Positions 1-64,000 of a stretch of 64,000 nucleotides of DNA are shown one piece after another. How positions within the stretch are numbered: position 1 is the stretch's first letter; the number at the start of each line of letters is the position of its first letter. The notes beneath the pieces were generated by a model. The model made no database searches and was not told the origin of the DNA. It saw nothing but the letters and a program-made list of their open reading frames with translations. The position numbers and the translations under genes are program-made. The stretch comes from Tolypothrix carrinoi HA7290-LM1 (GTDB taxonomy: Bacteria > Cyanobacteriota > Cyanobacteriia > Cyanobacteriales > Nostocaceae): contig JAHHIK010000002.1 of assembly GCA_019358935.1 (NCBI GenBank), positions 1 to 64,000 of the forward strand, written 5' to 3'.

Positions 1-92
1 AAGACAAATTGAAAGCCGTTCCTAACTGGCAAAAACGGCTTAGAGAATACGTTGAACGGTTGATAGCTGGACAAACGGGAAATGATGGGTAG
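1..92 (+). CDS. 3' end of a small hypothetical protein (partial; ...DKLKAVPNWQKRLREYVERLIAGQTGNDG*)
   Basis: Open frame from base 3 to TAG at 90-92. Its C-terminus loosely resembles the small protein at 39575-39769. Confidence 0.45.
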   Translation, partial: DKLKAVPNWQKRLREYVERLIAGQTGNDG

Positions 93-206
93 GCTTGTCC
101 AGATATTAGCGAACAGCAACTAACCCTCAAACTCTCGCTAATCTTTACTTATACTTTAGATAAAAAATAAAGGACAGTGTATTACAACTAGCCCTTCTAC
201 ATAATA

Positions 207-278
207 CTGGGGCGCTAGGATTCGAACCTAGGAATGGCGGGACCAAAACCCGCTGCCTTACCACTTGGCTACGCCCCA
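207..278 (-). tRNA. trnQ: tRNA-Gln(UUG)
   Basis: Reverse complement TGGGGCGTAGCCAAGTGGTAAGGCAGCGGGTTTTGGTCCCGCCATTCCTAGGTTCGAATCCTAGCGCCCCAG folds as a cloverleaf with anticodon TTG and a TTCGAA T-loop. Confidence 0.97.
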
Positions 279-447
279 ACGATTTCACTTCAATTAGTAT
301 AGCAGTCACTCATGGTGTAATGTCAAGTGCTTTCAAATCTGATTTTGGACAAATGACATCCTTGCCCTTCACTAAAGCCAGATAATGACTATCCGAGCGC
401 GAACATTGTCCTTGAATGTTTTCAGACTAACGAAGTAGTAAATAGTT

Positions 448-572
448 ATACCAATTCTATGTGAGGTTGCGCTTCCCATCTGTGTAGGGGCAATTCATGA
501 ATTGCCCTTACGTGAAGCGAAAGAGCGTGCGTGCGTAATTTGTGTTACGCATCTTCAAGCCAGAATTGGTAT
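448..572. mobile_element. MITE-like element with IS630-type terminal inverted repeats and an internal REP-like palindrome
   Basis: ATACCAATTCT (448-458) and AGAATTGGTAT (562-572) extend imperfectly to ~25 bp. The internal palindrome GTAGGGGCAATTCATGAATTGCCCTTAC lies at 484-511. The same end sequence recurs at 12094. Confidence 0.6.
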
Positions 573-827
573 TACAATTGAAGCATTTTATGAATGCCTG
601 CCGACTTATGTAAGACATTGCCTTCAATTGTCTTGCATCTTAAACTTGTTTGCCCTGGTATTTTAGGTATTTAAACCTTGTCAAATAAAAATAGTCGATT
701 AAAATGATAATACATTTAGGTTATAGCTATCCATGATTGTGATAAATTACCCAAATTGAACGAGAGCTAATTGTCAGCGTAAAAGAAACTGCTTATCTGT
801 TTGCAAATTATTATTTTTAATTTACTT

Positions 828-1160
828 ATGTCTTCTACCAGGTCAAGCATCAACCTCAGGGTCGTTTTTTCATCGCTGTTTAGCTTTTTATTAAATAAAC
901 CCAAACAGCAGCCGAATAAAACTTATGATTATACCCGATACGTCAGCGGACGTGACTATGTATTTGAATTTGTAAATGACTTGAAAAAAGGTTATATGAC
1001 AGGACAGGGTAAAGGTATCAAGCGTGGTGATTATATTTTTTTAAAAAACGGCTCTAACTCTTGTCGATATCAAGTTGAAGAAATTGATTATTACTTGGAC
1101 CCACCAGATATGTGGATGGCTTTACTGTGCGAAGCAATCGTTGATCAACCTGAGTTGTGA
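828..1160 (+). CDS. small hypothetical protein
   Basis: ORF 801-1160; the ATG at 828 is the more plausible start. No recognisable motif. Confidence 0.6.
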   Translation: MSSTRSSINLRVVFSSLFSFLLNKPKQQPNKTYDYTRYVSGRDYVFEFVNDLKKGYMTGQGKGIKRGDYIFLKNGSNSCRYQVEEIDYYLDPPDMWMALLCEAIVDQPEL

Positions 1161-1533
1161 GTTGAATCTCATTTTTGACATCATTAAGCAATATGTCTCC
1201 ACTTAGTAAGATACTATAGGAGCTTGCAGTAAATATAAGTTTAAATTATTTAATATAGATTTTTTATCGGATGCGTCTTTAGTTATAAGCTTTATAATTG
1301 GCGCAACTATAAGCGATCGCTTCAGTCAAATTCACAATATTAAACTTTCACCAACAGCTTGAGTTGATTGTCAGTTGTAACCACCAGTTTAAAAATCTTT
1401 GAATATTGCCTAAAAGAAAGTTATCTTCAAGAACGCTTAAGGTTGATGACACTCAAAGAATATTGATGGCTTATCGGTCAATCAATTGGTGGCTATCCTC
1501 AGTTTCAATGCTGGGTTAGTTTCCAACAATAAT

Positions 1534-1626
1534 AGGACTTACGCAAAAAATCGGCGTAGTTCCTTAATTTACGAGTGCGATAATTCATGAATTATCGCTA
1601 CTTACGATATGTTTTGCCTAAGTCCT
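1534..1626. repeat. small inverted-repeat (MITE/REP-like) element
   Basis: AGGACTTACGCAAAA ... TTTTGCCTAAGTCCT ends with an internal palindrome GCGATAATTCATGAATTATCGC. Confidence 0.55.
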
Positions 1627-2158
1627 GAATAAATTATTTTTCTTTACACGCTCTTAACAAGAATGTGTTTTTTTCATGAACCTTAGATCCAAAGATAACA
1701 TACGTATGTATACTGCCATAAGAGAGGGTACGTAAGTATCTACCAAATACGTGTACCAGGCTGCTTGTTTTAGTAAAATCTACTTTGTGCGAATTGTAGC
1801 CAAGCAAACTTCTCAAAATTTTATACTAGGGCTAATTACTGCCATCCAACTGATGCCATCGCTGACCCTAAAGGCTTTGTGACGATTTTTGCATTTATTA
1901 TTGTCTAGCTGTTAATGGTAGTGATTTTGTCTAATAACTTCTGCTTCCAAGTATGCACCCAGGCATATCGATTCTGATAGCTTGTGTATGGCGATACTCC
2001 ACAGGTCGTGAATTCGCCGATGAGTATTTACCTAAGTCTAAAAAATATATTCGATATTTGGTCAAATCTTCCCGGATATATACGTAAGTACAAGAAAAGT
2101 GATTTATACAAAAGGTAAATACATCATTAATCAAATAGCCAAAGGAAATTTAGAGGAT

Positions 2159-2473
2159 ATGCACTTAAAACAACTAGACCAGAAAATCTCAGAGTCTTCG
2201 ATAATAGAGGCAAATACTGAACAAATTTCTTCGGATCTGGGTGGGGAGGCAGTCATTCTCAATCTCAAGACTGGAGTATATCACGGCTTGAATGAGGTGG
2301 GAGCGCTGATTTGGACTTTGATTCAGGAACCAAAAGCTGTGAAAGATATCAAGCCGATCCTTCTGCAAGAGTATGAAGTTGAACCTCAACAGTGCGATCG
2401 CGACCTGAAAGCATTGCTTGAAGACCTTTTGGCAGCAGGGCTAATCGATGTCAAAAATAATACGACTGTTTAA
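2159..2473 (+). CDS. lasso peptide B1 protein / stand-alone RiPP recognition element (PqqD family)
   Basis: PqqD-type sequence (SSDLGGEAVILNLKTGVYHGLNEVGALIW...EYEV...CDRDLKALLEDLLAAGLI). GAGGA RBS before ATG 2159. Overlaps the B2 gene. Confidence 0.92.
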   Translation: MHLKQLDQKISESSIIEANTEQISSDLGGEAVILNLKTGVYHGLNEVGALIWTLIQEPKAVKDIKPILLQEYEVEPQQCDRDLKALLEDLLAAGLIDVKNNTTV

Positions 2474-2897
2474 ATTTTTTCGGATGGGAGCAAGCGATCG
2501 CCAGCTTTTAATCATGACCTTAATTTTACTAGCAACCATCAGGCTAGGGTTGTGGTTAATGCCCTTTGGTACCCTTTTAAAACTGATAGCAAAAATTAGT
2601 CGGCAAAGCGATCGCCTACAAGTGACACAAGTTTCTGTCCGCAAGATTTCTTGGGCTGTAAAGGCAGTTAGCCGCTATATGCCTGGTGTAAAGTGTTTGG
2701 CTCGCGCTTTGACTACCCAAGTGCTAATGAATCGCAACGGTCACTCTTGCGAACTGCGGATCGGTGTTGCTAAAGGAGAAAAAGGAATTTTAGAAGCTCA
2801 CGCTTGGATAGAACATGAAGGACTAATTGTCATGGGTTATCTAACAGACCTTTCCCGCTTTATGCCACTGCCGTCTCTTGAAGGAGTGAAATTATGA
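2448..2897 (+). CDS. lasso peptide B2 leader peptidase (transglutaminase-like)
   Basis: KCLARAL Cys motif, LRIGV and AHAWIE His motif; lies between the RRE and cyclase genes. Confidence 0.92.
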   Translation: MSKIIRLFKFFRMGASDRQLLIMTLILLATIRLGLWLMPFGTLLKLIAKISRQSDRLQVTQVSVRKISWAVKAVSRYMPGVKCLARALTTQVLMNRNGHSCELRIGVAKGEKGILEAHAWIEHEGLIVMGYLTDLSRFMPLPSLEGVKL

Positions 2898-4915
2898 GTG
2901 GCATTATGGGTATTCACTATCTTGGCGATCGCCCTGTAGACCGGGAAGACCTGGGAATGATGGTGGAAACCTTGGCGCACCGAGGACCCGATGGTGCAGA
3001 TATCTGGATAGATGGGGCGATCGGCTTCGGGCATCGAATGCTGTGGACTACTCCTGAATCTTTGCTAGAAAAGTTACCTTTAGCTAACTCTACAGGCGAT
3101 TTGATTATTACCTCAGATGCTCGCATAGATAACCGCGATGAACTCATAAGTGTGTTACAATTAAATAACTGTGCATCTGAGAAAATTACGGATAGCCAGT
3201 TAATATTGGCTGCTTACGAAAAATGGGGCGAACAATGCCCAAAGCATCTTTTAGGTGATTTTGCCTTTGCAATTTGGGATAAACAAAAGCAGATACTATT
3301 CTGTGCTAGAGACCACATGGGTGTTAAGCCCTTCTACTATCACTTTCAAACAGGTCGAATTTTTGCTTTTGGCTCTGAAATTAAAGCTTTATTGTGTTTG
3401 CAAGAAATACCACGCCAACTCAATGAGGTGAAGGTAGGTGACTATCTGGCAGCAAACTTGCAAGATAAATCCAACACCTTTTACCAGGATATCTTGCGCC
3501 TTCCTCCGGCAAGTAGCCTAACGGTGAATGCTCAAGGTATACAAATACAGTCTTACTGGACGCTTGACCCCAAGCGGGAACTACGGCTGAATTCTGATGA
3601 AGAGTATGCCGAAGCATTGCGGGAAATCTTTGCGGAAGCTGTATGGTGTCGGTTGCGTAGCGCTTTTACCGTGGGTTCTCATCTCAGTGGTGGGTTGGAC
3701 TCTTCTTCTATCACTTGTATGGCACGGCAGTTGCTGATACAAGAAGGAAAAAATCGCTCATTGCACACCTTCTCAAATATCTTTGATGCTGTTCCCGAAA
3801 GTGACGAGCGCTCTTTTATTGAGGCTGTGATTGCCCAAGGTGACATGATTCCTCACTATGTCCACGCTGATGAAATGGGTCCTTTGTCAAACTTAGAGGA
3901 AATTTTCCGCTATCAGGATGAAGCCATTCCTGCACCTACACATTTCTTGGCTTGGGAATTGAACGATGCTGCTCAAAAAGTTGGTGTCCGAGTTGTCTTA
4001 GATGGCTTTGATGGCGATAATACGATATCGCACGGCGAGGGTTATTTCGCTGAACTGGCAAATAAAGGAGAATGGGCAACTTTCGCTCTTGAACTTGACG
4101 CTGTTTATGAACTCACTGGTGCGTCGCAAATGAGTATTCTGCGACAGTATGGTCTGACATCTTTGGAACAACTAGCACGCCAAGGGAAATGGGTTGCTTT
4201 TGTTAAACAGACCAATGAGTTCTTGAAACACTTTAAGGTTTCCCGGCGGCAGATTTTTCTGCGCCACGGCTTAAAACCTTTGCTTCCGCAGTTCGTACTA
4301 CAGATTTGGCGCTTTCTACGCGGACATAGTTTTAATACAAACCCTGACAAATCGATGATTAACCGCAGCTTTGCGAGGCGCATCGGTTTGCAGAAGCGTA
4401 TCGAGCCTTTTAAAGACTTTCTGTCAAGTTTCCCGCCCACAGAAAGGGAGCGACACTGGCGCGGTCTTAGTTCCGGCGTAATAACCCAAGCGCTAGAGAT
4501 ATCAGATCGCTATGCAGCAGCTTTTCAAGTCGAAGTTCGTCACCCGTTTATGGATAAACGCTTGCTGGAGTTTTGTCTGTCTCTGCCTCCTGAACAGAAA
4601 TTTAACAAAGGATGGTCGCGCTTAGTCATGCGCCGTGCCATGAAAAATGTTTTACCTGACCAAGTGCAGTGGCGTCTGGGCAAAGGCAATATGTCTCATA
4701 CTTTTCAGTACGGTCTACTGACACTAGATCGAAAAGTTTTAGATGAGGTAATGCTCAACCACTTGCAAACTGCGGAAACTTACGTAGACACAAATGTCCT
4801 GCGTGCAGCATATGAGCGATTAATATCTGCAAGCAAAGTTAATCTACAGGAAGAGCGTTTGCCAGTTTGGAAAGCAGCGATGTTGGCATTGTGGTTGCGT
4901 TACAGCAAGTTATAG
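2894..4915 (+). CDS. lasso peptide isopeptide-bond-forming cyclase (asparagine synthetase-like)
   Basis: AsnB-like motifs HRGPD, RDHMGVKP, SGGLDS and RHPFMD. The N-terminus is MSGI rather than MCGI, so the glutaminase nucleophile Cys is absent. ATGA overlap with B2. Confidence 0.93.
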   Translation: MSGIMGIHYLGDRPVDREDLGMMVETLAHRGPDGADIWIDGAIGFGHRMLWTTPESLLEKLPLANSTGDLIITSDARIDNRDELISVLQLNNCASEKITDSQLILAAYEKWGEQCPKHLLGDFAFAIWDKQKQILFCARDHMGVKPFYYHFQTGRIFAFGSEIKALLCLQEIPRQLNEVKVGDYLAANLQDKSNTFYQDILRLPPASSLTVNAQGIQIQSYWTLDPKRELRLNSDEEYAEALREIFAEAVWCRLRSAFTVGSHLSGGLDSSSITCMARQLLIQEGKNRSLHTFSNIFDAVPESDERSFIEAVIAQGDMIPHYVHADEMGPLSNLEEIFRYQDEAIPAPTHFLAWELNDAAQKVGVRVVLDGFDGDNTISHGEGYFAELANKGEWATFALELDAVYELTGASQMSILRQYGLTSLEQLARQGKWVAFVKQTNEFLKHFKVSRRQIFLRHGLKPLLPQFVLQIWRFLRGHSFNTNPDKSMINRSFARRIGLQKRIEPFKDFLSSFPPTERERHWRGLSSGVITQALEISDRYAAAFQVEVRHPFMDKRLLEFCLSLPPEQKFNKGWSRLVMRRAMKNVLPDQVQWRLGKGNMSHTFQYGLLTLDRKVLDEVMLNHLQTAETYVDTNVLRAAYERLISASKVNLQEERLPVWKAAMLALWLRYSKL

Positions 4916-4948
4916 AGAACAGTTCAGTATAAAAATTAGTAATATTTC

Positions 4949-4977
4949 TTGATTTATCACTATTTATATGTTAAAAT
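4949..4977 (+). promoter_or_regulatory. putative sigma70-type promoter for the precursor genes
   Basis: TTGATT (4949-4954), 17 nt spacer, TAAAAT (4972-4977), with an extended -10 TG at 4969-4970, ~70 nt upstream of the precursor ATG. Confidence 0.5.
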
Positions 4978-5044
4978 AGAGATGCCGTTACTCTAAGTTA
5001 AAATTAAGAGTTCGGGTTGACAACCAACAATCAGGAGTTTTCAA

Positions 5045-5257
5045 ATGAAGAAAAGCTACTCAGTACCACAACTCGTCAAACACGGAAGCGTCAGCAATAT
5101 CACGGCTTACTCTTTCGACAGTAAAGACGGCGACACATTTTTCGGTCAGACAAACGCAACAAACCAAAATGGTACTGGTTCACTGAATGCTTGCATAACT
5201 TTCAAAACAGGTCCCAAGAAAGGTGATTGCGTGAATCCTTCCGCGAAGGGTTTGTAA
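5045..5257 (+). CDS. lasso peptide precursor, copy 1 (70 aa)
   Basis: Leader has YxxPxL..G.....T (YSVPQLVKHGSVSNITA) with Thr at -2. Asp at predicted core positions 7 and 9. CAGGAG RBS. Confidence 0.9.
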   Translation: MKKSYSVPQLVKHGSVSNITAYSFDSKDGDTFFGQTNATNQNGTGSLNACITFKTGPKKGDCVNPSAKGL

Positions 5258-5425
5258 TAGAGAGCAAGGAATGCTGTAGTAGCCGCTACAGCAAGCTAAA
5301 TAAACAGCTTTTAAAGTCCTTGCAATCAATCTACCTTCGTTGTAGAAGCTAGAGCTTGCCTAGTAAAAGTTTATCTGAATCAAATTAACAGTTCGGGTTG
5401 ACAACCAACAATCAGGAGTTTTCAA

Positions 5426-5638
5426 ATGAAGAAAAGCTACTCAGTACCACAACTCGTCAAACACGGAAGCGTCAGCAATATCACGGCTTACTCTTTCGAC
5501 AGTAAAGACGGCGACACATTTTTCGGTCAGACAAACGCAACAAACCAAAATGGTACTGGTTCACTGAATGCTTGCATAACTTTCAAAACAGGTCCGAAGA
5601 AAGGTGATTGCGTGAATCCTTCCGCGAAGGGTTTGTAA
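5426..5638 (+). CDS. lasso peptide precursor, copy 2 (identical protein)
   Basis: Same translation as copy 1; one synonymous CCC/CCG difference. Confidence 0.9.
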   Translation: MKKSYSVPQLVKHGSVSNITAYSFDSKDGDTFFGQTNATNQNGTGSLNACITFKTGPKKGDCVNPSAKGL

Positions 5639-5745
5639 TAGAGAGCAAGGAATGCTGTAGTAGCCGCTACAGCAAGCTGAATAAACAGCTTTTAAAGTCC
5701 TTGCAATCAATCTACCTTCGTTGTAGAAGCTAGAGCTTGCCTAGT

Positions 5746-5776
5746 AAAGGGCTACGGGCATCCGTAGCCCTTTTTT
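5746..5776 (+). terminator. intrinsic terminator after the precursor genes
   Basis: Perfect stem AAAGGGCTACGG-GCAT-CCGTAGCCCTTT running into a T tract. Confidence 0.85.
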
Positions 5777-5854
5777 ATCCTTCCTTTTGAAGAAGGAAAG
5801 CAGGTTAACACAATCATAATAGCCAACTATAATTTTGTCCAAGGAGACTCAAAG

Positions 5855-6787
5855 GTGTTTGCTTATACTGCCTATAATCTCCGCATTCACTCTGAGTTTC
5901 CTTTTCCGGAACTCAGCAAGAGTGAAGTTTCACAAAAGCCGGATGTGGTGATTTCGCTGCGCTCCCTTAGCCAGTTAGAAACACAAACAGCTGATGGTGC
6001 TAACAAGCTAGTGGCATTTTTAGAGTTAGAAAACTCCACAGCGGGCAGGTTTTTGGTTGAGTCGGGACGCAAGATTGTTGTCGAACCAGACCCAGGAATT
6101 GATCAGGATTTGCTTCGTCCTTTTATTTTGGGACCAGCTTTTGCCGTGTTGCTGCGACAGCGATCGCATCTCGTCCTTCATGCCAGTAGCATTGCGATCG
6201 ATAATGGAGCAGTAGCGTTTTTGGGTCATTCAGGATGGGGTAAGTCAACCTTGGCGAATGCTTTTTACAATCAAGGGTATGGTTTACTTACAGACGATGT
6301 GATGGCGATAAAAGTTGAGAGTAACCCCCCGATTACTTTTCCCAGCTTTCCCCAAGTCAAACTATTACCAGATGCAGCGGCTTCTTTAGGATACGACTTT
6401 GAGAGATTAACTTCAATTCATGCTGGGGTAGCAAAACGGAATAATCGTCTTGACCAAGGATTTTCGCAAATTGCTTTACCAGTCAAGCGGATTTATGTGC
6501 TGGAAAATGTGGCAGCAACGCACAACGAAATACAGCCTCTGTCACCTCAAAATGCTCTGTTGGAACTGGTTGCCCACTCCCGCGCTACCGACTTACTAAC
6601 TACACCAGAGTTTGTTAGCTCTCATCTGCTTATGTGCGCTAATTTGGTGAAGAATGTATCGATATGTCGTTTAAAAAGAAAAAGTTCTTTAGCTGGATTA
6701 CCGGAGTTAGTGAAGCTAATAGAAGAAGATATTGCTCAAACAATATTTGATGAACACGATAATATTCAATTGTTTGCATCTGCCTAA
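5855..6787 (+). CDS. HPr kinase-like P-loop kinase (lasso-cluster kinase type)
   Basis: LHAS motif, Walker A GHSGWGKST and LLTDD. AAGGAG RBS before GTG. Confidence 0.85.
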   Translation: MFAYTAYNLRIHSEFPFPELSKSEVSQKPDVVISLRSLSQLETQTADGANKLVAFLELENSTAGRFLVESGRKIVVEPDPGIDQDLLRPFILGPAFAVLLRQRSHLVLHASSIAIDNGAVAFLGHSGWGKSTLANAFYNQGYGLLTDDVMAIKVESNPPITFPSFPQVKLLPDAAASLGYDFERLTSIHAGVAKRNNRLDQGFSQIALPVKRIYVLENVAATHNEIQPLSPQNALLELVAHSRATDLLTTPEFVSSHLLMCANLVKNVSICRLKRKSSLAGLPELVKLIEEDIAQTIFDEHDNIQLFASA

Positions 6788-6826
6788 GGATATATTTTCA
6801 AACTGAAAATAAAGGGATTTAAAATT

Positions 6827-8650
6827 TTGAATAGAAGATTAGGCAGAGCGATCGCTCGAATTTCTTATTTGCCAAAAACACTAGATTTAGTCTGGACTGC
6901 ATCTAAAAAATGGACGATCGCCTGGGCTATATTACTAGTTATTCAGGGACTAATGCCAGTTGCGATGGTCTACCTGACTCGCTCAGTGGTTGATGGTTTA
7001 GTAGCAGTCATGGGGGCTGGGGCGACTTGGCAGAGCGCTCAACCGATTATAATTCCAGCAGCAGCAATGGCTTGCGTCTTGTTGGTGGGAGGAAGCCTGC
7101 AAAACGTCATGGAATGGGTACGGACGGCTCAATCTGAATTTGTCCACGACCATATCACCACCTTGATTCATCAAAAGTCTGTAGCAGTAGATTATGCCTT
7201 TTATGAATCATCAGAATATTACGATCGCCTGAACCGAGCGCGTAGCGATGCCAGCGGTCAATCGCTTTCTCTGCTAGAAAATTTGGGTAATGGAATGCAA
7301 AACAGCATTACCCTTCTGGCAATGGCAGCAATATTACTTCCTTATGGTGCTTGGCTAGCAGTTGTAATATTAATCAGTGCGCTGCCGTCTTTATATATAA
7401 TCCTAAATCTTAATCGTTATTATCATCGTTGGTGGCAGCAGAACACAACAGAACGGCGACGCGTAGAATACTACGATGCACTCCTCACTAGCAGCCACAC
7501 TGCTGCGGAATTACGACTATTTAACTTGGGTTCTCAGTTCCAGTCTAATTATCTAAAATCACGCCATCGGCTGAGATCGGAATATTTACAAATAGTCAAA
7601 GTCCAAAGTTTAGGGCGCTTTGTTGCGATGATTTTGGGACTTTTCGTTTTTATCGCTCCTCTGAGTTGGATAGTTTGGCGAATCCTGCAAGGAAAGATGA
7701 CCCTTGGTGAACTTGCTCTGTTTTTCCAGGCATTTCAACAGAGTCGCGGCGTTATGAGTTCTTTGCTGGGTAATCTAGGACAAATCTATAAAAGTAGCTT
7801 ATTTATCAGTAATTTATTTGAATTTTTGGAGTTAAAACCGCAAATTGTCAGCCCAACTCAACCCCTAGCTATTCCCAAGCAATTGAAACAGGGAATTAGC
7901 TTTCAACAAGTTAGTTTTGGCTATCCGGGTAGCGATCGCCCTGTCTTAGAAAATTTTAATTTGACAATTCCGGCAGGCAAAATAGTTGCAATTGTCGGGG
8001 ATAACGGTGCAGGAAAGAGTACTTTAATCAAGCTACTTTGTCGTTTTTATGACCCGGAGTCTGGTTGCATTCAACTAGATGGAATCGATATTCGCGATTT
8101 ATCTGTTGCCGAATACCAGCGTTTAATTACAGTTTTGTTCCAGTTTCCTGTTTCTTACTACGTCACCGCTGCCGAAAACATTGCTTTGGGTGATTGGTCA
8201 GCAACTCCGAGCTTAGATGAGATTGAGTTGGCAGCTAAAAATGCTGGCATTCATGAGAAAATTGCTAGCTTACCTCAAGGTTACAACGCAATATTAGGCA
8301 AGTTGTTTCCTGAAGGTACAGAACTTAGCGGCGGACAATGGCAGCGTCTTGCTTTAGCAAGAGCATTTTTGCGACGTGCCGAAATTATTATTCTTGATGA
8401 ACCGACCAGTGCAATGGACCCTTGGGCAGAGTTTGATTGGTTAGAGCGATTCCGCACAATGGCAAATGGACGGACTGCGGTTGTAATTACTCACCGCTTC
8501 ACCTTGGCAATGCGGGCTGACATAATTCACGTCATGCGTGCTGGTGAGATTGTGGAATCAGGAAGCCATGATGAATTGCTGGCTCAGGGTGGTTTTTATG
8601 CCCAGTCTTGGAAAGAGCAAATGGAAGTTACTAGTAGTGTTCCTGTTTAA
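6827..8650 (+). CDS. ABC exporter, fused permease/ATP-binding protein
   Basis: N-terminal TM helices, GDNGAGKST, LSGGQWQR, ILDEPT and ITHR. No N-terminal C39 peptidase domain seen. Confidence 0.93.
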   Translation: MNRRLGRAIARISYLPKTLDLVWTASKKWTIAWAILLVIQGLMPVAMVYLTRSVVDGLVAVMGAGATWQSAQPIIIPAAAMACVLLVGGSLQNVMEWVRTAQSEFVHDHITTLIHQKSVAVDYAFYESSEYYDRLNRARSDASGQSLSLLENLGNGMQNSITLLAMAAILLPYGAWLAVVILISALPSLYIILNLNRYYHRWWQQNTTERRRVEYYDALLTSSHTAAELRLFNLGSQFQSNYLKSRHRLRSEYLQIVKVQSLGRFVAMILGLFVFIAPLSWIVWRILQGKMTLGELALFFQAFQQSRGVMSSLLGNLGQIYKSSLFISNLFEFLELKPQIVSPTQPLAIPKQLKQGISFQQVSFGYPGSDRPVLENFNLTIPAGKIVAIVGDNGAGKSTLIKLLCRFYDPESGCIQLDGIDIRDLSVAEYQRLITVLFQFPVSYYVTAAENIALGDWSATPSLDEIELAAKNAGIHEKIASLPQGYNAILGKLFPEGTELSGGQWQRLALARAFLRRAEIIILDEPTSAMDPWAEFDWLERFRTMANGRTAVVITHRFTLAMRADIIHVMRAGEIVESGSHDELLAQGGFYAQSWKEQMEVTSSVPV

Positions 8651-8652
8651 CT

Positions 8653-9876
8653 ATGCAAGAAATTCTCTGCCAAAACGAGGCACAACCGCCGCCAACCGTA
8701 TCATTACCTAAAATATACGGCATTCCTATCGACTCAGAAGCCTTGGCTAAGTACAGCCGTGAACTTCAGCTAAAGGAACCCACCGAGGCGCTTTTTGGGC
8801 TAGCTCAAGCTATTGCCAGCAGTCCCATCTGGGCAGAAATGCCTGGAAACATATTAATTGTTCGTCCCACTCCTCAACCTGCACTTTTTGTGTTGGGTTG
8901 CTTGGATGAAGCTGGTAGAGTGCGAATTGCTACAGAACTCCCGGATTTGAATCTGAACATAACTCGTCTGCGCTACGTCAGTTATCGTCAAGCGGAAGCG
9001 GATTGTGAGCGTTTAGCTAAACAATTAGTAGATCGCTTTGGTGATGAAATAAAGGAGTTTCACTTTACTGGGATTCCCCGTGGGGGGCTGATAGTTTTGG
9101 GAATGCTGGCTTACGCTTTGGGGCTAACTCCCGACCAATTAGAACCACCGCCATCGCCCGATGTGCCTTGGGTGGTGGTGGATGACTGTGTTTTTACTGG
9201 TTCTCGACTGAGCAACTTTTTGCAGTCTCATTCTCATGAGGCAGTAATATTTGCAGTGCTTTATTCTCATCCAGATTTGCGAAGAGCGATCGCATCTCGT
9301 GAACCGCGCGTTAAAGTATGTTTGAGCGCTCAAGATATTCATGATTATGCACCAGAAGACCTCGGTGAGAATTACCCAAACTGGCAAGCACACTGCCTCG
9401 CACAACTAGATGGAATCCGCTACTGGGTGGGGAAAACAGAAAATATCTGCTTTAGCTGGAATGAACCAGATCGCTTTGTTTGGAACCCTGTGACTGAAAG
9501 GATAGAGGGTTGCTGGCTGTTGATTCCTCCAGAAATCTGCTTGAAAAATCGACTCAAAGCTGCTGCTGAAGCTCCAATTATCCAGATTCAGCCGGAGAGT
9601 AAAGGACTCATTCAACCAGGGTTGCAAGTCATCTTTGGAGAGTATGAGGGGCAGATTGTGATTGGTAATTTGACAACTGGTGAAAGCTTTTGCTTGACTG
9701 GTGTAGCTGCTGATATTTGGCAAGCGATCGCTCAACATGGCGATGTGGAACAAGTTGTTATGTCACTATTAAGCAGCTACGACGTTGAAGAAGCGACACT
9801 CCGGTGTGATGTGGAGACATTTATAGATGAGTTGTACGCTCAGGGTTTGCTGGTTAAAAGCGATCGCTACTTCTGA
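8653..9876 (+). CDS. type I phosphoribosyltransferase-like protein with C-terminal PqqD/RRE domain
   Basis: TGIPRGGLIV (PPi-loop-like) and WVVVDDCVFTGS (PRPP-binding-loop-like). The last ~85 aa are PqqD-like (NLTTGESFCLTGVAADIW...YDVEEATLRCDVETFIDELYAQGLL). Confidence 0.8.
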   Translation: MQEILCQNEAQPPPTVSLPKIYGIPIDSEALAKYSRELQLKEPTEALFGLAQAIASSPIWAEMPGNILIVRPTPQPALFVLGCLDEAGRVRIATELPDLNLNITRLRYVSYRQAEADCERLAKQLVDRFGDEIKEFHFTGIPRGGLIVLGMLAYALGLTPDQLEPPPSPDVPWVVVDDCVFTGSRLSNFLQSHSHEAVIFAVLYSHPDLRRAIASREPRVKVCLSAQDIHDYAPEDLGENYPNWQAHCLAQLDGIRYWVGKTENICFSWNEPDRFVWNPVTERIEGCWLLIPPEICLKNRLKAAAEAPIIQIQPESKGLIQPGLQVIFGEYEGQIVIGNLTTGESFCLTGVAADIWQAIAQHGDVEQVVMSLLSSYDVEEATLRCDVETFIDELYAQGLLVKSDRYF

Positions 9877-9900
9877 AAAAGTGTGTAGCAATTTAGAAAT

Positions 9901-10037
9901 GCGTAGACGCTCCCGCCGCGTGCCTCTAGGAGAGCGGAGCGTCTTTGAAGGAGAAGAGAAGCGGTGAAGCAGCGCTGCGCTCCGGGTTTCCCTCGTGCCG
10001 GCTCTGCTGAACCCGAAGGGCTTGTCATCAGACATCG
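9901..10037. repeat. GC-rich cluster of nested small dispersed repeats
   Basis: GC-rich hairpin-forming modules in an AT-rich intergenic region, bounded by GCG...ATCG like a split HIP1 site; includes an AACCCGAAGGG module end. Confidence 0.5.
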
Positions 10038-10126
10038 TTTTAGTTCCTGATGTAACTGATTGACAAAGTAAAAGTAATCAAATAAACCTCAGCTTTGTCG
10101 GCAATTATTTATTGGAGGATGTAAAG

Positions 10127-10756
10127 ATGGTTACATACGAACAATTGAATGCACAGCAAGAAGTGAGCGAAAAAGACGCTTTCACCGAAGAACGGTATCG
10201 CCAGTTTTATCGCTTTTTTCCGGCAAATGCCCGTACTGTCCTGGATATAGGATGTAATACTGGCAGAGGTGGTCAAGTATTAAAAAGTCTTAATAAAAGT
10301 CTGCAAATTGCTGGCTTAGATTGCGTCAAAGACAGATTAGAGCGGTTGCCCAAGCAAGTATATGACCGAGGCATTTACGGTTTATCAACAGACATTCCTT
10401 GTGATGACCGTACATTCGATGTGGTTGTCGCTGGCGAATTTATTGAACACATATACCCGATGGATGTTGACAAAACCCTTGCAGAAATATTTCGGGTTTT
10501 GAAAGTTGGCGGCAGATTTTTACTTACAACCCCCAATCCTTTAGATATTAAGAAGAAAATGCGCGGTGAAAGTGTTTTAGATGACACCTGTCATGTTTCC
10601 CAGCATTTTCATGATGCTTTGAAGTTGAAGCTAAAAATGATGGGGTATTCAAGCATCAGAGTGTATGGCAGTGGTAAAGTTACACGTTATCTCGGCTACC
10701 ATTTTCCTTTGTTACATATTTATGGTAGCTATCTGGCAATAGGAGACAAAAAATAA
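10127..10756 (+). CDS. class I SAM-dependent methyltransferase
   Basis: VLDIGCNTG motif I, FDVVVAGEFIEH and RVLKVGG. GGAGG RBS before ATG 10127. Confidence 0.88.
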   Translation: MVTYEQLNAQQEVSEKDAFTEERYRQFYRFFPANARTVLDIGCNTGRGGQVLKSLNKSLQIAGLDCVKDRLERLPKQVYDRGIYGLSTDIPCDDRTFDVVVAGEFIEHIYPMDVDKTLAEIFRVLKVGGRFLLTTPNPLDIKKKMRGESVLDDTCHVSQHFHDALKLKLKMMGYSSIRVYGSGKVTRYLGYHFPLLHIYGSYLAIGDKK

Positions 10757-10777
10757 AATAATACTTGAATATCATGC

Positions 10778-10847
10778 AAGTAGGTGGACATAAGTATACA
10801 AAACCATTAAGTTGTAGTTGGCAACGTTTAATTATGCACACCTACTT
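10778..10847. repeat. small inverted-repeat element
   Basis: AAGTAGGTGGACATAA ... TTATGCACACCTACTT imperfect inverted ends. Confidence 0.45.
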
Positions 10848-10891
10848 ATTAATACAAGATAAAAATAAGATAAATTTAGTCCAACCCGCTG

Positions 10892-12007
10892 ATGAAAACC
10901 TATTCTAAACCTTACACTAACAACCATAAAATAAATGTTCGCCCCGAAGTTGAGCTACTTCTTTCTTGCGCTCGTACCCAGATAGATGATGAACGCGCTC
11001 AACGCATCAAATCTTTAGTTAAGGAAGATATAGACTGGCAATACCTCATAGAAATTGCATCTAGACACGGTTTAATTTCACTTTTGTATGCTAACATCAA
11101 TGCCATCACAAAAGAGGCTGTTCCTGAAGCTGCCTTCGCTCAAATCCGCAGCTTTTTCTACGCCAATGCTCAACGCAACTTTTTTCTAACAGAAGAACTT
11201 GTCAAAATTTTTCGTCTTGTACAAGAACACGGGATTTCATCTGTGCCATACAAAGGTCCAGTTTTAGCTGCCTCATTGTACGGTAATATAGCTTTGCGAC
11301 CGTCTGGTGATTTGGATATCGTGGTGCAACAGCCAGATGTTTTCAAGTTTAAGGATCTGCTGATTTCTCAGGGATATAGACCGAAAGATGATTTGACTGA
11401 AGCTGAGGAAATAGTTTTTCTCCAATCCAAAAGCGAACATGCTTATAGCTTGGTTCATGATGATAAACAGATTTTGATAGAAATTCATTGGAGAATTACA
11501 CCAGAATATACATCTCCAATTGAAACCAAACACTTTTGGGAAAAGCTTGAACCATTTTGCTTTGGTGGCACAACAATATCTAACCTAGCACTAGAAGATT
11601 GGCTACCAATCCTCTGCGTACATGCGTCTAGACATCGTTGGGAACGGCTAATTTGGCTTTGCGACATTGCTGAACTCATCCGAGTCTGCCCAGAAATTAA
11701 TTGGGAAAGAGTCATTCAGCAAGCTACTGTATTCGGCTGTAGGCGAGTGCTATTTCTAGGTCTTTTCTTAGCTAGTTACCTATTAGGAGCGAGGATTCCT
11801 ACAGAAGTTTTGCAGAGGATAAAAGCTGATACTGAAGTTAATTCTCTTGCTAGCGAGGTATGCGAGGAGCTTTTTCAAGATGTGAATGCTCACCAGAGAT
11901 TTTCCGGTAAAATGACTGTCTACCAGATCAGGGTAAGGGAACGCTTGCAAGACAAACTTCTGTATCTGGAATCTTTCTTAGGCTGGTTAATGACTAGGAA
12001 GAAATAA
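10892..12007 (+). CDS. nucleotidyltransferase family protein (NTP_transf_5 type, often lasso-associated)
   Basis: KGPVLAASLYG...RPSGDLD and IEIHW motifs; LCVHASRHRW...WLCDI. Confidence 0.85.
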   Translation: MKTYSKPYTNNHKINVRPEVELLLSCARTQIDDERAQRIKSLVKEDIDWQYLIEIASRHGLISLLYANINAITKEAVPEAAFAQIRSFFYANAQRNFFLTEELVKIFRLVQEHGISSVPYKGPVLAASLYGNIALRPSGDLDIVVQQPDVFKFKDLLISQGYRPKDDLTEAEEIVFLQSKSEHAYSLVHDDKQILIEIHWRITPEYTSPIETKHFWEKLEPFCFGGTTISNLALEDWLPILCVHASRHRWERLIWLCDIAELIRVCPEINWERVIQQATVFGCRRVLFLGLFLASYLLGARIPTEVLQRIKADTEVNSLASEVCEELFQDVNAHQRFSGKMTVYQIRVRERLQDKLLYLESFLGWLMTRKK

Positions 12008-12054
12008 AACCGAGTATTTCTGTCAAGACTAGCTTACCTTCTGATGCAAAAAAG

Positions 12055-12082
12055 TTGACGAGTGCGATCGCGCCCGTCAACT
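12055..12082. terminator. hairpin between the converging lasso and glycan operons
   Basis: AGTTGACG..GCGATCGC..CGTCAACT inverted repeat preceded by an A run. Confidence 0.5.
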
Positions 12083-12093
12083 CATTGCTGTTA

Positions 12094-12200
12094 ATACCAA
12101 TTTTGTGTGAAGATGCGCTCCTCTAGGTCAAACTGTTAGATAGGGTGCATGGGTGCTTTTGTTATGAGTCGTCCATTTAAAATCGAGATTGAAGATGCGC
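12094..12200 (+). mobile_element. truncated IS630-family element (left end plus first transposase codons)
   Basis: End ATACCAATTTTGTGTGAAGATGCGC is shared with the MITE at 448. ATG 12164 reads MSRPFKIEIE, resembling cyanobacterial IS630-type HTH transposase N-termini, then breaks off. Confidence 0.5.
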
Positions 12201-12247
12201 CAAGAAGAGTTGGTTGACACTCTTTGCCCGCGCATGGTCGGAGAGTG

Positions 12248-13627
12248 TCAAAGCCGAGAATTTGTATCTGTAACCATGTATTTTCGTTGATGATGCGATC
12301 GCATAGTAATTTGCTGTTCATGCCATCGCAGACCGATCAAAGTGGCTACAGTTAGCATATATCCTGGCTCTTCCATCAGAGTAAAAATAAAACCGTTAAC
12401 CAGCACAGTGAGCATCATAAACTTGGAAAAGTCATCAACGCAGAGCCTACAAAAGACAATAAAGAAAATATATAGGTAAGCAGCCAAACCCAAGAATCCT
12501 GAATCTCCCCAAATACCAGCCCAGCCCCAAAAAGGAGAGAAAAGGCTGGAGTCGAGATAATAGCCACGCCATGTCGCCCAAACTGCTAAACTGGCAGGAT
12601 GAACGCTGGCTCCTAATGGTCCAAGTAGGTTCCAATAGTCTACTAACATCCAACCTCCTAGTCGTCCAATTGTATGACCAGGACCAAGACCAAGAAACCA
12701 ATTTAGTGATGATTGATAATAAGAAGGAATTATGCGAAATGGTCCTGTTTTCAAGACGGTTGCATCACCGTTAGGACCGTAAATTTCTGGTCTAATCCAG
12801 GTTTTGTATGCTTTAAAAGCTTCTAGATTTTCTATACACCAAAATAATATGTAACCAATTAAAATTCCGGCAATTACGTATTGTAAGGTTACTTTTATAT
12901 CTTTAACACGACTTAAAATTAATATTACCCAGGCTATTATCCATATTAAAAGTACCTGCTTGGCATCAGCGGCTAATAGTTGGAAAAAAGCAGTAAAAAC
13001 AACACAAGCCCTTATCCAAAGGGGAGCGGTTTTGGCGCTAAAAAAATAATAGAGGCTGAAGGACATGGAAACATAAGCGGAGACTACATGACCACCGCCG
13101 GATAGATAAAAAACTCCTTGAATATTATCCTCTTTGGTCAATCTGGGATTAGTAAGGACACCAAGGTCTAAAAGAAACTTTTGGGAAAGAGCTAAAAAGA
13201 TATGAATACTAGCAAAGCCGAGCATCCAAGCCCTAAATCGTTTCAGACTTTCTAAAGTAAAGGGCACACATATTATTGTTAAAAGAAATATATAAGGCTC
13301 GGCAATTAACATAAATCCTACGAATATATTAATTACCCCAGTTTGATTTAAAAGAGCGCTTGCTGTCATTACCACTAACATAATCATCAGACCAGACAAT
13401 AGTGTTTTTGCAATTGCTATCTGCTTTTTATCTTTAACTTTGGTTTTGAATATGACAATGCCACAAACAAGTGGAACTACTACAAAGTGAACAAAATTAA
13501 TGGGTGCAGGTACGCCTACAGCATTAATAATTCGAGGGAAAAAAGCAGTGACAAATGCTATTAGTATCAACGTGGAGTTTTTGACATATTCTCTCTTCTG
13601 TTTATAAATTCCTATTTCTGGATTCAT
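12248..13627 (-). CDS. polytopic membrane protein, O-antigen polymerase/ligase (Wzy/WaaL)-like
   Basis: More than 10 hydrophobic segments, GLGPG loop and DSGFLGLAAY; last gene of the glycosyltransferase operon. Confidence 0.65.
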   Translation of the reverse strand: MNPEIGIYKQKREYVKNSTLILIAFVTAFFPRIINAVGVPAPINFVHFVVVPLVCGIVIFKTKVKDKKQIAIAKTLLSGLMIMLVVMTASALLNQTGVINIFVGFMLIAEPYIFLLTIICVPFTLESLKRFRAWMLGFASIHIFLALSQKFLLDLGVLTNPRLTKEDNIQGVFYLSGGGHVVSAYVSMSFSLYYFFSAKTAPLWIRACVVFTAFFQLLAADAKQVLLIWIIAWVILILSRVKDIKVTLQYVIAGILIGYILFWCIENLEAFKAYKTWIRPEIYGPNGDATVLKTGPFRIIPSYYQSSLNWFLGLGPGHTIGRLGGWMLVDYWNLLGPLGASVHPASLAVWATWRGYYLDSSLFSPFWGWAGIWGDSGFLGLAAYLYIFFIVFCRLCVDDFSKFMMLTVLVNGFIFTLMEEPGYMLTVATLIGLRWHEQQITMRSHHQRKYMVTDTNSRL

Positions 13628-13683
13628 TTATTTTCCTCTGTTGGCAAATTTGCTATGACATTTAGTATTTTAGGTATAAATAA

Positions 13684-14862
13684 TTAATTTTTATGAGTAG
13701 AAGCAGCCTGAGCTATGGCATAAATCTCTATGAGTTTGTGATAATTTCTCTCGGCGGTGTATTTGGCTTCAAATTCGGCTCGTGCTTCTTGGCGCATTTG
13801 AGCGAGTTTTGGGCGGTTGGCTAGCATCCATTCCACTTTGGCTGCTAAATCCTCAGCATCACCTGGGCGGAAATGCAGCCCTGTACGACCAGAATCTACT
13901 AATTCGGCGATCGCTCCAATACTGGAAGCAATTACGGGTGTACCTTTAGCGAATGCTTCAACTGCTACACGCCCAAAGGTTTCATACCATTTTGAAGGAA
14001 AGACTAAAAACATTGCTTCTCCCATCAGGGCATGAACTTCAGGCATCGGTCTGCGTCCAAGCCATTCGACTTGCGGCATTTTATTTGTAGTTTTTGCTAC
14101 TTTTTCGGCTAAGGGACCATCGCCAACTATTTTCAGCGGTATCTGTAGGTTGAAATTTTCCCAAGCAGCAAGTAAGGTATCCAATCCCTTCTCTACGGAA
14201 AGTCTCCCAACATAAAGTGCATACCCGCCTTTACCTTCTCCCAAAACGGGTGCAGGATGGACAAAGTTAGGCTTAATGACGATTTTTTCTGCTGGCAAAC
14301 CACCTTCAATAAATTTCTGCCGCGCAAACTCGGTGAGGGCGATATATATATCTACCATTTCTGTCCAGGTACTCATGGCACGATGTACGGTAATCATAGT
14401 TGCGACACCGCCACTAGCAATTTGGCTTTCGCGATAGCAACCATGCAGCACTCCCGGATAGGGAATGAATTTTCCTAAACAGTTTTCACAGACTTGCCCA
14501 TCCCGGAAAAATAAAGCATTCGGGCAAAGCAAACGATAATTCCGTAAGGTTTGAACTACGGGTACTCCTAAAGCTTTAGCGGCGTAGTAAACCGAGGGAG
14601 AAATTAAAGGAAAGAAATTTTGCACATGAACGAGATCGTGAGCCTTTTCCTGAAGCTGCTGTTGAACTATTTTGTATGCTTCTGTTGACCAAATGGTTTT
14701 GAGAGCCATTTGTGCGGAACTTATAGTAGAAACGCGATCGTTGTTATCTTCATATACGCTGACTTGGTGTCCCATCTCGCGCAAAAGCCGTTCTTCTGAT
14801 TCTCGGGACTCGTCCTCGCCACCGCGAATTTGATAGTTGTTATGTATGCTTAAAATCTGCAT
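13684..14862 (-). CDS. glycosyltransferase family 4
   Basis: YVGRLSVEKG and ETFGRVAVEA (EX7E) motifs. Confidence 0.92.
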   Translation of the reverse strand: MQILSIHNNYQIRGGEDESRESEERLLREMGHQVSVYEDNNDRVSTISSAQMALKTIWSTEAYKIVQQQLQEKAHDLVHVQNFFPLISPSVYYAAKALGVPVVQTLRNYRLLCPNALFFRDGQVCENCLGKFIPYPGVLHGCYRESQIASGGVATMITVHRAMSTWTEMVDIYIALTEFARQKFIEGGLPAEKIVIKPNFVHPAPVLGEGKGGYALYVGRLSVEKGLDTLLAAWENFNLQIPLKIVGDGPLAEKVAKTTNKMPQVEWLGRRPMPEVHALMGEAMFLVFPSKWYETFGRVAVEAFAKGTPVIASSIGAIAELVDSGRTGLHFRPGDAEDLAAKVEWMLANRPKLAQMRQEARAEFEAKYTAERNYHKLIEIYAIAQAASTHKN

Positions 14863-14986
14863 TCAAATAAATCTCCTTTGGTGTCAAGCTCAGTCGTTAG
14901 GACATGTTTTCTGTGTTGGTTGTTTAGTATGCTGGGCTTTGCGAGCCTCGTACTTTGCGCTCTTTGCGCCGTTGCGCTAATCATCA

Positions 14987-16219
14987 CTACTGTTTAGAAA
15001 AGACTTGTTCATAAAGCTGAGTGATGACTTGCCCTTTATGCTCCCAGTCGTATACTTCCCTAACTCTTTTTTGCGCTGCTTGTGCCAAGCTGACTCGTAA
15101 TTCAGAATTGCTAGCTAGTTGCTGCATCGCTTCAGCTAAGTTTTGCACGGCTTGCTCTGGTTCGGGTGCCGGAACTTTGAAGCCTGTTTCTTGAGTAACT
15201 TGAGTCGCCGGTCCGCCTAAGTCAAGGCAAATCACTGGTCTACCAGCCGCCATCGCTTCTAAACAAACCCACCCGCCAGAGTCGTGCAAGCTGGGATGAA
15301 CTAAAGCATGGCACTCTGCGAGTTTTTTTAGGGTTTGTTCACGGGGTAGCAGTCCCCAGAAGCGTACTTGTTCGGTGATGCCTAATTCTTGAGCTAGAGC
15401 CTCCAAAGATTTGCGATCGGGTCCGTCGCCAATAATCCAGTATTCGGCGTTGGGGTGATTTAGCTGGGCAAAAGCCCGCAGTCCAAGATAAAAGCCTTTC
15501 CAATGCAACAGCCTACCAATAGAAATTAAGCGGAAGGGTTCCTGATTAGCTGGCAAGAGTTGAGCCAGAAAATCTAAATCGGATTTGGGGATACCAGCAA
15601 CACCGCAAATTTCGACTCGTTGACAACCCAACGCAAAAAGGCGATCGCTTGTTTCTTGAGTAGCGGCTAAAGCTACTACACAGCGTTGTGCTGTTAGCTG
15701 GACAAACAAGTCTTTTTCACCAAACCAACGGGCTAAATCTCGCAGTGTTTCATAAACTTTACCACGAGTGTTGAAGTCTTGCCAGAAGGTCTTGGGCGCA
15801 GATTCGCCGCCGCCTACCGGACCCCAAATAAAGGGCATGGGAAGTAATGCCAACAAACTTGGACCCCAGTGTTTGACATAGGTAACATGATGCGATATTT
15901 CAAAACCTATCTCGCGGTGGAGTGCTTTAGCGATAAAGTAGATACCTATTTGCCACAGATAGTAATGTAGCTGGACACCTCGCAGTCCTTTCTTCCACCA
16001 CCGCAGCCAAAGAGGCAGGTCGTAGTAAACAAAATGGAGCTTGGGGTTTGGATTTTTGGCTAATTCGGCTTCAATCGCCGGACGATTATCACACCGGGTG
16101 ATTACCCAAACTTCATGGTGTTTGGTCAGTTCCTTTGATATGTTCCAACCAATACCAGGGTCAGAACCTTTGCCAGGACTACACGCGTATGCAGAAACTA
16201 GAACTTTTAGGGATTTCAT
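14987..16219 (-). CDS. glycosyltransferase family 4
   Basis: IGRLLHWKG and PSLHDSGGWVCLEAMAAG. Confidence 0.92.
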   Translation of the reverse strand: MKSLKVLVSAYACSPGKGSDPGIGWNISKELTKHHEVWVITRCDNRPAIEAELAKNPNPKLHFVYYDLPLWLRWWKKGLRGVQLHYYLWQIGIYFIAKALHREIGFEISHHVTYVKHWGPSLLALLPMPFIWGPVGGGESAPKTFWQDFNTRGKVYETLRDLARWFGEKDLFVQLTAQRCVVALAATQETSDRLFALGCQRVEICGVAGIPKSDLDFLAQLLPANQEPFRLISIGRLLHWKGFYLGLRAFAQLNHPNAEYWIIGDGPDRKSLEALAQELGITEQVRFWGLLPREQTLKKLAECHALVHPSLHDSGGWVCLEAMAAGRPVICLDLGGPATQVTQETGFKVPAPEPEQAVQNLAEAMQQLASNSELRVSLAQAAQKRVREVYDWEHKGQVITQLYEQVFSKQ

Positions 16220-17346
16220 GCTGTTTTTCCATTTAAAACCTGTTCATAGACTGCTGCAATTTGTTCAGCAGTTTTTTCCCAAGTAAAATATTTCACTCTT
16301 TCTAAACCTTTTTCTCTTAGTGATTCTCGATAGTTAGAGTCCTGATGAATACGGCATACAGCAAGTGCGATCGCGCGATCGTCGGTTGGGTTAACTAAAA
16401 TGGCAGCATCACCAGCAACCTCTGGTAGAGAACTAACATTTGAAGTGATAACTGGTGTCCCGCAAGCCATTGCTTCTAGAATGGTCATGCCAAAGCCTTC
16501 GTAAAGCGAAGGAGCTACTAGGATATCCGCAGCGTTGTAAATTTTAACAAGGGTTGATTTATCTGGTTTCCCTAAATAAGTAACGCAATTTTCTAATTCG
16601 TGAGTCTGAATATATGTTTTTTGCTCGCTAGTAAAGTCTGCGCCCGTCTTGAGTAAATGTATAGAAATACCGTCATTTTTCAGAATTTGTAACGCTTTTA
16701 AAATAGTGAAAATATTTTTACGTGGATGATTAGATCCAACATTTAATAAGCAAATAGTCTCAGATGAAATGTTATTTTTTTGCCGATAGTTTAGGGCTTC
16801 TGCTATTGAAACCGGATGAAATAACGATTCAACTGCATTGGGAACAACAGTTAAATGTCTTGATTGTACATCCAGTATTGTTGTCACATCTTTTGCAGTA
16901 TGCTTAGAAACTGTAATAATATGGTCTGCTTGACAAATTCCTTTAACAGCAAATTTCCAAGCGGCTGTACTAATGAAAGGTAACCGGGCTTGATCGCTAA
17001 TATTTTCTGAATGTAAAAAATTAATTAAATCGTGGCAAGTGACAGCAAGAGGTTTACCAACATTTTTTAGCCAATAAGCTATATGACCATCACTATGGTC
17101 AATGACATGAAAGATATCTGCTTGACATTTTTGGACAGTTCGTGGATAGTGCCAATAGCGTTGGTAATATTTCCACAAACCATTAAATAAAGCATTGCCC
17201 TGACTGTTGGAAGAGCCAAAGTTAGGCACTAATTCTATAATTTCCCAATCTGGGCGAACGGTTTTTAAACCGCTTATCAAACCATCAGCATAAACATCCA
17301 TGCTGAAAGAGGCATTTAGTGCCCTACGGACAATTGCTATACGCAT
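16216..17346 (-). CDS. glycosyltransferase family 4
   Basis: [18 protein letters not shown] and PRKN motifs. Confidence 0.92.
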
Positions 17347-17473
17347 AATAAATATCCGTTTCCACTATTATTGTGATTTAAATATAAACCAGGTTTTTTA
17401 ATATAAATTGTGGTTAGAGAGATTTATTTTTGTTTAAAAACCCGGTTTTTTCTGAGTACCTAGTTAAATAATT

Positions 17474-18727
17474 CTAGGAAATTGTGCTAGCTGGCATTTC
17501 AGCTGCTCGCTGTTTTGATGTACTGACACGTTTTTTTGTATTGTTTATTTTTTCTATCAGTTGCAGAAATGCGTTTAACTCACAGTTCATGTCCTGTCCA
17601 GAAAAGACTTCTTTGGCGTGCTGGCTGTATATTTTTCTGGTATCAGAGTCAGCTAACACACGCATTGCTTCAGCCAAAGCTTCAGAATTACCACAAGGAT
17701 AAACTAGTCCGTTATATCGATGTTGCACTGTATCGCTGTAGCCCCAGTTACCACAGCGATCGCTTAAAATTGCCGGACAACCAGCCGCCATCGCTTCCGA
17801 GACTACCAGTGGATGGGGGTCGCTGTAGGAGCTAGAAACAAAAACATCCATTGCTGCGTAGTACAATGGCAGTTTGCTTTGGTTAACAAAACCGATATTT
17901 AAAACCTCGCCATTCATTGTGGCGAGACGCTTGTTAATTTCTGCTTCTAACGCACCCCCACCAATCATAATTCCCCGGATACGTTGGTCTTTTTGATGCG
18001 CTTTGGCAATTGCTTCGATGAATTCAAATGGATTCTTGCGCTCAATGTACTTGCCTGTAAAGTTATACAGTACAGTGTCTGAGTTCCAACAAAGTTGCTG
18101 GCGAATTTGTTGAATCTCCTCTTGATTATGGGCGATAGTTTGCTCATATCTATCCCGATCCACAGGATAACAACCACGTACCATTTTTTCGTAGGGAACC
18201 CCGTAGTGACGTAGGTATATTGCATTATGGTCACCACTGGAAATCCAATGGTCTGCTAACCCATACATCCACGGGTAAAGTACGGGTAAGATAATTTTAC
18301 GCAGTTGGCTGTAGTGAGCATCTGTGATGATGGTTGCGTCGTTTTGCATGATGATAGGAATTCCACGCAACTTACATAACAGCACCGTCAGACGATAGGA
18401 AAGCGTGTAAAAACTTGGCAAAAATACAGCATCAAAGTTGTCGCGTGTCAAGCGCGAAATTAGTGCGGGATTTAGTAAGTTTTTAGCTGTTTTTGTGGCA
18501 ACTTTTCCAGTTAATGTTTTTAGAAATTCATGCTCGTAACCACTCAACAAATCCACATCCCACGCTTGCGAACTACCAAGATGGCGATCGCCTCCGACTT
18601 GATTCTCATTGCAAAGGTAGAAGGCTGTTACGGAAACTCCAGGCTGCTCATTCAGCTTGCGCCATAATGGTGCGTGGTGTTGCGTGGGGTGGGTGAATAC
18701 CACGCCTAAACGAAAATTCTCTTTCAT
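17474..18727 (-). CDS. glycosyltransferase family 4
   Basis: GKYIERKNP and DPHPLVVSEAMAAG. Confidence 0.9.
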   Translation of the reverse strand: MKENFRLGVVFTHPTQHHAPLWRKLNEQPGVSVTAFYLCNENQVGGDRHLGSSQAWDVDLLSGYEHEFLKTLTGKVATKTAKNLLNPALISRLTRDNFDAVFLPSFYTLSYRLTVLLCKLRGIPIIMQNDATIITDAHYSQLRKIILPVLYPWMYGLADHWISSGDHNAIYLRHYGVPYEKMVRGCYPVDRDRYEQTIAHNQEEIQQIRQQLCWNSDTVLYNFTGKYIERKNPFEFIEAIAKAHQKDQRIRGIMIGGGALEAEINKRLATMNGEVLNIGFVNQSKLPLYYAAMDVFVSSSYSDPHPLVVSEAMAAGCPAILSDRCGNWGYSDTVQHRYNGLVYPCGNSEALAEAMRVLADSDTRKIYSQHAKEVFSGQDMNCELNAFLQLIEKINNTKKRVSTSKQRAAEMPASTIS

Positions 18728-18881
18728 GGTGATGGTGTATCCTACTTATGTAATGAGCATTAATATCAGTGTCCTGTTTAATACTTCGTCGCAAAGGCAG
18801 GCTAAAAATCTCACTTACGTATTCTTAGATACTTAATAACTTCTTCGGCACACGACCCTTATCCGGATAATATCGTTCTTA

Positions 18882-19961
18882 TTACTTAACAGCCACTCTT
18901 CGACTAACTAATAGGCGAATTGTGTTTAGAGTTTGGGCGATTACCTTGGGACGAAATTGTGGTGCAAATAACCAATTGATGGCAGGTTTTGCCAAAGGTA
19001 AAGGCATTAGCGCAACCCAAATAAACCACAAGCTAAAAATTACTCGCTTTTGCCAGTTGTAAGAGGAATATTTCCAAAGCGCACGAATACCCCAATACAT
19101 AAGAACAATTGAGCGGTCGCTTTTGACTAAATGTTCTTGTGGTTCGAGTTTTAAGGAAGCAAGACGCGACCAAACCCTTCCAAAGAATCGTATATTCAAA
19201 TCGTGAGGAACTTCATAACCTAGTTCAGTAGCCTTTTGCTGTAGGAGCACGCATCGTTGCAAATCATGACGTACAAACCTACGTATGCGCTCGGCACTAA
19301 CTGTAGTCAACGCCCACTGGTTAGTAGTATGGATACGGTAAGCTCCCAATGGTTCTTCGATTGCAGCTACTTCCCCATACAATGGAATTAAAACAGATAG
19401 ATAATCATCAGAAGTCGTATTGAACTCATCAGGGATAGGAAAAACATTCTCCATCGCCTTACGATTTAGTGCATTACCACTGGTAGGCGTACCTCTATAA
19501 GTCCCTACTGATATTACACTCCGCCATACTTCCCCAGTCGAGAGTGGCTGATTTCCTTGCGGGTAAGAAAAACCACGAGATTCACCATTCGCATCTACGA
19601 CGTCTAAATAGTAGTGTACTTTAGTAAATTTTGGTTCCCACATACCAACAATGCGTTCAACAGCATACGGATAAAGATAATCATCAGCATCAAGAAAGAT
19701 GATAATTTCGCCCTTACTGGCTGCAAAACCACTGTTAAAAGCTTTACCTTGTTTGCCATTTGTTTGGAAAATGGCGATAATGCGATCGCCATAACTAGCA
19801 ATAACATCGCCTGAGTTATCAGTTGAGCCGTCATCGACAACAATAACTTCAGTGTGAGGGTAGGTTTGACTCAAGGCGCTGTCGATTGCCTGTGTTAAGA
19901 ATTGGGCGTAATTATAGTTGTTAACAACAATGCTAACTAACGGCTGACATTCTATATTCAT
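18882..19961 (-). CDS. glycosyltransferase family 2
   Basis: VSIVVNNYNY, VVDDGSTD and FLDADD motifs. GGAGGAG RBS. Confidence 0.92.
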   Translation of the reverse strand: MNIECQPLVSIVVNNYNYAQFLTQAIDSALSQTYPHTEVIVVDDGSTDNSGDVIASYGDRIIAIFQTNGKQGKAFNSGFAASKGEIIIFLDADDYLYPYAVERIVGMWEPKFTKVHYYLDVVDANGESRGFSYPQGNQPLSTGEVWRSVISVGTYRGTPTSGNALNRKAMENVFPIPDEFNTTSDDYLSVLIPLYGEVAAIEEPLGAYRIHTTNQWALTTVSAERIRRFVRHDLQRCVLLQQKATELGYEVPHDLNIRFFGRVWSRLASLKLEPQEHLVKSDRSIVLMYWGIRALWKYSSYNWQKRVIFSLWFIWVALMPLPLAKPAINWLFAPQFRPKVIAQTLNTIRLLVSRRVAVK

Positions 19962-20023
19962 TTACTCCTCCAAATAGAGAGTAAGGTGCGATTAAAAAAT
20001 TATGAAAAAATTCAAATATACTT

Positions 20024-20261
20024 CTATACTGACAAATTTAAATTGTTGTATTTTTCCAAAGCCTCTGATGCAATATTTTCCCAACTTACTTCCGTTTTAA
20101 ATGAGCTATTTTTTGATGCCAAACTTTCAGATAGCACAGTGACTTCAGCGCCACTTACTATCAACCCTGATGCCAAACCGTGAATGGCTTTACTAAGTCC
20201 ATTATCTAGTTTGTCTCCATCCGATGGAAAATGTCTCAAATAAAGGGAAATTTTCTTTCAT
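20024..20261 (-). pseudogene. internally deleted, frameshifted GT4 glycosyltransferase remnant
   Basis: ATG 20261 with a +1 frameshift gives MK/KISLYLRHFP...KAIHGLASGL...GAEVTVL (GT4 N-terminus), joined directly to SWENIASEALEKYNNL (GT4 C-terminus). Confidence 0.65.
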
Positions 20262-20349
20262 ATCGAAATAATTATAATTACGTTAAATCTCAGCTATTTA
20301 TTGTTGAGATAATGATACTGGCTAATGGTTTATCTTTTATATTTCCTCC

Positions 20350-21285
20350 TCAAATTTGCGATAAAAAAGTTTTGAAAGGGTCTTTAAAGAGCAAATATCT
20401 TAAATAATCTTTAGTGAGATTTTTGATAATTTCTAACTTACCAATTTGCCGAAAGTTGTACTTGAAATAAAATACATTTAATAACCTCTGCTCTAGCATA
20501 GCTTCGGCTTGCGACTCAGTAGCGATTTTTCTAGCTTCTTGAACAATTTCATCACCATACTTCTGCACTAAATACATTAAAATCGATTGAGTAGCTCGAT
20601 TGTGTTTTGGTGCTAATTTCAGTCTATTGTAATCACGTTCAAATTCAGTAAATATACAAAGTGGTGTTGATTCAAAGTAAATAGGCTCTTGTATTTGTAA
20701 AGTTCTAAATAGTTCTTGATGCCAAGAATGCTCAATTTGAGAATCTACTTGAAAATTAGACTTGATTCCAGTAGTTTTCCAAAATAATCCACCGTTGGAA
20801 ATACCTTCACAAAAAAATAAGCGGGCATATAATTTATCTGGACTATAAACTCCCTGCTTAAACCACTTACCTCTAGTAGTCATGTTTGTAGGAACTGAAG
20901 TTCCATCTTTTTCCAGCCTTACTTCTTGATTTCTCAAAACTATATTTACTTTATTATTTTCCAAAGATTTGATATTTTCAGCAATAAAATCTGGAAGTAA
21001 ATAATTATCATCCTCTAACACAAAAGCATACTCTCCACCTACATAAGCAGTTGGTAAGAAAGCACAATTAATATTCTTTGAGCGACCAAGATTAACTTTA
21101 TGAGGTTTGTAGATAATTCTGTCATCGCTATAAAATTCTACGACTGCTTTTGCTTCCTGTTCCGGAGAGTCATCAAACACGAGAGCTTGCCAATTATCAT
21201 AGGTTTGCTCTCGCAGGGTTGCAAGAGCACGCTTAAGTAAATCAGGACGTTTATAGGTTGGAATTCTGACCTCGCAAAGTGACAT
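20350..21285 (-). CDS. glycosyltransferase family 2
   Basis: IPTYKRPDLLKRAL, VFDDS and VLEDD motifs. Confidence 0.88.
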   Translation of the reverse strand: MSLCEVRIPTYKRPDLLKRALATLREQTYDNWQALVFDDSPEQEAKAVVEFYSDDRIIYKPHKVNLGRSKNINCAFLPTAYVGGEYAFVLEDDNYLLPDFIAENIKSLENNKVNIVLRNQEVRLEKDGTSVPTNMTTRGKWFKQGVYSPDKLYARLFFCEGISNGGLFWKTTGIKSNFQVDSQIEHSWHQELFRTLQIQEPIYFESTPLCIFTEFERDYNRLKLAPKHNRATQSILMYLVQKYGDEIVQEARKIATESQAEAMLEQRLLNVFYFKYNFRQIGKLEIIKNLTKDYLRYLLFKDPFKTFLSQI

Positions 21286-21525
21286 CTTATTGCTCCTAGA
21301 TACATTAATATAATCTACTCATTTAGCTGCAAGATATGTGAAGTTTAGTTGGAATTTTTCATAATTAGCAGCTAATTTAAACATTCGGCTTTAATCTAGA
21401 TAAATCAGCAATATTTTTAGCAGGCATCGTATAGCATGGAATTGGGGGTACTGACGCTAGGAATTATTTTCTTGGTATCCAAAGTTATCCGAATCCCTAA
21501 ATTCTGCTTTCGAGCGCGAAGCTTT

Positions 21526-21591
21526 ACCCAAATAAACCACAAGCTAAAATCATTCGCTTTTGCCAGTTGTAAGAGGAATATTTCCAGAGCG
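21526..21591 (-). repeat. ~66 bp orphan copy of part of the GT2 gene (19015-19081)
   Basis: ACCCAAATAAACCACAAGCTAAAA..CGCTTTTGCCAGTTGTAAGAGGAATATTTCCA.AGCG at both sites, with one indel and about 3 substitutions. Confidence 0.85.
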
Positions 21592-21651
21592 TTAACCTCC
21601 ATGCTTACATCTTTTCCATCTTGCAAACTAGTAAAAAGACGTACCAATAAC

Positions 21652-22797
21652 CTACAAGTTTCTCAGTAAGTTCTTCACGGTTTGTCCCGCTATTGCCCAA
21701 TTAAGACGTGATTGATATTCATGAAAACTGGAAAGAGCTAGCTTTTTGTATTCTGAGTAGTTAACAAATAAGTCTGAAATGTATTTACAGTACTCGCTGA
21801 TATTGACATCTAAATCGAATAACTTGCCATTAACATCGTCTGTTACTGCTGTGGGAATACCACCGGCATTTGTAGCGAGGGATGGAACTCCAAAGGAGCT
21901 GGCTTCGCAAAAAACCACCCCGAAGCACTCTGCTCTTGAAGGTAAAATTAGGAAGTGTGATTCAGCCAGCAATTGAGATATTTTCTGTTTGCCTTCTACA
22001 GTGGATTTATTGATGAAACCGAGAGGTTTGACGTAACTTGGAAGTGGTTCATTAATAATCGGTTGGCAGCCAACAACTGTTAATTCTGTATTCAAGCCTG
22101 ACTGATTCAAAGCTTTAGTCACTTCAAAGGCAATATCCCCCCCTTTACGAAACCAATCAACACCGAGAAACAGCAAGTTACACTTGTTTGATGGTCTAGA
22201 CTCAATTAAATCTTTGACTTCATCAACGCTCTGATGGTTCTCAAGGTTTGCGCCAAAAGGTACAACTTTGACTTTGGATGGATCGGCGTTGTAATCCTCA
22301 ACAGCCGAGCGAGCTGCCCATTCAGACGCGTAGATAGCTAATTTGCATTTCTGCAAGACGAGATTCTCCATTAAGTGCCCGTGCTCAATTGTTTCTCTAC
22401 ACAGATTACTGTAATGGGGGTAGAAATCTACTAGAGCCGCAAAGGTAGAATCTGCCCAAAATACCGTTGGCTGATTGCATTCCAGATAAGCAATGGGATT
22501 GGGTGTTACGCTAAACACGACATCCGTTTTTACTTCAGATAACTTCTGAGAGACCTGCTTTGCATACTCCTTCAAAATTATAGGTTCTGAATCTTTGAGA
22601 TATGTCTTCCTGTGAAAAAATTCATTGTAATGACGCTTGCCTTTACGCACAGCTTTCAAAAAAAACTTATCCTTCAGGGGTCCAATATACTCAAGAGGAA
22701 TCGATTGGTGGTTAAGTGTTTGAGCAATGTAATAAGAAAGACCAGACCAATTCTTTATCTCTAATGGACTATAGTTTGTTACGTAAGCCAGCTTCAT
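21652..22797 (-). CDS. glycosyltransferase family 4
   Basis: GVDWFRKGG and PSRAECFGVVFCEA. Confidence 0.92.
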   Translation of the reverse strand: MKLAYVTNYSPLEIKNWSGLSYYIAQTLNHQSIPLEYIGPLKDKFFLKAVRKGKRHYNEFFHRKTYLKDSEPIILKEYAKQVSQKLSEVKTDVVFSVTPNPIAYLECNQPTVFWADSTFAALVDFYPHYSNLCRETIEHGHLMENLVLQKCKLAIYASEWAARSAVEDYNADPSKVKVVPFGANLENHQSVDEVKDLIESRPSNKCNLLFLGVDWFRKGGDIAFEVTKALNQSGLNTELTVVGCQPIINEPLPSYVKPLGFINKSTVEGKQKISQLLAESHFLILPSRAECFGVVFCEASSFGVPSLATNAGGIPTAVTDDVNGKLFDLDVNISEYCKYISDLFVNYSEYKKLALSSFHEYQSRLNWAIAGQTVKNLLRNL

Positions 22798-22938
22798 CGT
22801 TTATTTTACCTAACTTAATTTCATCTGAAAAATGTCTAAAAAAATACATGAATAATCAAAATATGGAATACTTTTTTATCAATTATTTTACCAAACACTA
22901 TTCAATCTAGAAAAATACCCAATAGCGAATTTATCATT

Positions 22939-24003
22939 TTAACTAAAGCTTTTGGTTTGCATTGAAGCATTATTAATTTTTATTTTTCCAGAAATGATTG
23001 TCAAGATTGTTTTCACAAAAAACTTAATTGTTCTTAAGTCAATATGCCATCTGATTACTGTTATTGCTAATTTAAATAGTTTATGATTACAATTATAATC
23101 TTTATACTGTGCTGTATAATAACGATGAGAATGCATTGAATCAAAATAAGACAAAACAGCTTTTATTCCATCACTCTTTAGCTTAGAATTTAAAAAGTGA
23201 TCTAATGCATTGCAGAATTCTGTTGACTTAATATTCTTTTGTCCATACCAATTGTTGTTGCTGTGAACTCGGTACTGAGAAAGTACATATTCTGTTGAAT
23301 AAACCTCTCCTAGTAAGGCTGCTGCTTTGATGAGAAAATCATCTGCTGATGTTCTCACTCCTTCACATGGCAAAGGAAATATTCCCTCTGCAAGAAAGCG
23401 AGTCATGGCAAGACCGCTCGTAGGTGAACCAAGATAGGGAATATATCTATATTTACGTGCATGGTCATAGACTTCTGTAGAAGTACTAATTTTATATAAC
23501 TCTCCATCTTTAGGCTTGCTTTTAGCCCTGCGTTTGTTGAGGTCTGGTAATTCACACCTACTATTTATATCAATTTCAAGAGGTGAACCATTCTCATCCA
23601 CAGCTTTGAGATAATTAAAGATAGTTACATCCGCGATTTTTGGAGTAACCTGAGCAAATAAATCTACAATTTTGCTCACTTTATGAGAGTAAAATGTATC
23701 ATCAGCATCCAGAAAACATATAATTTCACCCTTGCAAGCTTCAAACCCTGCGTTAAATGCTGAAGCTTGTCCGCCGTTCTCCTTTAATACAGGAATAATT
23801 TTGTTTCCATAGCTAGTGATAATTTCTTGTGAATTATCAGTTGAACCGTCATCTACCACAATCACATCAATATTCGCATATGTTTGGTTGAGAGCGCTGT
23901 CGATTGCTTCTTTCAAAAAGCGAGCATAATTATAGTTATTGATGAGTATGCTCACCAATGGAAGCTTTTCAGATTGAAGACTGCTAGCCATTATTTGAGT
24001 CAT
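22939..24003 (-). CDS. glycosyltransferase family 2
   Basis: LVSILINNYNY, VVDDGSTD and FLDADD; paralogue of 18882-19961. Start at ATG 24003 or 23991. Confidence 0.9.
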   Translation of the reverse strand: MTQIMASSLQSEKLPLVSILINNYNYARFLKEAIDSALNQTYANIDVIVVDDGSTDNSQEIITSYGNKIIPVLKENGGQASAFNAGFEACKGEIICFLDADDTFYSHKVSKIVDLFAQVTPKIADVTIFNYLKAVDENGSPLEIDINSRCELPDLNKRRAKSKPKDGELYKISTSTEVYDHARKYRYIPYLGSPTSGLAMTRFLAEGIFPLPCEGVRTSADDFLIKAAALLGEVYSTEYVLSQYRVHSNNNWYGQKNIKSTEFCNALDHFLNSKLKSDGIKAVLSYFDSMHSHRYYTAQYKDYNCNHKLFKLAITVIRWHIDLRTIKFFVKTILTIISGKIKINNASMQTKSFS

Positions 24004-24102
24004 TATTATTAATATCGGTAAATTGTAACCACAAGCAAGCAATAGACTGCAAACGCTTAATACTTATAATTCATGCACCAGCCACCAAACTCTTTCCTAT
24101 TT

Positions 24103-25017
24103 CTAAGAATTTTGGATTTCTTGAATTGCTAAAGCTTGTGCCCTTCTCATCGCTTTGAAAAAAGGGCGTTCCTTTGGATGCATATTCCAAAGCCGATAGT
24201 AATCAGATAATTTTCTTTTCCACAATGGGTCTTGAAAAGTCGGCTTTTTACCTCGTAACGAATCTAAAATGAGATTGGAGTACGTGCTTCCCTCAATCAT
24301 TCTTACTAAATATTCTTCACTGGTACGATTAGCTGGAATGAGATGTTTTAGCCGTAAAGCTGTAAAAATTCCTATACCTAAGCCAATATCGCAGGCTGTA
24401 TAAGCAAGGTCTATATCTCCGCAACTCATTAATTGGTTTCCCTTTCGGTCTAGACCTAATCTTTTCGGGTCATTATACACTAAATCAACATATTTATCAG
24501 CGACAATTTTCCGCACACACATTCCAGCACCATAAGGAGTCGTTTCGTACTGATGTATCAGATTCGACCACTTATCCTCCTCAAACTTCCGAACAGCTAA
24601 GTATCCCCAGTAAGTTTTCATCCAATCCGGAGGTGTTACCTCAAATTCAGGTATTGTTTGTCCACCCCAGGTACCAATGACTGAGTAGTCTTTACTAATT
24701 CGCAAAGCTAGTTCCAGGTAGTCCGAGTCCAAAACATTATCATCATCAACGAAAACTAGTATTTCAGCTTGTGCCTCCCGAATCCCACGCAATCGAGCAG
24801 GGGTAAGTCCTAATTGGTCTTCTCGAATATGACGAGCGTTAGGATGCCAACTTAAGTCTATTTCTGAGGAAAGGACTTTATCGCTTGCATTATCAACAAG
24901 TACAAGTTCCCATAAATTTTTCGGTAAAGTTTGAGCTTCAAGGGCTTGCAATACCCTATCAAGGTAATTGCGTCGAGGGTTATGGGTACAGATGATGATG
25001 CTTAGAAGTTGATTCAT
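24103..25017 (-). CDS. glycosyltransferase family 2
   Basis: SIIICTHNP, VDNAS and FVDDD motifs; ATG 25017. Confidence 0.9.
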   Translation of the reverse strand: MNQLLSIIICTHNPRRNYLDRVLQALEAQTLPKNLWELVLVDNASDKVLSSEIDLSWHPNARHIREDQLGLTPARLRGIREAQAEILVFVDDDNVLDSDYLELALRISKDYSVIGTWGGQTIPEFEVTPPDWMKTYWGYLAVRKFEEDKWSNLIHQYETTPYGAGMCVRKIVADKYVDLVYNDPKRLGLDRKGNQLMSCGDIDLAYTACDIGLGIGIFTALRLKHLIPANRTSEEYLVRMIEGSTYSNLILDSLRGKKPTFQDPLWKRKLSDYYRLWNMHPKERPFFKAMRRAQALAIQEIQNS

Positions 25018-25041
25018 ACATAATCCTAGCAATGATTGTTG

Positions 25042-26301
25042 TTACCCTTTAATCAAGGATGGAGTGAGCTTCTGATATCTATATCCGTTAGCTTGTCTGT
25101 TTTCAATTGCACGAGCGTAACTAGCTTCTAGTAAGGCACCAATACGGTCAGCACTATACTCTATTAGCAGTCGCTCACGGGCTGCCTGTCCAAGGTGCAT
25201 ACGCAATGATGGGTTTTCCAATAATTCAATAACTGCATTAGCAATTTTTCTGGGGCAGCGAGGTGGAACAAGCCGTCCAGCCTTTCCATAATCAAGCATT
25301 TCAACCATTCCACCCGCACTACTACCAACCACACCACGACCTGCTGCCATTGCTTCTAAACAGACATTTGGAAAGTTTTCCCAAATGCTGGGAAAAACGC
25401 AGATATCCGTATCACCCAGAACAGATGGAATATCATCTGGGGCAACAAAGTCAGTGAATTCTACGAATTGCTTGTAGTGCCCTAACATACGTTCTAAATA
25501 TAGACGCATATCCATTCCTGATTTGGGTGAACGCTGGTGGGAACGACCGACAAAACGAAACTTTGCTTTGGGACATCGCTGCATTACAAGGGGAATAGCT
25601 TTCGCTAGATCAATAACGCCCTTTCTAGTTTCAAGTCTACCTATAAAAGTGACAACACCAGTCTGGGTATCAACTGGGATATTCAAAAGCTTTTCTGATG
25701 GTATATATGGGTTAGGAATCTGACTGACTTTTTCGATATCTAATCCCCAAATGCTGATGACTTTATCAGCCATGTCTTTGGTTAAAATAACCACTTCATC
25801 AGCATCTAGGGCATGATGACATTCAATATCATCTTGCGGCTTATATTTCAAGTGCTGTACTGGATTAATACCTCTTCGTATTAAGCCTAAGTACTTACGA
25901 ATCCTAGTTATGAAAGGAGTTTCAGTACTGTTGATTTTTTCAATAAGAAAACTAGGGATATGAAGCTTCAGCACTAAAGGGATATCTGGACAAAGCTGAA
26001 CTGCTTCCTGTGCTTCAGCAAATATATCAGGTCCTTCAATTACATCAAATTGAATCTCACTATGCCTTTCAGCAAAAACCTTACTAATATGCTTTGGGAA
26101 GTTTTGCCGATTCTTTTCAAGAACCCTATAAACTAAAACACCATTTTCTATTTCCGTTCCACATCTGTGAAGGCTGCCAGTAAATACCTCTACATGATGT
26201 CCTCTTTTTGTAAGCAGTTGCGACACTTGATAAACATAAGTTGCAATACCACCAAGGGCAGTGTCTGGAGGATACTCGTAGCTAATAAAGGCAATCTTCA
26301 T
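25042..26301 (-). CDS. glycosyltransferase family 4
   Basis: MKIAFISYEYPP, GRLETRKG and ENFPNVCLEAMAAG. Confidence 0.92.
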   Translation of the reverse strand: MKIAFISYEYPPDTALGGIATYVYQVSQLLTKRGHHVEVFTGSLHRCGTEIENGVLVYRVLEKNRQNFPKHISKVFAERHSEIQFDVIEGPDIFAEAQEAVQLCPDIPLVLKLHIPSFLIEKINSTETPFITRIRKYLGLIRRGINPVQHLKYKPQDDIECHHALDADEVVILTKDMADKVISIWGLDIEKVSQIPNPYIPSEKLLNIPVDTQTGVVTFIGRLETRKGVIDLAKAIPLVMQRCPKAKFRFVGRSHQRSPKSGMDMRLYLERMLGHYKQFVEFTDFVAPDDIPSVLGDTDICVFPSIWENFPNVCLEAMAAGRGVVGSSAGGMVEMLDYGKAGRLVPPRCPRKIANAVIELLENPSLRMHLGQAARERLLIEYSADRIGALLEASYARAIENRQANGYRYQKLTPSLIKG

Positions 26302-26378
26302 AACTTGTATGCTTGTCAACTTTTATTGTATGAATAGCTATTTATTTCAAACATCACAATTATTTAATTAGTTTTTAG

Positions 26379-27350
26379 TCAAACACACTCCTTGTAAATG
26401 TCTAAAACATTCTCATCAATCATGTTCAATATCTCGCTATCTCTATACATATCAAATTTTCTTGCAAATAACTTAGATGATTGAAGAAGTGTTTCAAAAT
26501 CTGTTTTTTCTAAAATAGCAGGAAGGATTGGATTGGGATTTTCCCAATCCATGTACCTTAAACTATCATTGATGACAGAATCCTTAAATGCTGAGTTTAA
26601 AATAATTGTTTGAAAAAACATTTCGTCGGGAATATCGATATACTTAAAGAAATTAACAAATGCAGGATTTTGGCAAATAAAATTATATACATATTCGGCA
26701 CACTCTTTCGATAAGCCCCAAAATTGAGAGCCTGCAAACGGTTTAAAATCTTTAGGAAACTTGCGTTTAATGGGAAACCAAAAAACCAAAGCAAGCCATA
26801 GTAATGAAACTACACGATTCTTAATGTTACGTTTGACAAAGCTCGAATAATAAACATTCAATCCTCGCTTTCCCGGAAAGACAAAACGTTGATTAAATAT
26901 ACAAAAATGCCAGTAATTAATTCTGTTGAAACCGCCATTTGGCCATTTTGGCGTGATATGTTCTGGTTGCGGCAGTGGAAAATAATTTACAAATGACTTA
27001 CCTCGGTTATTGCATAAAAACTCTTCAATTTTATCATTTGATTTAATAGGGTAATCCTGTCCTGATAAAAAAATAATCCAATCAAAAGAAATCTTTCTGA
27101 TGAAAATCTCTTTAAAACCTTCTATAGTAGCAGCTACAAGACTAAAATCTCCCCAATAGCACTTATATCTCTTTAAAAAGAAAACATTTGGAATATGTCC
27201 TATATCATGAACTATTTGCTGATAATTTTTGTTATTAGTTCTTTTGTCAATATGCACAAAAAAGCATGTATTTTTAGTACTCAGTCTAACAATTAGTCGT
27301 TTCAATTGTTCGGGGTATTTGTGTGCTAAAATTATATATGCTATTTTCAT
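26379..27350 (-). CDS. beta-1,6-N-acetylglucosaminyltransferase-like (GT14 / core-2/I-branching family)
   Basis: IAYIILAH, HIDK, WGDFSLV, LSGQDYP, GSQFW, PDEMFFQT and FARKFD motifs. Confidence 0.9.
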   Translation of the reverse strand: MKIAYIILAHKYPEQLKRLIVRLSTKNTCFFVHIDKRTNNKNYQQIVHDIGHIPNVFFLKRYKCYWGDFSLVAATIEGFKEIFIRKISFDWIIFLSGQDYPIKSNDKIEEFLCNNRGKSFVNYFPLPQPEHITPKWPNGGFNRINYWHFCIFNQRFVFPGKRGLNVYYSSFVKRNIKNRVVSLLWLALVFWFPIKRKFPKDFKPFAGSQFWGLSKECAEYVYNFICQNPAFVNFFKYIDIPDEMFFQTIILNSAFKDSVINDSLRYMDWENPNPILPAILEKTDFETLLQSSKLFARKFDMYRDSEILNMIDENVLDIYKECV

Positions 27351-27441
27351 AAGAATACTTCAGAAACTTAAATTACTTTGTGTTAGGTATTAGTAGTGTC
27401 AGTCACAGAGTTGAGAGAAGATAATTTATAGATAAGTAAAT

Positions 27442-28722
27442 CTATCGAGAACTAACTAATTCATGTACACGTTTGTAAGCAGCGTGTCCCCATTCAATTT
27501 GTCGTTTAGCAGCTTCAACTAATTTTGGTCTTAACTGTTCACTTGATTGCCAAGAGTGAACAGTAATATCTATTAATTTTCTCTCTAATTCAGGATCGTT
27601 GAGGAAAATAACTTCACAACCCACACCAAATTGATCTGCTAACCCAAGAAATTTATCTGCGTAATACTCAGACTTAACCAAACAAATAGCTGGTATGCCT
27701 TGGGAAAGGGCAAAAACACCTGCATGGTAACTACCAGTAATGACTACCCGGCATTTACCAATCTGCTTGATAACCTTAAGTGGTGTATTAAGACTTCGTC
27801 CACCATCAGAAGTATCATCATAATCCTTTAACAGTTGCCTAATAGTTGCACTGTCAGGTTCTGTATAGCCTTTAAAAAATGAATGGTCGATGGGTGCTGG
27901 TATTAATTGAGCATTTAATTTTTTAGCTACATTGTGTAAGGCTAATCTAAGTGTTTCCAGAACAGATGAGTTTACACTTGAATAATAAGCAATTCTGAGA
28001 TTTACCCCAATTCCATTAGCAAGTGCTGTATTGCGAGCTTCATAAGCTAATTCGATGGCATCATCTCCTGTTACAGTCACACGATCCTGCGAGACACCAA
28101 TCGAATTAAGAAGAGGAACTCCAACACGTTTTTCTCTAAGAGTTATCAAATTTACTGACGGAAGAATAGTCCTAGCCATAGCTAGCAATTCTTTATCGTG
28201 AAGTGGTCCTAAACCATGTCCAAGCATGACAGTGGGTTTGCCAAGTCTGTTTGCTAACCCTATAGTATCTATAGCTGAAACTGTATGGTCTTTAAACACA
28301 TCTGTAATGTATCCACCTCCAGAGGCTACAACTAAGTCAGCACTATAAACCGCTTCTATGAATGCCTCAAGACTTCTAGCTAGTTCTGGTCTTTTCCTTA
28401 ACTTGAACTTTTTGAAAGATCGTACTAGAGACGGTGAGGACATACGAAAATTCGATTCGATGTTTGCCAATTGCTTAACAAATAGGTGATTAGGCAACTT
28501 GTATAACTTATGTAGTAATGGAGAAAGCCACATCTCACGTCCTTCTAGTAGCAAAGGCTGCGAGTTAGGAAAACACTCAATCAGTTTCTCCGGAGCATTG
28601 GTAAAGATTTGAACAGAAGCATCAGGCCAAAAATTTCTTAGTCTTTGTACTGCAACTTGAAGCATGGCTAAATCTCCCATATTACCCAGGTGATAGCCAC
28701 TTTGCTCAATTATAATTTTCAT
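27442..28722 (-). CDS. polysaccharide pyruvyl transferase family protein
   Basis: NMGDLAM, SGGGY, GHGLGP, LRE and GSYHAGVFAL motifs. Confidence 0.88.
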   Translation of the reverse strand: MKIIIEQSGYHLGNMGDLAMLQVAVQRLRNFWPDASVQIFTNAPEKLIECFPNSQPLLLEGREMWLSPLLHKLYKLPNHLFVKQLANIESNFRMSSPSLVRSFKKFKLRKRPELARSLEAFIEAVYSADLVVASGGGYITDVFKDHTVSAIDTIGLANRLGKPTVMLGHGLGPLHDKELLAMARTILPSVNLITLREKRVGVPLLNSIGVSQDRVTVTGDDAIELAYEARNTALANGIGVNLRIAYYSSVNSSVLETLRLALHNVAKKLNAQLIPAPIDHSFFKGYTEPDSATIRQLLKDYDDTSDGGRSLNTPLKVIKQIGKCRVVITGSYHAGVFALSQGIPAICLVKSEYYADKFLGLADQFGVGCEVIFLNDPELERKLIDITVHSWQSSEQLRPKLVEAAKRQIEWGHAAYKRVHELVSSR

Positions 28723-28792
28723 AGAGACAATTTGATTTTATATGCTAATTAAGTTTATTCAAGAGGTCAAGAAAGTTTCCGAAAATACTTTC

Positions 28793-29506
28793 TTATTTAA
28801 CAGCTACAATTGCATAATTTTTACAATGTCCTGAAGAGACATATTTGTTTTGTAAATCCCAGTAATAAAACAAGACAGAAGAAATCGAAAATACAGGCTT
28901 TAACAACAAAATAAGCATAGAAGAAGCTAAACCAAGTACCCCTCCACCATAATGCTTAGGGTTCTTAGGCAAAGTTTTACTAGCAGTTTTCAGTTGATAG
29001 GATAAAGTTCCATAATAACCCTCAAGCCAATTTATTTCCTTAACTTTAAAGTTTGCAGATTGAAGTAAGTATTTAAATCCAAACTGTGTATATCTGTAAA
29101 AATCATATGGAATTTCATGCTCTTCGTAAAACAATGGAGCAGAAAGCCACAGTTCTCCATTAGGCTTTAGAACTCTATAAATTTCGCATAAAACACTTTT
29201 AGGTTCCGGAATATGCTCAAGAACCTGCGTGAGAACTACCATGTCATACCTATTGTCTTCAACAGGTATCTTTGTCAAGTCGCAAACATAAGTAACTTTG
29301 TCATATTCCTTATCGACTTGACAGAAGTCTGCAGATTCATAATTAGCTTCATAAAACAGAGATTTGTACAACCCACTACCTGCTCCGGCATCAAGTACAA
29401 ATGCACCTTTAGGGAGTGAAGCAGCTGCTTTGGAGACAAAGTCATGTAAGAATTTCCTAGAAGAGTTAAAGTCTGAATTTATCAACATTTTCTTTACACT
29501 TAACAT
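28793..29506 (-). CDS. class I SAM-dependent methyltransferase
   Basis: VLDAGAG, TQVLEH and RVLKPNG. Confidence 0.88.
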   Translation of the reverse strand: MLSVKKMLINSDFNSSRKFLHDFVSKAAASLPKGAFVLDAGAGSGLYKSLFYEANYESADFCQVDKEYDKVTYVCDLTKIPVEDNRYDMVVLTQVLEHIPEPKSVLCEIYRVLKPNGELWLSAPLFYEEHEIPYDFYRYTQFGFKYLLQSANFKVKEINWLEGYYGTLSYQLKTASKTLPKNPKHYGGGVLGLASSMLILLLKPVFSISSVLFYYWDLQNKYVSSGHCKNYAIVAVK

Positions 29507-29581
29507 ATTGAAATAAACCTCTGAAAAATTAAAATTAACTAATTATGAATTTGAGATAACCATAAAATTAATTTATTGAAT

Positions 29582-30847
29582 TTATCTTGCTAGACTCCAT
29601 TGATGTGGTATGCAAACACTTCCGTACCCAGTTCCTATCGCTACAGGACGACCTCTCAATTGCCCTTGCTCAACTTCCAAAATAGCGGCTGCTTCAACAT
29701 GATCTTGTAGCTCTCCATTGCTGGTAATTGCAACATTCATCCGATAGCGACCAGGAACAAGCAATAACTCGCCAATTTCACATATTAGCTTCATTCCCAG
29801 ATCAGGAATATTCAAATCCTCTTGACTGTGCGTGGCACTATTGAAGTTTGCAACAGGTTGACCGTGTTGGTCGTAAAGGCTGAAATTACATGACATTCCC
29901 GGTATCATGCTAGTGACATGAAAAACAAAACGAGCAGGACGACCTGTTGCTAAAATAGTTGATGGATAATCTCCATCCGTGGAAACCTCGACTTGAGCAA
30001 GTCGCACTTGTCCTTTGCCTCTGCGGTCGGTTCGCTCTAACAGATTTTTGGAAGCAGATTGTTCTAGGCTTTTTAGATAAATGCTTACTCCTTCAGATGC
30101 TGAATCATCAGCAAAAACAGAGCCTTGTTTTAAAAAAATTCCTCTGTTACAGAGTGTCTGTAATACAGCTAAGTTGTGGCTGACAAACAGTACTGTTCTG
30201 CCTTGTTTGCCAACATCTTCCAGTTTTCCCAAACACTTTTTCTGGAATTGAGCATCTCCTACTGCTAATACTTCATCCACAATTAAGATATCTGGCTCTA
30301 AATGCGCTGCTACGGCAAAAGCCAACCTGACATACATCCCCGACGAATACCGCTTCACCGGCGTATCTAAAAACTTCTCAATCTCTGCAAACGCCACAAT
30401 TTCATCAAACTTACGTTGAATCTCAACCTTGCTCATTCCCAGGATTGCACCATTAAGGAAAACATTTTCTCGTCCCGTTAATTCTGGGTGAAAACCCGTA
30501 CCTACTTCTAATAAACTAGCTACTCGCCCCTTAATCCGGATAGATCCAGATGTTGGCTCCGTAATTCTGCTGAGGACTTTTAGTAACGTTGACTTACCAG
30601 CACCATTACGCCCAATAAAGCCTACGCGATCGCCCTGCTTAATCTCAAACGAGACATCCTTCAGTGCCCAGAATTCACCCTTGCTGCCTTTTGCTTCCTT
30701 CTTCGCACGGGGATTTAGCGCATTACCAACAGACTTCGCTGCATTAGTCATTGCCCCACGAAATGTCTTGTAACTACTGCCTTCTTCCTGATGTCCAAGG
30801 ACATACTTCTTAGCTAAATTCTCAACCCGGATTACAGTATCTGACAT
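29582..30847 (-). CDS. wzt: polysaccharide ABC transporter ATP-binding protein with C-terminal carbohydrate-binding extension
   Basis: GRNGAGKST, LLEVGTGFHPELTGREN, YSSGM and DEVLAVGD, plus a ~170 aa C-terminal domain. Confidence 0.92.
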   Translation of the reverse strand: MSDTVIRVENLAKKYVLGHQEEGSSYKTFRGAMTNAAKSVGNALNPRAKKEAKGSKGEFWALKDVSFEIKQGDRVGFIGRNGAGKSTLLKVLSRITEPTSGSIRIKGRVASLLEVGTGFHPELTGRENVFLNGAILGMSKVEIQRKFDEIVAFAEIEKFLDTPVKRYSSGMYVRLAFAVAAHLEPDILIVDEVLAVGDAQFQKKCLGKLEDVGKQGRTVLFVSHNLAVLQTLCNRGIFLKQGSVFADDSASEGVSIYLKSLEQSASKNLLERTDRRGKGQVRLAQVEVSTDGDYPSTILATGRPARFVFHVTSMIPGMSCNFSLYDQHGQPVANFNSATHSQEDLNIPDLGMKLICEIGELLLVPGRYRMNVAITSNGELQDHVEAAAILEVEQGQLRGRPVAIGTGYGSVCIPHQWSLAR

Positions 30848-30862
30848 CTACCTAACTCCTAC

Positions 30863-31702
30863 TTAAATCACGTCTGCAAAAGTGCGTTCCATTCTGCGGA
30901 AGTACCAAATACCGCTCCACAGCAGCAGAACCACAAGCAAAAGAGACAGTGCAAACCCAGGTAAATATATCTGCGATTCACCGCCCAAAATCGCCCAGCG
31001 GAAACCGTCGATTACTCCTACCATTGGGTTGATCGAATACAGCAGCCGCACCTGTTCAGAATACCGTTCAGCAATAATCTTGCTGCTAAAACCTACAGGA
31101 GAAATGTATAAACCAAACTGGACTAGAAACCCCACGATATAACGGAAATCCCGATACTCCACAGTCAAAGCTGCTAGCCACAATCCCACACCTATCGATG
31201 CTGCAAAGGCAATAAGAATAAATAGTGGCAAAGTTAAGATGCGCCAGTCAGGTACAAAGTTGTAGTATGCCATCAACCCCAGCAGTATCATGCCCGAAAT
31301 CAAGAAGTCTACAAAGCTGACAATCACCGCACTCGTTGGCACTATCAACCGGGGAAAGTAGACTTTAGAAAGCAAGTTGGCGTTGGTAACTAAACTATTG
31401 CTGCATTCAGTTAACGCACCGGAGAAAAACTGCCAGGGCAGAAGAGCGGCAAAAACCATAATGGGGTAAGGTGCATCACCCTCTGGGGGTAACTTTGCTA
31501 AGTTGCTAAACACAAAGGTGAACACCACCATCGTTAAAAAGGGACGAATTAAAGCCCATGCCATCCCAATTATAGTTTGCTTGTAGCGCACCAAAATATC
31601 GCGCCATGCGAGAAAGTAGAATAGCTCTCTGTATTTCCACAAGTCTCGCCAATACTGGCTCTCAGTTCTACCCGACTCAATGATGAGTTCTTTGCTGTCC
31701 AT
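30863..31702 (-). CDS. wzm: polysaccharide ABC transporter permease
   Basis: RDILVRYKQT, KVYFPR, YRDF and FADVI; ABC2 membrane pattern immediately upstream of wzt. Confidence 0.92.
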   Translation of the reverse strand: MDSKELIIESGRTESQYWRDLWKYRELFYFLAWRDILVRYKQTIIGMAWALIRPFLTMVVFTFVFSNLAKLPPEGDAPYPIMVFAALLPWQFFSGALTECSNSLVTNANLLSKVYFPRLIVPTSAVIVSFVDFLISGMILLGLMAYYNFVPDWRILTLPLFILIAFAASIGVGLWLAALTVEYRDFRYIVGFLVQFGLYISPVGFSSKIIAERYSEQVRLLYSINPMVGVIDGFRWAILGGESQIYLPGFALSLLLVVLLLWSGIWYFRRMERTFADVI

Positions 31703-32333
31703 CTACTTACCTGTATGTTGCATCAATTAGGAACGTGTGATTGTTTGCAGTCAATATCTGAATCTCCGAAAAAATACTGTTTTTGTTATTTCTTTAGTAT
31801 TTCCTTTGGTAATCTTCATATCAGGATATATTTGTAATTTTGTCTAAGCTTTAAATCAACTGGAGTTTTTAGCAAAAAGTATTAAGTCAAGATGGAAACT
31901 TTAGCTTTAAAACTCCGTAAGGCTTACACAAACTTACTTTAGGCAACATAGACAACTACAAAATTCTCCGAATTATTTGTTGATAATTTATGGTAAAATG
32001 CTTCACGAAGAATGGATGCATTAGTATTTACTCGGAGAAGATTCTGTAATATACTTCTAAGTGCTTTACTGGCGTTCCGGACATTTTCTTGTTGAAAATC
32101 CACTGGTACTACTTTGAATTTGATGCAAAAACTAAATGTACGTCGAAACAGCATAACGAAGGAAATCAGAGTGCAAAAGTATGATTAAATGGTAGTAAAA
32201 AGTTTGTGATGCACCCTGGTAGGTATCAAGTAACAACTGTGGGTTGAAGCTTGAATGTAGTCACACAAGTTAATTTCTAACGGAATTTTTTGGCTTACCG
32301 TGCGATCGCGCTTACCTCAACTGCCCACAATTA

Positions 32334-33143
32334 CTAATCTCTCCATCCTAAGTAGCGTTCGCGTATACGAAATGGAGTACTAAAAGAACTCGACATCAAT
32401 AGTTGCTTGGTAGCTAACAACATAAAAGCTGGAATGGTGGTACTATAACGATGCCAGAGACGGCGAGGTTCTTGAAGCCAGCGATATAACCATTCAAAAC
32501 CCAAGTCTCGTATCATGCGGGGTGCGCGTTTATGGATTCCTGCATAAACGGGGAAAACTCCACCGACGCCAATCATTACCGCCTTGATTTTATCTTGATG
32601 TTGAGCCATCCAATTTTCTTGTTTTGGACAACCCAGAGATACGAACACTAAACCAGCACCACTGTTGTTAATCATCTTAATCAGAGCTTTGTCTTCTGTT
32701 TCAGTCAAAGGACGAAAGGGCAAAGGTTCCATCCCTGCAATTTTCAGTTTAGGAAATTCCTGCTCTAATCTTTTTTGCATCAAAGAAAGAATGTCTGGTT
32801 GAGAACCCGCAAAGAAAACACTGACGTTTCGTGTTTGAGCTAGCTTACACAGTGCTAAGAAAAGATCCATCCCCGCTACACGATCTTGGTAACGTGCTCC
32901 CAAAAGCCTCATCATCCAAACTAAAGGCATCCCATCAGGAGTGATTATATCTGCATTGTTTAAAACATTAGCAAACTCTGGATTCCAATGCGCCTCCATC
33001 AGCATATGTACGTTGGCTACGCAAATAGTCTTACTTTCGCGAGCGATCGCCCACCTAAGTATAGTCTGTATCTGATCGTCAAAACGTAAAGCAGTAATCG
33101 GAAAATCAAGCACTCTTTGTTTAGGTAGAAAAATTCCCACCAT
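32334..33143 (-). CDS. WecB/TagA/CpsF family glycosyltransferase (GT26)
   Basis: PDGMP, RVAGMDL, SLGCPKQE and EWLYRWLQEPRRLW. AGGAGT RBS before ATG 33143. Confidence 0.92.
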   Translation of the reverse strand: MVGIFLPKQRVLDFPITALRFDDQIQTILRWAIARESKTICVANVHMLMEAHWNPEFANVLNNADIITPDGMPLVWMMRLLGARYQDRVAGMDLFLALCKLAQTRNVSVFFAGSQPDILSLMQKRLEQEFPKLKIAGMEPLPFRPLTETEDKALIKMINNSGAGLVFVSLGCPKQENWMAQHQDKIKAVMIGVGGVFPVYAGIHKRAPRMIRDLGFEWLYRWLQEPRRLWHRYSTTIPAFMLLATKQLLMSSSFSTPFRIRERYLGWRD

Positions 33144-33640
33144 TAAGTCACTCCTTGTGTCAAACGAAAATTCAGAACAACGACTAACCATTCCAAATAT
33201 TGAAAATGTCAGATTTCATAAATGACTGACTTTTTTCAAGGATTGAAGCATGGTTGAAGTTAACACATGGAGATGCAATAGCTTTTACTGTAAATTCTTG
33301 GCTTCCCTGGTAATAATTATTTCTTCTTCGCCTGTATAGTAATTTACTCTATAAAAAAGCAAAATTAGTAATTTCTCTGCAAAATTTATCTTAACTTTAC
33401 ATTTCCTTTTTGATTTGTTTACGTAAGCATTACAATCGCTTTAAAAATAGGAAAAGAAGTATTTACTTAACACAAAGATTCAGGCATCAAGCGCGAAATC
33501 TTAAACAGTCGAACAGGCAAACCTTAATACTTGAGGATTGCAAATGAGAAGTATAATTTATATTTAATATTTTTATGAATTAACAAACAATCTGCTGTTA
33601 TATAGCTTAAATAACACTAATCTTCTAACTAAAAAAAAGC

Positions 33641-33835
33641 TCAAAAAAATAGGGGGAAGATTAACTTTTCTTCCCCCTGCTTATTATTTTTGTTGTTGTC
33701 TACGTTGTCGCCTTCTTTCAGCCTTTTTCGCAACATCTGTCGTTGTTTTTTAAGTTGTCGCTGTCTTGCAGAACCACCTCTGCCTTTATCGTTTCTGCCT
33801 TCGCGACGGGGAGATTCCCATCTCTTTAATTGCAT
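33641..33835 (-). CDS. small basic hypothetical protein
   Basis: GAGAGG RBS before ATG; Arg/Lys-rich 64 aa; the 3' end overlaps a hairpin followed by a T run. Confidence 0.55.
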   Translation of the reverse strand: MQLKRWESPRREGRNDKGRGGSARQRQLKKQRQMLRKRLKEGDNVDNNKNNKQGEEKLIFPLFF

Positions 33836-34616
33836 AATTAACCTCTCTTAAGTAAAAATCAGTGGAGTAAGATAACCGAACTTTTATTACTGCCAAGTCG
33901 CTGATAATTTATTTTGCTCGCCATTAATATTCACTATATAAATTTTAGATCATAACTGTCCCATCGTCAAATCAAAATGGTAGAGGTGAACAAACATCAT
34001 GATGAAAACCGGTTGCAATTAAGTTAATTTTGTGCAGCATGAGCCAAGCGGCTATCCATGCAGCATCGTCATTCAAAAAAGTAAACCCTCATTTATATTT
34101 ATCATTGGCAATGACAACCACGTTGGTTAAGTTTGGCAAGTTTCTTTCTCCTATACACTGCGTAACAGAAACTATCCGGGCTATTTTATTGCTTCAATTA
34201 AAACTAGACGAGAGAATCCATCCCATAATTGATAGCGATAAATAAGCGCTTGCTAACTTCTCTTATATATTCATGATTTTTCCACCGCGATCCGGAATTA
34301 AATATATAAATCGCAAAGAAAATTTATAAGTTTATTTAATACCAAGATTAAGGACAAAAGTGGTGAAAATTATCGATAGGCAAATGTTAGAGGCTAATTT
34401 AACCCTTGTAAGAGCTATATCTTTTTCCTATAACCTAATTTCTGCTTGAGATAGTGCTTCTGCTGTGGGTGATATACATCCCACGAAGCACAATATATTA
34501 TGCTCACACGAACAACAGTTCGTTATTGATGGCAAAAAGCATCTAAGTAGCTTACCTAAAAATATAGGGTTCCAGATAGCTTGGCTGAAACCCTACATTT
34601 ATCTATATTTTTACAG

Positions 34617-34700
34617 TGGGCAGGAGGAGAATCGAACTCCTATGATCTCACGATCGTCACATTTTGAGTGTGATGCGTCTACCAATTTCGCCACCCGCCC
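34617..34700 (-). tRNA. trnL: tRNA-Leu(CAA)
   Basis: Reverse complement GGGCGGGTGGCGAAATTGGTAGACGCATCACACTCAAAATGTGACGATCGTGAGATCATAGGAGTTCGATTCTCCTCCTGCCCA; anticodon CAA and a long variable arm. Confidence 0.95.
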
Positions 34701-35554
34701 TTGGGTGCAACTTCACTATTATACACTTTTTCTGAGGAATGCAACAACTTTTGATATTCTTTGCTGCTTGCCCAGCGATCAATTTCTCGCGCCCGCAGTA
34801 CTGGCACTGGATGCGATAATTGAGCGGTGCGAGCGACTTTGACCATTTCACCCAATTCGGTCTTGCTAATATCATCGTAAGCGCGGGCTTGGGCGACAAA
34901 GGCATCAAGGTTGAGTTGGGGTGCTAATGTTGGCGAACCACCGGCAAGTTTCATCAAGACTGACATGACAACTTTGGGATCTTGGGTGGCTAATAATGCG
35001 GCGCGATCGCATGTAAACTCAGCACAGCGTACCCATTCTAAAAGTTGTGCTTGTATGCTTTGTGCTAGCACTGCTCCTATATTTGGTAGACTTGCGGCTG
35101 CTAATACCAATAAATTTACCGGCGTCAGGTAAACGCTGTGATCGCACTTAAGATGTCCTAACTCATGGGCAATCACTGCCTGAATCTCTTCTGGGGTGAG
35201 TAAATCAATCAAGGAAGTGTGTACGACAATAAAAGGCTGTTTGCCGCGCATGGCAAAAGTATAAGCGTTGGGAGCCGGATGTTGGCGGATATAAAGTTGA
35301 GGAGGCTCCATATCCAAAATTTTACAAGCTTCTAACAACAGCTTGTGTAGATCGGGCAATTGTTGTTCGCCTACCAAAACGCTGGAAGCAATATTTTCTA
35401 CATAAAAAACTTGCTCTGCCAATGGTCCGAGCAAATTTCGCACCAGCATGTCTAATCCGGGTATCTGCTTGAGAGCAAGAGTTGCTTCCAAGTCTAAAGG
35501 ATGACGAAAAGAATCTGCTTTGATACCAATCAGCTGAGTCTTAAAAAAGGACAT
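34679..35554 (-). CDS. M48 family zinc metallopeptidase
   Basis: PNAYT, AHELGH (HExxH), EFTCDR and SHP motifs. Confidence 0.92.
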   Translation of the reverse strand: MSFFKTQLIGIKADSFRHPLDLEATLALKQIPGLDMLVRNLLGPLAEQVFYVENIASSVLVGEQQLPDLHKLLLEACKILDMEPPQLYIRQHPAPNAYTFAMRGKQPFIVVHTSLIDLLTPEEIQAVIAHELGHLKCDHSVYLTPVNLLVLAAASLPNIGAVLAQSIQAQLLEWVRCAEFTCDRAALLATQDPKVVMSVLMKLAGGSPTLAPQLNLDAFVAQARAYDDISKTELGEMVKVARTAQLSHPVPVLRAREIDRWASSKEYQKLLHSSEKVYNSEVAPKGGWRNW

Positions 35555-35731
35555 AGCAATCGAAGAACTTGAAGGTAAGAAATGGTGGGATATATACAGC
35601 CTCCCACCGCTAGTATAACGACAATTAGGCAGGGCAGATGCCCTACCTATTACTCGTAGTGAGCGATAAATCGCTCAATTTTAAGCGCTTAAGCGCTTAC
35701 TACGAACTTTCAAAACTAATGACATAAACCA

Positions 35732-37108
35732 CTAAGTTGAAATCGACGCTTGAGGATTACTGGCTTTTGCAGGTAATTCTGTATCCGTCGGTGTTTCGCT
35801 GACGCGGAGGATTTTTGCTCCTAATTGCTGCAACTTGATATCAAGGCGATCGTATCCGCGATCTAAATGGCGCAATCCCTGAATTGTAGTTTTGCCTTCA
35901 GCTGCCAGTCCTGCCAAGACTAAGGCTGCTGATGCCCGCAAGTCTGTACCTAATACAGGTGCGCCAGATAACATCGGTACTCCCCGAACGAAAGCTGCGT
36001 TACCTTTAACGCGAATGTCTGCCCCTAAGCGATTTAACTCGGAAGCGTGACGCAAGCGATTTTCAAACACAGATTCGTTGATTATGCTGTCGCCTTCTGC
36101 TACGGTCAGCAAAGCCATAAATGGTGCTTGCATATCCGTGGGAAAGCCAGGATGGGGCAAGGTTTCAATATCCGTTGCTCTCAGGGTTTGAGCCGGCATT
36201 ATGCGTAAGCAATCAGGCGCTTCTTGAATTATGGGCACGCCAATATCCCGTAGTTTAGCAAGTACTGGGATTAAATGCTCAGGGACTACTGGCGAGAGGG
36301 TAATTTCCGATCGCGCGATCGCTCCAGCCACTAAAAATGTACCTGTTTCAATGCGATCGGGAATAATCGAGTAGTCAACAGAATGCAATTTGGGAACACC
36401 GACGATGGTAATCGTACTAGTGCCGGCACCTTGAATCTTTGCTCCCATAGCGTTACAGAAATTCGCCAAATCGACTACTTCTGGTTCGCGTGCAGCATTT
36501 TCCAGGGTAGTTTCCCCATCTGCCAGAGTAGCCGCCATCATCAAGGTTTCCGTTGCGCCAACGCTGGGGCTGTCGAGGTAAATTTTGGCTCCTTTAAGCC
36601 TACCATTGCTACCTGGAACGTAAGCATTACAAATGCCATGTTCTATCTGCACTTCGGCTCCCATCGCTTGTAGTCCCCGGACATGCAGATCAACCGGTCT
36701 TGCCCCAATCGCACAACCACCTGGTAATGGCATCTGTGCTACTCCCAATCGTGCCAAAATTGCACCAATGGCAAAAAAACTCGCCCGCAGCTGGGTAACT
36801 AGTTCGTAAGGAGCTTTGGACGTTGTAATTTCGCTAGCGTTGATATCTAAAATATCATCGTGTTGCTCTAAACGAAGACCCAAAGCTGATAAAACTTGAC
36901 CCATCCGCTTGACATCAGCCAATAATGGAACGTTGCGGATGCGGCAATCTCCCGAACATAGTAAGGCTCCAGCCATGATTACCAATGCTGAATTTTTTGC
37001 CCCACTAATTTTCACATGACCTCGCAAACGATGCCCACCCCAGATTTGCAAGACTGAGGAGTCTGCTTCAGGTAATTTGGCATCCGGTAAGCTGGTATTC
37101 GTATTAAT
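35732..37108 (-). CDS. murA: UDP-N-acetylglucosamine 1-carboxyvinyltransferase
   Basis: [29 protein letters not shown] and DLRA. Likely ATT start at 37108 behind AGGAGG; the ORF track start is TTG 37051. Confidence 0.96.
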
Positions 37109-37307
37109 AAGCCTACCCTCCTAAAGAAATTCAGTAATTTTAAAGATTTGAAGTTGGTTTCGATTCTACAGTAAAGATTCGATTTGTCTACATTTTTGCG
37201 CTAGGTAAGCGCATTGATTTAGTGGAATTGGCGACTCAAAGCAATCTGGAATAAGCCTTTTAAGCATTTGTAAAATAAGTGCGCTCCTAGTATTGCCAAC
37301 GTATTGC

Positions 37308-37546
37308 GGGAGTGGGGGAGGGAGATAGGGAGATGGGGGGAGGGGGGGACAAGGGGAGGGGGGACAAGGGGAGGGGGACAAGGGGAGGGGGGGACAAGGA
37401 GGACAAGGAAGACAAGGGGGATAAATGCCCAATGCCCCATGCCCACTTGGACGATGCCCCATGACGGCAGGTGCAACTTTCTTCGGCTCGCCGCCCAACG
37501 CACAGCCAAACCTATGCCCAATGCCCCATGCCCAATTACCAATTCC
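37308..37546. repeat. short tandemly repeated repetitive (STRR-type) tract
   Basis: GGGGACAAG, GGGAGAT and ATGCCCA-type 7-9-mers. Confidence 0.85.
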
Positions 37547-37565
37547 TCATTTTATGCTCAGGGCG

Positions 37566-37594
37566 TTGACAAAAGCTAGAAAATGAGTGAAAAT
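37566..37594 (+). promoter_or_regulatory. putative tRNA promoter
   Basis: Perfect TTGACA at 37566, 17 nt spacer, then GAAAAT (weak -10), upstream of tRNA-Leu. Confidence 0.45.
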
Positions 37595-37619
37595 AGAGAA
37601 CGGTGATTAAATAATGCCA

Positions 37620-37701
37620 GCGGAACTGGCGGAATTGGCAGACGCGCTAGATTCAGGTTCTAGTGCCGCAAGGCTTCCGGGTTCAAGTCCCGGGTTCCGC
37701 A
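37620..37701 (+). tRNA. trnL: tRNA-Leu(CAG)
   Basis: GCGGAACTGGCGGAATTGGCAGACGCGCTAGATTCAGGTTCTAGTGCCGCAAGGCTTCCGGGTTCAAGTCCCGGGTTCCGCA; anticodon CAG. Confidence 0.97.
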
Positions 37702-37768
37702 TATCAGTTAGGAGTTAGGAGTTAAATTTGTTTTGTTTGAATTGCTAACTTATAACTGATAATTTTTA

Positions 37769-38566
37769 ATGTTAACTAGTTTACAGAATTCTTTAGTAAA
37801 GCAAATCCGCAAATTACACTCAAGGAAGGAGCGTCACAAGCAGGAGTTGTTTTTACTGGAAGGTACGCATTTGCTGGAAGAAGCTTGTGCGGTGAATTAT
37901 CCGCTAGAAGTTGTGTGTTGTACGCTAGAATGGCAAGCGGCTCATTCTGCACTTTGGGAGCAAGCTTGTAGTCGGTGCGATCGCTTTGAAATTGTCAGTG
38001 AAGAAGTATTGAGTGCGATCGCTACGACAGTGCAACCGGATGGTGTTATCGCTACCGCCAAACGAAGCTCGGCAATGCAAGTTCCGTTCACTGGGTTGCT
38101 GCTAGCTTTGGAAACTATACAAGATCCGGGGAATTTGGGGACGATAATTCGGACTGCGGCAGCGGCTTCTGCATCGGGGCTGTGGCTGAGTGCTGATAGT
38201 GTAGATTTAGATAACCCGAAAGTGTTACGCGCCAGTGCCGGTCAGTGGTTTCGCTTACCAATGGCGGTAAGTGCTTCTTTAAAAGATACAGTAAGTCTTG
38301 CCAAGCAAGCCAGAATGCAGATTGTGGCAACTTTGCCAAGTGCAACTTTAACTTATTGGCAAGTAGATTGGCGAAAACCAAGTTTGATTTTATTGGGTAA
38401 TGAAGGTGCGGGTTTATCGGCTTCTTTAGCCGCAATGGCAGATTTAGAAGTCAGAATACCCCTGAGTCCAGGGGTGGAATCTTTGAATGTGGCGATCGCC
38501 GCAGCTTTAATGTTGTATGAAGCTCAACGGCAGATTACAAGTTACAAGTTAGGAGTTACAAGTTAG
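37769..38566 (+). CDS. TrmH/SpoU family RNA methyltransferase
   Basis: QDPGNLGTIIRTA, GNEGAG and ESLNVA SPOUT motifs. Confidence 0.93.
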   Translation: MLTSLQNSLVKQIRKLHSRKERHKQELFLLEGTHLLEEACAVNYPLEVVCCTLEWQAAHSALWEQACSRCDRFEIVSEEVLSAIATTVQPDGVIATAKRSSAMQVPFTGLLLALETIQDPGNLGTIIRTAAAASASGLWLSADSVDLDNPKVLRASAGQWFRLPMAVSASLKDTVSLAKQARMQIVATLPSATLTYWQVDWRKPSLILLGNEGAGLSASLAAMADLEVRIPLSPGVESLNVAIAAALMLYEAQRQITSYKLGVTS

Positions 38567-38614
38567 GAGGCGCGGAGTTAAAAGTAAAAGTTAAGAATTA
38601 TAAACTCGTAACTT

Positions 38615-38848
38615 TTATTTTATTTTATTTTCCAGATATTGTTCGATATCAGCAACGGCGTCTTCCAAAGCCTCTAAATCAATTTCTGCTTTTATTTCAA
38701 TTAGGGATACATCACTGGTTTTAGCAGTATCGGTTTTTAAAGTTTCTTCCTCTTCAGTCGGACTCTCTTGTAATATATCCTCCAACTCATCAAGGGATTG
38801 AAGAAACTCTTTAGCGGCAGCGCGGCGTTGTTGCTGATTTTGCTCCAT
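38615..38848 (-). CDS. small acidic hypothetical protein
   Basis: ATG 38848, MEQNQQQRRAAAKEF...LEDAVADIEQYL. Confidence 0.7.
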   Translation of the reverse strand: MEQNQQQRRAAAKEFLQSLDELEDILQESPTEEEETLKTDTAKTSDVSLIEIKAEIDLEALEDAVADIEQYLENKIK

Positions 38849-38999
38849 AATTTTGATTTGATAATCGTGATTGCAGTTTCTAATTATGGTTATCTGTACC
38901 AAAACTAATTTATTCTGTATCAAATTTACACATTAAAAGGCTTGATGGCAAAATCAGCTAATGTGAATTTCCAGTAACTCGCTTACCCGATAAAGGCAG

Positions 39000-39442
39000 C
39001 ATTTGACCCAAATACCCAAAAGACGCCAACCGAGCTTAAAGTCCCCACTCCTCTTGGCAAAAATTATGATCCGCGCGAAGCGCTTCACATTCATCCCTTG
39101 GGAAAAACCTGTCCAAAATTGACAGCGTACAGCAAATGGCGCTATAAATCCTAAAAAACACCCAAAATTTTGAGTGTGAGAGCGCCGAATGGTTGTCGTT
39201 TACCGAGTATTTAAAGTAGAGGCTGCAATTTATGATGCGATTGAGGAATTAAAAGAAGCGCTCATCAATCGGATTGCCTCAACCGAAATTGCCTTTGAAG
39301 TCCATATGGCAGTTTACTTTAGAACGTTTTGAGCAAGTAGATTATTTGATACACGAAGAGTGAAGAGAAAGTTGATCGTAAAGCGGCAGCGACTTCTTGG
39401 GGAAATTAAAGAACTAAAAGCTGAACTAAAGTACAAGCCATA
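39000..39442 (+). pseudogene. degraded coding remnant (coiled-coil-like)
   Basis: Frame-hopping translation IEELKEALINRIASTEIAFEVHMAVY/LERFEQVDYLIH/EEKVDRK/LGEIKELKAELK. Confidence 0.3.
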
Positions 39443-39574
39443 ATTGGATAAAGGTTAAGATGCTGTACTGATTAACCGTTAGATCCGTGATTGTAATTAT
39501 TTTGGTAATCGGTGGTGATGAATGTATTGGCGATCGCGGATCATAATTTCCGCATTTGTAATAAAATATTTACA

Positions 39575-39769
39575 ATGGCGCGTAAAGGCGGGAACCCTAA
39601 GATTAAGGATTATGGCTTTACCAGTGATAGAGATGAACCACTAACAGGAAGATTAGCTATCAGAGTTACACAATCTATGCTTGCGAGAGTCAAAGCTTTA
39701 GACAACTATCCAGAGTTCTGCCGTCAAGTTCTAGCTAAAGCATTGGATGAACTTGAAAAAGAAGATTAA
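39575..39769 (+). CDS. small RHH-like DNA-binding protein
   Basis: MARKGGNP...LAIRVTQSMLARVKALDNYPEFCRQVLAKAL shows a beta-helix-helix pattern. Confidence 0.55.
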   Translation: MARKGGNPKIKDYGFTSDRDEPLTGRLAIRVTQSMLARVKALDNYPEFCRQVLAKALDELEKED

Positions 39770-39936
39770 ACAGTATATTTAAAAAAATATCGCTTAAAAG
39801 TCAATAGTCCAGAGTTTTTTGACTATTGACTATTTTGTTGCTTGATATACCAGTGCAATTGAGAGAGCGTGAAAAGTTAGATTCCCGACTTGCTTTAAGT
39901 TGTCGGGAATCAGTTCCACCGCGAATTTTCACGCTT

Positions 39937-40893
39937 TTATCTAGGATTGCTATAGCAGCAACTGCTAGTGAGCGCGATCGCAACTACTTGAGCTGAAGTA
40001 TGAATTAGCTCTAATTCATCTTCTCGCAAAGTGCATGGTTGTTTCCACTGTAGCGACAACACCGCCAAAACTTCCGAGCGGTAAATAATCGGGATAATTA
40101 AGTGTGCTTGTACACCGCTATTTGGATATTGTGTAATACCAGCAAGCTTTTGGTCTTTGAGTACATTTACGGAAACTTGTATTTTCCCCGACGCGATCGC
40201 CTCCGTTGTCAGCGGATCTTGATCTAGCCAATTTTCAATTGTACCTGTATTACTGCAAGTCGCTTGAGTGTTAACAAGAGTATTTTTCTCCACTAATTGC
40301 AAAATGCAGCCATCCGCTGCGAAAGTCTGACTAAAAGCCGTAGCAATTGATGTGAGACTTGCTTCTAAGTTAGGAGTTGTTTGCGTTACTTTCACTAAAA
40401 AAGTCAGCAAGGCAATTTGAGCATGAGCGCGGTGTAGTTCTTCTGTACGTTGCTTGAGCAAGTCGTAAGTTTCTGCGGCTCTTTGCACTACCGCTTTAAG
40501 TTCACCTGGGTCCCAAGGCTTGGTAATATACTTGTAGACTTGTCCGGCGTTAATCGCTTCTACCAAGTCTTCAATATCAGTAAAACCTGTAAGAATTATC
40601 CTGACTGTATCCGGAAACTGTGGTACAGTCTTGCTGAGAAACTCAGTTCCTTTCATTTCTGGCATCCGCTGATCCGAGATGATTACTGCTACTTCCCCAG
40701 ATGCTGCCAAAACTTCTAAAGCGTTGATACCGCTATCGGCTTTCAGTACATGAAAATCACGTCGAAAGGTACGATAAAGCAGATCGAGATTATCTGGCTC
40801 ATCGTCAACTACGAGGATTTTCAGTTTCTTAGGTCGTTCTAAAGTCATCAATTGACGACGGACTTTATCAATTTCTGAAATGGGATTATCCAT
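39937..40893 (-). CDS. response regulator with C-terminal GAF domain
   Basis: LVVDD, ISDQRMP and ITKPW receiver motifs; GAF-like C-terminus (AHLIIPIIYRSEVLAVLSL). Confidence 0.9.
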   Translation of the reverse strand: MDNPISEIDKVRRQLMTLERPKKLKILVVDDEPDNLDLLYRTFRRDFHVLKADSGINALEVLAASGEVAVIISDQRMPEMKGTEFLSKTVPQFPDTVRIILTGFTDIEDLVEAINAGQVYKYITKPWDPGELKAVVQRAAETYDLLKQRTEELHRAHAQIALLTFLVKVTQTTPNLEASLTSIATAFSQTFAADGCILQLVEKNTLVNTQATCSNTGTIENWLDQDPLTTEAIASGKIQVSVNVLKDQKLAGITQYPNSGVQAHLIIPIIYRSEVLAVLSLQWKQPCTLREDELELIHTSAQVVAIALTSSCCYSNPR

Positions 40894-41130
40894 AAGATAA
40901 TTGCTTAAATAGTACCCATATTGTTATATTCCATACTAAGTTTATTTGAAAGTAGCTCAGAAACGTTGCGGAAATTTACGGATGTGATTCCAGGATGTAA
41001 AATGAGACTGTAGTTAGTGCTACATAAAACAAACGAAAATCCGCGTTGATTGCGAACTCCACAAATTGCGTAATTGAAAACAATTAAACCTTAAAATGAT
41101 ATTGGAATCGTGCGCGATTAAGAGCAAATT

Positions 41131-42213
41131 ATGACTGAATTACCACCACTACCTGAAAATTATGACAATGCTGGTGATGCAGCACAAGAGTTGCTGCGAA
41201 AGCTCAGGCAAAAACAAGGCAACTGGGTGGAATGGGGAATGGCGATCGCTCAATTGCAAAAAAGTGGTTACAATCCGCAAGACATTTTTGAAGCTACTGG
41301 TTTTGAACAGATTCAGCAAAATCAAGTAATTGTCGGCGCTCAAGTTTATAATTCTATAGAACAAGCTGGAGCATCACCAGCAGTGCGATCGCATTACAGC
41401 ACACGCGGTAGTGATATTTTATATGAATTGCGTCTGTTAACCCATGAAGAACGCGCTGCTGCTGCCGAACTTACTTTTCAACACCAGGTTGATGCCGACG
41501 AAGCAAAAGAAGTGGCAAAAGCAATAAAAGATTTCTCCCGCTTTCCTACCTTACCGGATGGGTTTTCTAATCATCCAGGGGATGCAGTTGCTTATCAATC
41601 TTGGAAACTTGCCCGTCAATACTCAGATTTACAAGAGCGATCGCGTCTAATTGCCAAAGGTTTACGCTTTGCTTACTCGCCAACTGCGAGAAAGCAAATA
41701 GAACAATTATTAACTGATTTTACTGTTGTTCCTAAACGTCCCGCGCCAATTTTACCCTTTTTCCGGCTTGAATCTGAAGAAGAATTACCGCGCCTCGTGC
41801 CCGTAGCGGGTGAATTGCCATTAAAAACGCAAGATTTGCAAGCTGTTCCTATAGTCGAACAAATTGAACCATTTCGCATGGTAAAATTTGCCGGAGAACA
41901 AGCTTGGGTACCTTTACCAGGTTGGCAAGTAGTGTTAGGTGCATCCGATCCAGTAGTAATTTTATGTCAAAGCGATCGCCTGCCCAACCAAACACAACCG
42001 AAATCAGAAACAGTTTTAGTAGTTTGCGATCGCTCAGTCCAAGAATGGGATGATGGCAGCTACTTTGTGGTTGACAACGCCGGCGAACTTGATTTTCAAT
42101 GGTTTGAAAGCGCACCCTCAATTCCTCTGCTGGGTCGAATTGTTGTTGTAGTTCGTCCGAAGAAAATCCTGGATGAAGAAATAATCAAGGATTCCTGGCA
42201 AATAGACGAATGA
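41131..42213 (+). CDS. raf1: RuBisCO accumulation factor 1
   Basis: WVEWG, IFEATGFE..QQNQ, GSDILYELR, HPGDAVAY, WVPLPGW and C-terminal WQIDE. Confidence 0.92.
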   Translation: MTELPPLPENYDNAGDAAQELLRKLRQKQGNWVEWGMAIAQLQKSGYNPQDIFEATGFEQIQQNQVIVGAQVYNSIEQAGASPAVRSHYSTRGSDILYELRLLTHEERAAAAELTFQHQVDADEAKEVAKAIKDFSRFPTLPDGFSNHPGDAVAYQSWKLARQYSDLQERSRLIAKGLRFAYSPTARKQIEQLLTDFTVVPKRPAPILPFFRLESEEELPRLVPVAGELPLKTQDLQAVPIVEQIEPFRMVKFAGEQAWVPLPGWQVVLGASDPVVILCQSDRLPNQTQPKSETVLVVCDRSVQEWDDGSYFVVDNAGELDFQWFESAPSIPLLGRIVVVVRPKKILDEEIIKDSWQIDE

Positions 42214-42230
42214 AAAAGTTAGGAGGAGCG

Positions 42231-42260
42231 GTAGAGACGTTCGGTCCGGAACGTCTGTAC
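42231..42260. repeat. REP-like palindrome (second copy at 47453-47481)
   Basis: GTAGAGACGTTC...GAACGTCT(G/C)TAC downstream of raf1 and of the helicase gene. Confidence 0.65.
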
Positions 42261-42385
42261 ACGAGTAGCAAAGGCGCGGAGTAAGAGTTATTTGTTGCTA
42301 AATCTAGTATGATTACCACAGAGCCTTTTTGCTACCAAAGCAAAGAATTTAGATAAATTGAGAAATTGCTCTGCAAAAGCAAGTT

Positions 42386-42931
42386 ATGCAAAACTCAGGC
42401 AGATTACCAACAATAGGTTTAGGTTTAGAGCTTTTTCATGTTCAAACTGACACTTCTTTCGCGTTGCTACCAAATTTAACTACAATTCGCATTGGCAAAC
42501 CAAAAAGTCACTTTTTAGGAGATATCAATGTCTCCGATTTGCCAAATGCCAATTTTGTTTCACGCAATCATGCAGAAATTCAAATAGAAAAAAACATTTA
42601 TTATCTTGTAGATGTGGGAAGCTCTAATGGTACATTTCTCAACAACATCAGGTTAGAAGAAAAAAAGCGTTATCGGCTCAATTTAGGAGATAAAATAGAT
42701 TTAGGTCCGGGAAGTAAAGTCACATTTTTATTTCTCAGTAAACAAAAAGTAGCTCCCGAACCTCCTACCTCACTGAATAATCCAGGTACAGTCATTCAGC
42801 TTGAATTTGGGGAGACGAACGCAAAAGCAACTCTCAAAGAGAGTTTAAGCAAGTTTTTCCGCATATTTGGGAACATCTTGAATTATACTTGGCGATCGCT
42901 CAAAAAATTATTCAAGAAATTACGTCCCTAA
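42386..42931 (+). CDS. FHA domain protein
   Basis: IRIGK, VSRNHA and DVGSSNGTFLN. Confidence 0.88.
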   Translation: MQNSGRLPTIGLGLELFHVQTDTSFALLPNLTTIRIGKPKSHFLGDINVSDLPNANFVSRNHAEIQIEKNIYYLVDVGSSNGTFLNNIRLEEKKRYRLNLGDKIDLGPGSKVTFLFLSKQKVAPEPPTSLNNPGTVIQLEFGETNAKATLKESLSKFFRIFGNILNYTWRSLKKLFKKLRP

Positions 42932-43054
42932 CCTGTAATCTCACCCGTAGTGAGCGGTTCACCCTTCGGGTTCTGAAGTCGCTCATGGGGGTAACGAACA
43001 TGACCGCGCTGGCTCACCGCTCAAAGCAAAAATTTTAAGGGATAGACCCGCTTA

Positions 43055-44764
43055 CTACATACAGCGATACAATTGATAAGGCACTCCGATACGGTAATGC
43101 TGCGTAGAATCAATTGTGCAATTGAACCGAGACATTACTATCTGCGGTGGATAATCTCGTCGTTTTATTCCCGGTGCAATAACCCATAAATTCATTTTAG
43201 AAATTGCGGGTGCAGGTAGTTGAGAAAGTTGTTGCCAAACAGAAAGTTCTTGCGAGTTCTTAAAAAAAGCAAATTTATCTAACTTTTCGCTCTTGATAAT
43301 CTTTCTAACTTTTTCCACTTCTAAAGCAAAACTTAAACCCAAAGCCACATCTTGATAATCTCTATATGCCATAACAACCATCAGCGGTACAGCAGGATTT
43401 TGGTTGATATGACGAGCAACTTGCTCTGGCTTGAAAGGCTTTTCAAACACTAAGTTAGAAACAACAAAAATAGAACTAAAAACGCCAACCAATAAAAAAA
43501 TTAATAAATTTTTACTTTGTAATTTTGCGGAAAGTTGGCGGTTGCCTGTACCGTCCCGCCAAACTTTCCAAGACGAATTTTGACTTTTACTAAGGCTAGC
43601 TGCTATTAAAGCGCAGAAACTCGGATAATAAACGAAATTGTAACGCGGAACAATAGTAATATCTTTATTCAAAAAATAAACAATAGCAAAGAATTCTAAC
43701 AACACCCAACCAGAAAAACTTAAAAGCGTTAATGTAGCTAAATGAGTTTTTGGTGTACCCCACAAAAGCCTTAAACCTAGAAAGATTTGCCGTCCTACCC
43801 AAATAGCAAACATCAACATTAACAAACCAGAGATAATTGCTATTGGTAAAGGCTGATTTTCAACAGGTAAACTAATCACCATCAACACCCAATTAATCAA
43901 AGTTTGATAAAAAGGAGCGATGTGTGCAGGAGAATTCAGCCAATCAGTTTCCGAACGATGAAAATGACTCAGCGTCACCATAAACCAAGGAATAAAGCTA
44001 ATCGCAACAGCACTAATAGATAGAATTAAGGCAAACCAGATTTGACGCTTAAGCTTGATAGACTTAGCGTATAGGGGATAATATATAAGTAAAATTAACG
44101 TTGCTATCTGAGCGAGAAATGCCAGAACACAAAAGTAGTGTACATAAAGAGCTATAATATTAATAATTGCCCATCTGAACCAAACCCAAAATCTAACTTT
44201 TTGTTTTTGAAAGATGTCTTGTTGAATTTGCATTAACCCCAATAACCCTAAAGTGATCAAGAGCATGGGCAAAGTGTAATGTCGTGCTTCTTGGGATAGG
44301 TAAACAGCAAAAGGTGAGACTGCCATTACAGCTGCTGCCGTTAAACCAGATGTTTTAGAAAAGGCGAGATTAACAGCATAAATTGCGGCGATCGCTCCCA
44401 CACCAAATAAAGCCGGAAGCTCGCGCAATTTTTCCACCCACTCTTGCCCTAATGGACTCAGCCACCCCAACCAAGCGTGCATAGAGCAAAAAAACAGCGG
44501 TGGATGCGTAGATTGTCGGGCAATATTTTCAGCAATTTCCGCACAGCTAACTTTCGGCTGATAAGTAAAAATCTCCTGCACTCGCTCAAGAGGAAACACC
44601 ACATCTAAAGGCAAATCATTATAACTTTTGCCCAAGCTGAAGATGGCAGTAATCACCTCATCCATCCACAGCGGTTTTAAATCCAAATGCCAAAAGCGCA
44701 AAATTGCGCCAAGAGCGATCGCGCCAATTAAAATTAGATAATGTATGCAAACACGTTTTTTCAT
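43055..44764 (-). CDS. GT39/PMT-like polytopic glycosyltransferase
   Basis: LW.DE, HPPLFF and SQEARHY motifs; many TM helices. Confidence 0.85.
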   Translation of the reverse strand: MKKRVCIHYLILIGAIALGAILRFWHLDLKPLWMDEVITAIFSLGKSYNDLPLDVVFPLERVQEIFTYQPKVSCAEIAENIARQSTHPPLFFCSMHAWLGWLSPLGQEWVEKLRELPALFGVGAIAAIYAVNLAFSKTSGLTAAAVMAVSPFAVYLSQEARHYTLPMLLITLGLLGLMQIQQDIFQKQKVRFWVWFRWAIINIIALYVHYFCVLAFLAQIATLILLIYYPLYAKSIKLKRQIWFALILSISAVAISFIPWFMVTLSHFHRSETDWLNSPAHIAPFYQTLINWVLMVISLPVENQPLPIAIISGLLMLMFAIWVGRQIFLGLRLLWGTPKTHLATLTLLSFSGWVLLEFFAIVYFLNKDITIVPRYNFVYYPSFCALIAASLSKSQNSSWKVWRDGTGNRQLSAKLQSKNLLIFLLVGVFSSIFVVSNLVFEKPFKPEQVARHINQNPAVPLMVVMAYRDYQDVALGLSFALEVEKVRKIIKSEKLDKFAFFKNSQELSVWQQLSQLPAPAISKMNLWVIAPGIKRRDYPPQIVMSRFNCTIDSTQHYRIGVPYQLYRCM

Positions 44765-44784
44765 TATTTAGCTATTAATAAAGA

Positions 44785-44914
44785 TTGGGTAATGGGTAAT
44801 GGGTAATGGGTAATGGGTAATAACTTTTCTCATTAGCAATTCCCAATTCCCAATTCCCAATTACCAATGCCCAATTACCAATTCCCAATTACCAATTCCC
44901 AATTACCAATTCCC
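44785..44914. repeat. STRR tract
   Basis: (ATGGGTA)n followed by (CCAATTC/CCAATTA)n. Confidence 0.9.
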
Positions 44915-44919
44915 CTTTG

Positions 44920-47451
44920 ATGTCAGACACTAATTTTACCGATCCGGTGCCTCACGAATCTGAAAAAGAAATATCTCCGCAATCAGCTTCTTCGGTGCGG
45001 GAAACCGCTGTAGCACTTATCCGCAACAGTTTGCGACTAGGACAACAACAAATGGCTGACTGGCGTTTTGGTCCTTTAGCTGTTTCCGCAGTTCCCGGTG
45101 CTGGGAAATCTACAGGTATGGCAGCGACTGCGGCGATCGCGATCGCTCGTCAATATGAATCTGCCAATCGCATAAAAGCGCGTCGTCAACTAATTGTAGT
45201 CACCTTTACTCGCTCTGCGGCTGCCAATATTAAAGCGAAAATTCGCGAATATTTAAGAGACAATTTATCTCTACCTCAAACAGGTTTTACTGTCTATACC
45301 TTGCACGGTTTGGCATTAAACATCGCAAGTCGTCATGCCGATTTATCCGGTTTGCAACTAGAACATGTCACATTAATTACACCAAGTCAAAGTCACCGTT
45401 TTATACGTACCGCCGTAGAACAATGGATTGGCAATAATTCTGACCGTTATTTCCGATTGTTGGAAGGTCATCAATTTGACGGGGAAGAAACAGAAAGATT
45501 GCGTCGCCAATCAGTGCTGCGAACCGAAGTATTGCCAGAATTGGCGCTGACAGTGATTCACGAAGCAAAAAGTTCCGGTATATCCCCAGAACAGTTGCGC
45601 GAGTGGAGTAAACAAACCACAGATGAATACGCTATTTTGAGCGTAGCCGCCGGATTATATGAACAATATCAGAATTTAATGCGATCGCGTGACTTCATCG
45701 ACTACGACGACATGATTTTAGCCGCCTTGCGCGTCTTAGAAAACGACAGCGCCAGACGAATCGAGCAAAATCAAGTTTTCGCCGTCTTTGAAGACGAAGC
45801 TCAAGATTCCAGCCCCTTGCAGACGAAGCTTTTAGAAATTTTGGCAAGCGGCGCGGAGGAGGGGGAGATGGGGAGATGGGGAGATGGGGGGACAAGGGGA
45901 CAAGGGGGGCAAGGGGGACAAGGGGGACAAGGGGGAGAGGAAATTACCAATGCCCAATTACCAATGCCCAATTACCCATTCCCAATTACCCATTCCCAAT
46001 TACCCATTCCCAATTCCCCCAAAATCAACTTGGTACGTGTCGGCGATCCTAACCAAGCGATTAACTCTAGCTTTACCCCAGCCGATCCAATTTATTTTCG
46101 GCAATTTTGCGAAGAGTGCAAAGCGCAAGACAGACTCGTAACAATGTATCAGGCTGGTCGCAGTAGTGAAATTATCATTGAAGCGGCAAACTTTGCTTTG
46201 GAATGGGTGAATAATCTTTATAAAAAGGATTTAACTAAAAATAATGCAAATAATCGGATTTCCACAACTCCATTTAGACCGCAAACAATTTACCCCGTTG
46301 AACCGAATCATCGCCAAGATGATGTTAATCCACAACCAATCGGTAGGGGATTAGAACTTTACACCCCACGCGATATTCATCACACCGTAGAGTTACTTTC
46401 TCAAAGGGTAATTCAGTTATTTGCCGAAGATCCAACGAATACCCGTGCGGCAGTGTTAGTCCGGGAAAATCGGCAAGGACGCTGGTTAGCTGAAGCGCTT
46501 GCCCCTGTGTGCAAAGAGCATCAAATTGTACTTTACGATGTGGGAGAACGCGATCGCCATTCTCATGTCCCAGAAGATATTTTGGCAATACTGCAATTTT
46601 GCGATCGCCCGCATTCCCCCGATTACTTGAAAGCTGCCTTAGAAGTCTTGGTACAGCGTCAATTAGTCCCCACACAAGACCTGAACGCCCTCGCGAGTCT
46701 TCCCGAAGAATTTCTCTATCCAGGTCCGTTGGCGTCACCGCAAACAGAATCGGTGCAAAAAGCCTGCCGCTTGTGTCGGAGTTTACTTCGCGCTCGTTTA
46801 GAACTGCCTTTATATCAGCTAATTTCCTTCATCGCTTTGGTGTTAAATTACGACCAAGCCGAACTCGCGACAGCAGACAAACTTGCAGAAAGGGTAAATC
46901 GGCAAATAGCTGGTAATAGTTCAATGGGGACGATGCTGGCAGCTTTAAGTGAAATCGTCAGTTCCGAACGATTTGAACCTGTGGAAACCGAAGATGTAGA
47001 AGCGCGTTACACTCGTCGCGGTCAACTTACCATCATCACCATGCACAAAGCAAAAGGACTAGATTGGGACTTTGTTTTTCTGCCCTTTTTGCACGAAAAC
47101 TTAATTCCCGGTAGATTTTGGGTTCCTCCCCAAAGGCAGTTTTTAGGCGACTTTACTTTATCAGAAGTTGCTCGCGCCCAAATTCGCGCCGCCCTCCACG
47201 GTGAAGAAAGCATACCCAGCACCACCGCTGCTTGGGAGCAGGCAAAACACCTGAAAACTGCTGAGGAATACCGTTTATTATATGTCGCCATGACGCGGGC
47301 AAAGCGTTTGTTGTGGATGTCTGCCGCCCAAAAAGCGCCATTTACCTGGAGTAAGCCGGATAATTTACAACAACAAGCTGCATGTCCGGTTTTTCCGGCG
47401 TTAAAGCAGCAGTTTCCTGAATGTATGATGGTAACAACAGTATTCAAATAA
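44920..47451 (+). CDS. UvrD/REP family ATP-dependent helicase
   Basis: AVPGAGKS, VTFTRSAA, DEAQD, VGDPNQ, TMHKAKGLDW and LLYVAMTRAK. Confidence 0.93.
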   Translation: MSDTNFTDPVPHESEKEISPQSASSVRETAVALIRNSLRLGQQQMADWRFGPLAVSAVPGAGKSTGMAATAAIAIARQYESANRIKARRQLIVVTFTRSAAANIKAKIREYLRDNLSLPQTGFTVYTLHGLALNIASRHADLSGLQLEHVTLITPSQSHRFIRTAVEQWIGNNSDRYFRLLEGHQFDGEETERLRRQSVLRTEVLPELALTVIHEAKSSGISPEQLREWSKQTTDEYAILSVAAGLYEQYQNLMRSRDFIDYDDMILAALRVLENDSARRIEQNQVFAVFEDEAQDSSPLQTKLLEILASGAEEGEMGRWGDGGTRGQGGQGGQGGQGGEEITNAQLPMPNYPFPITHSQLPIPNSPKINLVRVGDPNQAINSSFTPADPIYFRQFCEECKAQDRLVTMYQAGRSSEIIIEAANFALEWVNNLYKKDLTKNNANNRISTTPFRPQTIYPVEPNHRQDDVNPQPIGRGLELYTPRDIHHTVELLSQRVIQLFAEDPTNTRAAVLVRENRQGRWLAEALAPVCKEHQIVLYDVGERDRHSHVPEDILAILQFCDRPHSPDYLKAALEVLVQRQLVPTQDLNALASLPEEFLYPGPLASPQTESVQKACRLCRSLLRARLELPLYQLISFIALVLNYDQAELATADKLAERVNRQIAGNSSMGTMLAALSEIVSSERFEPVETEDVEARYTRRGQLTIITMHKAKGLDWDFVFLPFLHENLIPGRFWVPPQRQFLGDFTLSEVARAQIRAALHGEESIPSTTAAWEQAKHLKTAEEYRLLYVAMTRAKRLLWMSAAQKAPFTWSKPDNLQQQAACPVFPALKQQFPECMMVTTVFK

Positions 47452-47638
47452 GTAGAGACGTTCCAAACCGAACGTCTCTACGAGAGTTTTGTCAACCCCA
47501 AAAATGCATAAGTTAATTAAATTTACGCCTATTAAGAATTACAGCGAGATTCGTTGATAACTTCCTCAAAGATGATATCTTATAGTTGCCATATATACCA
47601 CTTTTGATAGATGTAGGAACCGCATTAAAGGAGCAGTT

Positions 47639-48046
47639 ATGAAATTAAGCACCGATAGAGAATACTTGTACTATTTGCCAAACGCCAGTTTAACCCTCAG
47701 ACTGATTCAACATCTGCACGCCAAACCGGAAATACCCGTTTTCTGTGTGACGATAATTCATGAAATTGATGGCTGGTTAGTGCGAATCAAGCTAAATAGT
47801 CAGATTACGCCTTTGGAATCTGGAAATCTTCGAGCTTTTTTAAATGAATTAGGAATTAGCTACGAGCCGCAAAAGCGTTTGCAGATGGCATTTCTAAGTT
47901 TAGAATCTGGGCAGTGTCCTGTAAAAACGATGCGTCGCTACCAAATATCGATTGTCTCTCACGGTAGCCCTAATAAAGAGGAAATTGAGGCGTTTCGGGA
48001 GCAGTTTGTCAAAAAATTAGGCTATTGCCCGCAAACTCTGGTGTAA
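47639..48046 (+). CDS. hypothetical protein
   Basis: AAAGGAG RBS; 135 aa open frame; no recognised motif. Confidence 0.75.
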   Translation: MKLSTDREYLYYLPNASLTLRLIQHLHAKPEIPVFCVTIIHEIDGWLVRIKLNSQITPLESGNLRAFLNELGISYEPQKRLQMAFLSLESGQCPVKTMRRYQISIVSHGSPNKEEIEAFREQFVKKLGYCPQTLV

Positions 48047-48220
48047 ACCAATCGATTTTTGATTTCTTTTGCCTTGGAAAAAAATTATAGGTTTGCGCGG
48101 TATTATTTGCATCATACTTAAGATATAGATTTTTTGACTTGGGAAGAAAATTTGTAGATTTCTTTGGCGTTGACGCAAGGTGTTTAAGACAAGCGAACGC
48201 TCTCAATTTCACGTACACTG

Positions 48221-48838
48221 TTACAATTTATGAATCAAGCTGGCGGTAACGACTTGCTCGACTGTTACCGCTAGTTCTGGAAAAGTCTGTGAGATAATGC
48301 GATCGGATTCCTTATATTGTTGAACTTGATATTGACCATCAATTAACTGGTAAACAAAAACCGAGGGAACTTTGGGATTACCAAGATAATTGCGGGAGGC
48401 TATGGCTAAATAATCAACAATCCAATACTCAGCAATACCCAGACGTTGATACTCGTCTAACTTATCAACGTAATCATCTTCCCAATTAGTTGATACCACT
48501 TCTACAGCAAGTTGGATCGGTTCAGTTAAAGCGCCATATGCTAGTACATTTGCGTTCCACACAGAAGCAATAACTACACCCACATCAGGGTTTCTACCTT
48601 GTTCTCTCCCCTGAGCCGTTTTAGTTCTGAAGACTATATCCTTATCAACAATGTAATCTAGTTCTAAGCGTCTAATTTCATCATTGAAACTAAACATTAA
48701 AAATCTTGCTACATTCTTATCTGCTCTAGTAGCCTGTACTTGAACCAGATCGCCATTCACAAGTTCAAAGATACCATAGCCATCTGGGTACTGGGCAAGA
48801 AATTCCTCAAAAGTCAGCTTCTTGTTGGTGGTGAGCAT
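48221..48838 (-). CDS. Uma2 family endonuclease
   Basis: LTFEEFL, ELVNG, PDV, AVEVVSTNW.DDY and GIAEYWIVD. Confidence 0.92.
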   Translation of the reverse strand: MLTTNKKLTFEEFLAQYPDGYGIFELVNGDLVQVQATRADKNVARFLMFSFNDEIRRLELDYIVDKDIVFRTKTAQGREQGRNPDVGVVIASVWNANVLAYGALTEPIQLAVEVVSTNWEDDYVDKLDEYQRLGIAEYWIVDYLAIASRNYLGNPKVPSVFVYQLIDGQYQVQQYKESDRIISQTFPELAVTVEQVVTASLIHKL

Positions 48839-48918
48839 AAAACTTCCGCGCTATTATAATTAGTTCAATTTATTTCTTTTAGCTTATAATTAGGGATCGT
48901 GTCGAATTAAGTTAGTTT

Positions 48919-49116
48919 ATGCCCAAACTAAAAACCCGTAAAGCAGCGGCGAAACGATTCCGCGTTACCGCTACAGGTAAAATTATGCGTCGCAAAGCCT
49001 TTAAGAATCACCTTCTACAGCACAAAACTGCGAGCAAAAAGCAGAAATTGTCGAAGATGGCAGTTGTAGACGAACGCGATGCTGAAAATGTACGCTTAAT
49101 GCTTCCCTATTTGTAA
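48919..49116 (+). CDS. rpmI: 50S ribosomal protein L35
   Basis: [14 protein letters not shown]... Confidence 0.98.
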
Positions 49117-49135
49117 ATTAATCCAAAATTAAACA

Positions 49136-49492
49136 ATGACAAGAGTAAAACGCGGTAACGTAGCTCGTAAACGCCGCAAAAAAATTCTCAAACTAGCCAA
49201 AGGCTTTCGCGGTTCTCACTCAACTTTGTTTAGAACCGCTAATCAACAAGTGATGAAAGCGCTGCGGAGTGCTTATCGCGATCGCAAAAACCGCAAACGC
49301 GATTTTCGTCGTCTGTGGATCACCCGCATTAACGCTGCTGCACGCCTACACGGTTTGAGTTACAGTCAGTTGATGGGCAATCTCAAAAAAGCCAACATCG
49401 AACTCAATCGCAAAATGTTAGCGCAAATGGCAGTCCTCGATCCGGCAGGTTTCAGCAAAGTTGCTGAATTAGCCAGCCAAGCAAAGGGATAA
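49136..49492 (+). CDS. rplT: 50S ribosomal protein L20
   Basis: MTRVKRG...AKGFRG...[14 protein letters not shown]. Confidence 0.98.
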
Positions 49493-49494
49493 AG

Positions 49495-50319
49495 ATGCAA
49501 CGGATGAATAACGGATGTAACAGATGGAAAGCAATTACTCAGTTACATCTGGTATTATCCGCTACTTTAATTTTTTTGTTGAGCTTTTGTTTTGCAGACA
49601 GCCAATTAACTGCAAATGCGGCAGAAATGCCAGAAATTCAGCAGCGCGGGTACTTAAAAGTTGCGGTTAAAAATAATTTACGTCCGCTAGGATTTACTGA
49701 TGTCAGCGGCAAACTGCAAGGTTTAGAAATTGATTTAGCGAAAGCCTTAGCGCAAGACTTATTAGGCAAAGAAAACGCAGTCAAGTTAAAACCTACAAGC
49801 AATCGCGATCGCATGACTGTAGTTTTAAATAATCAAGTTGATCTGACTATAGCCAGAGTCACAGCAACTTCTTCACGCTCTCGTTTAGTTAGCTTCAGTG
49901 TTCCCTACTATTTTGATGGGACTGTATTACTTACCAAAGATGCTTCAGCGCAACGGCTTGCGGATTTTGCCAGACGGAAAATAGCCGTTTTGAAAAAGTC
50001 TAGCACGATTGCGGAAGTTAAATATTATATACCAAATGCGGAGTTAGTGGGAGTGAATTCTTACGAAGAAGCGCGATCGCTTTTAGAAAAGAATACCGCA
50101 GATGCTTTTGCCGCAGATGCCAGCGTCCTCAGCGGTTGGGTGCAACAATATCCCGAATATCGCTTACTTTCAACCAAACTATCAACACAACCCTTATCGG
50201 TAGTAATGCCCAAGGGATTGCAGTACGATGAATTGCGACAGCGAGTAAATGAAGCGATCGCTCGTTACATAGCTAATGGTTGGGTTACTGAACGCGTAAA
50301 ATACTGGGGATTACCCTAA
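49495..50319 (+). CDS. polar amino-acid ABC transporter substrate-binding protein
   Basis: Signal-like N-terminus, GLEIDLA and FSVPYY (SBP family 3 pattern). Confidence 0.88.
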   Translation: MQRMNNGCNRWKAITQLHLVLSATLIFLLSFCFADSQLTANAAEMPEIQQRGYLKVAVKNNLRPLGFTDVSGKLQGLEIDLAKALAQDLLGKENAVKLKPTSNRDRMTVVLNNQVDLTIARVTATSSRSRLVSFSVPYYFDGTVLLTKDASAQRLADFARRKIAVLKKSSTIAEVKYYIPNAELVGVNSYEEARSLLEKNTADAFAADASVLSGWVQQYPEYRLLSTKLSTQPLSVVMPKGLQYDELRQRVNEAIARYIANGWVTERVKYWGLP

Positions 50320-50324
50320 ATTAG

Positions 50325-50492
50325 GTAATAGGGAATGGGGAATTGGTAATGGGGAATTGGTAATGGGGAATTGGGCATTGGGCATAGGGCATAGGGCATA
50401 TCAAGAGGGGGAAAGGGAAAAGGGGAAAGGGAAAAATTATTATTCCATTACCCATTACCCATTACCCATTCCCCACTCCCCCATCTCCCCCC
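50325..50492. repeat. STRR tract
   Basis: GGGAATG/GGTAATG, GGGCATA and CCCATTA heptamers. Confidence 0.88.
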
Positions 50493-50529
50493 CTGATAAT
50501 AGATACAAAAGAGACTTTTAATAAAGGCA

Positions 50530-51054
50530 ATGGATAACAATCTAGCGGTTATTTATCTCTCAATTTTTGTTGTGTTGCTCGGATTTACAGTCGTGAGCAT
50601 TTTTCGGCAAGTATTCAAAACTCGCAGGCTGGAAAGCTCAATGTCACGCTTGCGGAAAAAACTGAGTACATCCAAGGGTACGACTCAAGAATATTATGAG
50701 TTAGCGAGTATTTATTCTGAAAAGAAAGTGTTTTCTCAGGCGATCGCTCTGTTTCAAAAAGCCCTTAAAGCCGCTGAAGAAGAAGGCGAAGAAAATACCG
50801 CCCCGATTTATAATGCACTGGGGTATACTTACTTCGCACAAGAGCAGTATGATTTAGCGATTCGTCAATACAAAGAAGCGCTTAAATCTAAACCTGAGTA
50901 TGTAACAGCTATGAATAATCTCGCTCATGCCTACGAGAAAAAGAATTTAAATGCTCAAGCTCTAGAAATGTACGAACAAGCACTGAAAATTGATGCAAAT
51001 AATGCTACGGCAAAACGTCGCGCTCAATCTTTGCGACGCCTGGTTTCTGCGTAA
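50530..51054 (+). CDS. ycf37: TPR protein, Ycf37-like photosystem I assembly factor
   Basis: N-terminal TM helix followed by three TPRs; lies downstream of rplT. Confidence 0.7.
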   Translation: MDNNLAVIYLSIFVVLLGFTVVSIFRQVFKTRRLESSMSRLRKKLSTSKGTTQEYYELASIYSEKKVFSQAIALFQKALKAAEEEGEENTAPIYNALGYTYFAQEQYDLAIRQYKEALKSKPEYVTAMNNLAHAYEKKNLNAQALEMYEQALKIDANNATAKRRAQSLRRLVSA

Positions 51055-51313
51055 TTAGGGATGCTTGGACTGGTGACTGGGGATTGGGAATAAACATAGC
51101 TACTATGATAATCTTTTTCAAGCGTCCCTAATCCCTAATCCCTAATCCCCAGTCCAAGCTCAAGAGCGTCCAAGCTCAAGAGCGATCGCCATTTGTGTAA
51201 AGTCCTGTAAGCGTCTATTCCCTAAGAACTGCAACTTCTGAGAGAATCAAAAACGATTTAATAATCAAGCACTTATTGTCCATGTCGGTTTCAATTAAAG
51301 GGAGAACACAGTA

Positions 51314-52840
51314 ATGAAATTGGCTTACTGGATGTATGCTGGTCCGGCCCACATAGGCACACTGCGGGTTGCCAGTTCTTTTAAAAACGTTCATGCGATC
51401 ATGCACGCTCCACTCGGCGATGACTATTTTAACGTTATGCGTTCCATGCTAGAGCGCGAGCGGAACTTCACCCCGGTGACAACCAGCGTCGTAGATCGCA
51501 ACGTTTTAGCGCGGGGTTCCCAAGAAAAAGTGGTAGATAACATCACCCGCAAAGACGCTGAAGAACACCCCGATTTGATTGTGTTGACTCCTACTTGCAC
51601 CTCTAGTATTCTCCAAGAAGATTTGCACAACTTTGTGGAGCGATCGCAGTTAGAAGCTTCATGTGACGTCATGCTAGCGGATGTGAACCACTACCGCTTC
51701 AACGAATTGCAAGCCGCTGATCGCACTTTGCAACAAATCGTTCAATATTACATTGAGAAAGCTCGCAAAAAAGGCGAACTGCCAGAAGGAAAAACCGAAA
51801 AACCCTCAGTTAACATCATCGGTTCTTCTACCCTTGGTTTCCACAACCAGCACGACTGCACCGAACTCAAGCGCTTGATGGCTGACTTAGGAATTGAGGT
51901 TAATACCGTCATTCCCGAAGGCGCTTCGGTGTACGATATTAAGAAGATGCCCCGCGCCTGGTTTAACCTCGCACCTTACCGCGAACTCGGTTTAATGGCG
52001 GCTAGTTACCTTGAAGCTGAATTCGGCATTCCCTGCGTAGATATTACGCCAATGGGTGTAGTAGAAACAGCTAGATGTATCCGTAAAATTCAGCAGGTGA
52101 TAAACGCTCAAGGCGCTGATGTAGATTACGAAGAGTTCATCAACGAGCAAACTTTGCATGTATCGCAGGCTGCATGGTTCTCGCGTTCGATTGACTGTCA
52201 GAACTTGACTGGTAAGAAAGCAGTAGTGTTTGGTGATAATACTCACGCTGCGGCGATGACCAAGATTTTAGCACGGGAGATGGGAATTCATGTAGTATGG
52301 GCGGGAACCTACTGCAAATACGATGCTGACTGGTTCCGCGAACAGGTGAGCGAGTATTGCGATGAAGTGCTGATTACTGAAGATCATGGCGCAATTGGAG
52401 ACGCGATCGCCCGCGTCGAACCTTCAGCAATTTTCGGTACACAAATGGAACGCCACGTTGGTAAGCGTTTGGATATTCCTTGTGGCGTAATTGCTGCACC
52501 GATCCACATTCAGAACTTCCCTCTTGGTTACAAACCATTCATGGGTTATGAAGGGACAAATCAGATTGCAGATTTGGTCTACAATTCCTTTACTTTGGGA
52601 ATGGAAGATCATCTATTAGAAATCTTCGGCGGACACGACACCAAAGAAGTTATTACCAAAGGAATTTCTGCGGAATCTGACTTGAACTGGACAAAAGATG
52701 GTTTGGCAGAATTGAACAAGATTCCTGGATTTGTGCGGGGTAAAGTGAAGCGAAATACCGAGAAATTTGCACGCGATCGCGGATTTAAAGATATCAACGT
52801 CGAAGTGTTGTACGCCGCGAAGGAATCAGTCGGAGCGTAA
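51314..52840 (+). CDS. chlB: light-independent protochlorophyllide reductase subunit B
   Basis: [31 protein letters not shown] and C-terminal [10 protein letters not shown] (PCP-red). Confidence 0.98.
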
Positions 52841-52870
52841 GTTAGCCGATGCGCGTATTCTTGAAATAGA

Positions 52871-52897
52871 AAGGCATCCTTAGAGGATGCTTTTTTG
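52871..52897. terminator. intrinsic terminator between chlB and the converging PIN gene
   Basis: AAGGCATCCT-TAG-AGGATGCTTTTTT. Confidence 0.75.
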
Positions 52898-52902
52898 ATT
52901 TC

Positions 52903-53328
52903 TTATTCTGACTTCAGCAAACGAACGAAGCCTGCTTGTTCAAAGTGGTGATCCGTAGTTAACGCTTCTTGAATTCCTAACTGTTGCATTACTGCAAAAG
53001 AGGTGCTATCTACCAAAGACCAAGCTTTATCTTCTCTAGTTTTTAGAAGATTCCAAGCTGCTGCGTCTATTGCTGCATCTATGTGAACAAGGTTAATATA
53101 TGACGCAGTTTTCACAGCATCTACGTATTTAAACAACTGCGGACGAGGTACACGTAAAGGGCTATTTAGCAAAGCAACTAATTCAATAACAACATAATTA
53201 GTTGTCACCATTTCTTGATTTTGCAGACGCGCTTTTTGAAACCATTGCTTTGCCTGTTCGTGATATAACTCGGTTGCAACAAATAAATTAGCCCACCCTG
53301 ATGTATCTACGAAAACTTTATTCGGCAA
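52903..53328 (-). CDS. PIN-domain (VapC-type) toxin
   Basis: VFVDTS, E, SLVD and TTDHHF acidic motifs; overlaps the upstream antitoxin. Confidence 0.88.
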   Translation of the reverse strand: MPNKVFVDTSGWANLFVATELYHEQAKQWFQKARLQNQEMVTTNYVVIELVALLNSPLRVPRPQLFKYVDAVKTASYINLVHIDAAIDAAAWNLLKTREDKAWSLVDSTSFAVMQQLGIQEALTTDHHFEQAGFVRLLKSE

Positions 53329-53575
53329 TATTCAACTCCTGCTGCAAGCTTTCTCTTATATAGTTATCGTGATTTTCTCCTAAATCGGAATTTGGAAATT
53401 TTAATGTACCAATCAGTGGCAATATTGGATCGGCTTCCAAGCTATTTGTTTGCTTTGCTGATTGAGTTAGAGATTGTAAAACTAATTCCTCTAAAGATAA
53501 ATTGAGTTGTTCAGCCTGGATGGTTAATTGATATTCTAAGTCATCTGGTAACTTTATTGTTAATGTTTTTGCCAT
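53318..53575 (-). CDS. putative antitoxin (RHH-like N-terminus)
   Basis: TLTIKLPDDL..QL..QA...NLSLEE and C-terminal DLGENHDNY; overlaps the toxin start. Confidence 0.75.
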   Translation of the reverse strand: MAKTLTIKLPDDLEYQLTIQAEQLNLSLEELVLQSLTQSAKQTNSLEADPILPLIGTLKFPNSDLGENHDNYIRESLQQELNIAE

Positions 53576-53589
53576 TTTATTTACCTTCA

Positions 53590-53812
53590 CTAATCTAATT
53601 GTAATTTTAGCTGGCTTACATTCTTAAAAACCCTATTGAAATTTTATTTTAAGTCTTCAACACTGTCAGATAGCTCCATCACAGTTATTAATTTAGTTAA
53701 ATGTCTATCTAAATGAGAAATTCCTACTTCTTCAGTTAAATGCTGATGATATTTTCGTCTATGGTAAACCATTTTCAGTAACTGGGTTTCTTTTTCTCAA
53801 TTCTTCGAGAAC
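53590..53812 (-). pseudogene. C-terminal fragment of a P63C-domain-like protein
   Basis: VLEELRKRNPVTENG/YHRRKYHQHLTEEVGISHLDRHLTKLITVMELSDSVEDLK*NFNRVF; one frameshift, one stop, no N-terminus. Confidence 0.55.
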
Positions 53813-53849
53813 ACTGTTGACTTTAGATAAACAGAGCAAAGCGATCGCA

Positions 53850-54284
53850 TTACTTTGGTTGCACCAACTGCGCTACATCCTCTCCTAATCGCGTAAAATC
53901 ATTGGCGTTAAGAGTCAGCAACACATCTACATTTGCCTTAATTGCAGCTTGAGCAATTAAAGCATCGTAAATACCTCCCCCAGGAAGATTCAAACTCACC
54001 ATCCTAGCTATCGTCGCTTGATAATCCGCCACTCTGTGAGAACAACTTTATCAAACCTATTCAGATTTTCCTCAAGCAAACGCTGCGCTAAAGTTGGGTT
54101 AATTCGCAAACTGCGAGGAAGGCGAGTAAGTATCGCATAAAGTTAGAATAAAGTGTGAGTCGAGACAAATCCTTCTATCTCTTCTGTTTGGACACGTTGC
54201 AACCAGGGTAAACTATTCTTCGTGCCTGGGATGATCTGCCAGCATCGCTGCCACAAGTACAGATGTGTCAAATAATATTTTCAC
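53850..54284 (-). pseudogene. disrupted PIN-domain toxin
   Basis: VKILFDTSVLVAA..HPRH start and GGGIYDALIAQAA...LLTLN..DF end, separated by stops and frameshifts. Confidence 0.8.
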
Positions 54285-54819
54285 CAAGATGTAAAGAAAG
54301 TTGATTCGTTCTTCCCTTAAATCATGCACAGATGTTTCTAAGTTTTTTGCACCTTGAGATTGCACTACTAAAACTCCCTCAACATATTTTACAGGCAAAC
54401 CCTCACCCAGTTCTCCTGGCTGCCAGTCATAAGCTTCATAGCTACCTAAATTAGATAAGTCAGTTTCGAGCCATCCCTCGTCAGATTTGTCAACAAGAAG
54501 GGTGTGGGGTTGCATGGTTAGGGTTGCAGGTCTCGTTGACGGCGTTGGTCAGGGCGTATGATTCCCCGACCAACGCAATCGTCCTAAAGAATGGGGCTTG
54601 TGACGAAGGCGGTTGTTGGGGCTATCTCTTCCCCCACACCCCACACCCCATACCCTACACCCCGCCCCAACGGGGCTTGGTCACTGAAGACAGATAATTG
54701 ATGTTCCTTTTGATTCTTTCGCCACTCTATAAACTCAACAAAATCTAGAACTTCCTGCTGTGCATTTTCAAACATCGGTGTTCTAGTTTCTCCAAAATCT
54801 TTTCTTTGAGAGAATCCAT
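54285..54819 (-). pseudogene. chimeric, disrupted antitoxin remnants
   Basis: MDSLKEKILEKLE/ENAQQEVLDFVEFIEW is interrupted by an insertion, resumes as DKSDEGWLETDL..., then ends GVLVVQS...LREERI (AbrB-like tail). Confidence 0.5.
54494..54689. mobile_element. ~195 bp non-coding MITE-like insertion
   Basis: GC-rich block with GGGTGTGGGG/CCCCACACCC inverted heptamer tracts, an internal GCGTTGGTC..GACCAACGC hairpin and a GGTCACTGAAG end, splitting an AT-rich ORF. Confidence 0.6.
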
Positions 54820-55200
54820 GCTAGTAGCTACCATCTTTGCCTCACAGTGTAACTCATAGTCGCTAAGATCGAATGATAGGGTTTTATGTTGTCCAAAGGT
54901 ATATAACGAACACTCATAACCAAAATAAGTTAAATCAATACTAAAGAATTTCCCAGAATATTAAAGTGCGATCGCTTTGCCTTCAAGCAAACGCAGAATT
55001 TTTCGCTTGCCCTATGACCGATTCCCAACAGCAAGGCATTCTTTGTACGAAAATTCGATACTCATGCTTTCAGGGGATGCGATCGCAATTTTATAAGTGT
55101 AACTATAGAAAGTGTCCAATGTAAGAAAACGCTATCGTTGTCTAAATCTAGGATCAAGTTGTTGAAAATAACAACTTTGACTTGTTGAGAAGGTACAACT

Positions 55201-55599
55201 ATGAATCGAATCTTAAAACGCACATTTTTACCCAGCCTCTTGGCTGCCACTTTAGCTGGTGTCACCTTAGTTCCAGCTAAACCCGCTGCTGCCGACGATC
55301 GCATACTTGAAGATGTCGGTATTGGTGCTGCCGCTGGCGTGGTATCAGGCGCTATTAGGGGACGTGGTTCGGTATTAAACAATGCTGTTAAGGGTGGTGC
55401 TGCTGGCGCTGCGGTTAATGGTGTTAACGGTACCAGAAGAAATCCCAGAAACCGTAACTTGGGTCAAGATATCGGAGTAGGGGCAGCCGCAGGTGGTGTC
55501 ACTGGTGCAGTTACTCGCGGTCGTAAAGATACTTTGGGTGATGTAGTCGATGGTGCAGCCGCAGGTGCAGCTATCCATATCTTGAGGAATAGAAAATAA
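55201..55599 (+). CDS. exported glycine-zipper protein
   Basis: Signal peptide ending AAA; repeated GxxxG units (DVGIGAAAGVVSGA / DIGVGAAAGGVTGA). Confidence 0.8.
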   Translation: MNRILKRTFLPSLLAATLAGVTLVPAKPAAADDRILEDVGIGAAAGVVSGAIRGRGSVLNNAVKGGAAGAAVNGVNGTRRNPRNRNLGQDIGVGAAAGGVTGAVTRGRKDTLGDVVDGAAAGAAIHILRNRK

Positions 55600-55767
55600 T
55601 TCGTTGTTCGTAATTGATAGCTGAATTACGAATTTGCCTTAATTCCCAAGCATTGCTAAAAAATTGTTCAGAGAAATCACGCCACAGCCACGTTACCATT
55701 ACCAGAACGCTGTGGAATTGACAGTTAAGCCACATACAAACTAAGCCTGCTGACCGCAGGCTTAGAT

Positions 55768-56410
55768 GTGAAGTACCTACACTGATACTTCGTATACAGT
55801 GTAGGCTTCGCGTCTCACTCGCTGTTGCTCTGTTGGGCGTACCTATTGCTAGATACCCGGAACCAAATCCGGTCTAAGTCTTACACAGCGTCTCTGGTAC
55901 TTCTACCTTTATCTCCTCAAGGGAGAACCCGCGCAGCCGCCCGCCTCCCGCAGGCAGTTTAATTTTGTTCGCACAACACTCCTTGGATTTACTGCAATAG
56001 CATACCAGCTAGAAATGTTTCTTCCCCGATCTAGTCATGTGTCTGCGGCAAGTCTTACAGTGTTTGAAGTTAGCCTGTCTGTTCCATACAGTCGGGTGGG
56101 TCATCGACCATCTTTACGTTAGCATCTGAGTGGCGCGTTGTGTACACACAGATGAAAGAGAAGTCATTACGTTTTAGGATGTCTGAACGTCGTTACAATA
56201 AGTTAAAACTATATGCCCAACAAAAAGAAAAAACAATGACGCAGTTGATTGAGGATTGGGTAGACCGACTACCAGCTTCATATATTGGGGATTCGTCATC
56301 GACCTCACTCCCTAATCAACCTGGCGGTTGATATTAGTCGGAGGTCAATTCCTCATCCCCCAACAATTCCGGAGCGACACTGACGTAAGGGTTCAGTGTG
56401 AGCCTTCTTG
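55768..56410 (-). mobile_element. non-autonomous IS200/IS605-like element lacking tnpA and tnpB
   Basis: Related subterminal hairpins: left CAAGAAGGCTCACACTGAACCCTTACGTCAGTGT and right GAAGCCTACACTGTATACGAAGTATCAGTGTAGGTACTTCAC, ending TCAC. Carries a divergent RHH gene. Confidence 0.65.
56152..56331 (+). CDS. ribbon-helix-helix protein carried by the IS605-like element
   Basis: SLRFRMSERRYNKLKLYAQQKEKTMTQLIEDWVDRL RHH pattern. Confidence 0.75.
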   Translation: MKEKSLRFRMSERRYNKLKLYAQQKEKTMTQLIEDWVDRLPASYIGDSSSTSLPNQPGG

Positions 56411-56579
56411 TTGAAAAAGGTAAAAAGTCCGCACTCAGGCGGACTTTGTGTTTATAATTCTATGAATTTGGGCTTCATTGCGATCTTCGTAGCTTACCGT
56501 AGGTATCGCCTGTGCTGCCAACTAATTATATCCATCGCACAGCGCGTTCTAAAGATACAACTAAACTTATTAGCGACCT

Positions 56580-56771
56580 TTAGCCCTTCAACGCCTTTCT
56601 AAAATTGCGACGATAGGACGGATTTGTAAGAAACAAAGCGGGCCATAACAGAGATAAACCAAGGCGATTGGGCAAACTTTGAGCAAAATTAGTCCGCTCA
56701 AATCCATTCCAAAACTTCCACACACCATATAAATAAGCCGCCATCAAGCCAAGAATAATTAACTTAGGCAT
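56580..56771 (-). CDS. small membrane hypothetical protein
   Basis: Two hydrophobic segments; GVWKFWNGF.RTNF...LLWP...YRRNFRKALKG. Confidence 0.7.
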   Translation of the reverse strand: MPKLIILGLMAAYLYGVWKFWNGFERTNFAQSLPNRLGLSLLWPALFLTNPSYRRNFRKALKG

Positions 56772-56850
56772 TCGCATTACTCCATAAGCAACTGACACAA
56801 TTCGAGAAAAGTATTCTCACACCCTCCAGTTTAAGATAGCCTCCCGGATT

Positions 56851-57189
56851 CGGGGAGAGGGGGGAGGGGGAGGGGGGGAGGGGGAGAGTGGGGGACAAGG
56901 AGGAGTAGGGGGACAAGGGGGAGAGGAAATTACCCATTCCCAATTACCCCCTTCGGGGTTCTGAAGTCGCTCATGGGGAGCCAGTGCGTTGGGCGGCTCT
57001 GCCGACAGTCACGCACCTGGCGTGGAGACCACGGCAGGTGCTGTAGCCTGTGGAACCCGTCCACCGCACTGCCTCCCCTTGGCGGAGCGCCTCTCCCTTT
57101 GGGAGAAGACCGCGCTGGCTCACCATTCCCCATTACCAATTACCCATTCACCATTACCGATTACCCATTACCCATTCCCCATTCCCCAG
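56851..57189. repeat. STRR tracts flanking nested small dispersed repeats
   Basis: G-rich and CCCATTA repeats surround an expanded version of the 42962-43018 element. Confidence 0.85.
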
Positions 57190-57334
57190 CTTCTGAGTAT
57201 ATCTACTTATTCCTTGACAGATGCATCTTGTGGAAGTTCCTAAAATATTAAGATCCATAGGAGACTAAAGAATAGCAGAACATATCTCACGGGTCTTGAA
57301 GCAGCGATCGCGCTCACATAGCTAAGGAGGATTT

Positions 57335-59863
57335 ATGCGTGCAGTACTAATGGCAGGTGGTTCGGGAACGCGGTTACGTCCGCTAACTTGTGACCTGCCC
57401 AAACCGATGGTGCCCATCCTAAATCGACCAATTGCCGAACACATTATCAATCTTCTCAAACGACATCACATCACAGAAGTTGTTGCCACACTGCATTATT
57501 TACCTGATGTCTTGCGAGATTACTTTCAAGATGGTAGCGATTTTGGCGTACAAATGACCTACGCGGTGGAAGAAGACCAGCCGCTAGGAACCGCCGGTTG
57601 CGTGAAGAACATTGCCGAACTTCTAGACGAAACCTTTTTAGTAATTAGCGGAGATAGCATAACAGATTTTGACTTAACAGCAGCAATTGAATTTCACAAA
57701 CAAAACAAGTCTAAAGCGACTTTGATTTTGACTCGTGTCCCCAATCCAATTGAGTTTGGGGTGGTGATTAGCGATGAACAACATCGAATTCGGCGATTTT
57801 TAGAAAAGCCCTCTACCAGTGAAATTTTTTCCGATACCGTCAACACTGGTACATATATTCTAGAACCTGAAGTTTTGGAATATCTGCCATGTAACGTAGA
57901 ATGTGACTTTTCTAAAGATTTATTTCCCTTACTTTTAGACAAAGACGAGCCAATGTATGGTTACGTCGCTGAGGGTTACTGGTGCGATGTCGGTCACTTA
58001 GATGCTTATCGCGAAGCGCAATATGACGGCTTGGAACATAAGGTAAAACTTGATTTTGCCTACAAAGAGATGTCAACCGACTTGTGGGTGGGTCAAAACA
58101 CTTATATCGATCCAACGGCTCAAATTGAGGCTCCAGCGGTTATTGGCGATAATTGCCGCATTGGGGCAAGAGTCCAAATTGAAGCCGGAACCGTAATCGG
58201 GGATAATGTCACTATTGGGGCTGATGCTAATCTCAAACGTCCAATTGTTTGGAATGGGGCAATTATTGGCGAAGAAGCACATCTCTCAGCTTGTGTGATT
58301 TCCCGTGGTACTCGTGTAGACCGTCGCGCTCATGTTTTAGAAGCAGCTGTGGTCGGTTCGCTTTCTAGCGTGGGAGAAGAAGCGCAAATTAGTCCGGGTG
58401 TCCGCGTTTGGCCCAGCAAAAAAATTGAGTCCGGCGCAATCTTAAATATTAACTTGATTTGGGGTAACACTGCTCAACGAAATTTATTTGGACAACGTGG
58501 TGTCCAAGGATTAGCCAATATCGATATTACCCCAGAGTTTGCGGTGAAGTTGGGAGCCGCTTATGGTTCTACTTTGAAACCGGGTTCTAAGGTAACGGTT
58601 TCCCGCGATCAGCGCAATATTTCGCGGATGGTGACGCGATCGCTCATCGCTGGTTTAATGTCTGTAGGCATCGATATTCAAAACCTTGATGCTACCGCTA
58701 TCCCCATCGCTCGTACAGTTATCCCCACAATGTCGGTAGCTGGTGGTATTCATGTCCGGGTACATCCCGATCGCCCCGATTATATCCTGATTGAATTTAT
58801 GGATGGCAAGGGCATCAATATTTCCAAGGCAAAGGAAAAGAAAATTGAAGGGGCTTACTTTAAAGAGGATATGCGGCGATCGCAAATTCATGAAGTTGGC
58901 GATGTCTCATACCCCAGTCAAGTAATTGACCGCTACTGCACAGCTTTTGAAAAGTTATTGAATATTGACACAATTCGTAACAGTCGAGCAAAAGTAGTGA
59001 TTGACTACGTTTATGCTGTCTCTGGTGCAGTATTGCCGCAAATGTTAGATAACTTTGGCGCTGATGCGGTGGTGTTAAACGCCAGTTTGAATAAAACTGC
59101 TATGTCCACGGCTGACCGCGAAGGATTGATAACTCAACTCGGTCATGTGGTGGAAGCACTAAAAGCTAACTTTGGCGTTCAGGTGTCGGCAAATGGCGAA
59201 CAAATGATTTTGGTGGATGAATCGGGAATTCCGATTCGCGGGGAAATGTTAACAGCGCTGATGGTGGATTTAATTTTAACTTCTAACCCTAGAGGGACGG
59301 TTGTAGTACCGGTTCATGCTTCTAGTGCTGTGGAACAAATTGCCCGTCGCCACGATGGTAAAGTGATTCGCACCAAGGCGAATCCTACCGCATTAATGGA
59401 AGCTTGTCAAACAAATCCGAGTGTAGTGTTGGGAGGTAGTGGGGACACTGGCTTTATTATCCCGCAATTGCATCCGGGATTTGATGGGATGTTCTGTATT
59501 GCCAAGCTAATTGAAATGCTAACAATACAAGAGCGATCGCTTGCTTCTGCCAGGTCTGAACTACCGCGTGTAATTCACAAAACTTATACAGTCCGCTGTC
59601 CTTGGACAGTCAAAGGTGCATTGATGCGGTATTTGGTAGAAACTCATCCAGCACAAAACCTGGAATTAATCGATGGGGTAAAAATTTGTCAACCCTACGA
59701 TGACAGTTGGGTGTTAGTTTTACCAGATGCCAGCGAACCACTGGTACATTTATACATCAACAGCAACGATCGCGATTGGGTAGATGATTCCTTAAGACAA
59801 TACCGCGCTCGCGTTCAAACGTTTGTGGAAAAACAAGAAGAGCAAATTCCTGTAGAGGTGTAA
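57335..59863 (+). CDS. mannose-1-phosphate guanylyltransferase / phosphomannomutase-like bifunctional protein
   Basis: [19 protein letters not shown], hexapeptide repeats and a C-terminal phosphohexomutase region (FGQRGV, DGVK). AAGGAGG RBS. Confidence 0.9.
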
Positions 59864-59868
59864 GAAAC

Positions 59869-60085
59869 TAGGGAATGGGGAATGGGGAATGGGGAATGGG
59901 GAATGGGGAATGGGGAATGGGGAATGGGGAATAGGGAATGGGGAATGGGGAATGGGTAATGGGTAATGGGGAAAGAATTATTACCAATGCCCTATGCCCA
60001 ATTAGCAATTAGCAATTACCAATTAGCAATTACCAACTACTAATTCCCAACTACCAATTCCCAATGCCCAATTCCCAATGCCCAT
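59869..60085. repeat. STRR tract
   Basis: About 10 copies of GGGAATG, then CAATTAG/CCAATTC heptamers. Confidence 0.92.
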
Positions 60086-60144
60086 TTTCACATGCGTCTC
60101 TACCAAGAATTAGGAATTTTGTATTAATATTCACCAACGCCGTA

Positions 60145-61173
60145 TTAGTGATGCAAAGCATTCTCACTTACCTTTTCTCTACTCAGGGTTTCGTGGCTCA
60201 TCACGGCTTGCCTAACTAGGTCAGCCCGTCTCTTCGCTTCCTCGGCTTTCTGTAAAAAGAGTGCCTCGGTCTCACTATCGTTGCTTTCGCGCAGATGCCC
60301 AGCCATATGCCTCATTAATAATTCACTTTCTTCAATTGCGCGTAAAGTGTTCCAAAGTGCATCTTCAATGCCCTTGGTGACTTCCACGAGCAGAGAATCC
60401 AGGGAATATGCGTGCCCCGTATGGCAGCGGAAGCGGATAAGGTTTCCTTCTTTCAATCTCAAAAGTGTACCGTGACATTCGGGACAGGTATAAATAGAGG
60501 GTGTACCTAGCTTCATAGCGCCTTGCTCAAAGGCGTTGTCTTCCCGTGCGACCCCTACTTCAATTTCCATTTTATCGTCCGGCGGATTTCCCGCTTCCTC
60601 CTCGACAGTTTCATTTGTTAAACGAACCAATAAAGACCCCATCTCTGTCACCGAGACGCAGTGATCTACCGTAACCGCTTTCATTGCGGCTTTGGGCATT
60701 GAGGGGTAAAGCGCCTCAAACGGGTCTTGGACAATTGCTATACCTCCTCGCTCCTTCACCGCATACAGCCCAGCCGCTCCGTCATCAAGGGAGCCGGTCA
60801 GAACCACCCCTATCACCTGTGAACCGTAAGCAAGAGCTGCGGAGCGGAACAAGACATCGACCGAGGGACGAAAGCGGTTTTCTTTTGGACCGCGAGTTAC
60901 CCGGACATAACCCGGTTCGACAACAAGGTGGCGATCTGGGGGAGCGACATAAATATGACCGGGCTTGATTGGCTCAAAGTCGATAGCGTGTGCTACGGGC
61001 AGCGGACATACGCGATCGAGTATTTGGGGCAATATACTCGGAGACTCCGCTGGAAGATGCCAGACGATCAAGAGCGTGCCGGGGAAGTTGTCAGGCAATT
61101 GAGCAAGAAGCTTTTTCATCACTTCCAAACCACCTGCGGAAGCTCCAATGACAATGATGTCATGTTTTAACAC
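60145..61173 (-). CDS. cheB: CheB-type methylesterase domain protein without receiver domain
   Basis: IGASAGG, RPSVDVLF, LTG..DDG and SMP; C-terminal CPEC...FRCHTGH extension. AGGAG RBS before GTG 61173. Confidence 0.85.
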   Translation of the reverse strand: MLKHDIIVIGASAGGLEVMKKLLAQLPDNFPGTLLIVWHLPAESPSILPQILDRVCPLPVAHAIDFEPIKPGHIYVAPPDRHLVVEPGYVRVTRGPKENRFRPSVDVLFRSAALAYGSQVIGVVLTGSLDDGAAGLYAVKERGGIAIVQDPFEALYPSMPKAAMKAVTVDHCVSVTEMGSLLVRLTNETVEEEAGNPPDDKMEIEVGVAREDNAFEQGAMKLGTPSIYTCPECHGTLLRLKEGNLIRFRCHTGHAYSLDSLLVEVTKGIEDALWNTLRAIEESELLMRHMAGHLRESNDSETEALFLQKAEEAKRRADLVRQAVMSHETLSREKVSENALHH

Positions 61174-61578
61174 TCTACTCTCCTTTATTGTGTGGTGTGC
61201 TTGTCTGCCCAACTATCTGCTTTGTCTAATAGAACCATCCATATAACTTTGCACACAAAAAAGAGGTAGAAAGTAAAATAGACATCCTACCATTTCATCA
61301 AAAAATATCTATCATTCTTGATGAGATGCCAATCGAAGTTCGCGCTTGGCAGAGCGACGGCAGTTTGCACACTCGCGGCAACCACGGTAGGTGCATATGC
61401 TGTGAAAACACTTTCACGGCACTGGCAGACTAAGGTCGCGCTGCCTCTAGAGGGCAGAAGTTTATGATCTTGCCTTCAGCATAGCTACCTTATCGAGAGT
61501 CAGATTCAGTCTAAAGTCTGAAACTCAGAAAAAGGGCAAGCAAAATATGCATGAAATTTCTTTCCCAATCCCTAATTC

Positions 61579-63075
61579 CTATTTTTCAAATGGCAAAGAT
61601 GGCGACGAATTTTTAGGAAATATCGCTTCTTCAGTTTGCGGGTCAAAAAAGTGTATTTTATCTGGTGTCAGCGATAACCACAATTGTTCGCCAACACGCA
61701 CAGTGCGATCGCTTGCGACTCGCACTTGCAGGTAATTGCTTGTATAAGTAGTTTGATGCGGCGGTTCGACGGACAGAGGATTCTGTCCGCGCGACACGCC
61801 GCTCGGTTCGACAAGTTTGACTGCAAGATAAGTGTCGTTACCCAAGTTTTCCACCAAGTCCACTTCGACTTGCAGATTTTTGGTTGCAGGTAAACTTATA
61901 CTTAAGTGTTCCGGGCGAATACCTAAAATTAAAGTTTGTCCATCATATTTTTGTAACGCAGTTGCCCAAGTTTCAGGTAAGGTGAGACGAAACTGAGAAT
62001 GAGTAATAAACTGTGGAGCCTGAAATTTTACAGGTATAAAATTCATCGGCGGCGAACCGATGAATTCTGCAACAAAACGATTCGCCGGACGGTTGTATAA
62101 TTCCAATGGAGCAGCTACTTGCTGAATTTGCCCTTGATTCATAATCGCAATGCGATCGCCCATTGTCATCGCTTCGGTTTGGTCGTGGGTAACATAAATT
62201 GTCGTTGTACCCAAATGGCGTTGTAACTTGACAATTTGAGCGCGAGTTTCTGCCCGCAGTTTCGCATCTAAATTAGAAAGCGGTTCATCCATTAAGAATA
62301 CTTGCGGATTGCGGGCGATCGCTCGTCCTAATGCTACCCGTTGTCTTTGTCCACCAGACAACTGTTTGGGTAAGCGATTTAACAAACCTTCCATTTGTAA
62401 TAAATTGGCGACATAACGCACCTGTTGATTCACCGCCCGTTCTTTCTCAGAAATATACCGCAATCCCTTCGGTAACTTTCGCGTCACATCGACTAGTAGA
62501 TTGGATGCCCAGTTTTGCAGATGGGGAGATAAGGGAGAGGGGGGAGACAAGGGAGAGGGGGAAGACAAGGAAGACAAGGGAGAGGGGGAAGATAAGGGAG
62601 AAATTTTTCCAAGTCGTCCCCCTTGTCCCCCTTGTCCCCCTTGTCCCCCTTGTCCCCCACGCCCGTCGCCCCTGTCTCCTTGTCCTCCACTCCGGCGTCG
62701 CAACCCAAAAGCGATATTGTCATACACTGTCATGTGCGGATAAAGGGCGTAATTTTGAAACACCATTGCGATGTCTCGTTCTTTGGGGGGGAGATCGTTA
62801 ACTAAGCGATCGCCTACCCAAATATTACCGCCAGTCATCGCTTCTAACCCCGCTATTAAGCGCAGCAGAGTGCTTTTACCACAACCAGAAGGTCCCACCA
62901 GTACTATAAACTCGCCATCTGCTACAGTCAGGTTAATCCGTCGCAAAACGTTGATATTTTCTGAATGTTCTGGTGTCGCGTCACTTTGGAGTGCATTTTT
63001 AGTTTGCGAAACAACACTTTCCCCTTTCCGAGGGGGAAAACTTTTATAAACGTTTTCTAAAATAACTTGCGCCAC
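61579..63075 (-). CDS. sugar ABC transporter ATP-binding protein (MalK/UgpC family)
   Basis: [35 protein letters not shown] and GIRPE. Confidence 0.93.
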
Positions 63076-63127
63076 GAGTATTTATTATTGAAATTGTTAT
63101 TTGTCAAGGGTTAAGGGTCAATCTTTA

Positions 63128-63180
63128 GACTATAAACTATCAACTATCGACTATCAACTATCAACTATCGACTATCAACT
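63128..63180. repeat. heptamer tandem repeat
   Basis: About 7 copies of ACTATCA/ACTATCG. Confidence 0.85.
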
Positions 63181-63264
63181 TCGTGAATACGAAAAGTTAA
63201 AAAAATAGCTTTTAGCACAAAAAGCGAACTACCTTAAATTTAAAGGCTTTTAAGAGGCGTGTTT

Positions 63265-64000
63265 ATGACTGCTAATATACCCTCGAATTCTGTTCAAGAG
63301 CCAACCGTTAATCTTGCTCATGATATTTTAGACGTACAAACCACATCTTGTTGCATTGTTGGTGGTGGTCCTGCGGGTGCGGTGTTGGCTTTGTTGTTAG
63401 CGCGTCAAGGTATCCCGGTGATGCTGCTGGAAACACATAAAGATTTTGACCGCGACTTTCGGGGAGATACAATTCATCCGTCTGTGATGCAGATTATGGA
63501 GGAATTGAATTTAAGCGATCGCTTATTGCAATTGCCCCACAACAAGATGCGCCAAATTAAAATTCAAAGTCCTAATGCTACCGCTACCTTGGCTGACTTT
63601 AGTCACCTAAAAACCCGCTACCCCTATATTACGATGCTTCCGCAGGTTAAGTTCCTGGAGTTCATCATCTCTGAAGCGCAAAAATACCCGAATTTTCACT
63701 TAGTCATGGGTGCAAATGTACAGGAATTAATTGAGGAAAATGGCGTAATTCAAGGTGTCCGCTATCGGGGGCAAGGTGGCTGGCACGAAGTCCGGGCTTT
63801 ACTTACAGTCGGTGCAGACGGTCGGCATTCCCGATTGCGACAACTAGGCAACTTTGAATCAATTAACACCTCACCTCCAATGGATGTGTTATGGTTTCGT
63901 TTACCGAAAAAACCAGAAGATACTGAGGATGGAGTAGGTCGCATTGGTCGCGGTCATATTCTCGCCATGCTTAACAGGTCTGATTCTTGGCAAATTGGCT
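63265..64000 (+). CDS. FAD-dependent monooxygenase/oxidoreductase (runs off the window end)
   Basis: IVGGGPAG Rossmann motif, RDFRGD and VGADG; open to the window end, so absent from the ORF track. Confidence 0.88.
   Translation, partial: MTANIPSNSVQEPTVNLAHDILDVQTTSCCIVGGGPAGAVLALLLARQGIPVMLLETHKDFDRDFRGDTIHPSVMQIMEELNLSDRLLQLPHNKMRQIKIQSPNATATLADFSHLKTRYPYITMLPQVKFLEFIISEAQKYPNFHLVMGANVQELIEENGVIQGVRYRGQGGWHEVRALLTVGADGRHSRLRQLGNFESINTSPPMDVLWFRLPKKPEDTEDGVGRIGRGHILAMLNRSDSWQIG

What the first reader, a model, noticed from the sequence alone, without database searches (positions are those of the whole stretch)
8653..9876. Phosphoribosyltransferase fused to a RiPP recognition element inside a lasso cluster: candidate peptide phosphoribosylation
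Seen: the central part has type I PRTase hallmarks (TGIPRGG at ~9067 and VVVDDCVFTGS at ~9172). The last ~85 aa form a PqqD/RRE-like domain resembling the cluster's own stand-alone B1. The gene starts 2 nt after the ABC exporter stop. Known: RREs bind leader peptides and deliver the core to the attached enzyme, and type I PRTases transfer ribose-5-phosphate from PRPP. Inference: since B1 already exists, this second RRE probably recruits the precursor for transfer of phosphoribose to a residue (Tyr, Ser/Thr, Lys, Asp or Asn). I know of no characterised lasso tailoring enzyme of this kind. The N-terminal ~105 aa are unassigned.
Basis: partly seen in the sequence, partly recalled or inferred. Interest (0 to 1): 0.9.

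Follow-up and report, generated by a model that had tools for sequence, protein, structure and literature searches.

The report
Phosphoribosyltransferase-fold enzyme fused to lasso leader-binding domain
This gene joins a phosphoribosyltransferase-type domain to the small domain that grips lasso-peptide precursors; it belongs to a large, unstudied family found inside kinase-bearing lasso-peptide gene clusters and may add a decoration not yet described on such peptides.

Summary
ORF 8653-9876 (407 aa) has three parts: an N-terminal alpha/beta domain with no specific match, a type I phosphoribosyltransferase (PRTase) fold (residues ~105-296), and a lasso-type RiPP recognition element (RRE, ~318-403). 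The PRTase part matches Pfam PF00156 above its cut-off and purine PRTases at Z 13. The RRE matches TbiB1 at Z 13.8.

It belongs to a large family (351 clusters at E<=1e-30) that databases name only "PqqD family chaperone". Six of the eight invariant residues in 60 diverse members are the PRGG and DD..G motifs that bind pyrophosphate and PRPP in PRTases.

Context is consistent. All 20 metagenome loci of >=8 kb carry a lasso cyclase and 17 carry an HPr-kinase-like kinase. The usual order is cyclase, precursor, this gene, kinase.

Most likely it is a leader-guided tailoring enzyme using PRPP or a similar donor. No transfer has been shown, and the acceptor is unknown. The domain also lacks about 60 residues that its nearest solved relative, TT1426, has between the two motifs. 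A non-catalytic adaptor with a ligand-binding domain remains a serious rival.

I found no description in the searched literature.

The parts
8653..9876 (+). PRTase-fold/RRE fusion gene (407 aa), the finding itself
   Evidence: ORF and translation. Pfam PqqD and Pribosyltran both above cut-off. Model pLDDT 94.9. Family of 351 clusters at E<=1e-30.
8653..8964 (+). N-terminal alpha/beta domain (residues 1-104), fold not specifically assigned
   Evidence: Predicted alone at pLDDT 84.9. Best structural match Z 7.2, none at Z>=8, unrelated proteins tied. Less conserved than the rest of the protein.
8965..9540 (+). Type I PRTase-fold domain (residues ~105-296)
   Evidence: VIA-align Z 13.0 to 4z1o, 12.8 to 5vog, 11.3 to 1wd5. 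Foldseek E 1e-5 to E. coli XGPRT. PF00156 at 31.7 bits.
9067..9087 (+). TGIPRGG: pyrophosphate-loop motif (residues 139-145)
   Evidence: P142, G144 and G145 are invariant and R143 is >=90% conserved in 60 family members. It aligns with 'lPRGG' of TT1426.
9172..9207 (+). VVVDDCVFTGSR: PRPP-binding loop motif (residues 174-185)
   Evidence: D177, D178 and G183 are invariant. V176, C179 and R185 are >=90% conserved. It aligns with the 'VDDGvATGa' stretch of TT1426.
9604..9861 (+). C-terminal RiPP recognition element (residues ~318-403)
   Evidence: Z 13.8 to TbiB1 5v1u and 13.2 to TfuB1 6jx3. Family profile against TbiB1 gives E 1.1e-15. 32% identity to the cluster's own B1.
2099..2473 (+). B1, the stand-alone RRE
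   Evidence: PqqD E 2.8e-19. lasso_PqqD_Bac 73.3 bits, just under its cut-off of 80.
2448..2897 (+). B2 leader peptidase
   Evidence: NF033537 lasso_biosyn_B2 at 113.6 bits, cut-off 33.
2894..4915 (+). C, the lasso cyclase
   Evidence: NF033535 lass_lactam_cya at 1062 bits, cut-off 525.
5045..5257 (+). Precursor peptide, copy 1 (70 aa)
   Evidence: NF033528 lasso_cyano at 33.5 bits, cut-off 33. Leader YxxPxLxxxGxxxxxT, then a core with Asp at position 9.
5426..5638 (+). Precursor peptide, copy 2, with the same protein sequence
   Evidence: Same translation as copy 1. Tandem DNA repeat of 300 nt at 99% identity, spacing 381 nt.
5855..6787 (+). HPr-kinase-like peptide kinase (K)
   Evidence: Weak hits to Hpr_kinase_C and HprK_rel_A, all below cut-off. 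The H...GxSGxGKS...DD motif is conserved in 67 aligned K sequences.
6827..8650 (+). ABC exporter (D)
   Evidence: ABC_tran E 9e-32 and ABC_membrane.
10112..10756 (+). Class I SAM methyltransferase, present in this cluster type only occasionally
   Evidence: Methyltransf_11 E 9e-15. Found in 1 of 11 genome loci (L010) and 0 of 80 metagenome loci.
10892..12007 (+). NTP_transf_5 nucleotidyltransferase-like protein (N)
   Evidence: PF14907 E 5e-62. Present in 10 of 11 genome loci but only 5 of 20 long metagenome loci.

Best explanation
The gene encodes a leader-guided tailoring enzyme of a kinase-type lasso peptide pathway.

Proposed mechanism:
1. The C-terminal RRE binds the precursor's YxxPxLxxxGxxxxxT leader, as lasso B1 proteins do.
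2. This holds the core peptide at a trimmed type I PRTase-fold domain.
3. That domain still binds a 5-phosphoribosyl donor, most simply PRPP with Mg2+, through its PRGG pyrophosphate loop and its DD..TGxR ribose-phosphate loop.
4. The ribose-5-phosphate is transferred to a nucleophile of the core. This probably happens on the linear precursor and in concert with the neighbouring HPr-kinase-like kinase.

Candidate acceptors are a Ser/Thr hydroxyl after the ring, or the phosphate that the kinase puts there.

Shown here: the folds, the motif conservation, the fixed fusion, and the membership in lasso clusters with a kinase. Inferred: donor identity, catalysis, the acceptor, and the order of steps.
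For: Fold. PF00156 scores above its cut-off. The model matches PRTases at Z 11-13 and lasso RREs at Z 13-14 (model pLDDT 94.9).

Conservation. In 60 near-full-length members sharing 31-58% identity with the query, the eight invariant columns are P142, G144, G145, D177, D178, G183, L203 and W269. R143, V176, C179 and R185 are >=90% conserved. So the residues that bind pyrophosphate and PRPP in PRTases are the most constrained part of the protein. A second set (W269, E271, P272, W288, P292, C296) is conserved outside the PRPP site and could form an acceptor site.

Architecture. The fusion is fixed. No longer fused forms were found, and only 7 short pieces turned up. One natural variant (L061) has the N-terminal and PRTase domains without the RRE, placed directly after a stand-alone B1. 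The enzyme-like part is therefore a unit of its own and not just a linker on a chaperone.

Context.
- A cyclase lies within 1.2 kb upstream in 40 of 47 metagenome loci with room.
- A kinase lies within 1.2 kb downstream in 36 of 48 with room.
- Of 20 loci >=8 kb, 20 have C and 17 have K.
- Of 11 genome loci, 9 have C and 9 have K. The other two are short contigs.
- A precursor with a canonical lasso leader lies between C and this gene in most loci.

Leader binding. The family profile matches TbiB1 at E 1.1e-15. Co-folding with the precursor gave weak support: score 0.47 against a best control of 0.01. That mark was reached by 116 of 157 solved complexes and 2 of 215 mismatched pairs, but at 0.60 or under by only 18 of those 157 and by both passing mismatches. 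The runs agreed in >=53% of contacts and the partner pLDDT was >=43. Solved RRE-leader complexes exist, so the pass may come from likeness.
Against: - No chemistry is shown.
- Between the PRGG loop and the DD loop the family profile has about 10 positions, where the closest solved relative by sequence, TT1426 (1wd5), has 70 residues. From general knowledge, in type I PRTases this stretch carries two strands and the mobile catalytic loop. The domain may therefore not catalyse a classical transfer, or another part must replace the loop.
- Only 17 of 60 members reach PF00156 at E<=0.01.
- No core residue besides the ring Asp is conserved across the 32 aligned precursors, so no acceptor can be named.
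- PRTase-fold proteins that only bind PRPP or nucleotides exist. PurR (1o57) and PAP39 (2c4k) are among the structural matches.
- The kinase is missing from 3 of 20 long loci.
- An earlier report of this scan on the same family in another genome (e1-1066332) is marked 'part of it fell'. The listing does not say which part.
Confidence: 0.45

Rival explanations
1. Non-catalytic adaptor. The protein is a second RRE chaperone dedicated to the kinase or another tailoring step. Its PRTase-fold domain serves only as a docking or ligand-sensing module, binding PRPP, a nucleotide or (p)ppGpp and so gating maturation.
For: - The family sits next to the HPrK-like kinase in 36 of 48 loci with room.
- A stand-alone B1 is known to speed up a lasso kinase (BsfB1/BsfK; PMC10368454, passages read).
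- The domain lacks about 60 residues that TT1426 has between the two motifs.
- A ppGpp-bound PRTase-like protein (5vog, Z 12.8), the PRPP-sensing repressor PurR (1o57) and the non-catalytic PAP39 (2c4k) are among the structural matches.
- Conservation of the PRPP-site residues shows ligand binding, not turnover.
Against: - Clusters with a kinase but without this gene lie next door in the same genomes (L004, L006, L009), so the kinase does not need it.
- A further conserved set (W269, E271, P272, W288, C296) lies outside the PRPP site, which is more than a sensor would seem to need.
- The L061 variant keeps the PRTase part but drops the RRE. That is the opposite of what a pure RRE adaptor would keep.
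Confidence: 0.25
2. The PRTase-fold domain does different chemistry on an already modified peptide. For example, it could trim or exchange phosphate, pyrophosphate or nucleotidyl groups installed by the kinase or the NTP_transf_5 protein, using its pyrophosphate and phosphate sites to bind the peptide's own phosphates.
For: - Related lasso kinases add up to four phosphates to one Ser (PMC9266682 and PMC8498205, passages read).
- The conserved sites of this domain are pyrophosphate- and phosphate-binding loops.
- The gene co-occurs with the kinase.
- The classical mobile loop appears to be missing.
Against: I know of no precedent for such chemistry in this fold. The invariant DD pair is the ribose- and Mg-binding element of PRTases (general knowledge), which argues for a ribose-phosphate ligand. 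Three of 20 long loci lack the kinase.
Confidence: 0.12
3. The domain is a small-molecule PRTase. It makes a nucleotide-like co-substrate from a free base and PRPP for another enzyme of the cluster, such as the NTP_transf_5 protein. The RRE only tethers it to the biosynthetic complex.
For: The best structural matches are purine PRTases. An invariant Trp (W269) could stack on a planar acceptor.
Against: - The NTP_transf_5 gene is present in only 5 of 20 long metagenome loci.
- In the family consensus, the position three residues after the DD pair is hydrophobic, not the Asp that (recalled knowledge) serves as base in 6-oxopurine PRTases (consensus).
- A fixed fusion to an RRE is hard to explain for an enzyme of free bases.
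Confidence: 0.08

Closest known systems
Discrete lasso RREs (B1 proteins): TbiB1 (5v1u/5v1v), TfuB1 (6jx3), PbaB1 (9x90)
   Same: The C-terminal ~85 residues have the same fold (Z 13.8 and 13.2). They match by sequence profile at E 1e-15 to 1.5e-7. The cognate precursors carry the same YxxPxL...T leader motif.
   Different: Here the RRE is the tail of a 407-aa protein with two further domains. It coexists with a separate B1 in this cluster and in 10 of 20 long metagenome loci.
Type I phosphoribosyltransferases: 6-oxopurine PRTases (E. coli XGPRT 1a95/4jit, S. solfataricus HGXPRT 4z1o) and the uncharacterised TT1426 of Thermus thermophilus (1wd5)
   Same: Same core fold (Z 11-13). The PRGG pyrophosphate loop and the acidic-pair/TG PRPP loop are kept.
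   Different: About 60 residues between the two loops are missing relative to TT1426. There is no hood domain of the purine type. An extra N-terminal domain, a ~60-residue conserved C-terminal extension (the CF.WNEPD and PPE.CLKNR motifs) and an RRE are added. The presumed acceptor is a peptide, not a base.
Phosphorylated and phospho-glycosylated lasso peptides: paeninodin (PadeK), ThcoK, SyanK, BsfK with BsfB1, pseudomycoidin (PsmK, PsmN)
   Same: Same cluster type: A, B1, B2, C, D plus an HPr-kinase-like K and often an NTP_transf_5 N. Tailoring acts on the leader-bearing linear precursor, and B1 can assist the kinase (PMC8498205, PMC9266682, PMC10368454; passages read).
   Different: The passages I read of those reviews and that paper mention no PRTase-like gene. 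The cores here do not end in Ser. The window's core ends in Leu.
Minviopeptin, an ADP-ribosylated RiPP made by the ADP-ribosyltransferase MicD (PMC12912966; title and start of abstract seen in the search listing only)
   Same: A ribose-phosphate-type decoration on a ribosomal peptide as an intrinsic biosynthetic step.
   Different: A different enzyme family and a different RiPP class (triceptide). From general knowledge ADP-ribosyltransferases take the ribose from NAD+, whereas PRPP would be the donor here.
RRE-fused tailoring enzymes of other RiPP classes (TigE 8vpo, ThcOx 5lq4, the heterocyclase 4v1t)
   Same: The design principle is the same: an RRE fused to a catalytic domain. All three appear among the structural matches of the RRE part.
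   Different: Their catalytic domains are unrelated to the PRTase fold.

Membership tests
Type I phosphoribosyltransferase superfamily (Pfam PF00156) | Sequence match to the family model above the curated cut-off | tested here: met
   31.7 bits against a cut-off of 26.3, E 1.1e-7. Only 17 of 60 family members reach E<=0.01.
Type I phosphoribosyltransferase superfamily (Pfam PF00156) | Core alpha/beta fold of type I PRTases | tested here: met
   Z 13.0 (rmsd 2.4, 121 aligned) to 4z1o. More than 30 PRTase entries score Z>=8. Foldseek E about 1e-5.
Type I phosphoribosyltransferase superfamily (Pfam PF00156) | Pyrophosphate loop and PRPP-binding loop (acidic pair followed by a T/S-G phosphate loop) | tested here: met
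   PRGG and DD..(T/S)G.R are invariant or >=90% conserved in 60 members. They align with the same motifs of TT1426.
Type I phosphoribosyltransferase superfamily (Pfam PF00156) | Strand hairpin with the mobile catalytic loop between the two motifs (feature recalled from general knowledge) | tested here: inconclusive
   About 10 profile positions stand where TT1426 has 70 residues. There are 32 residues between G145 and D177, with no strand predicted. Whether another part of the protein takes over could not be judged without coordinates.
Type I phosphoribosyltransferase superfamily (Pfam PF00156) | PRPP-dependent transfer activity | not testable with these tools
   Needs an enzyme assay.
PqqD-type RiPP recognition element (lasso B1-like) | Sequence match to PqqD (PF05402) above the cut-off | tested here: met
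   49.8 bits against a cut-off of 23.4. 57 of 60 members match. The NCBIfam lasso_PqqD models score below their cut-offs, 39.1 against 80.
PqqD-type RiPP recognition element (lasso B1-like) | Winged-helix RRE fold | tested here: met
   Z 13.8, rmsd 1.5 over 84 of 84 residues of TbiB1.
PqqD-type RiPP recognition element (lasso B1-like) | Binds the cognate leader peptide | tested here: inconclusive
   Co-fold score 0.47 against a best control of 0.01, called 'weak support' by the tool. Partner pLDDT >=43 and contacts agree >=53%. The pass may reflect likeness to solved RRE-leader complexes. Needs a binding assay.
Lasso peptide biosynthetic gene cluster component | Co-location with precursor, B (B1/B2) and C genes, conserved across relatives | tested here: met
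   The window cluster has all of them. C is in 20 of 20 and B2 in 14 of 20 long metagenome loci. C is in 9 of 11 genome loci. Context genes were called with my own iterated profiles, spot-checked with Pfam in L011, L047 and L061.
PRTase-CE (Pfam PF24390) | Sequence match above the curated cut-off | tested here: not met
   20.1 bits against a cut-off of 27. 18 of 60 members match at E<=0.01, best 8e-5. This is a distant likeness only.

The most novel reading that the evidence does not exclude
This would be the first PRPP-dependent phosphoribosyltransferase that acts on a ribosomal peptide. Guided by the leader, it would put ribose-5-phosphate on a core residue, or on the phosphoserine or phosphothreonine made by the neighbouring kinase, giving a phosphodiester-linked sugar phosphate. 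In clusters that also carry the NTP_transf_5 enzyme this could be extended to a nucleotide-like appendage. That would define a new, phylogenetically widespread class of phosphoribosylated lasso peptides.
Probability: 0.3. Interest if true: 0.85.

Novelty: new variant of a known kind. Interest (0 to 1): 0.7.

Why it matters
Lasso peptides are a heavily mined class of stable bioactive peptides, and only about a dozen tailoring reactions are known for them.

Here a catalytic fold not linked to RiPPs in the literature I searched is hard-wired to a leader-binding domain. It is conserved across hundreds of sequence clusters, from cyanobacteria and proteobacteria to many soil and sediment metagenomes. 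Public records call it only a "PqqD family chaperone", so genome-mining tools will overlook the enzyme part.

If it is active, it adds a new reaction (transfer from PRPP to a peptide) to both RiPP and PRTase biochemistry. It would also give a leader-programmable way to attach a charged sugar phosphate to peptides.

If it is not catalytic, it is a clear example of a metabolite-binding fold recruited to control peptide maturation.

Either outcome can be tested with one precursor, two or three enzymes and a mass spectrometer.

Tried and rejected
- **Literature.** Five full-text searches found nothing that links this fold to lasso peptides or RREs: 'lasso peptide' + phosphoribosyltransferase, RiPP + phosphoribosyl + RRE, PqqD + phosphoribosyltransferase, 'lasso peptide' + 'ribosyl' anywhere and PRTase-CE. 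A 2026 review of interlocked peptides (PMC13352647) contains neither 'ribosyl' nor 'PRPP'. The original paeninodin paper (PMC4919450) is not held. The FEBS Letters paper on SyanK could not be read either, so I cannot exclude that its cluster figure shows a homologue.
- **N-terminal domain.** Folded alone and searched against 48,161 chains. No chain reached Z 8 and the top rows were unrelated proteins, so no fold family is assigned.
- **Rosetta-stone fusions.** None were found among longer proteins (the tool itself calls this weak evidence). Seven short pieces among shorter proteins are mostly from small contigs.
- **Evenly drawn genome samples.** Besides the centre genomes, 0 of 400 genomes in the phylum of Billgrantia and 1 of 400 in the window's own phylum, a genome of the same genus, carry the gene. 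It is rare and patchy, and these samples gave no extra context.
- **First metagenome scan.** The scan with the 60-row alignment was not run because no stretch was conserved enough. A narrower 21-row alignment worked. Those loci were fished with the PRTase motifs themselves, so motif conservation in them proves nothing. Only their gene context was used.
- **Acceptor residue.** I looked for a conserved acceptor in 32 precursors. Only the leader positions and the ring Asp are conserved. Sub-groups have their own conserved Ser/Thr, but these peptides are Gly/Ser-rich, so I draw no conclusion.
- **ESM Atlas.** The N-terminal and PRTase part gave only leads under 0.9.
- **Earlier notes for this genome.** Nothing near this place.
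- **'No stand-alone B1' in L058/L059.** This rests on my own profile and a crude ORF list. I do not build on it.
Full report
**What is at the coordinates.** The ORF 8653-9876 on the + strand is open and encodes 407 residues. The preceding ABC exporter gene ends with TAA at 8648-8650 and the ATG follows two bases later.

Pfam finds PqqD at residues 336-400 (E 4.4e-13, 49.8 bits, cut-off 23.4). It also finds Pribosyltran PF00156 (E 1.1e-7, 31.7 bits, cut-off 26.3). A third hit, PRTase-CE, lies below its cut-off at 20.1 against 27. No NCBIfam model reaches its cut-off on this protein, so no dedicated family model exists in that library. The C-terminal domain is 32% identical to the cluster's own B1 over 87 residues (E 7e-10).

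**Surroundings.** Genes 2099-12007 all lie on the + strand and form a lasso peptide cluster:
- B1 (2099-2473)
- B2 (2448-2897; NF033537, 113.6 bits)
- cyclase C (2894-4915; NF033535, 1062 bits)
- two precursor genes with the same 70-aa product (5045-5257 and 5426-5638; NF033528, 33.5 bits against a cut-off of 33)
- an HPr-kinase-like protein K (5855-6787)
- an ABC exporter (6827-8650)
- the gene in question
- a SAM methyltransferase (10112-10756)
- an NTP_transf_5 protein (10892-12007)

From 12248 onwards the minus strand carries glycosyltransferase genes of another system. The closest relatives of the protein come from Hassallia, Tolypothrix, Calothrix, Westiellopsis, Rhizonema, Brasilonema and Nostoc. 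The window is therefore from a heterocystous cyanobacterium. Its genome has one copy of the gene.

**Structure.** An AlphaFold2 model built on 60 relatives is confident (pLDDT 94.9, pTM 0.91).
- Residues ~318-403 superpose on the lasso RREs TbiB1 (Z 13.8, rmsd 1.5, 84 residues) and TfuB1 (Z 13.2).
- Residues ~105-296 superpose on type I PRTases: 4z1o at Z 13.0, 5vog at 12.8, 1wd5 at 11.3, and more than 30 PRTase entries at Z>=8. Foldseek gives the same two families.
- The N-terminal ~105 residues, folded alone (pLDDT 84.9), give no match at Z>=8 among 48,161 chains. The top rows are unrelated proteins. They form a small alpha/beta domain that I cannot assign.

**The family.** A scan of all 1.84 billion representatives finds 1240 proteins at E<=0.001 and 351 at E<=1e-30. 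Nearly all of the 150 listed are 290-430 residues long and match over most of the query. In the word-indexed search, 634 proteins scored E<=0.001. Sources name them only 'PqqD family peptide modification chaperone', 'PqqD family protein', 'Coenzyme PQQ synthesis protein D' or 'hypothetical protein'. Precomputed Pfam shows PF00156 on 10 of the 120 listed.

I aligned 60 of the 150 listed representatives, chosen for near-full-length coverage, with 31-58% identity to the query. The eight invariant columns are P142, G144, G145, D177, D178, G183, L203 and W269. R143, V176, C179 and R185 are >=90% conserved. The residues that bind pyrophosphate and PRPP in PRTases are thus the most constrained part of the protein. 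Further conserved blocks (HLYSHP.LR, CF.WNEPD..WNP, GW..PPE.CLKNR) have no counterpart in the PRTases I could compare. Scanned one by one, 57 of 60 members hit PqqD, but only 17 hit PF00156 and 18 hit PRTase-CE at E<=0.01. This explains the poor annotation.

The nearest solved PRTase by sequence profile is the uncharacterised TT1426 of Thermus thermophilus (1wd5, E 0.0019). It aligns at both motifs. Between them TT1426 has 70 residues where the family profile has about 10 positions. The model predicts no strand between G145 and D177. From general knowledge, this stretch in type I PRTases holds a strand hairpin and the mobile catalytic loop. Its absence is the main structural argument against a classical transfer reaction.

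**Gene context of relatives.** In 11 loci from named genomes (10 cyanobacteria and Billgrantia ethanolica), tblastn with the window's proteins and my own iterated profiles find C in 9, K in 9, ABC in 11 and NTP_transf_5 in 10. The two loci without C and K are short contigs. In Billgrantia the order is C, precursor, this gene, K. B1, B2, ABC and NTP_transf_5 lie about 8 kb away, beyond asd, fimV and truA.

In 80 metagenome loci:
- C lies within 1.2 kb upstream on the same strand in 40 of 47 loci with at least 900 nt of room.
- K lies within 1.2 kb downstream in 36 of 48 loci with at least 700 nt of room.
- 70 of 80 loci hold at least one of C, K or B2. The other ten are contigs under 5 kb.
- Among the 20 loci of 8 kb or more, the counts are C 20, K 17, B2 14, stand-alone B1 10, ABC 7, NTP_transf_5 5 and methyltransferase 0.

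The conserved module is therefore C, precursor, this gene, K. The cyanobacterial order (K and ABC before the gene) is a local variant. In one sub-group a giant SdrD_B-repeat protein follows the gene, with B2 and K after it.

The context genes were called with profiles I built by iteration from the window's proteins, on six-frame ORFs. Pfam spot checks agreed in L011, L047 and L061.

Lasso clusters with K but without this gene lie beside the homologous cluster in L004, L006 and L009. The kinase does not depend on it.

No longer fusion proteins were found, and only seven short pieces turned up. In L061 a 347-aa protein has the N-terminal and PRTase parts but ends before the RRE. It follows a stand-alone B1 and precedes K.

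**Precursors.** Small ORFs with a lasso leader lie between C and the gene in most loci. In 32 aligned precursors the invariant or nearly invariant positions are Tyr, Pro, Leu, Gly and Thr of the leader (YxxPxLxxxGxxxxxT, with Thr at -2) and one Asp of the core, at position 9 or 8. Core position 1 varies widely (Y, A, V, I, F, T, N, G). No other core residue is shared by all, so the sequence does not name an acceptor. The window's core is 49 residues long, starts with Tyr, has two Cys and ends in Leu. It is thus unlike the C-terminal-Ser substrates of PadeK, ThcoK and SyanK (PMC8498205 and PMC9266682, passages read).

**Leader binding.** Co-folding the protein with the precursor, each with its alignment, gave 'weak support'. 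The score was 0.47 against a best control of 0.01. That mark was reached by 116 of 157 solved complexes and 2 of 215 mismatched pairs, but at 0.60 or under by only 18 of those 157 and by both passing mismatches. The runs agreed in at least 53% of contacts and the partner pLDDT was at least 43. RRE-leader complexes are solved, so the pass may reflect likeness.

**Interpretation.** The simplest reading is a leader-guided tailoring enzyme. The RRE holds the precursor, and the PRTase-fold domain binds PRPP or a similar 5-phosphoribosyl donor and modifies the core, probably together with the kinase. I put this at about 0.45.

The shown parts are the folds, the motif conservation, the fixed architecture and the cluster membership. 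Donor, catalysis, acceptor and order of steps are inferred.

The main rival, at about 0.25, is a non-catalytic adaptor whose PRTase fold only binds a ligand or a partner. It is supported by the missing hairpin, by known ligand-binding PRTase folds among the structural matches (PurR, PAP39, a ppGpp-bound protein) and by the precedent that B1 assists a lasso kinase (PMC10368454, passages read). Two weaker rivals are other chemistry on the kinase's phosphates and a small-molecule PRTase.

**Novelty.** Five full-text searches, three lasso reviews (passages or term searches only) and two research papers (passages) gave no description of this family or of PRPP-dependent peptide modification. The nearest published case is the ADP-ribosylated triceptide minviopeptin (PMC12912966; title and start of abstract seen in the listing only), made by a different enzyme family. 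Two key older papers could not be read: JBC 2016 and FEBS Letters 2016.

Earlier reports of this scan noted the same family in other genomes and read it the same way. These are not independent evidence. One of them is marked 'part of it fell', without saying which part. I therefore keep the chemical claim modest.

I rate the finding a new variant of a known kind, namely an RRE-fused tailoring enzyme with a catalytic fold new to RiPPs. Interest is 0.7.

Noticed in passing
window 5001-5681: The precursor gene is tandemly duplicated: two 300-nt copies at 99% identity, 381 nt apart, giving the same 70-aa product. The Tolypothrix relative (L001) has the same duplication, and Nostoc L008 has three diverged copies.
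   Followed up: partly
window 5045-5257: The predicted core is unusually long for a lasso peptide (49 residues after Thr-2/Ala-1). It starts with Tyr, has Asp at position 9 and two Cys. Across the family, core position 1 is highly variable (Y, A, V, I, F, T, N, G).
   Followed up: partly
L061 376-3988: A split variant of the family: B2, then an ATP-grasp-like gene (weak Pfam hits only), B1, a 347-aa protein with the N-terminal and PRTase domains but no RRE, then the kinase. No cyclase is visible on this 4-kb contig.
   Followed up: partly
L033 11321-17968; L048 11237-15109; L067 1799-3952: In one sub-group the PRTase-RRE gene is followed by a giant protein of SdrD_B / CarboxypepD_reg repeats (more than 1200-2200 aa). 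In L048, L063 and L064, B2 and the kinase lie beyond it.
   Followed up: partly
L011 1-12272 and L012: In Billgrantia ethanolica the cluster is split. C, the precursor, PRTase-RRE and K sit between truA and trpF. B1, B2, ABC and NTP_transf_5 lie about 8 kb away, beyond asd and fimV.
   Followed up: partly
L004 1-3700; L006 12000-21206; L009 11800-17700: Second lasso clusters with a kinase (and NTP_transf_5 in L006 and L009) but without the PRTase-RRE gene lie directly beside the homologous cluster in three cyanobacteria. One of their precursors ends in Ser, like the paeninodin type.
   Followed up: partly
L047 370-11188: Two cyclase genes in tandem with a precursor between them, then PRTase-RRE. 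There is no HPrK-like kinase on 14 kb. Two ORFs without a Pfam match and a Hanks-type Ser/Thr kinase follow.
   Followed up: no
L058 5201-9869 and L059: ABC, a 226-aa B2-containing ORF, C, PRTase-RRE and K, with no stand-alone B1 detected by my profiles. The fused RRE may be the only one there.
   Followed up: no
window 12248-19961 (minus strand): Five glycosyltransferase genes in a row (four GT4-type, one GT2) and one 459-aa ORF without a Pfam match. This is a separate polysaccharide locus that marks the end of the lasso cluster.
   Followed up: no
window 1-2099: About 2 kb of low-GC sequence (36-38%) without a long ORF lies upstream of B1.
   Followed up: no
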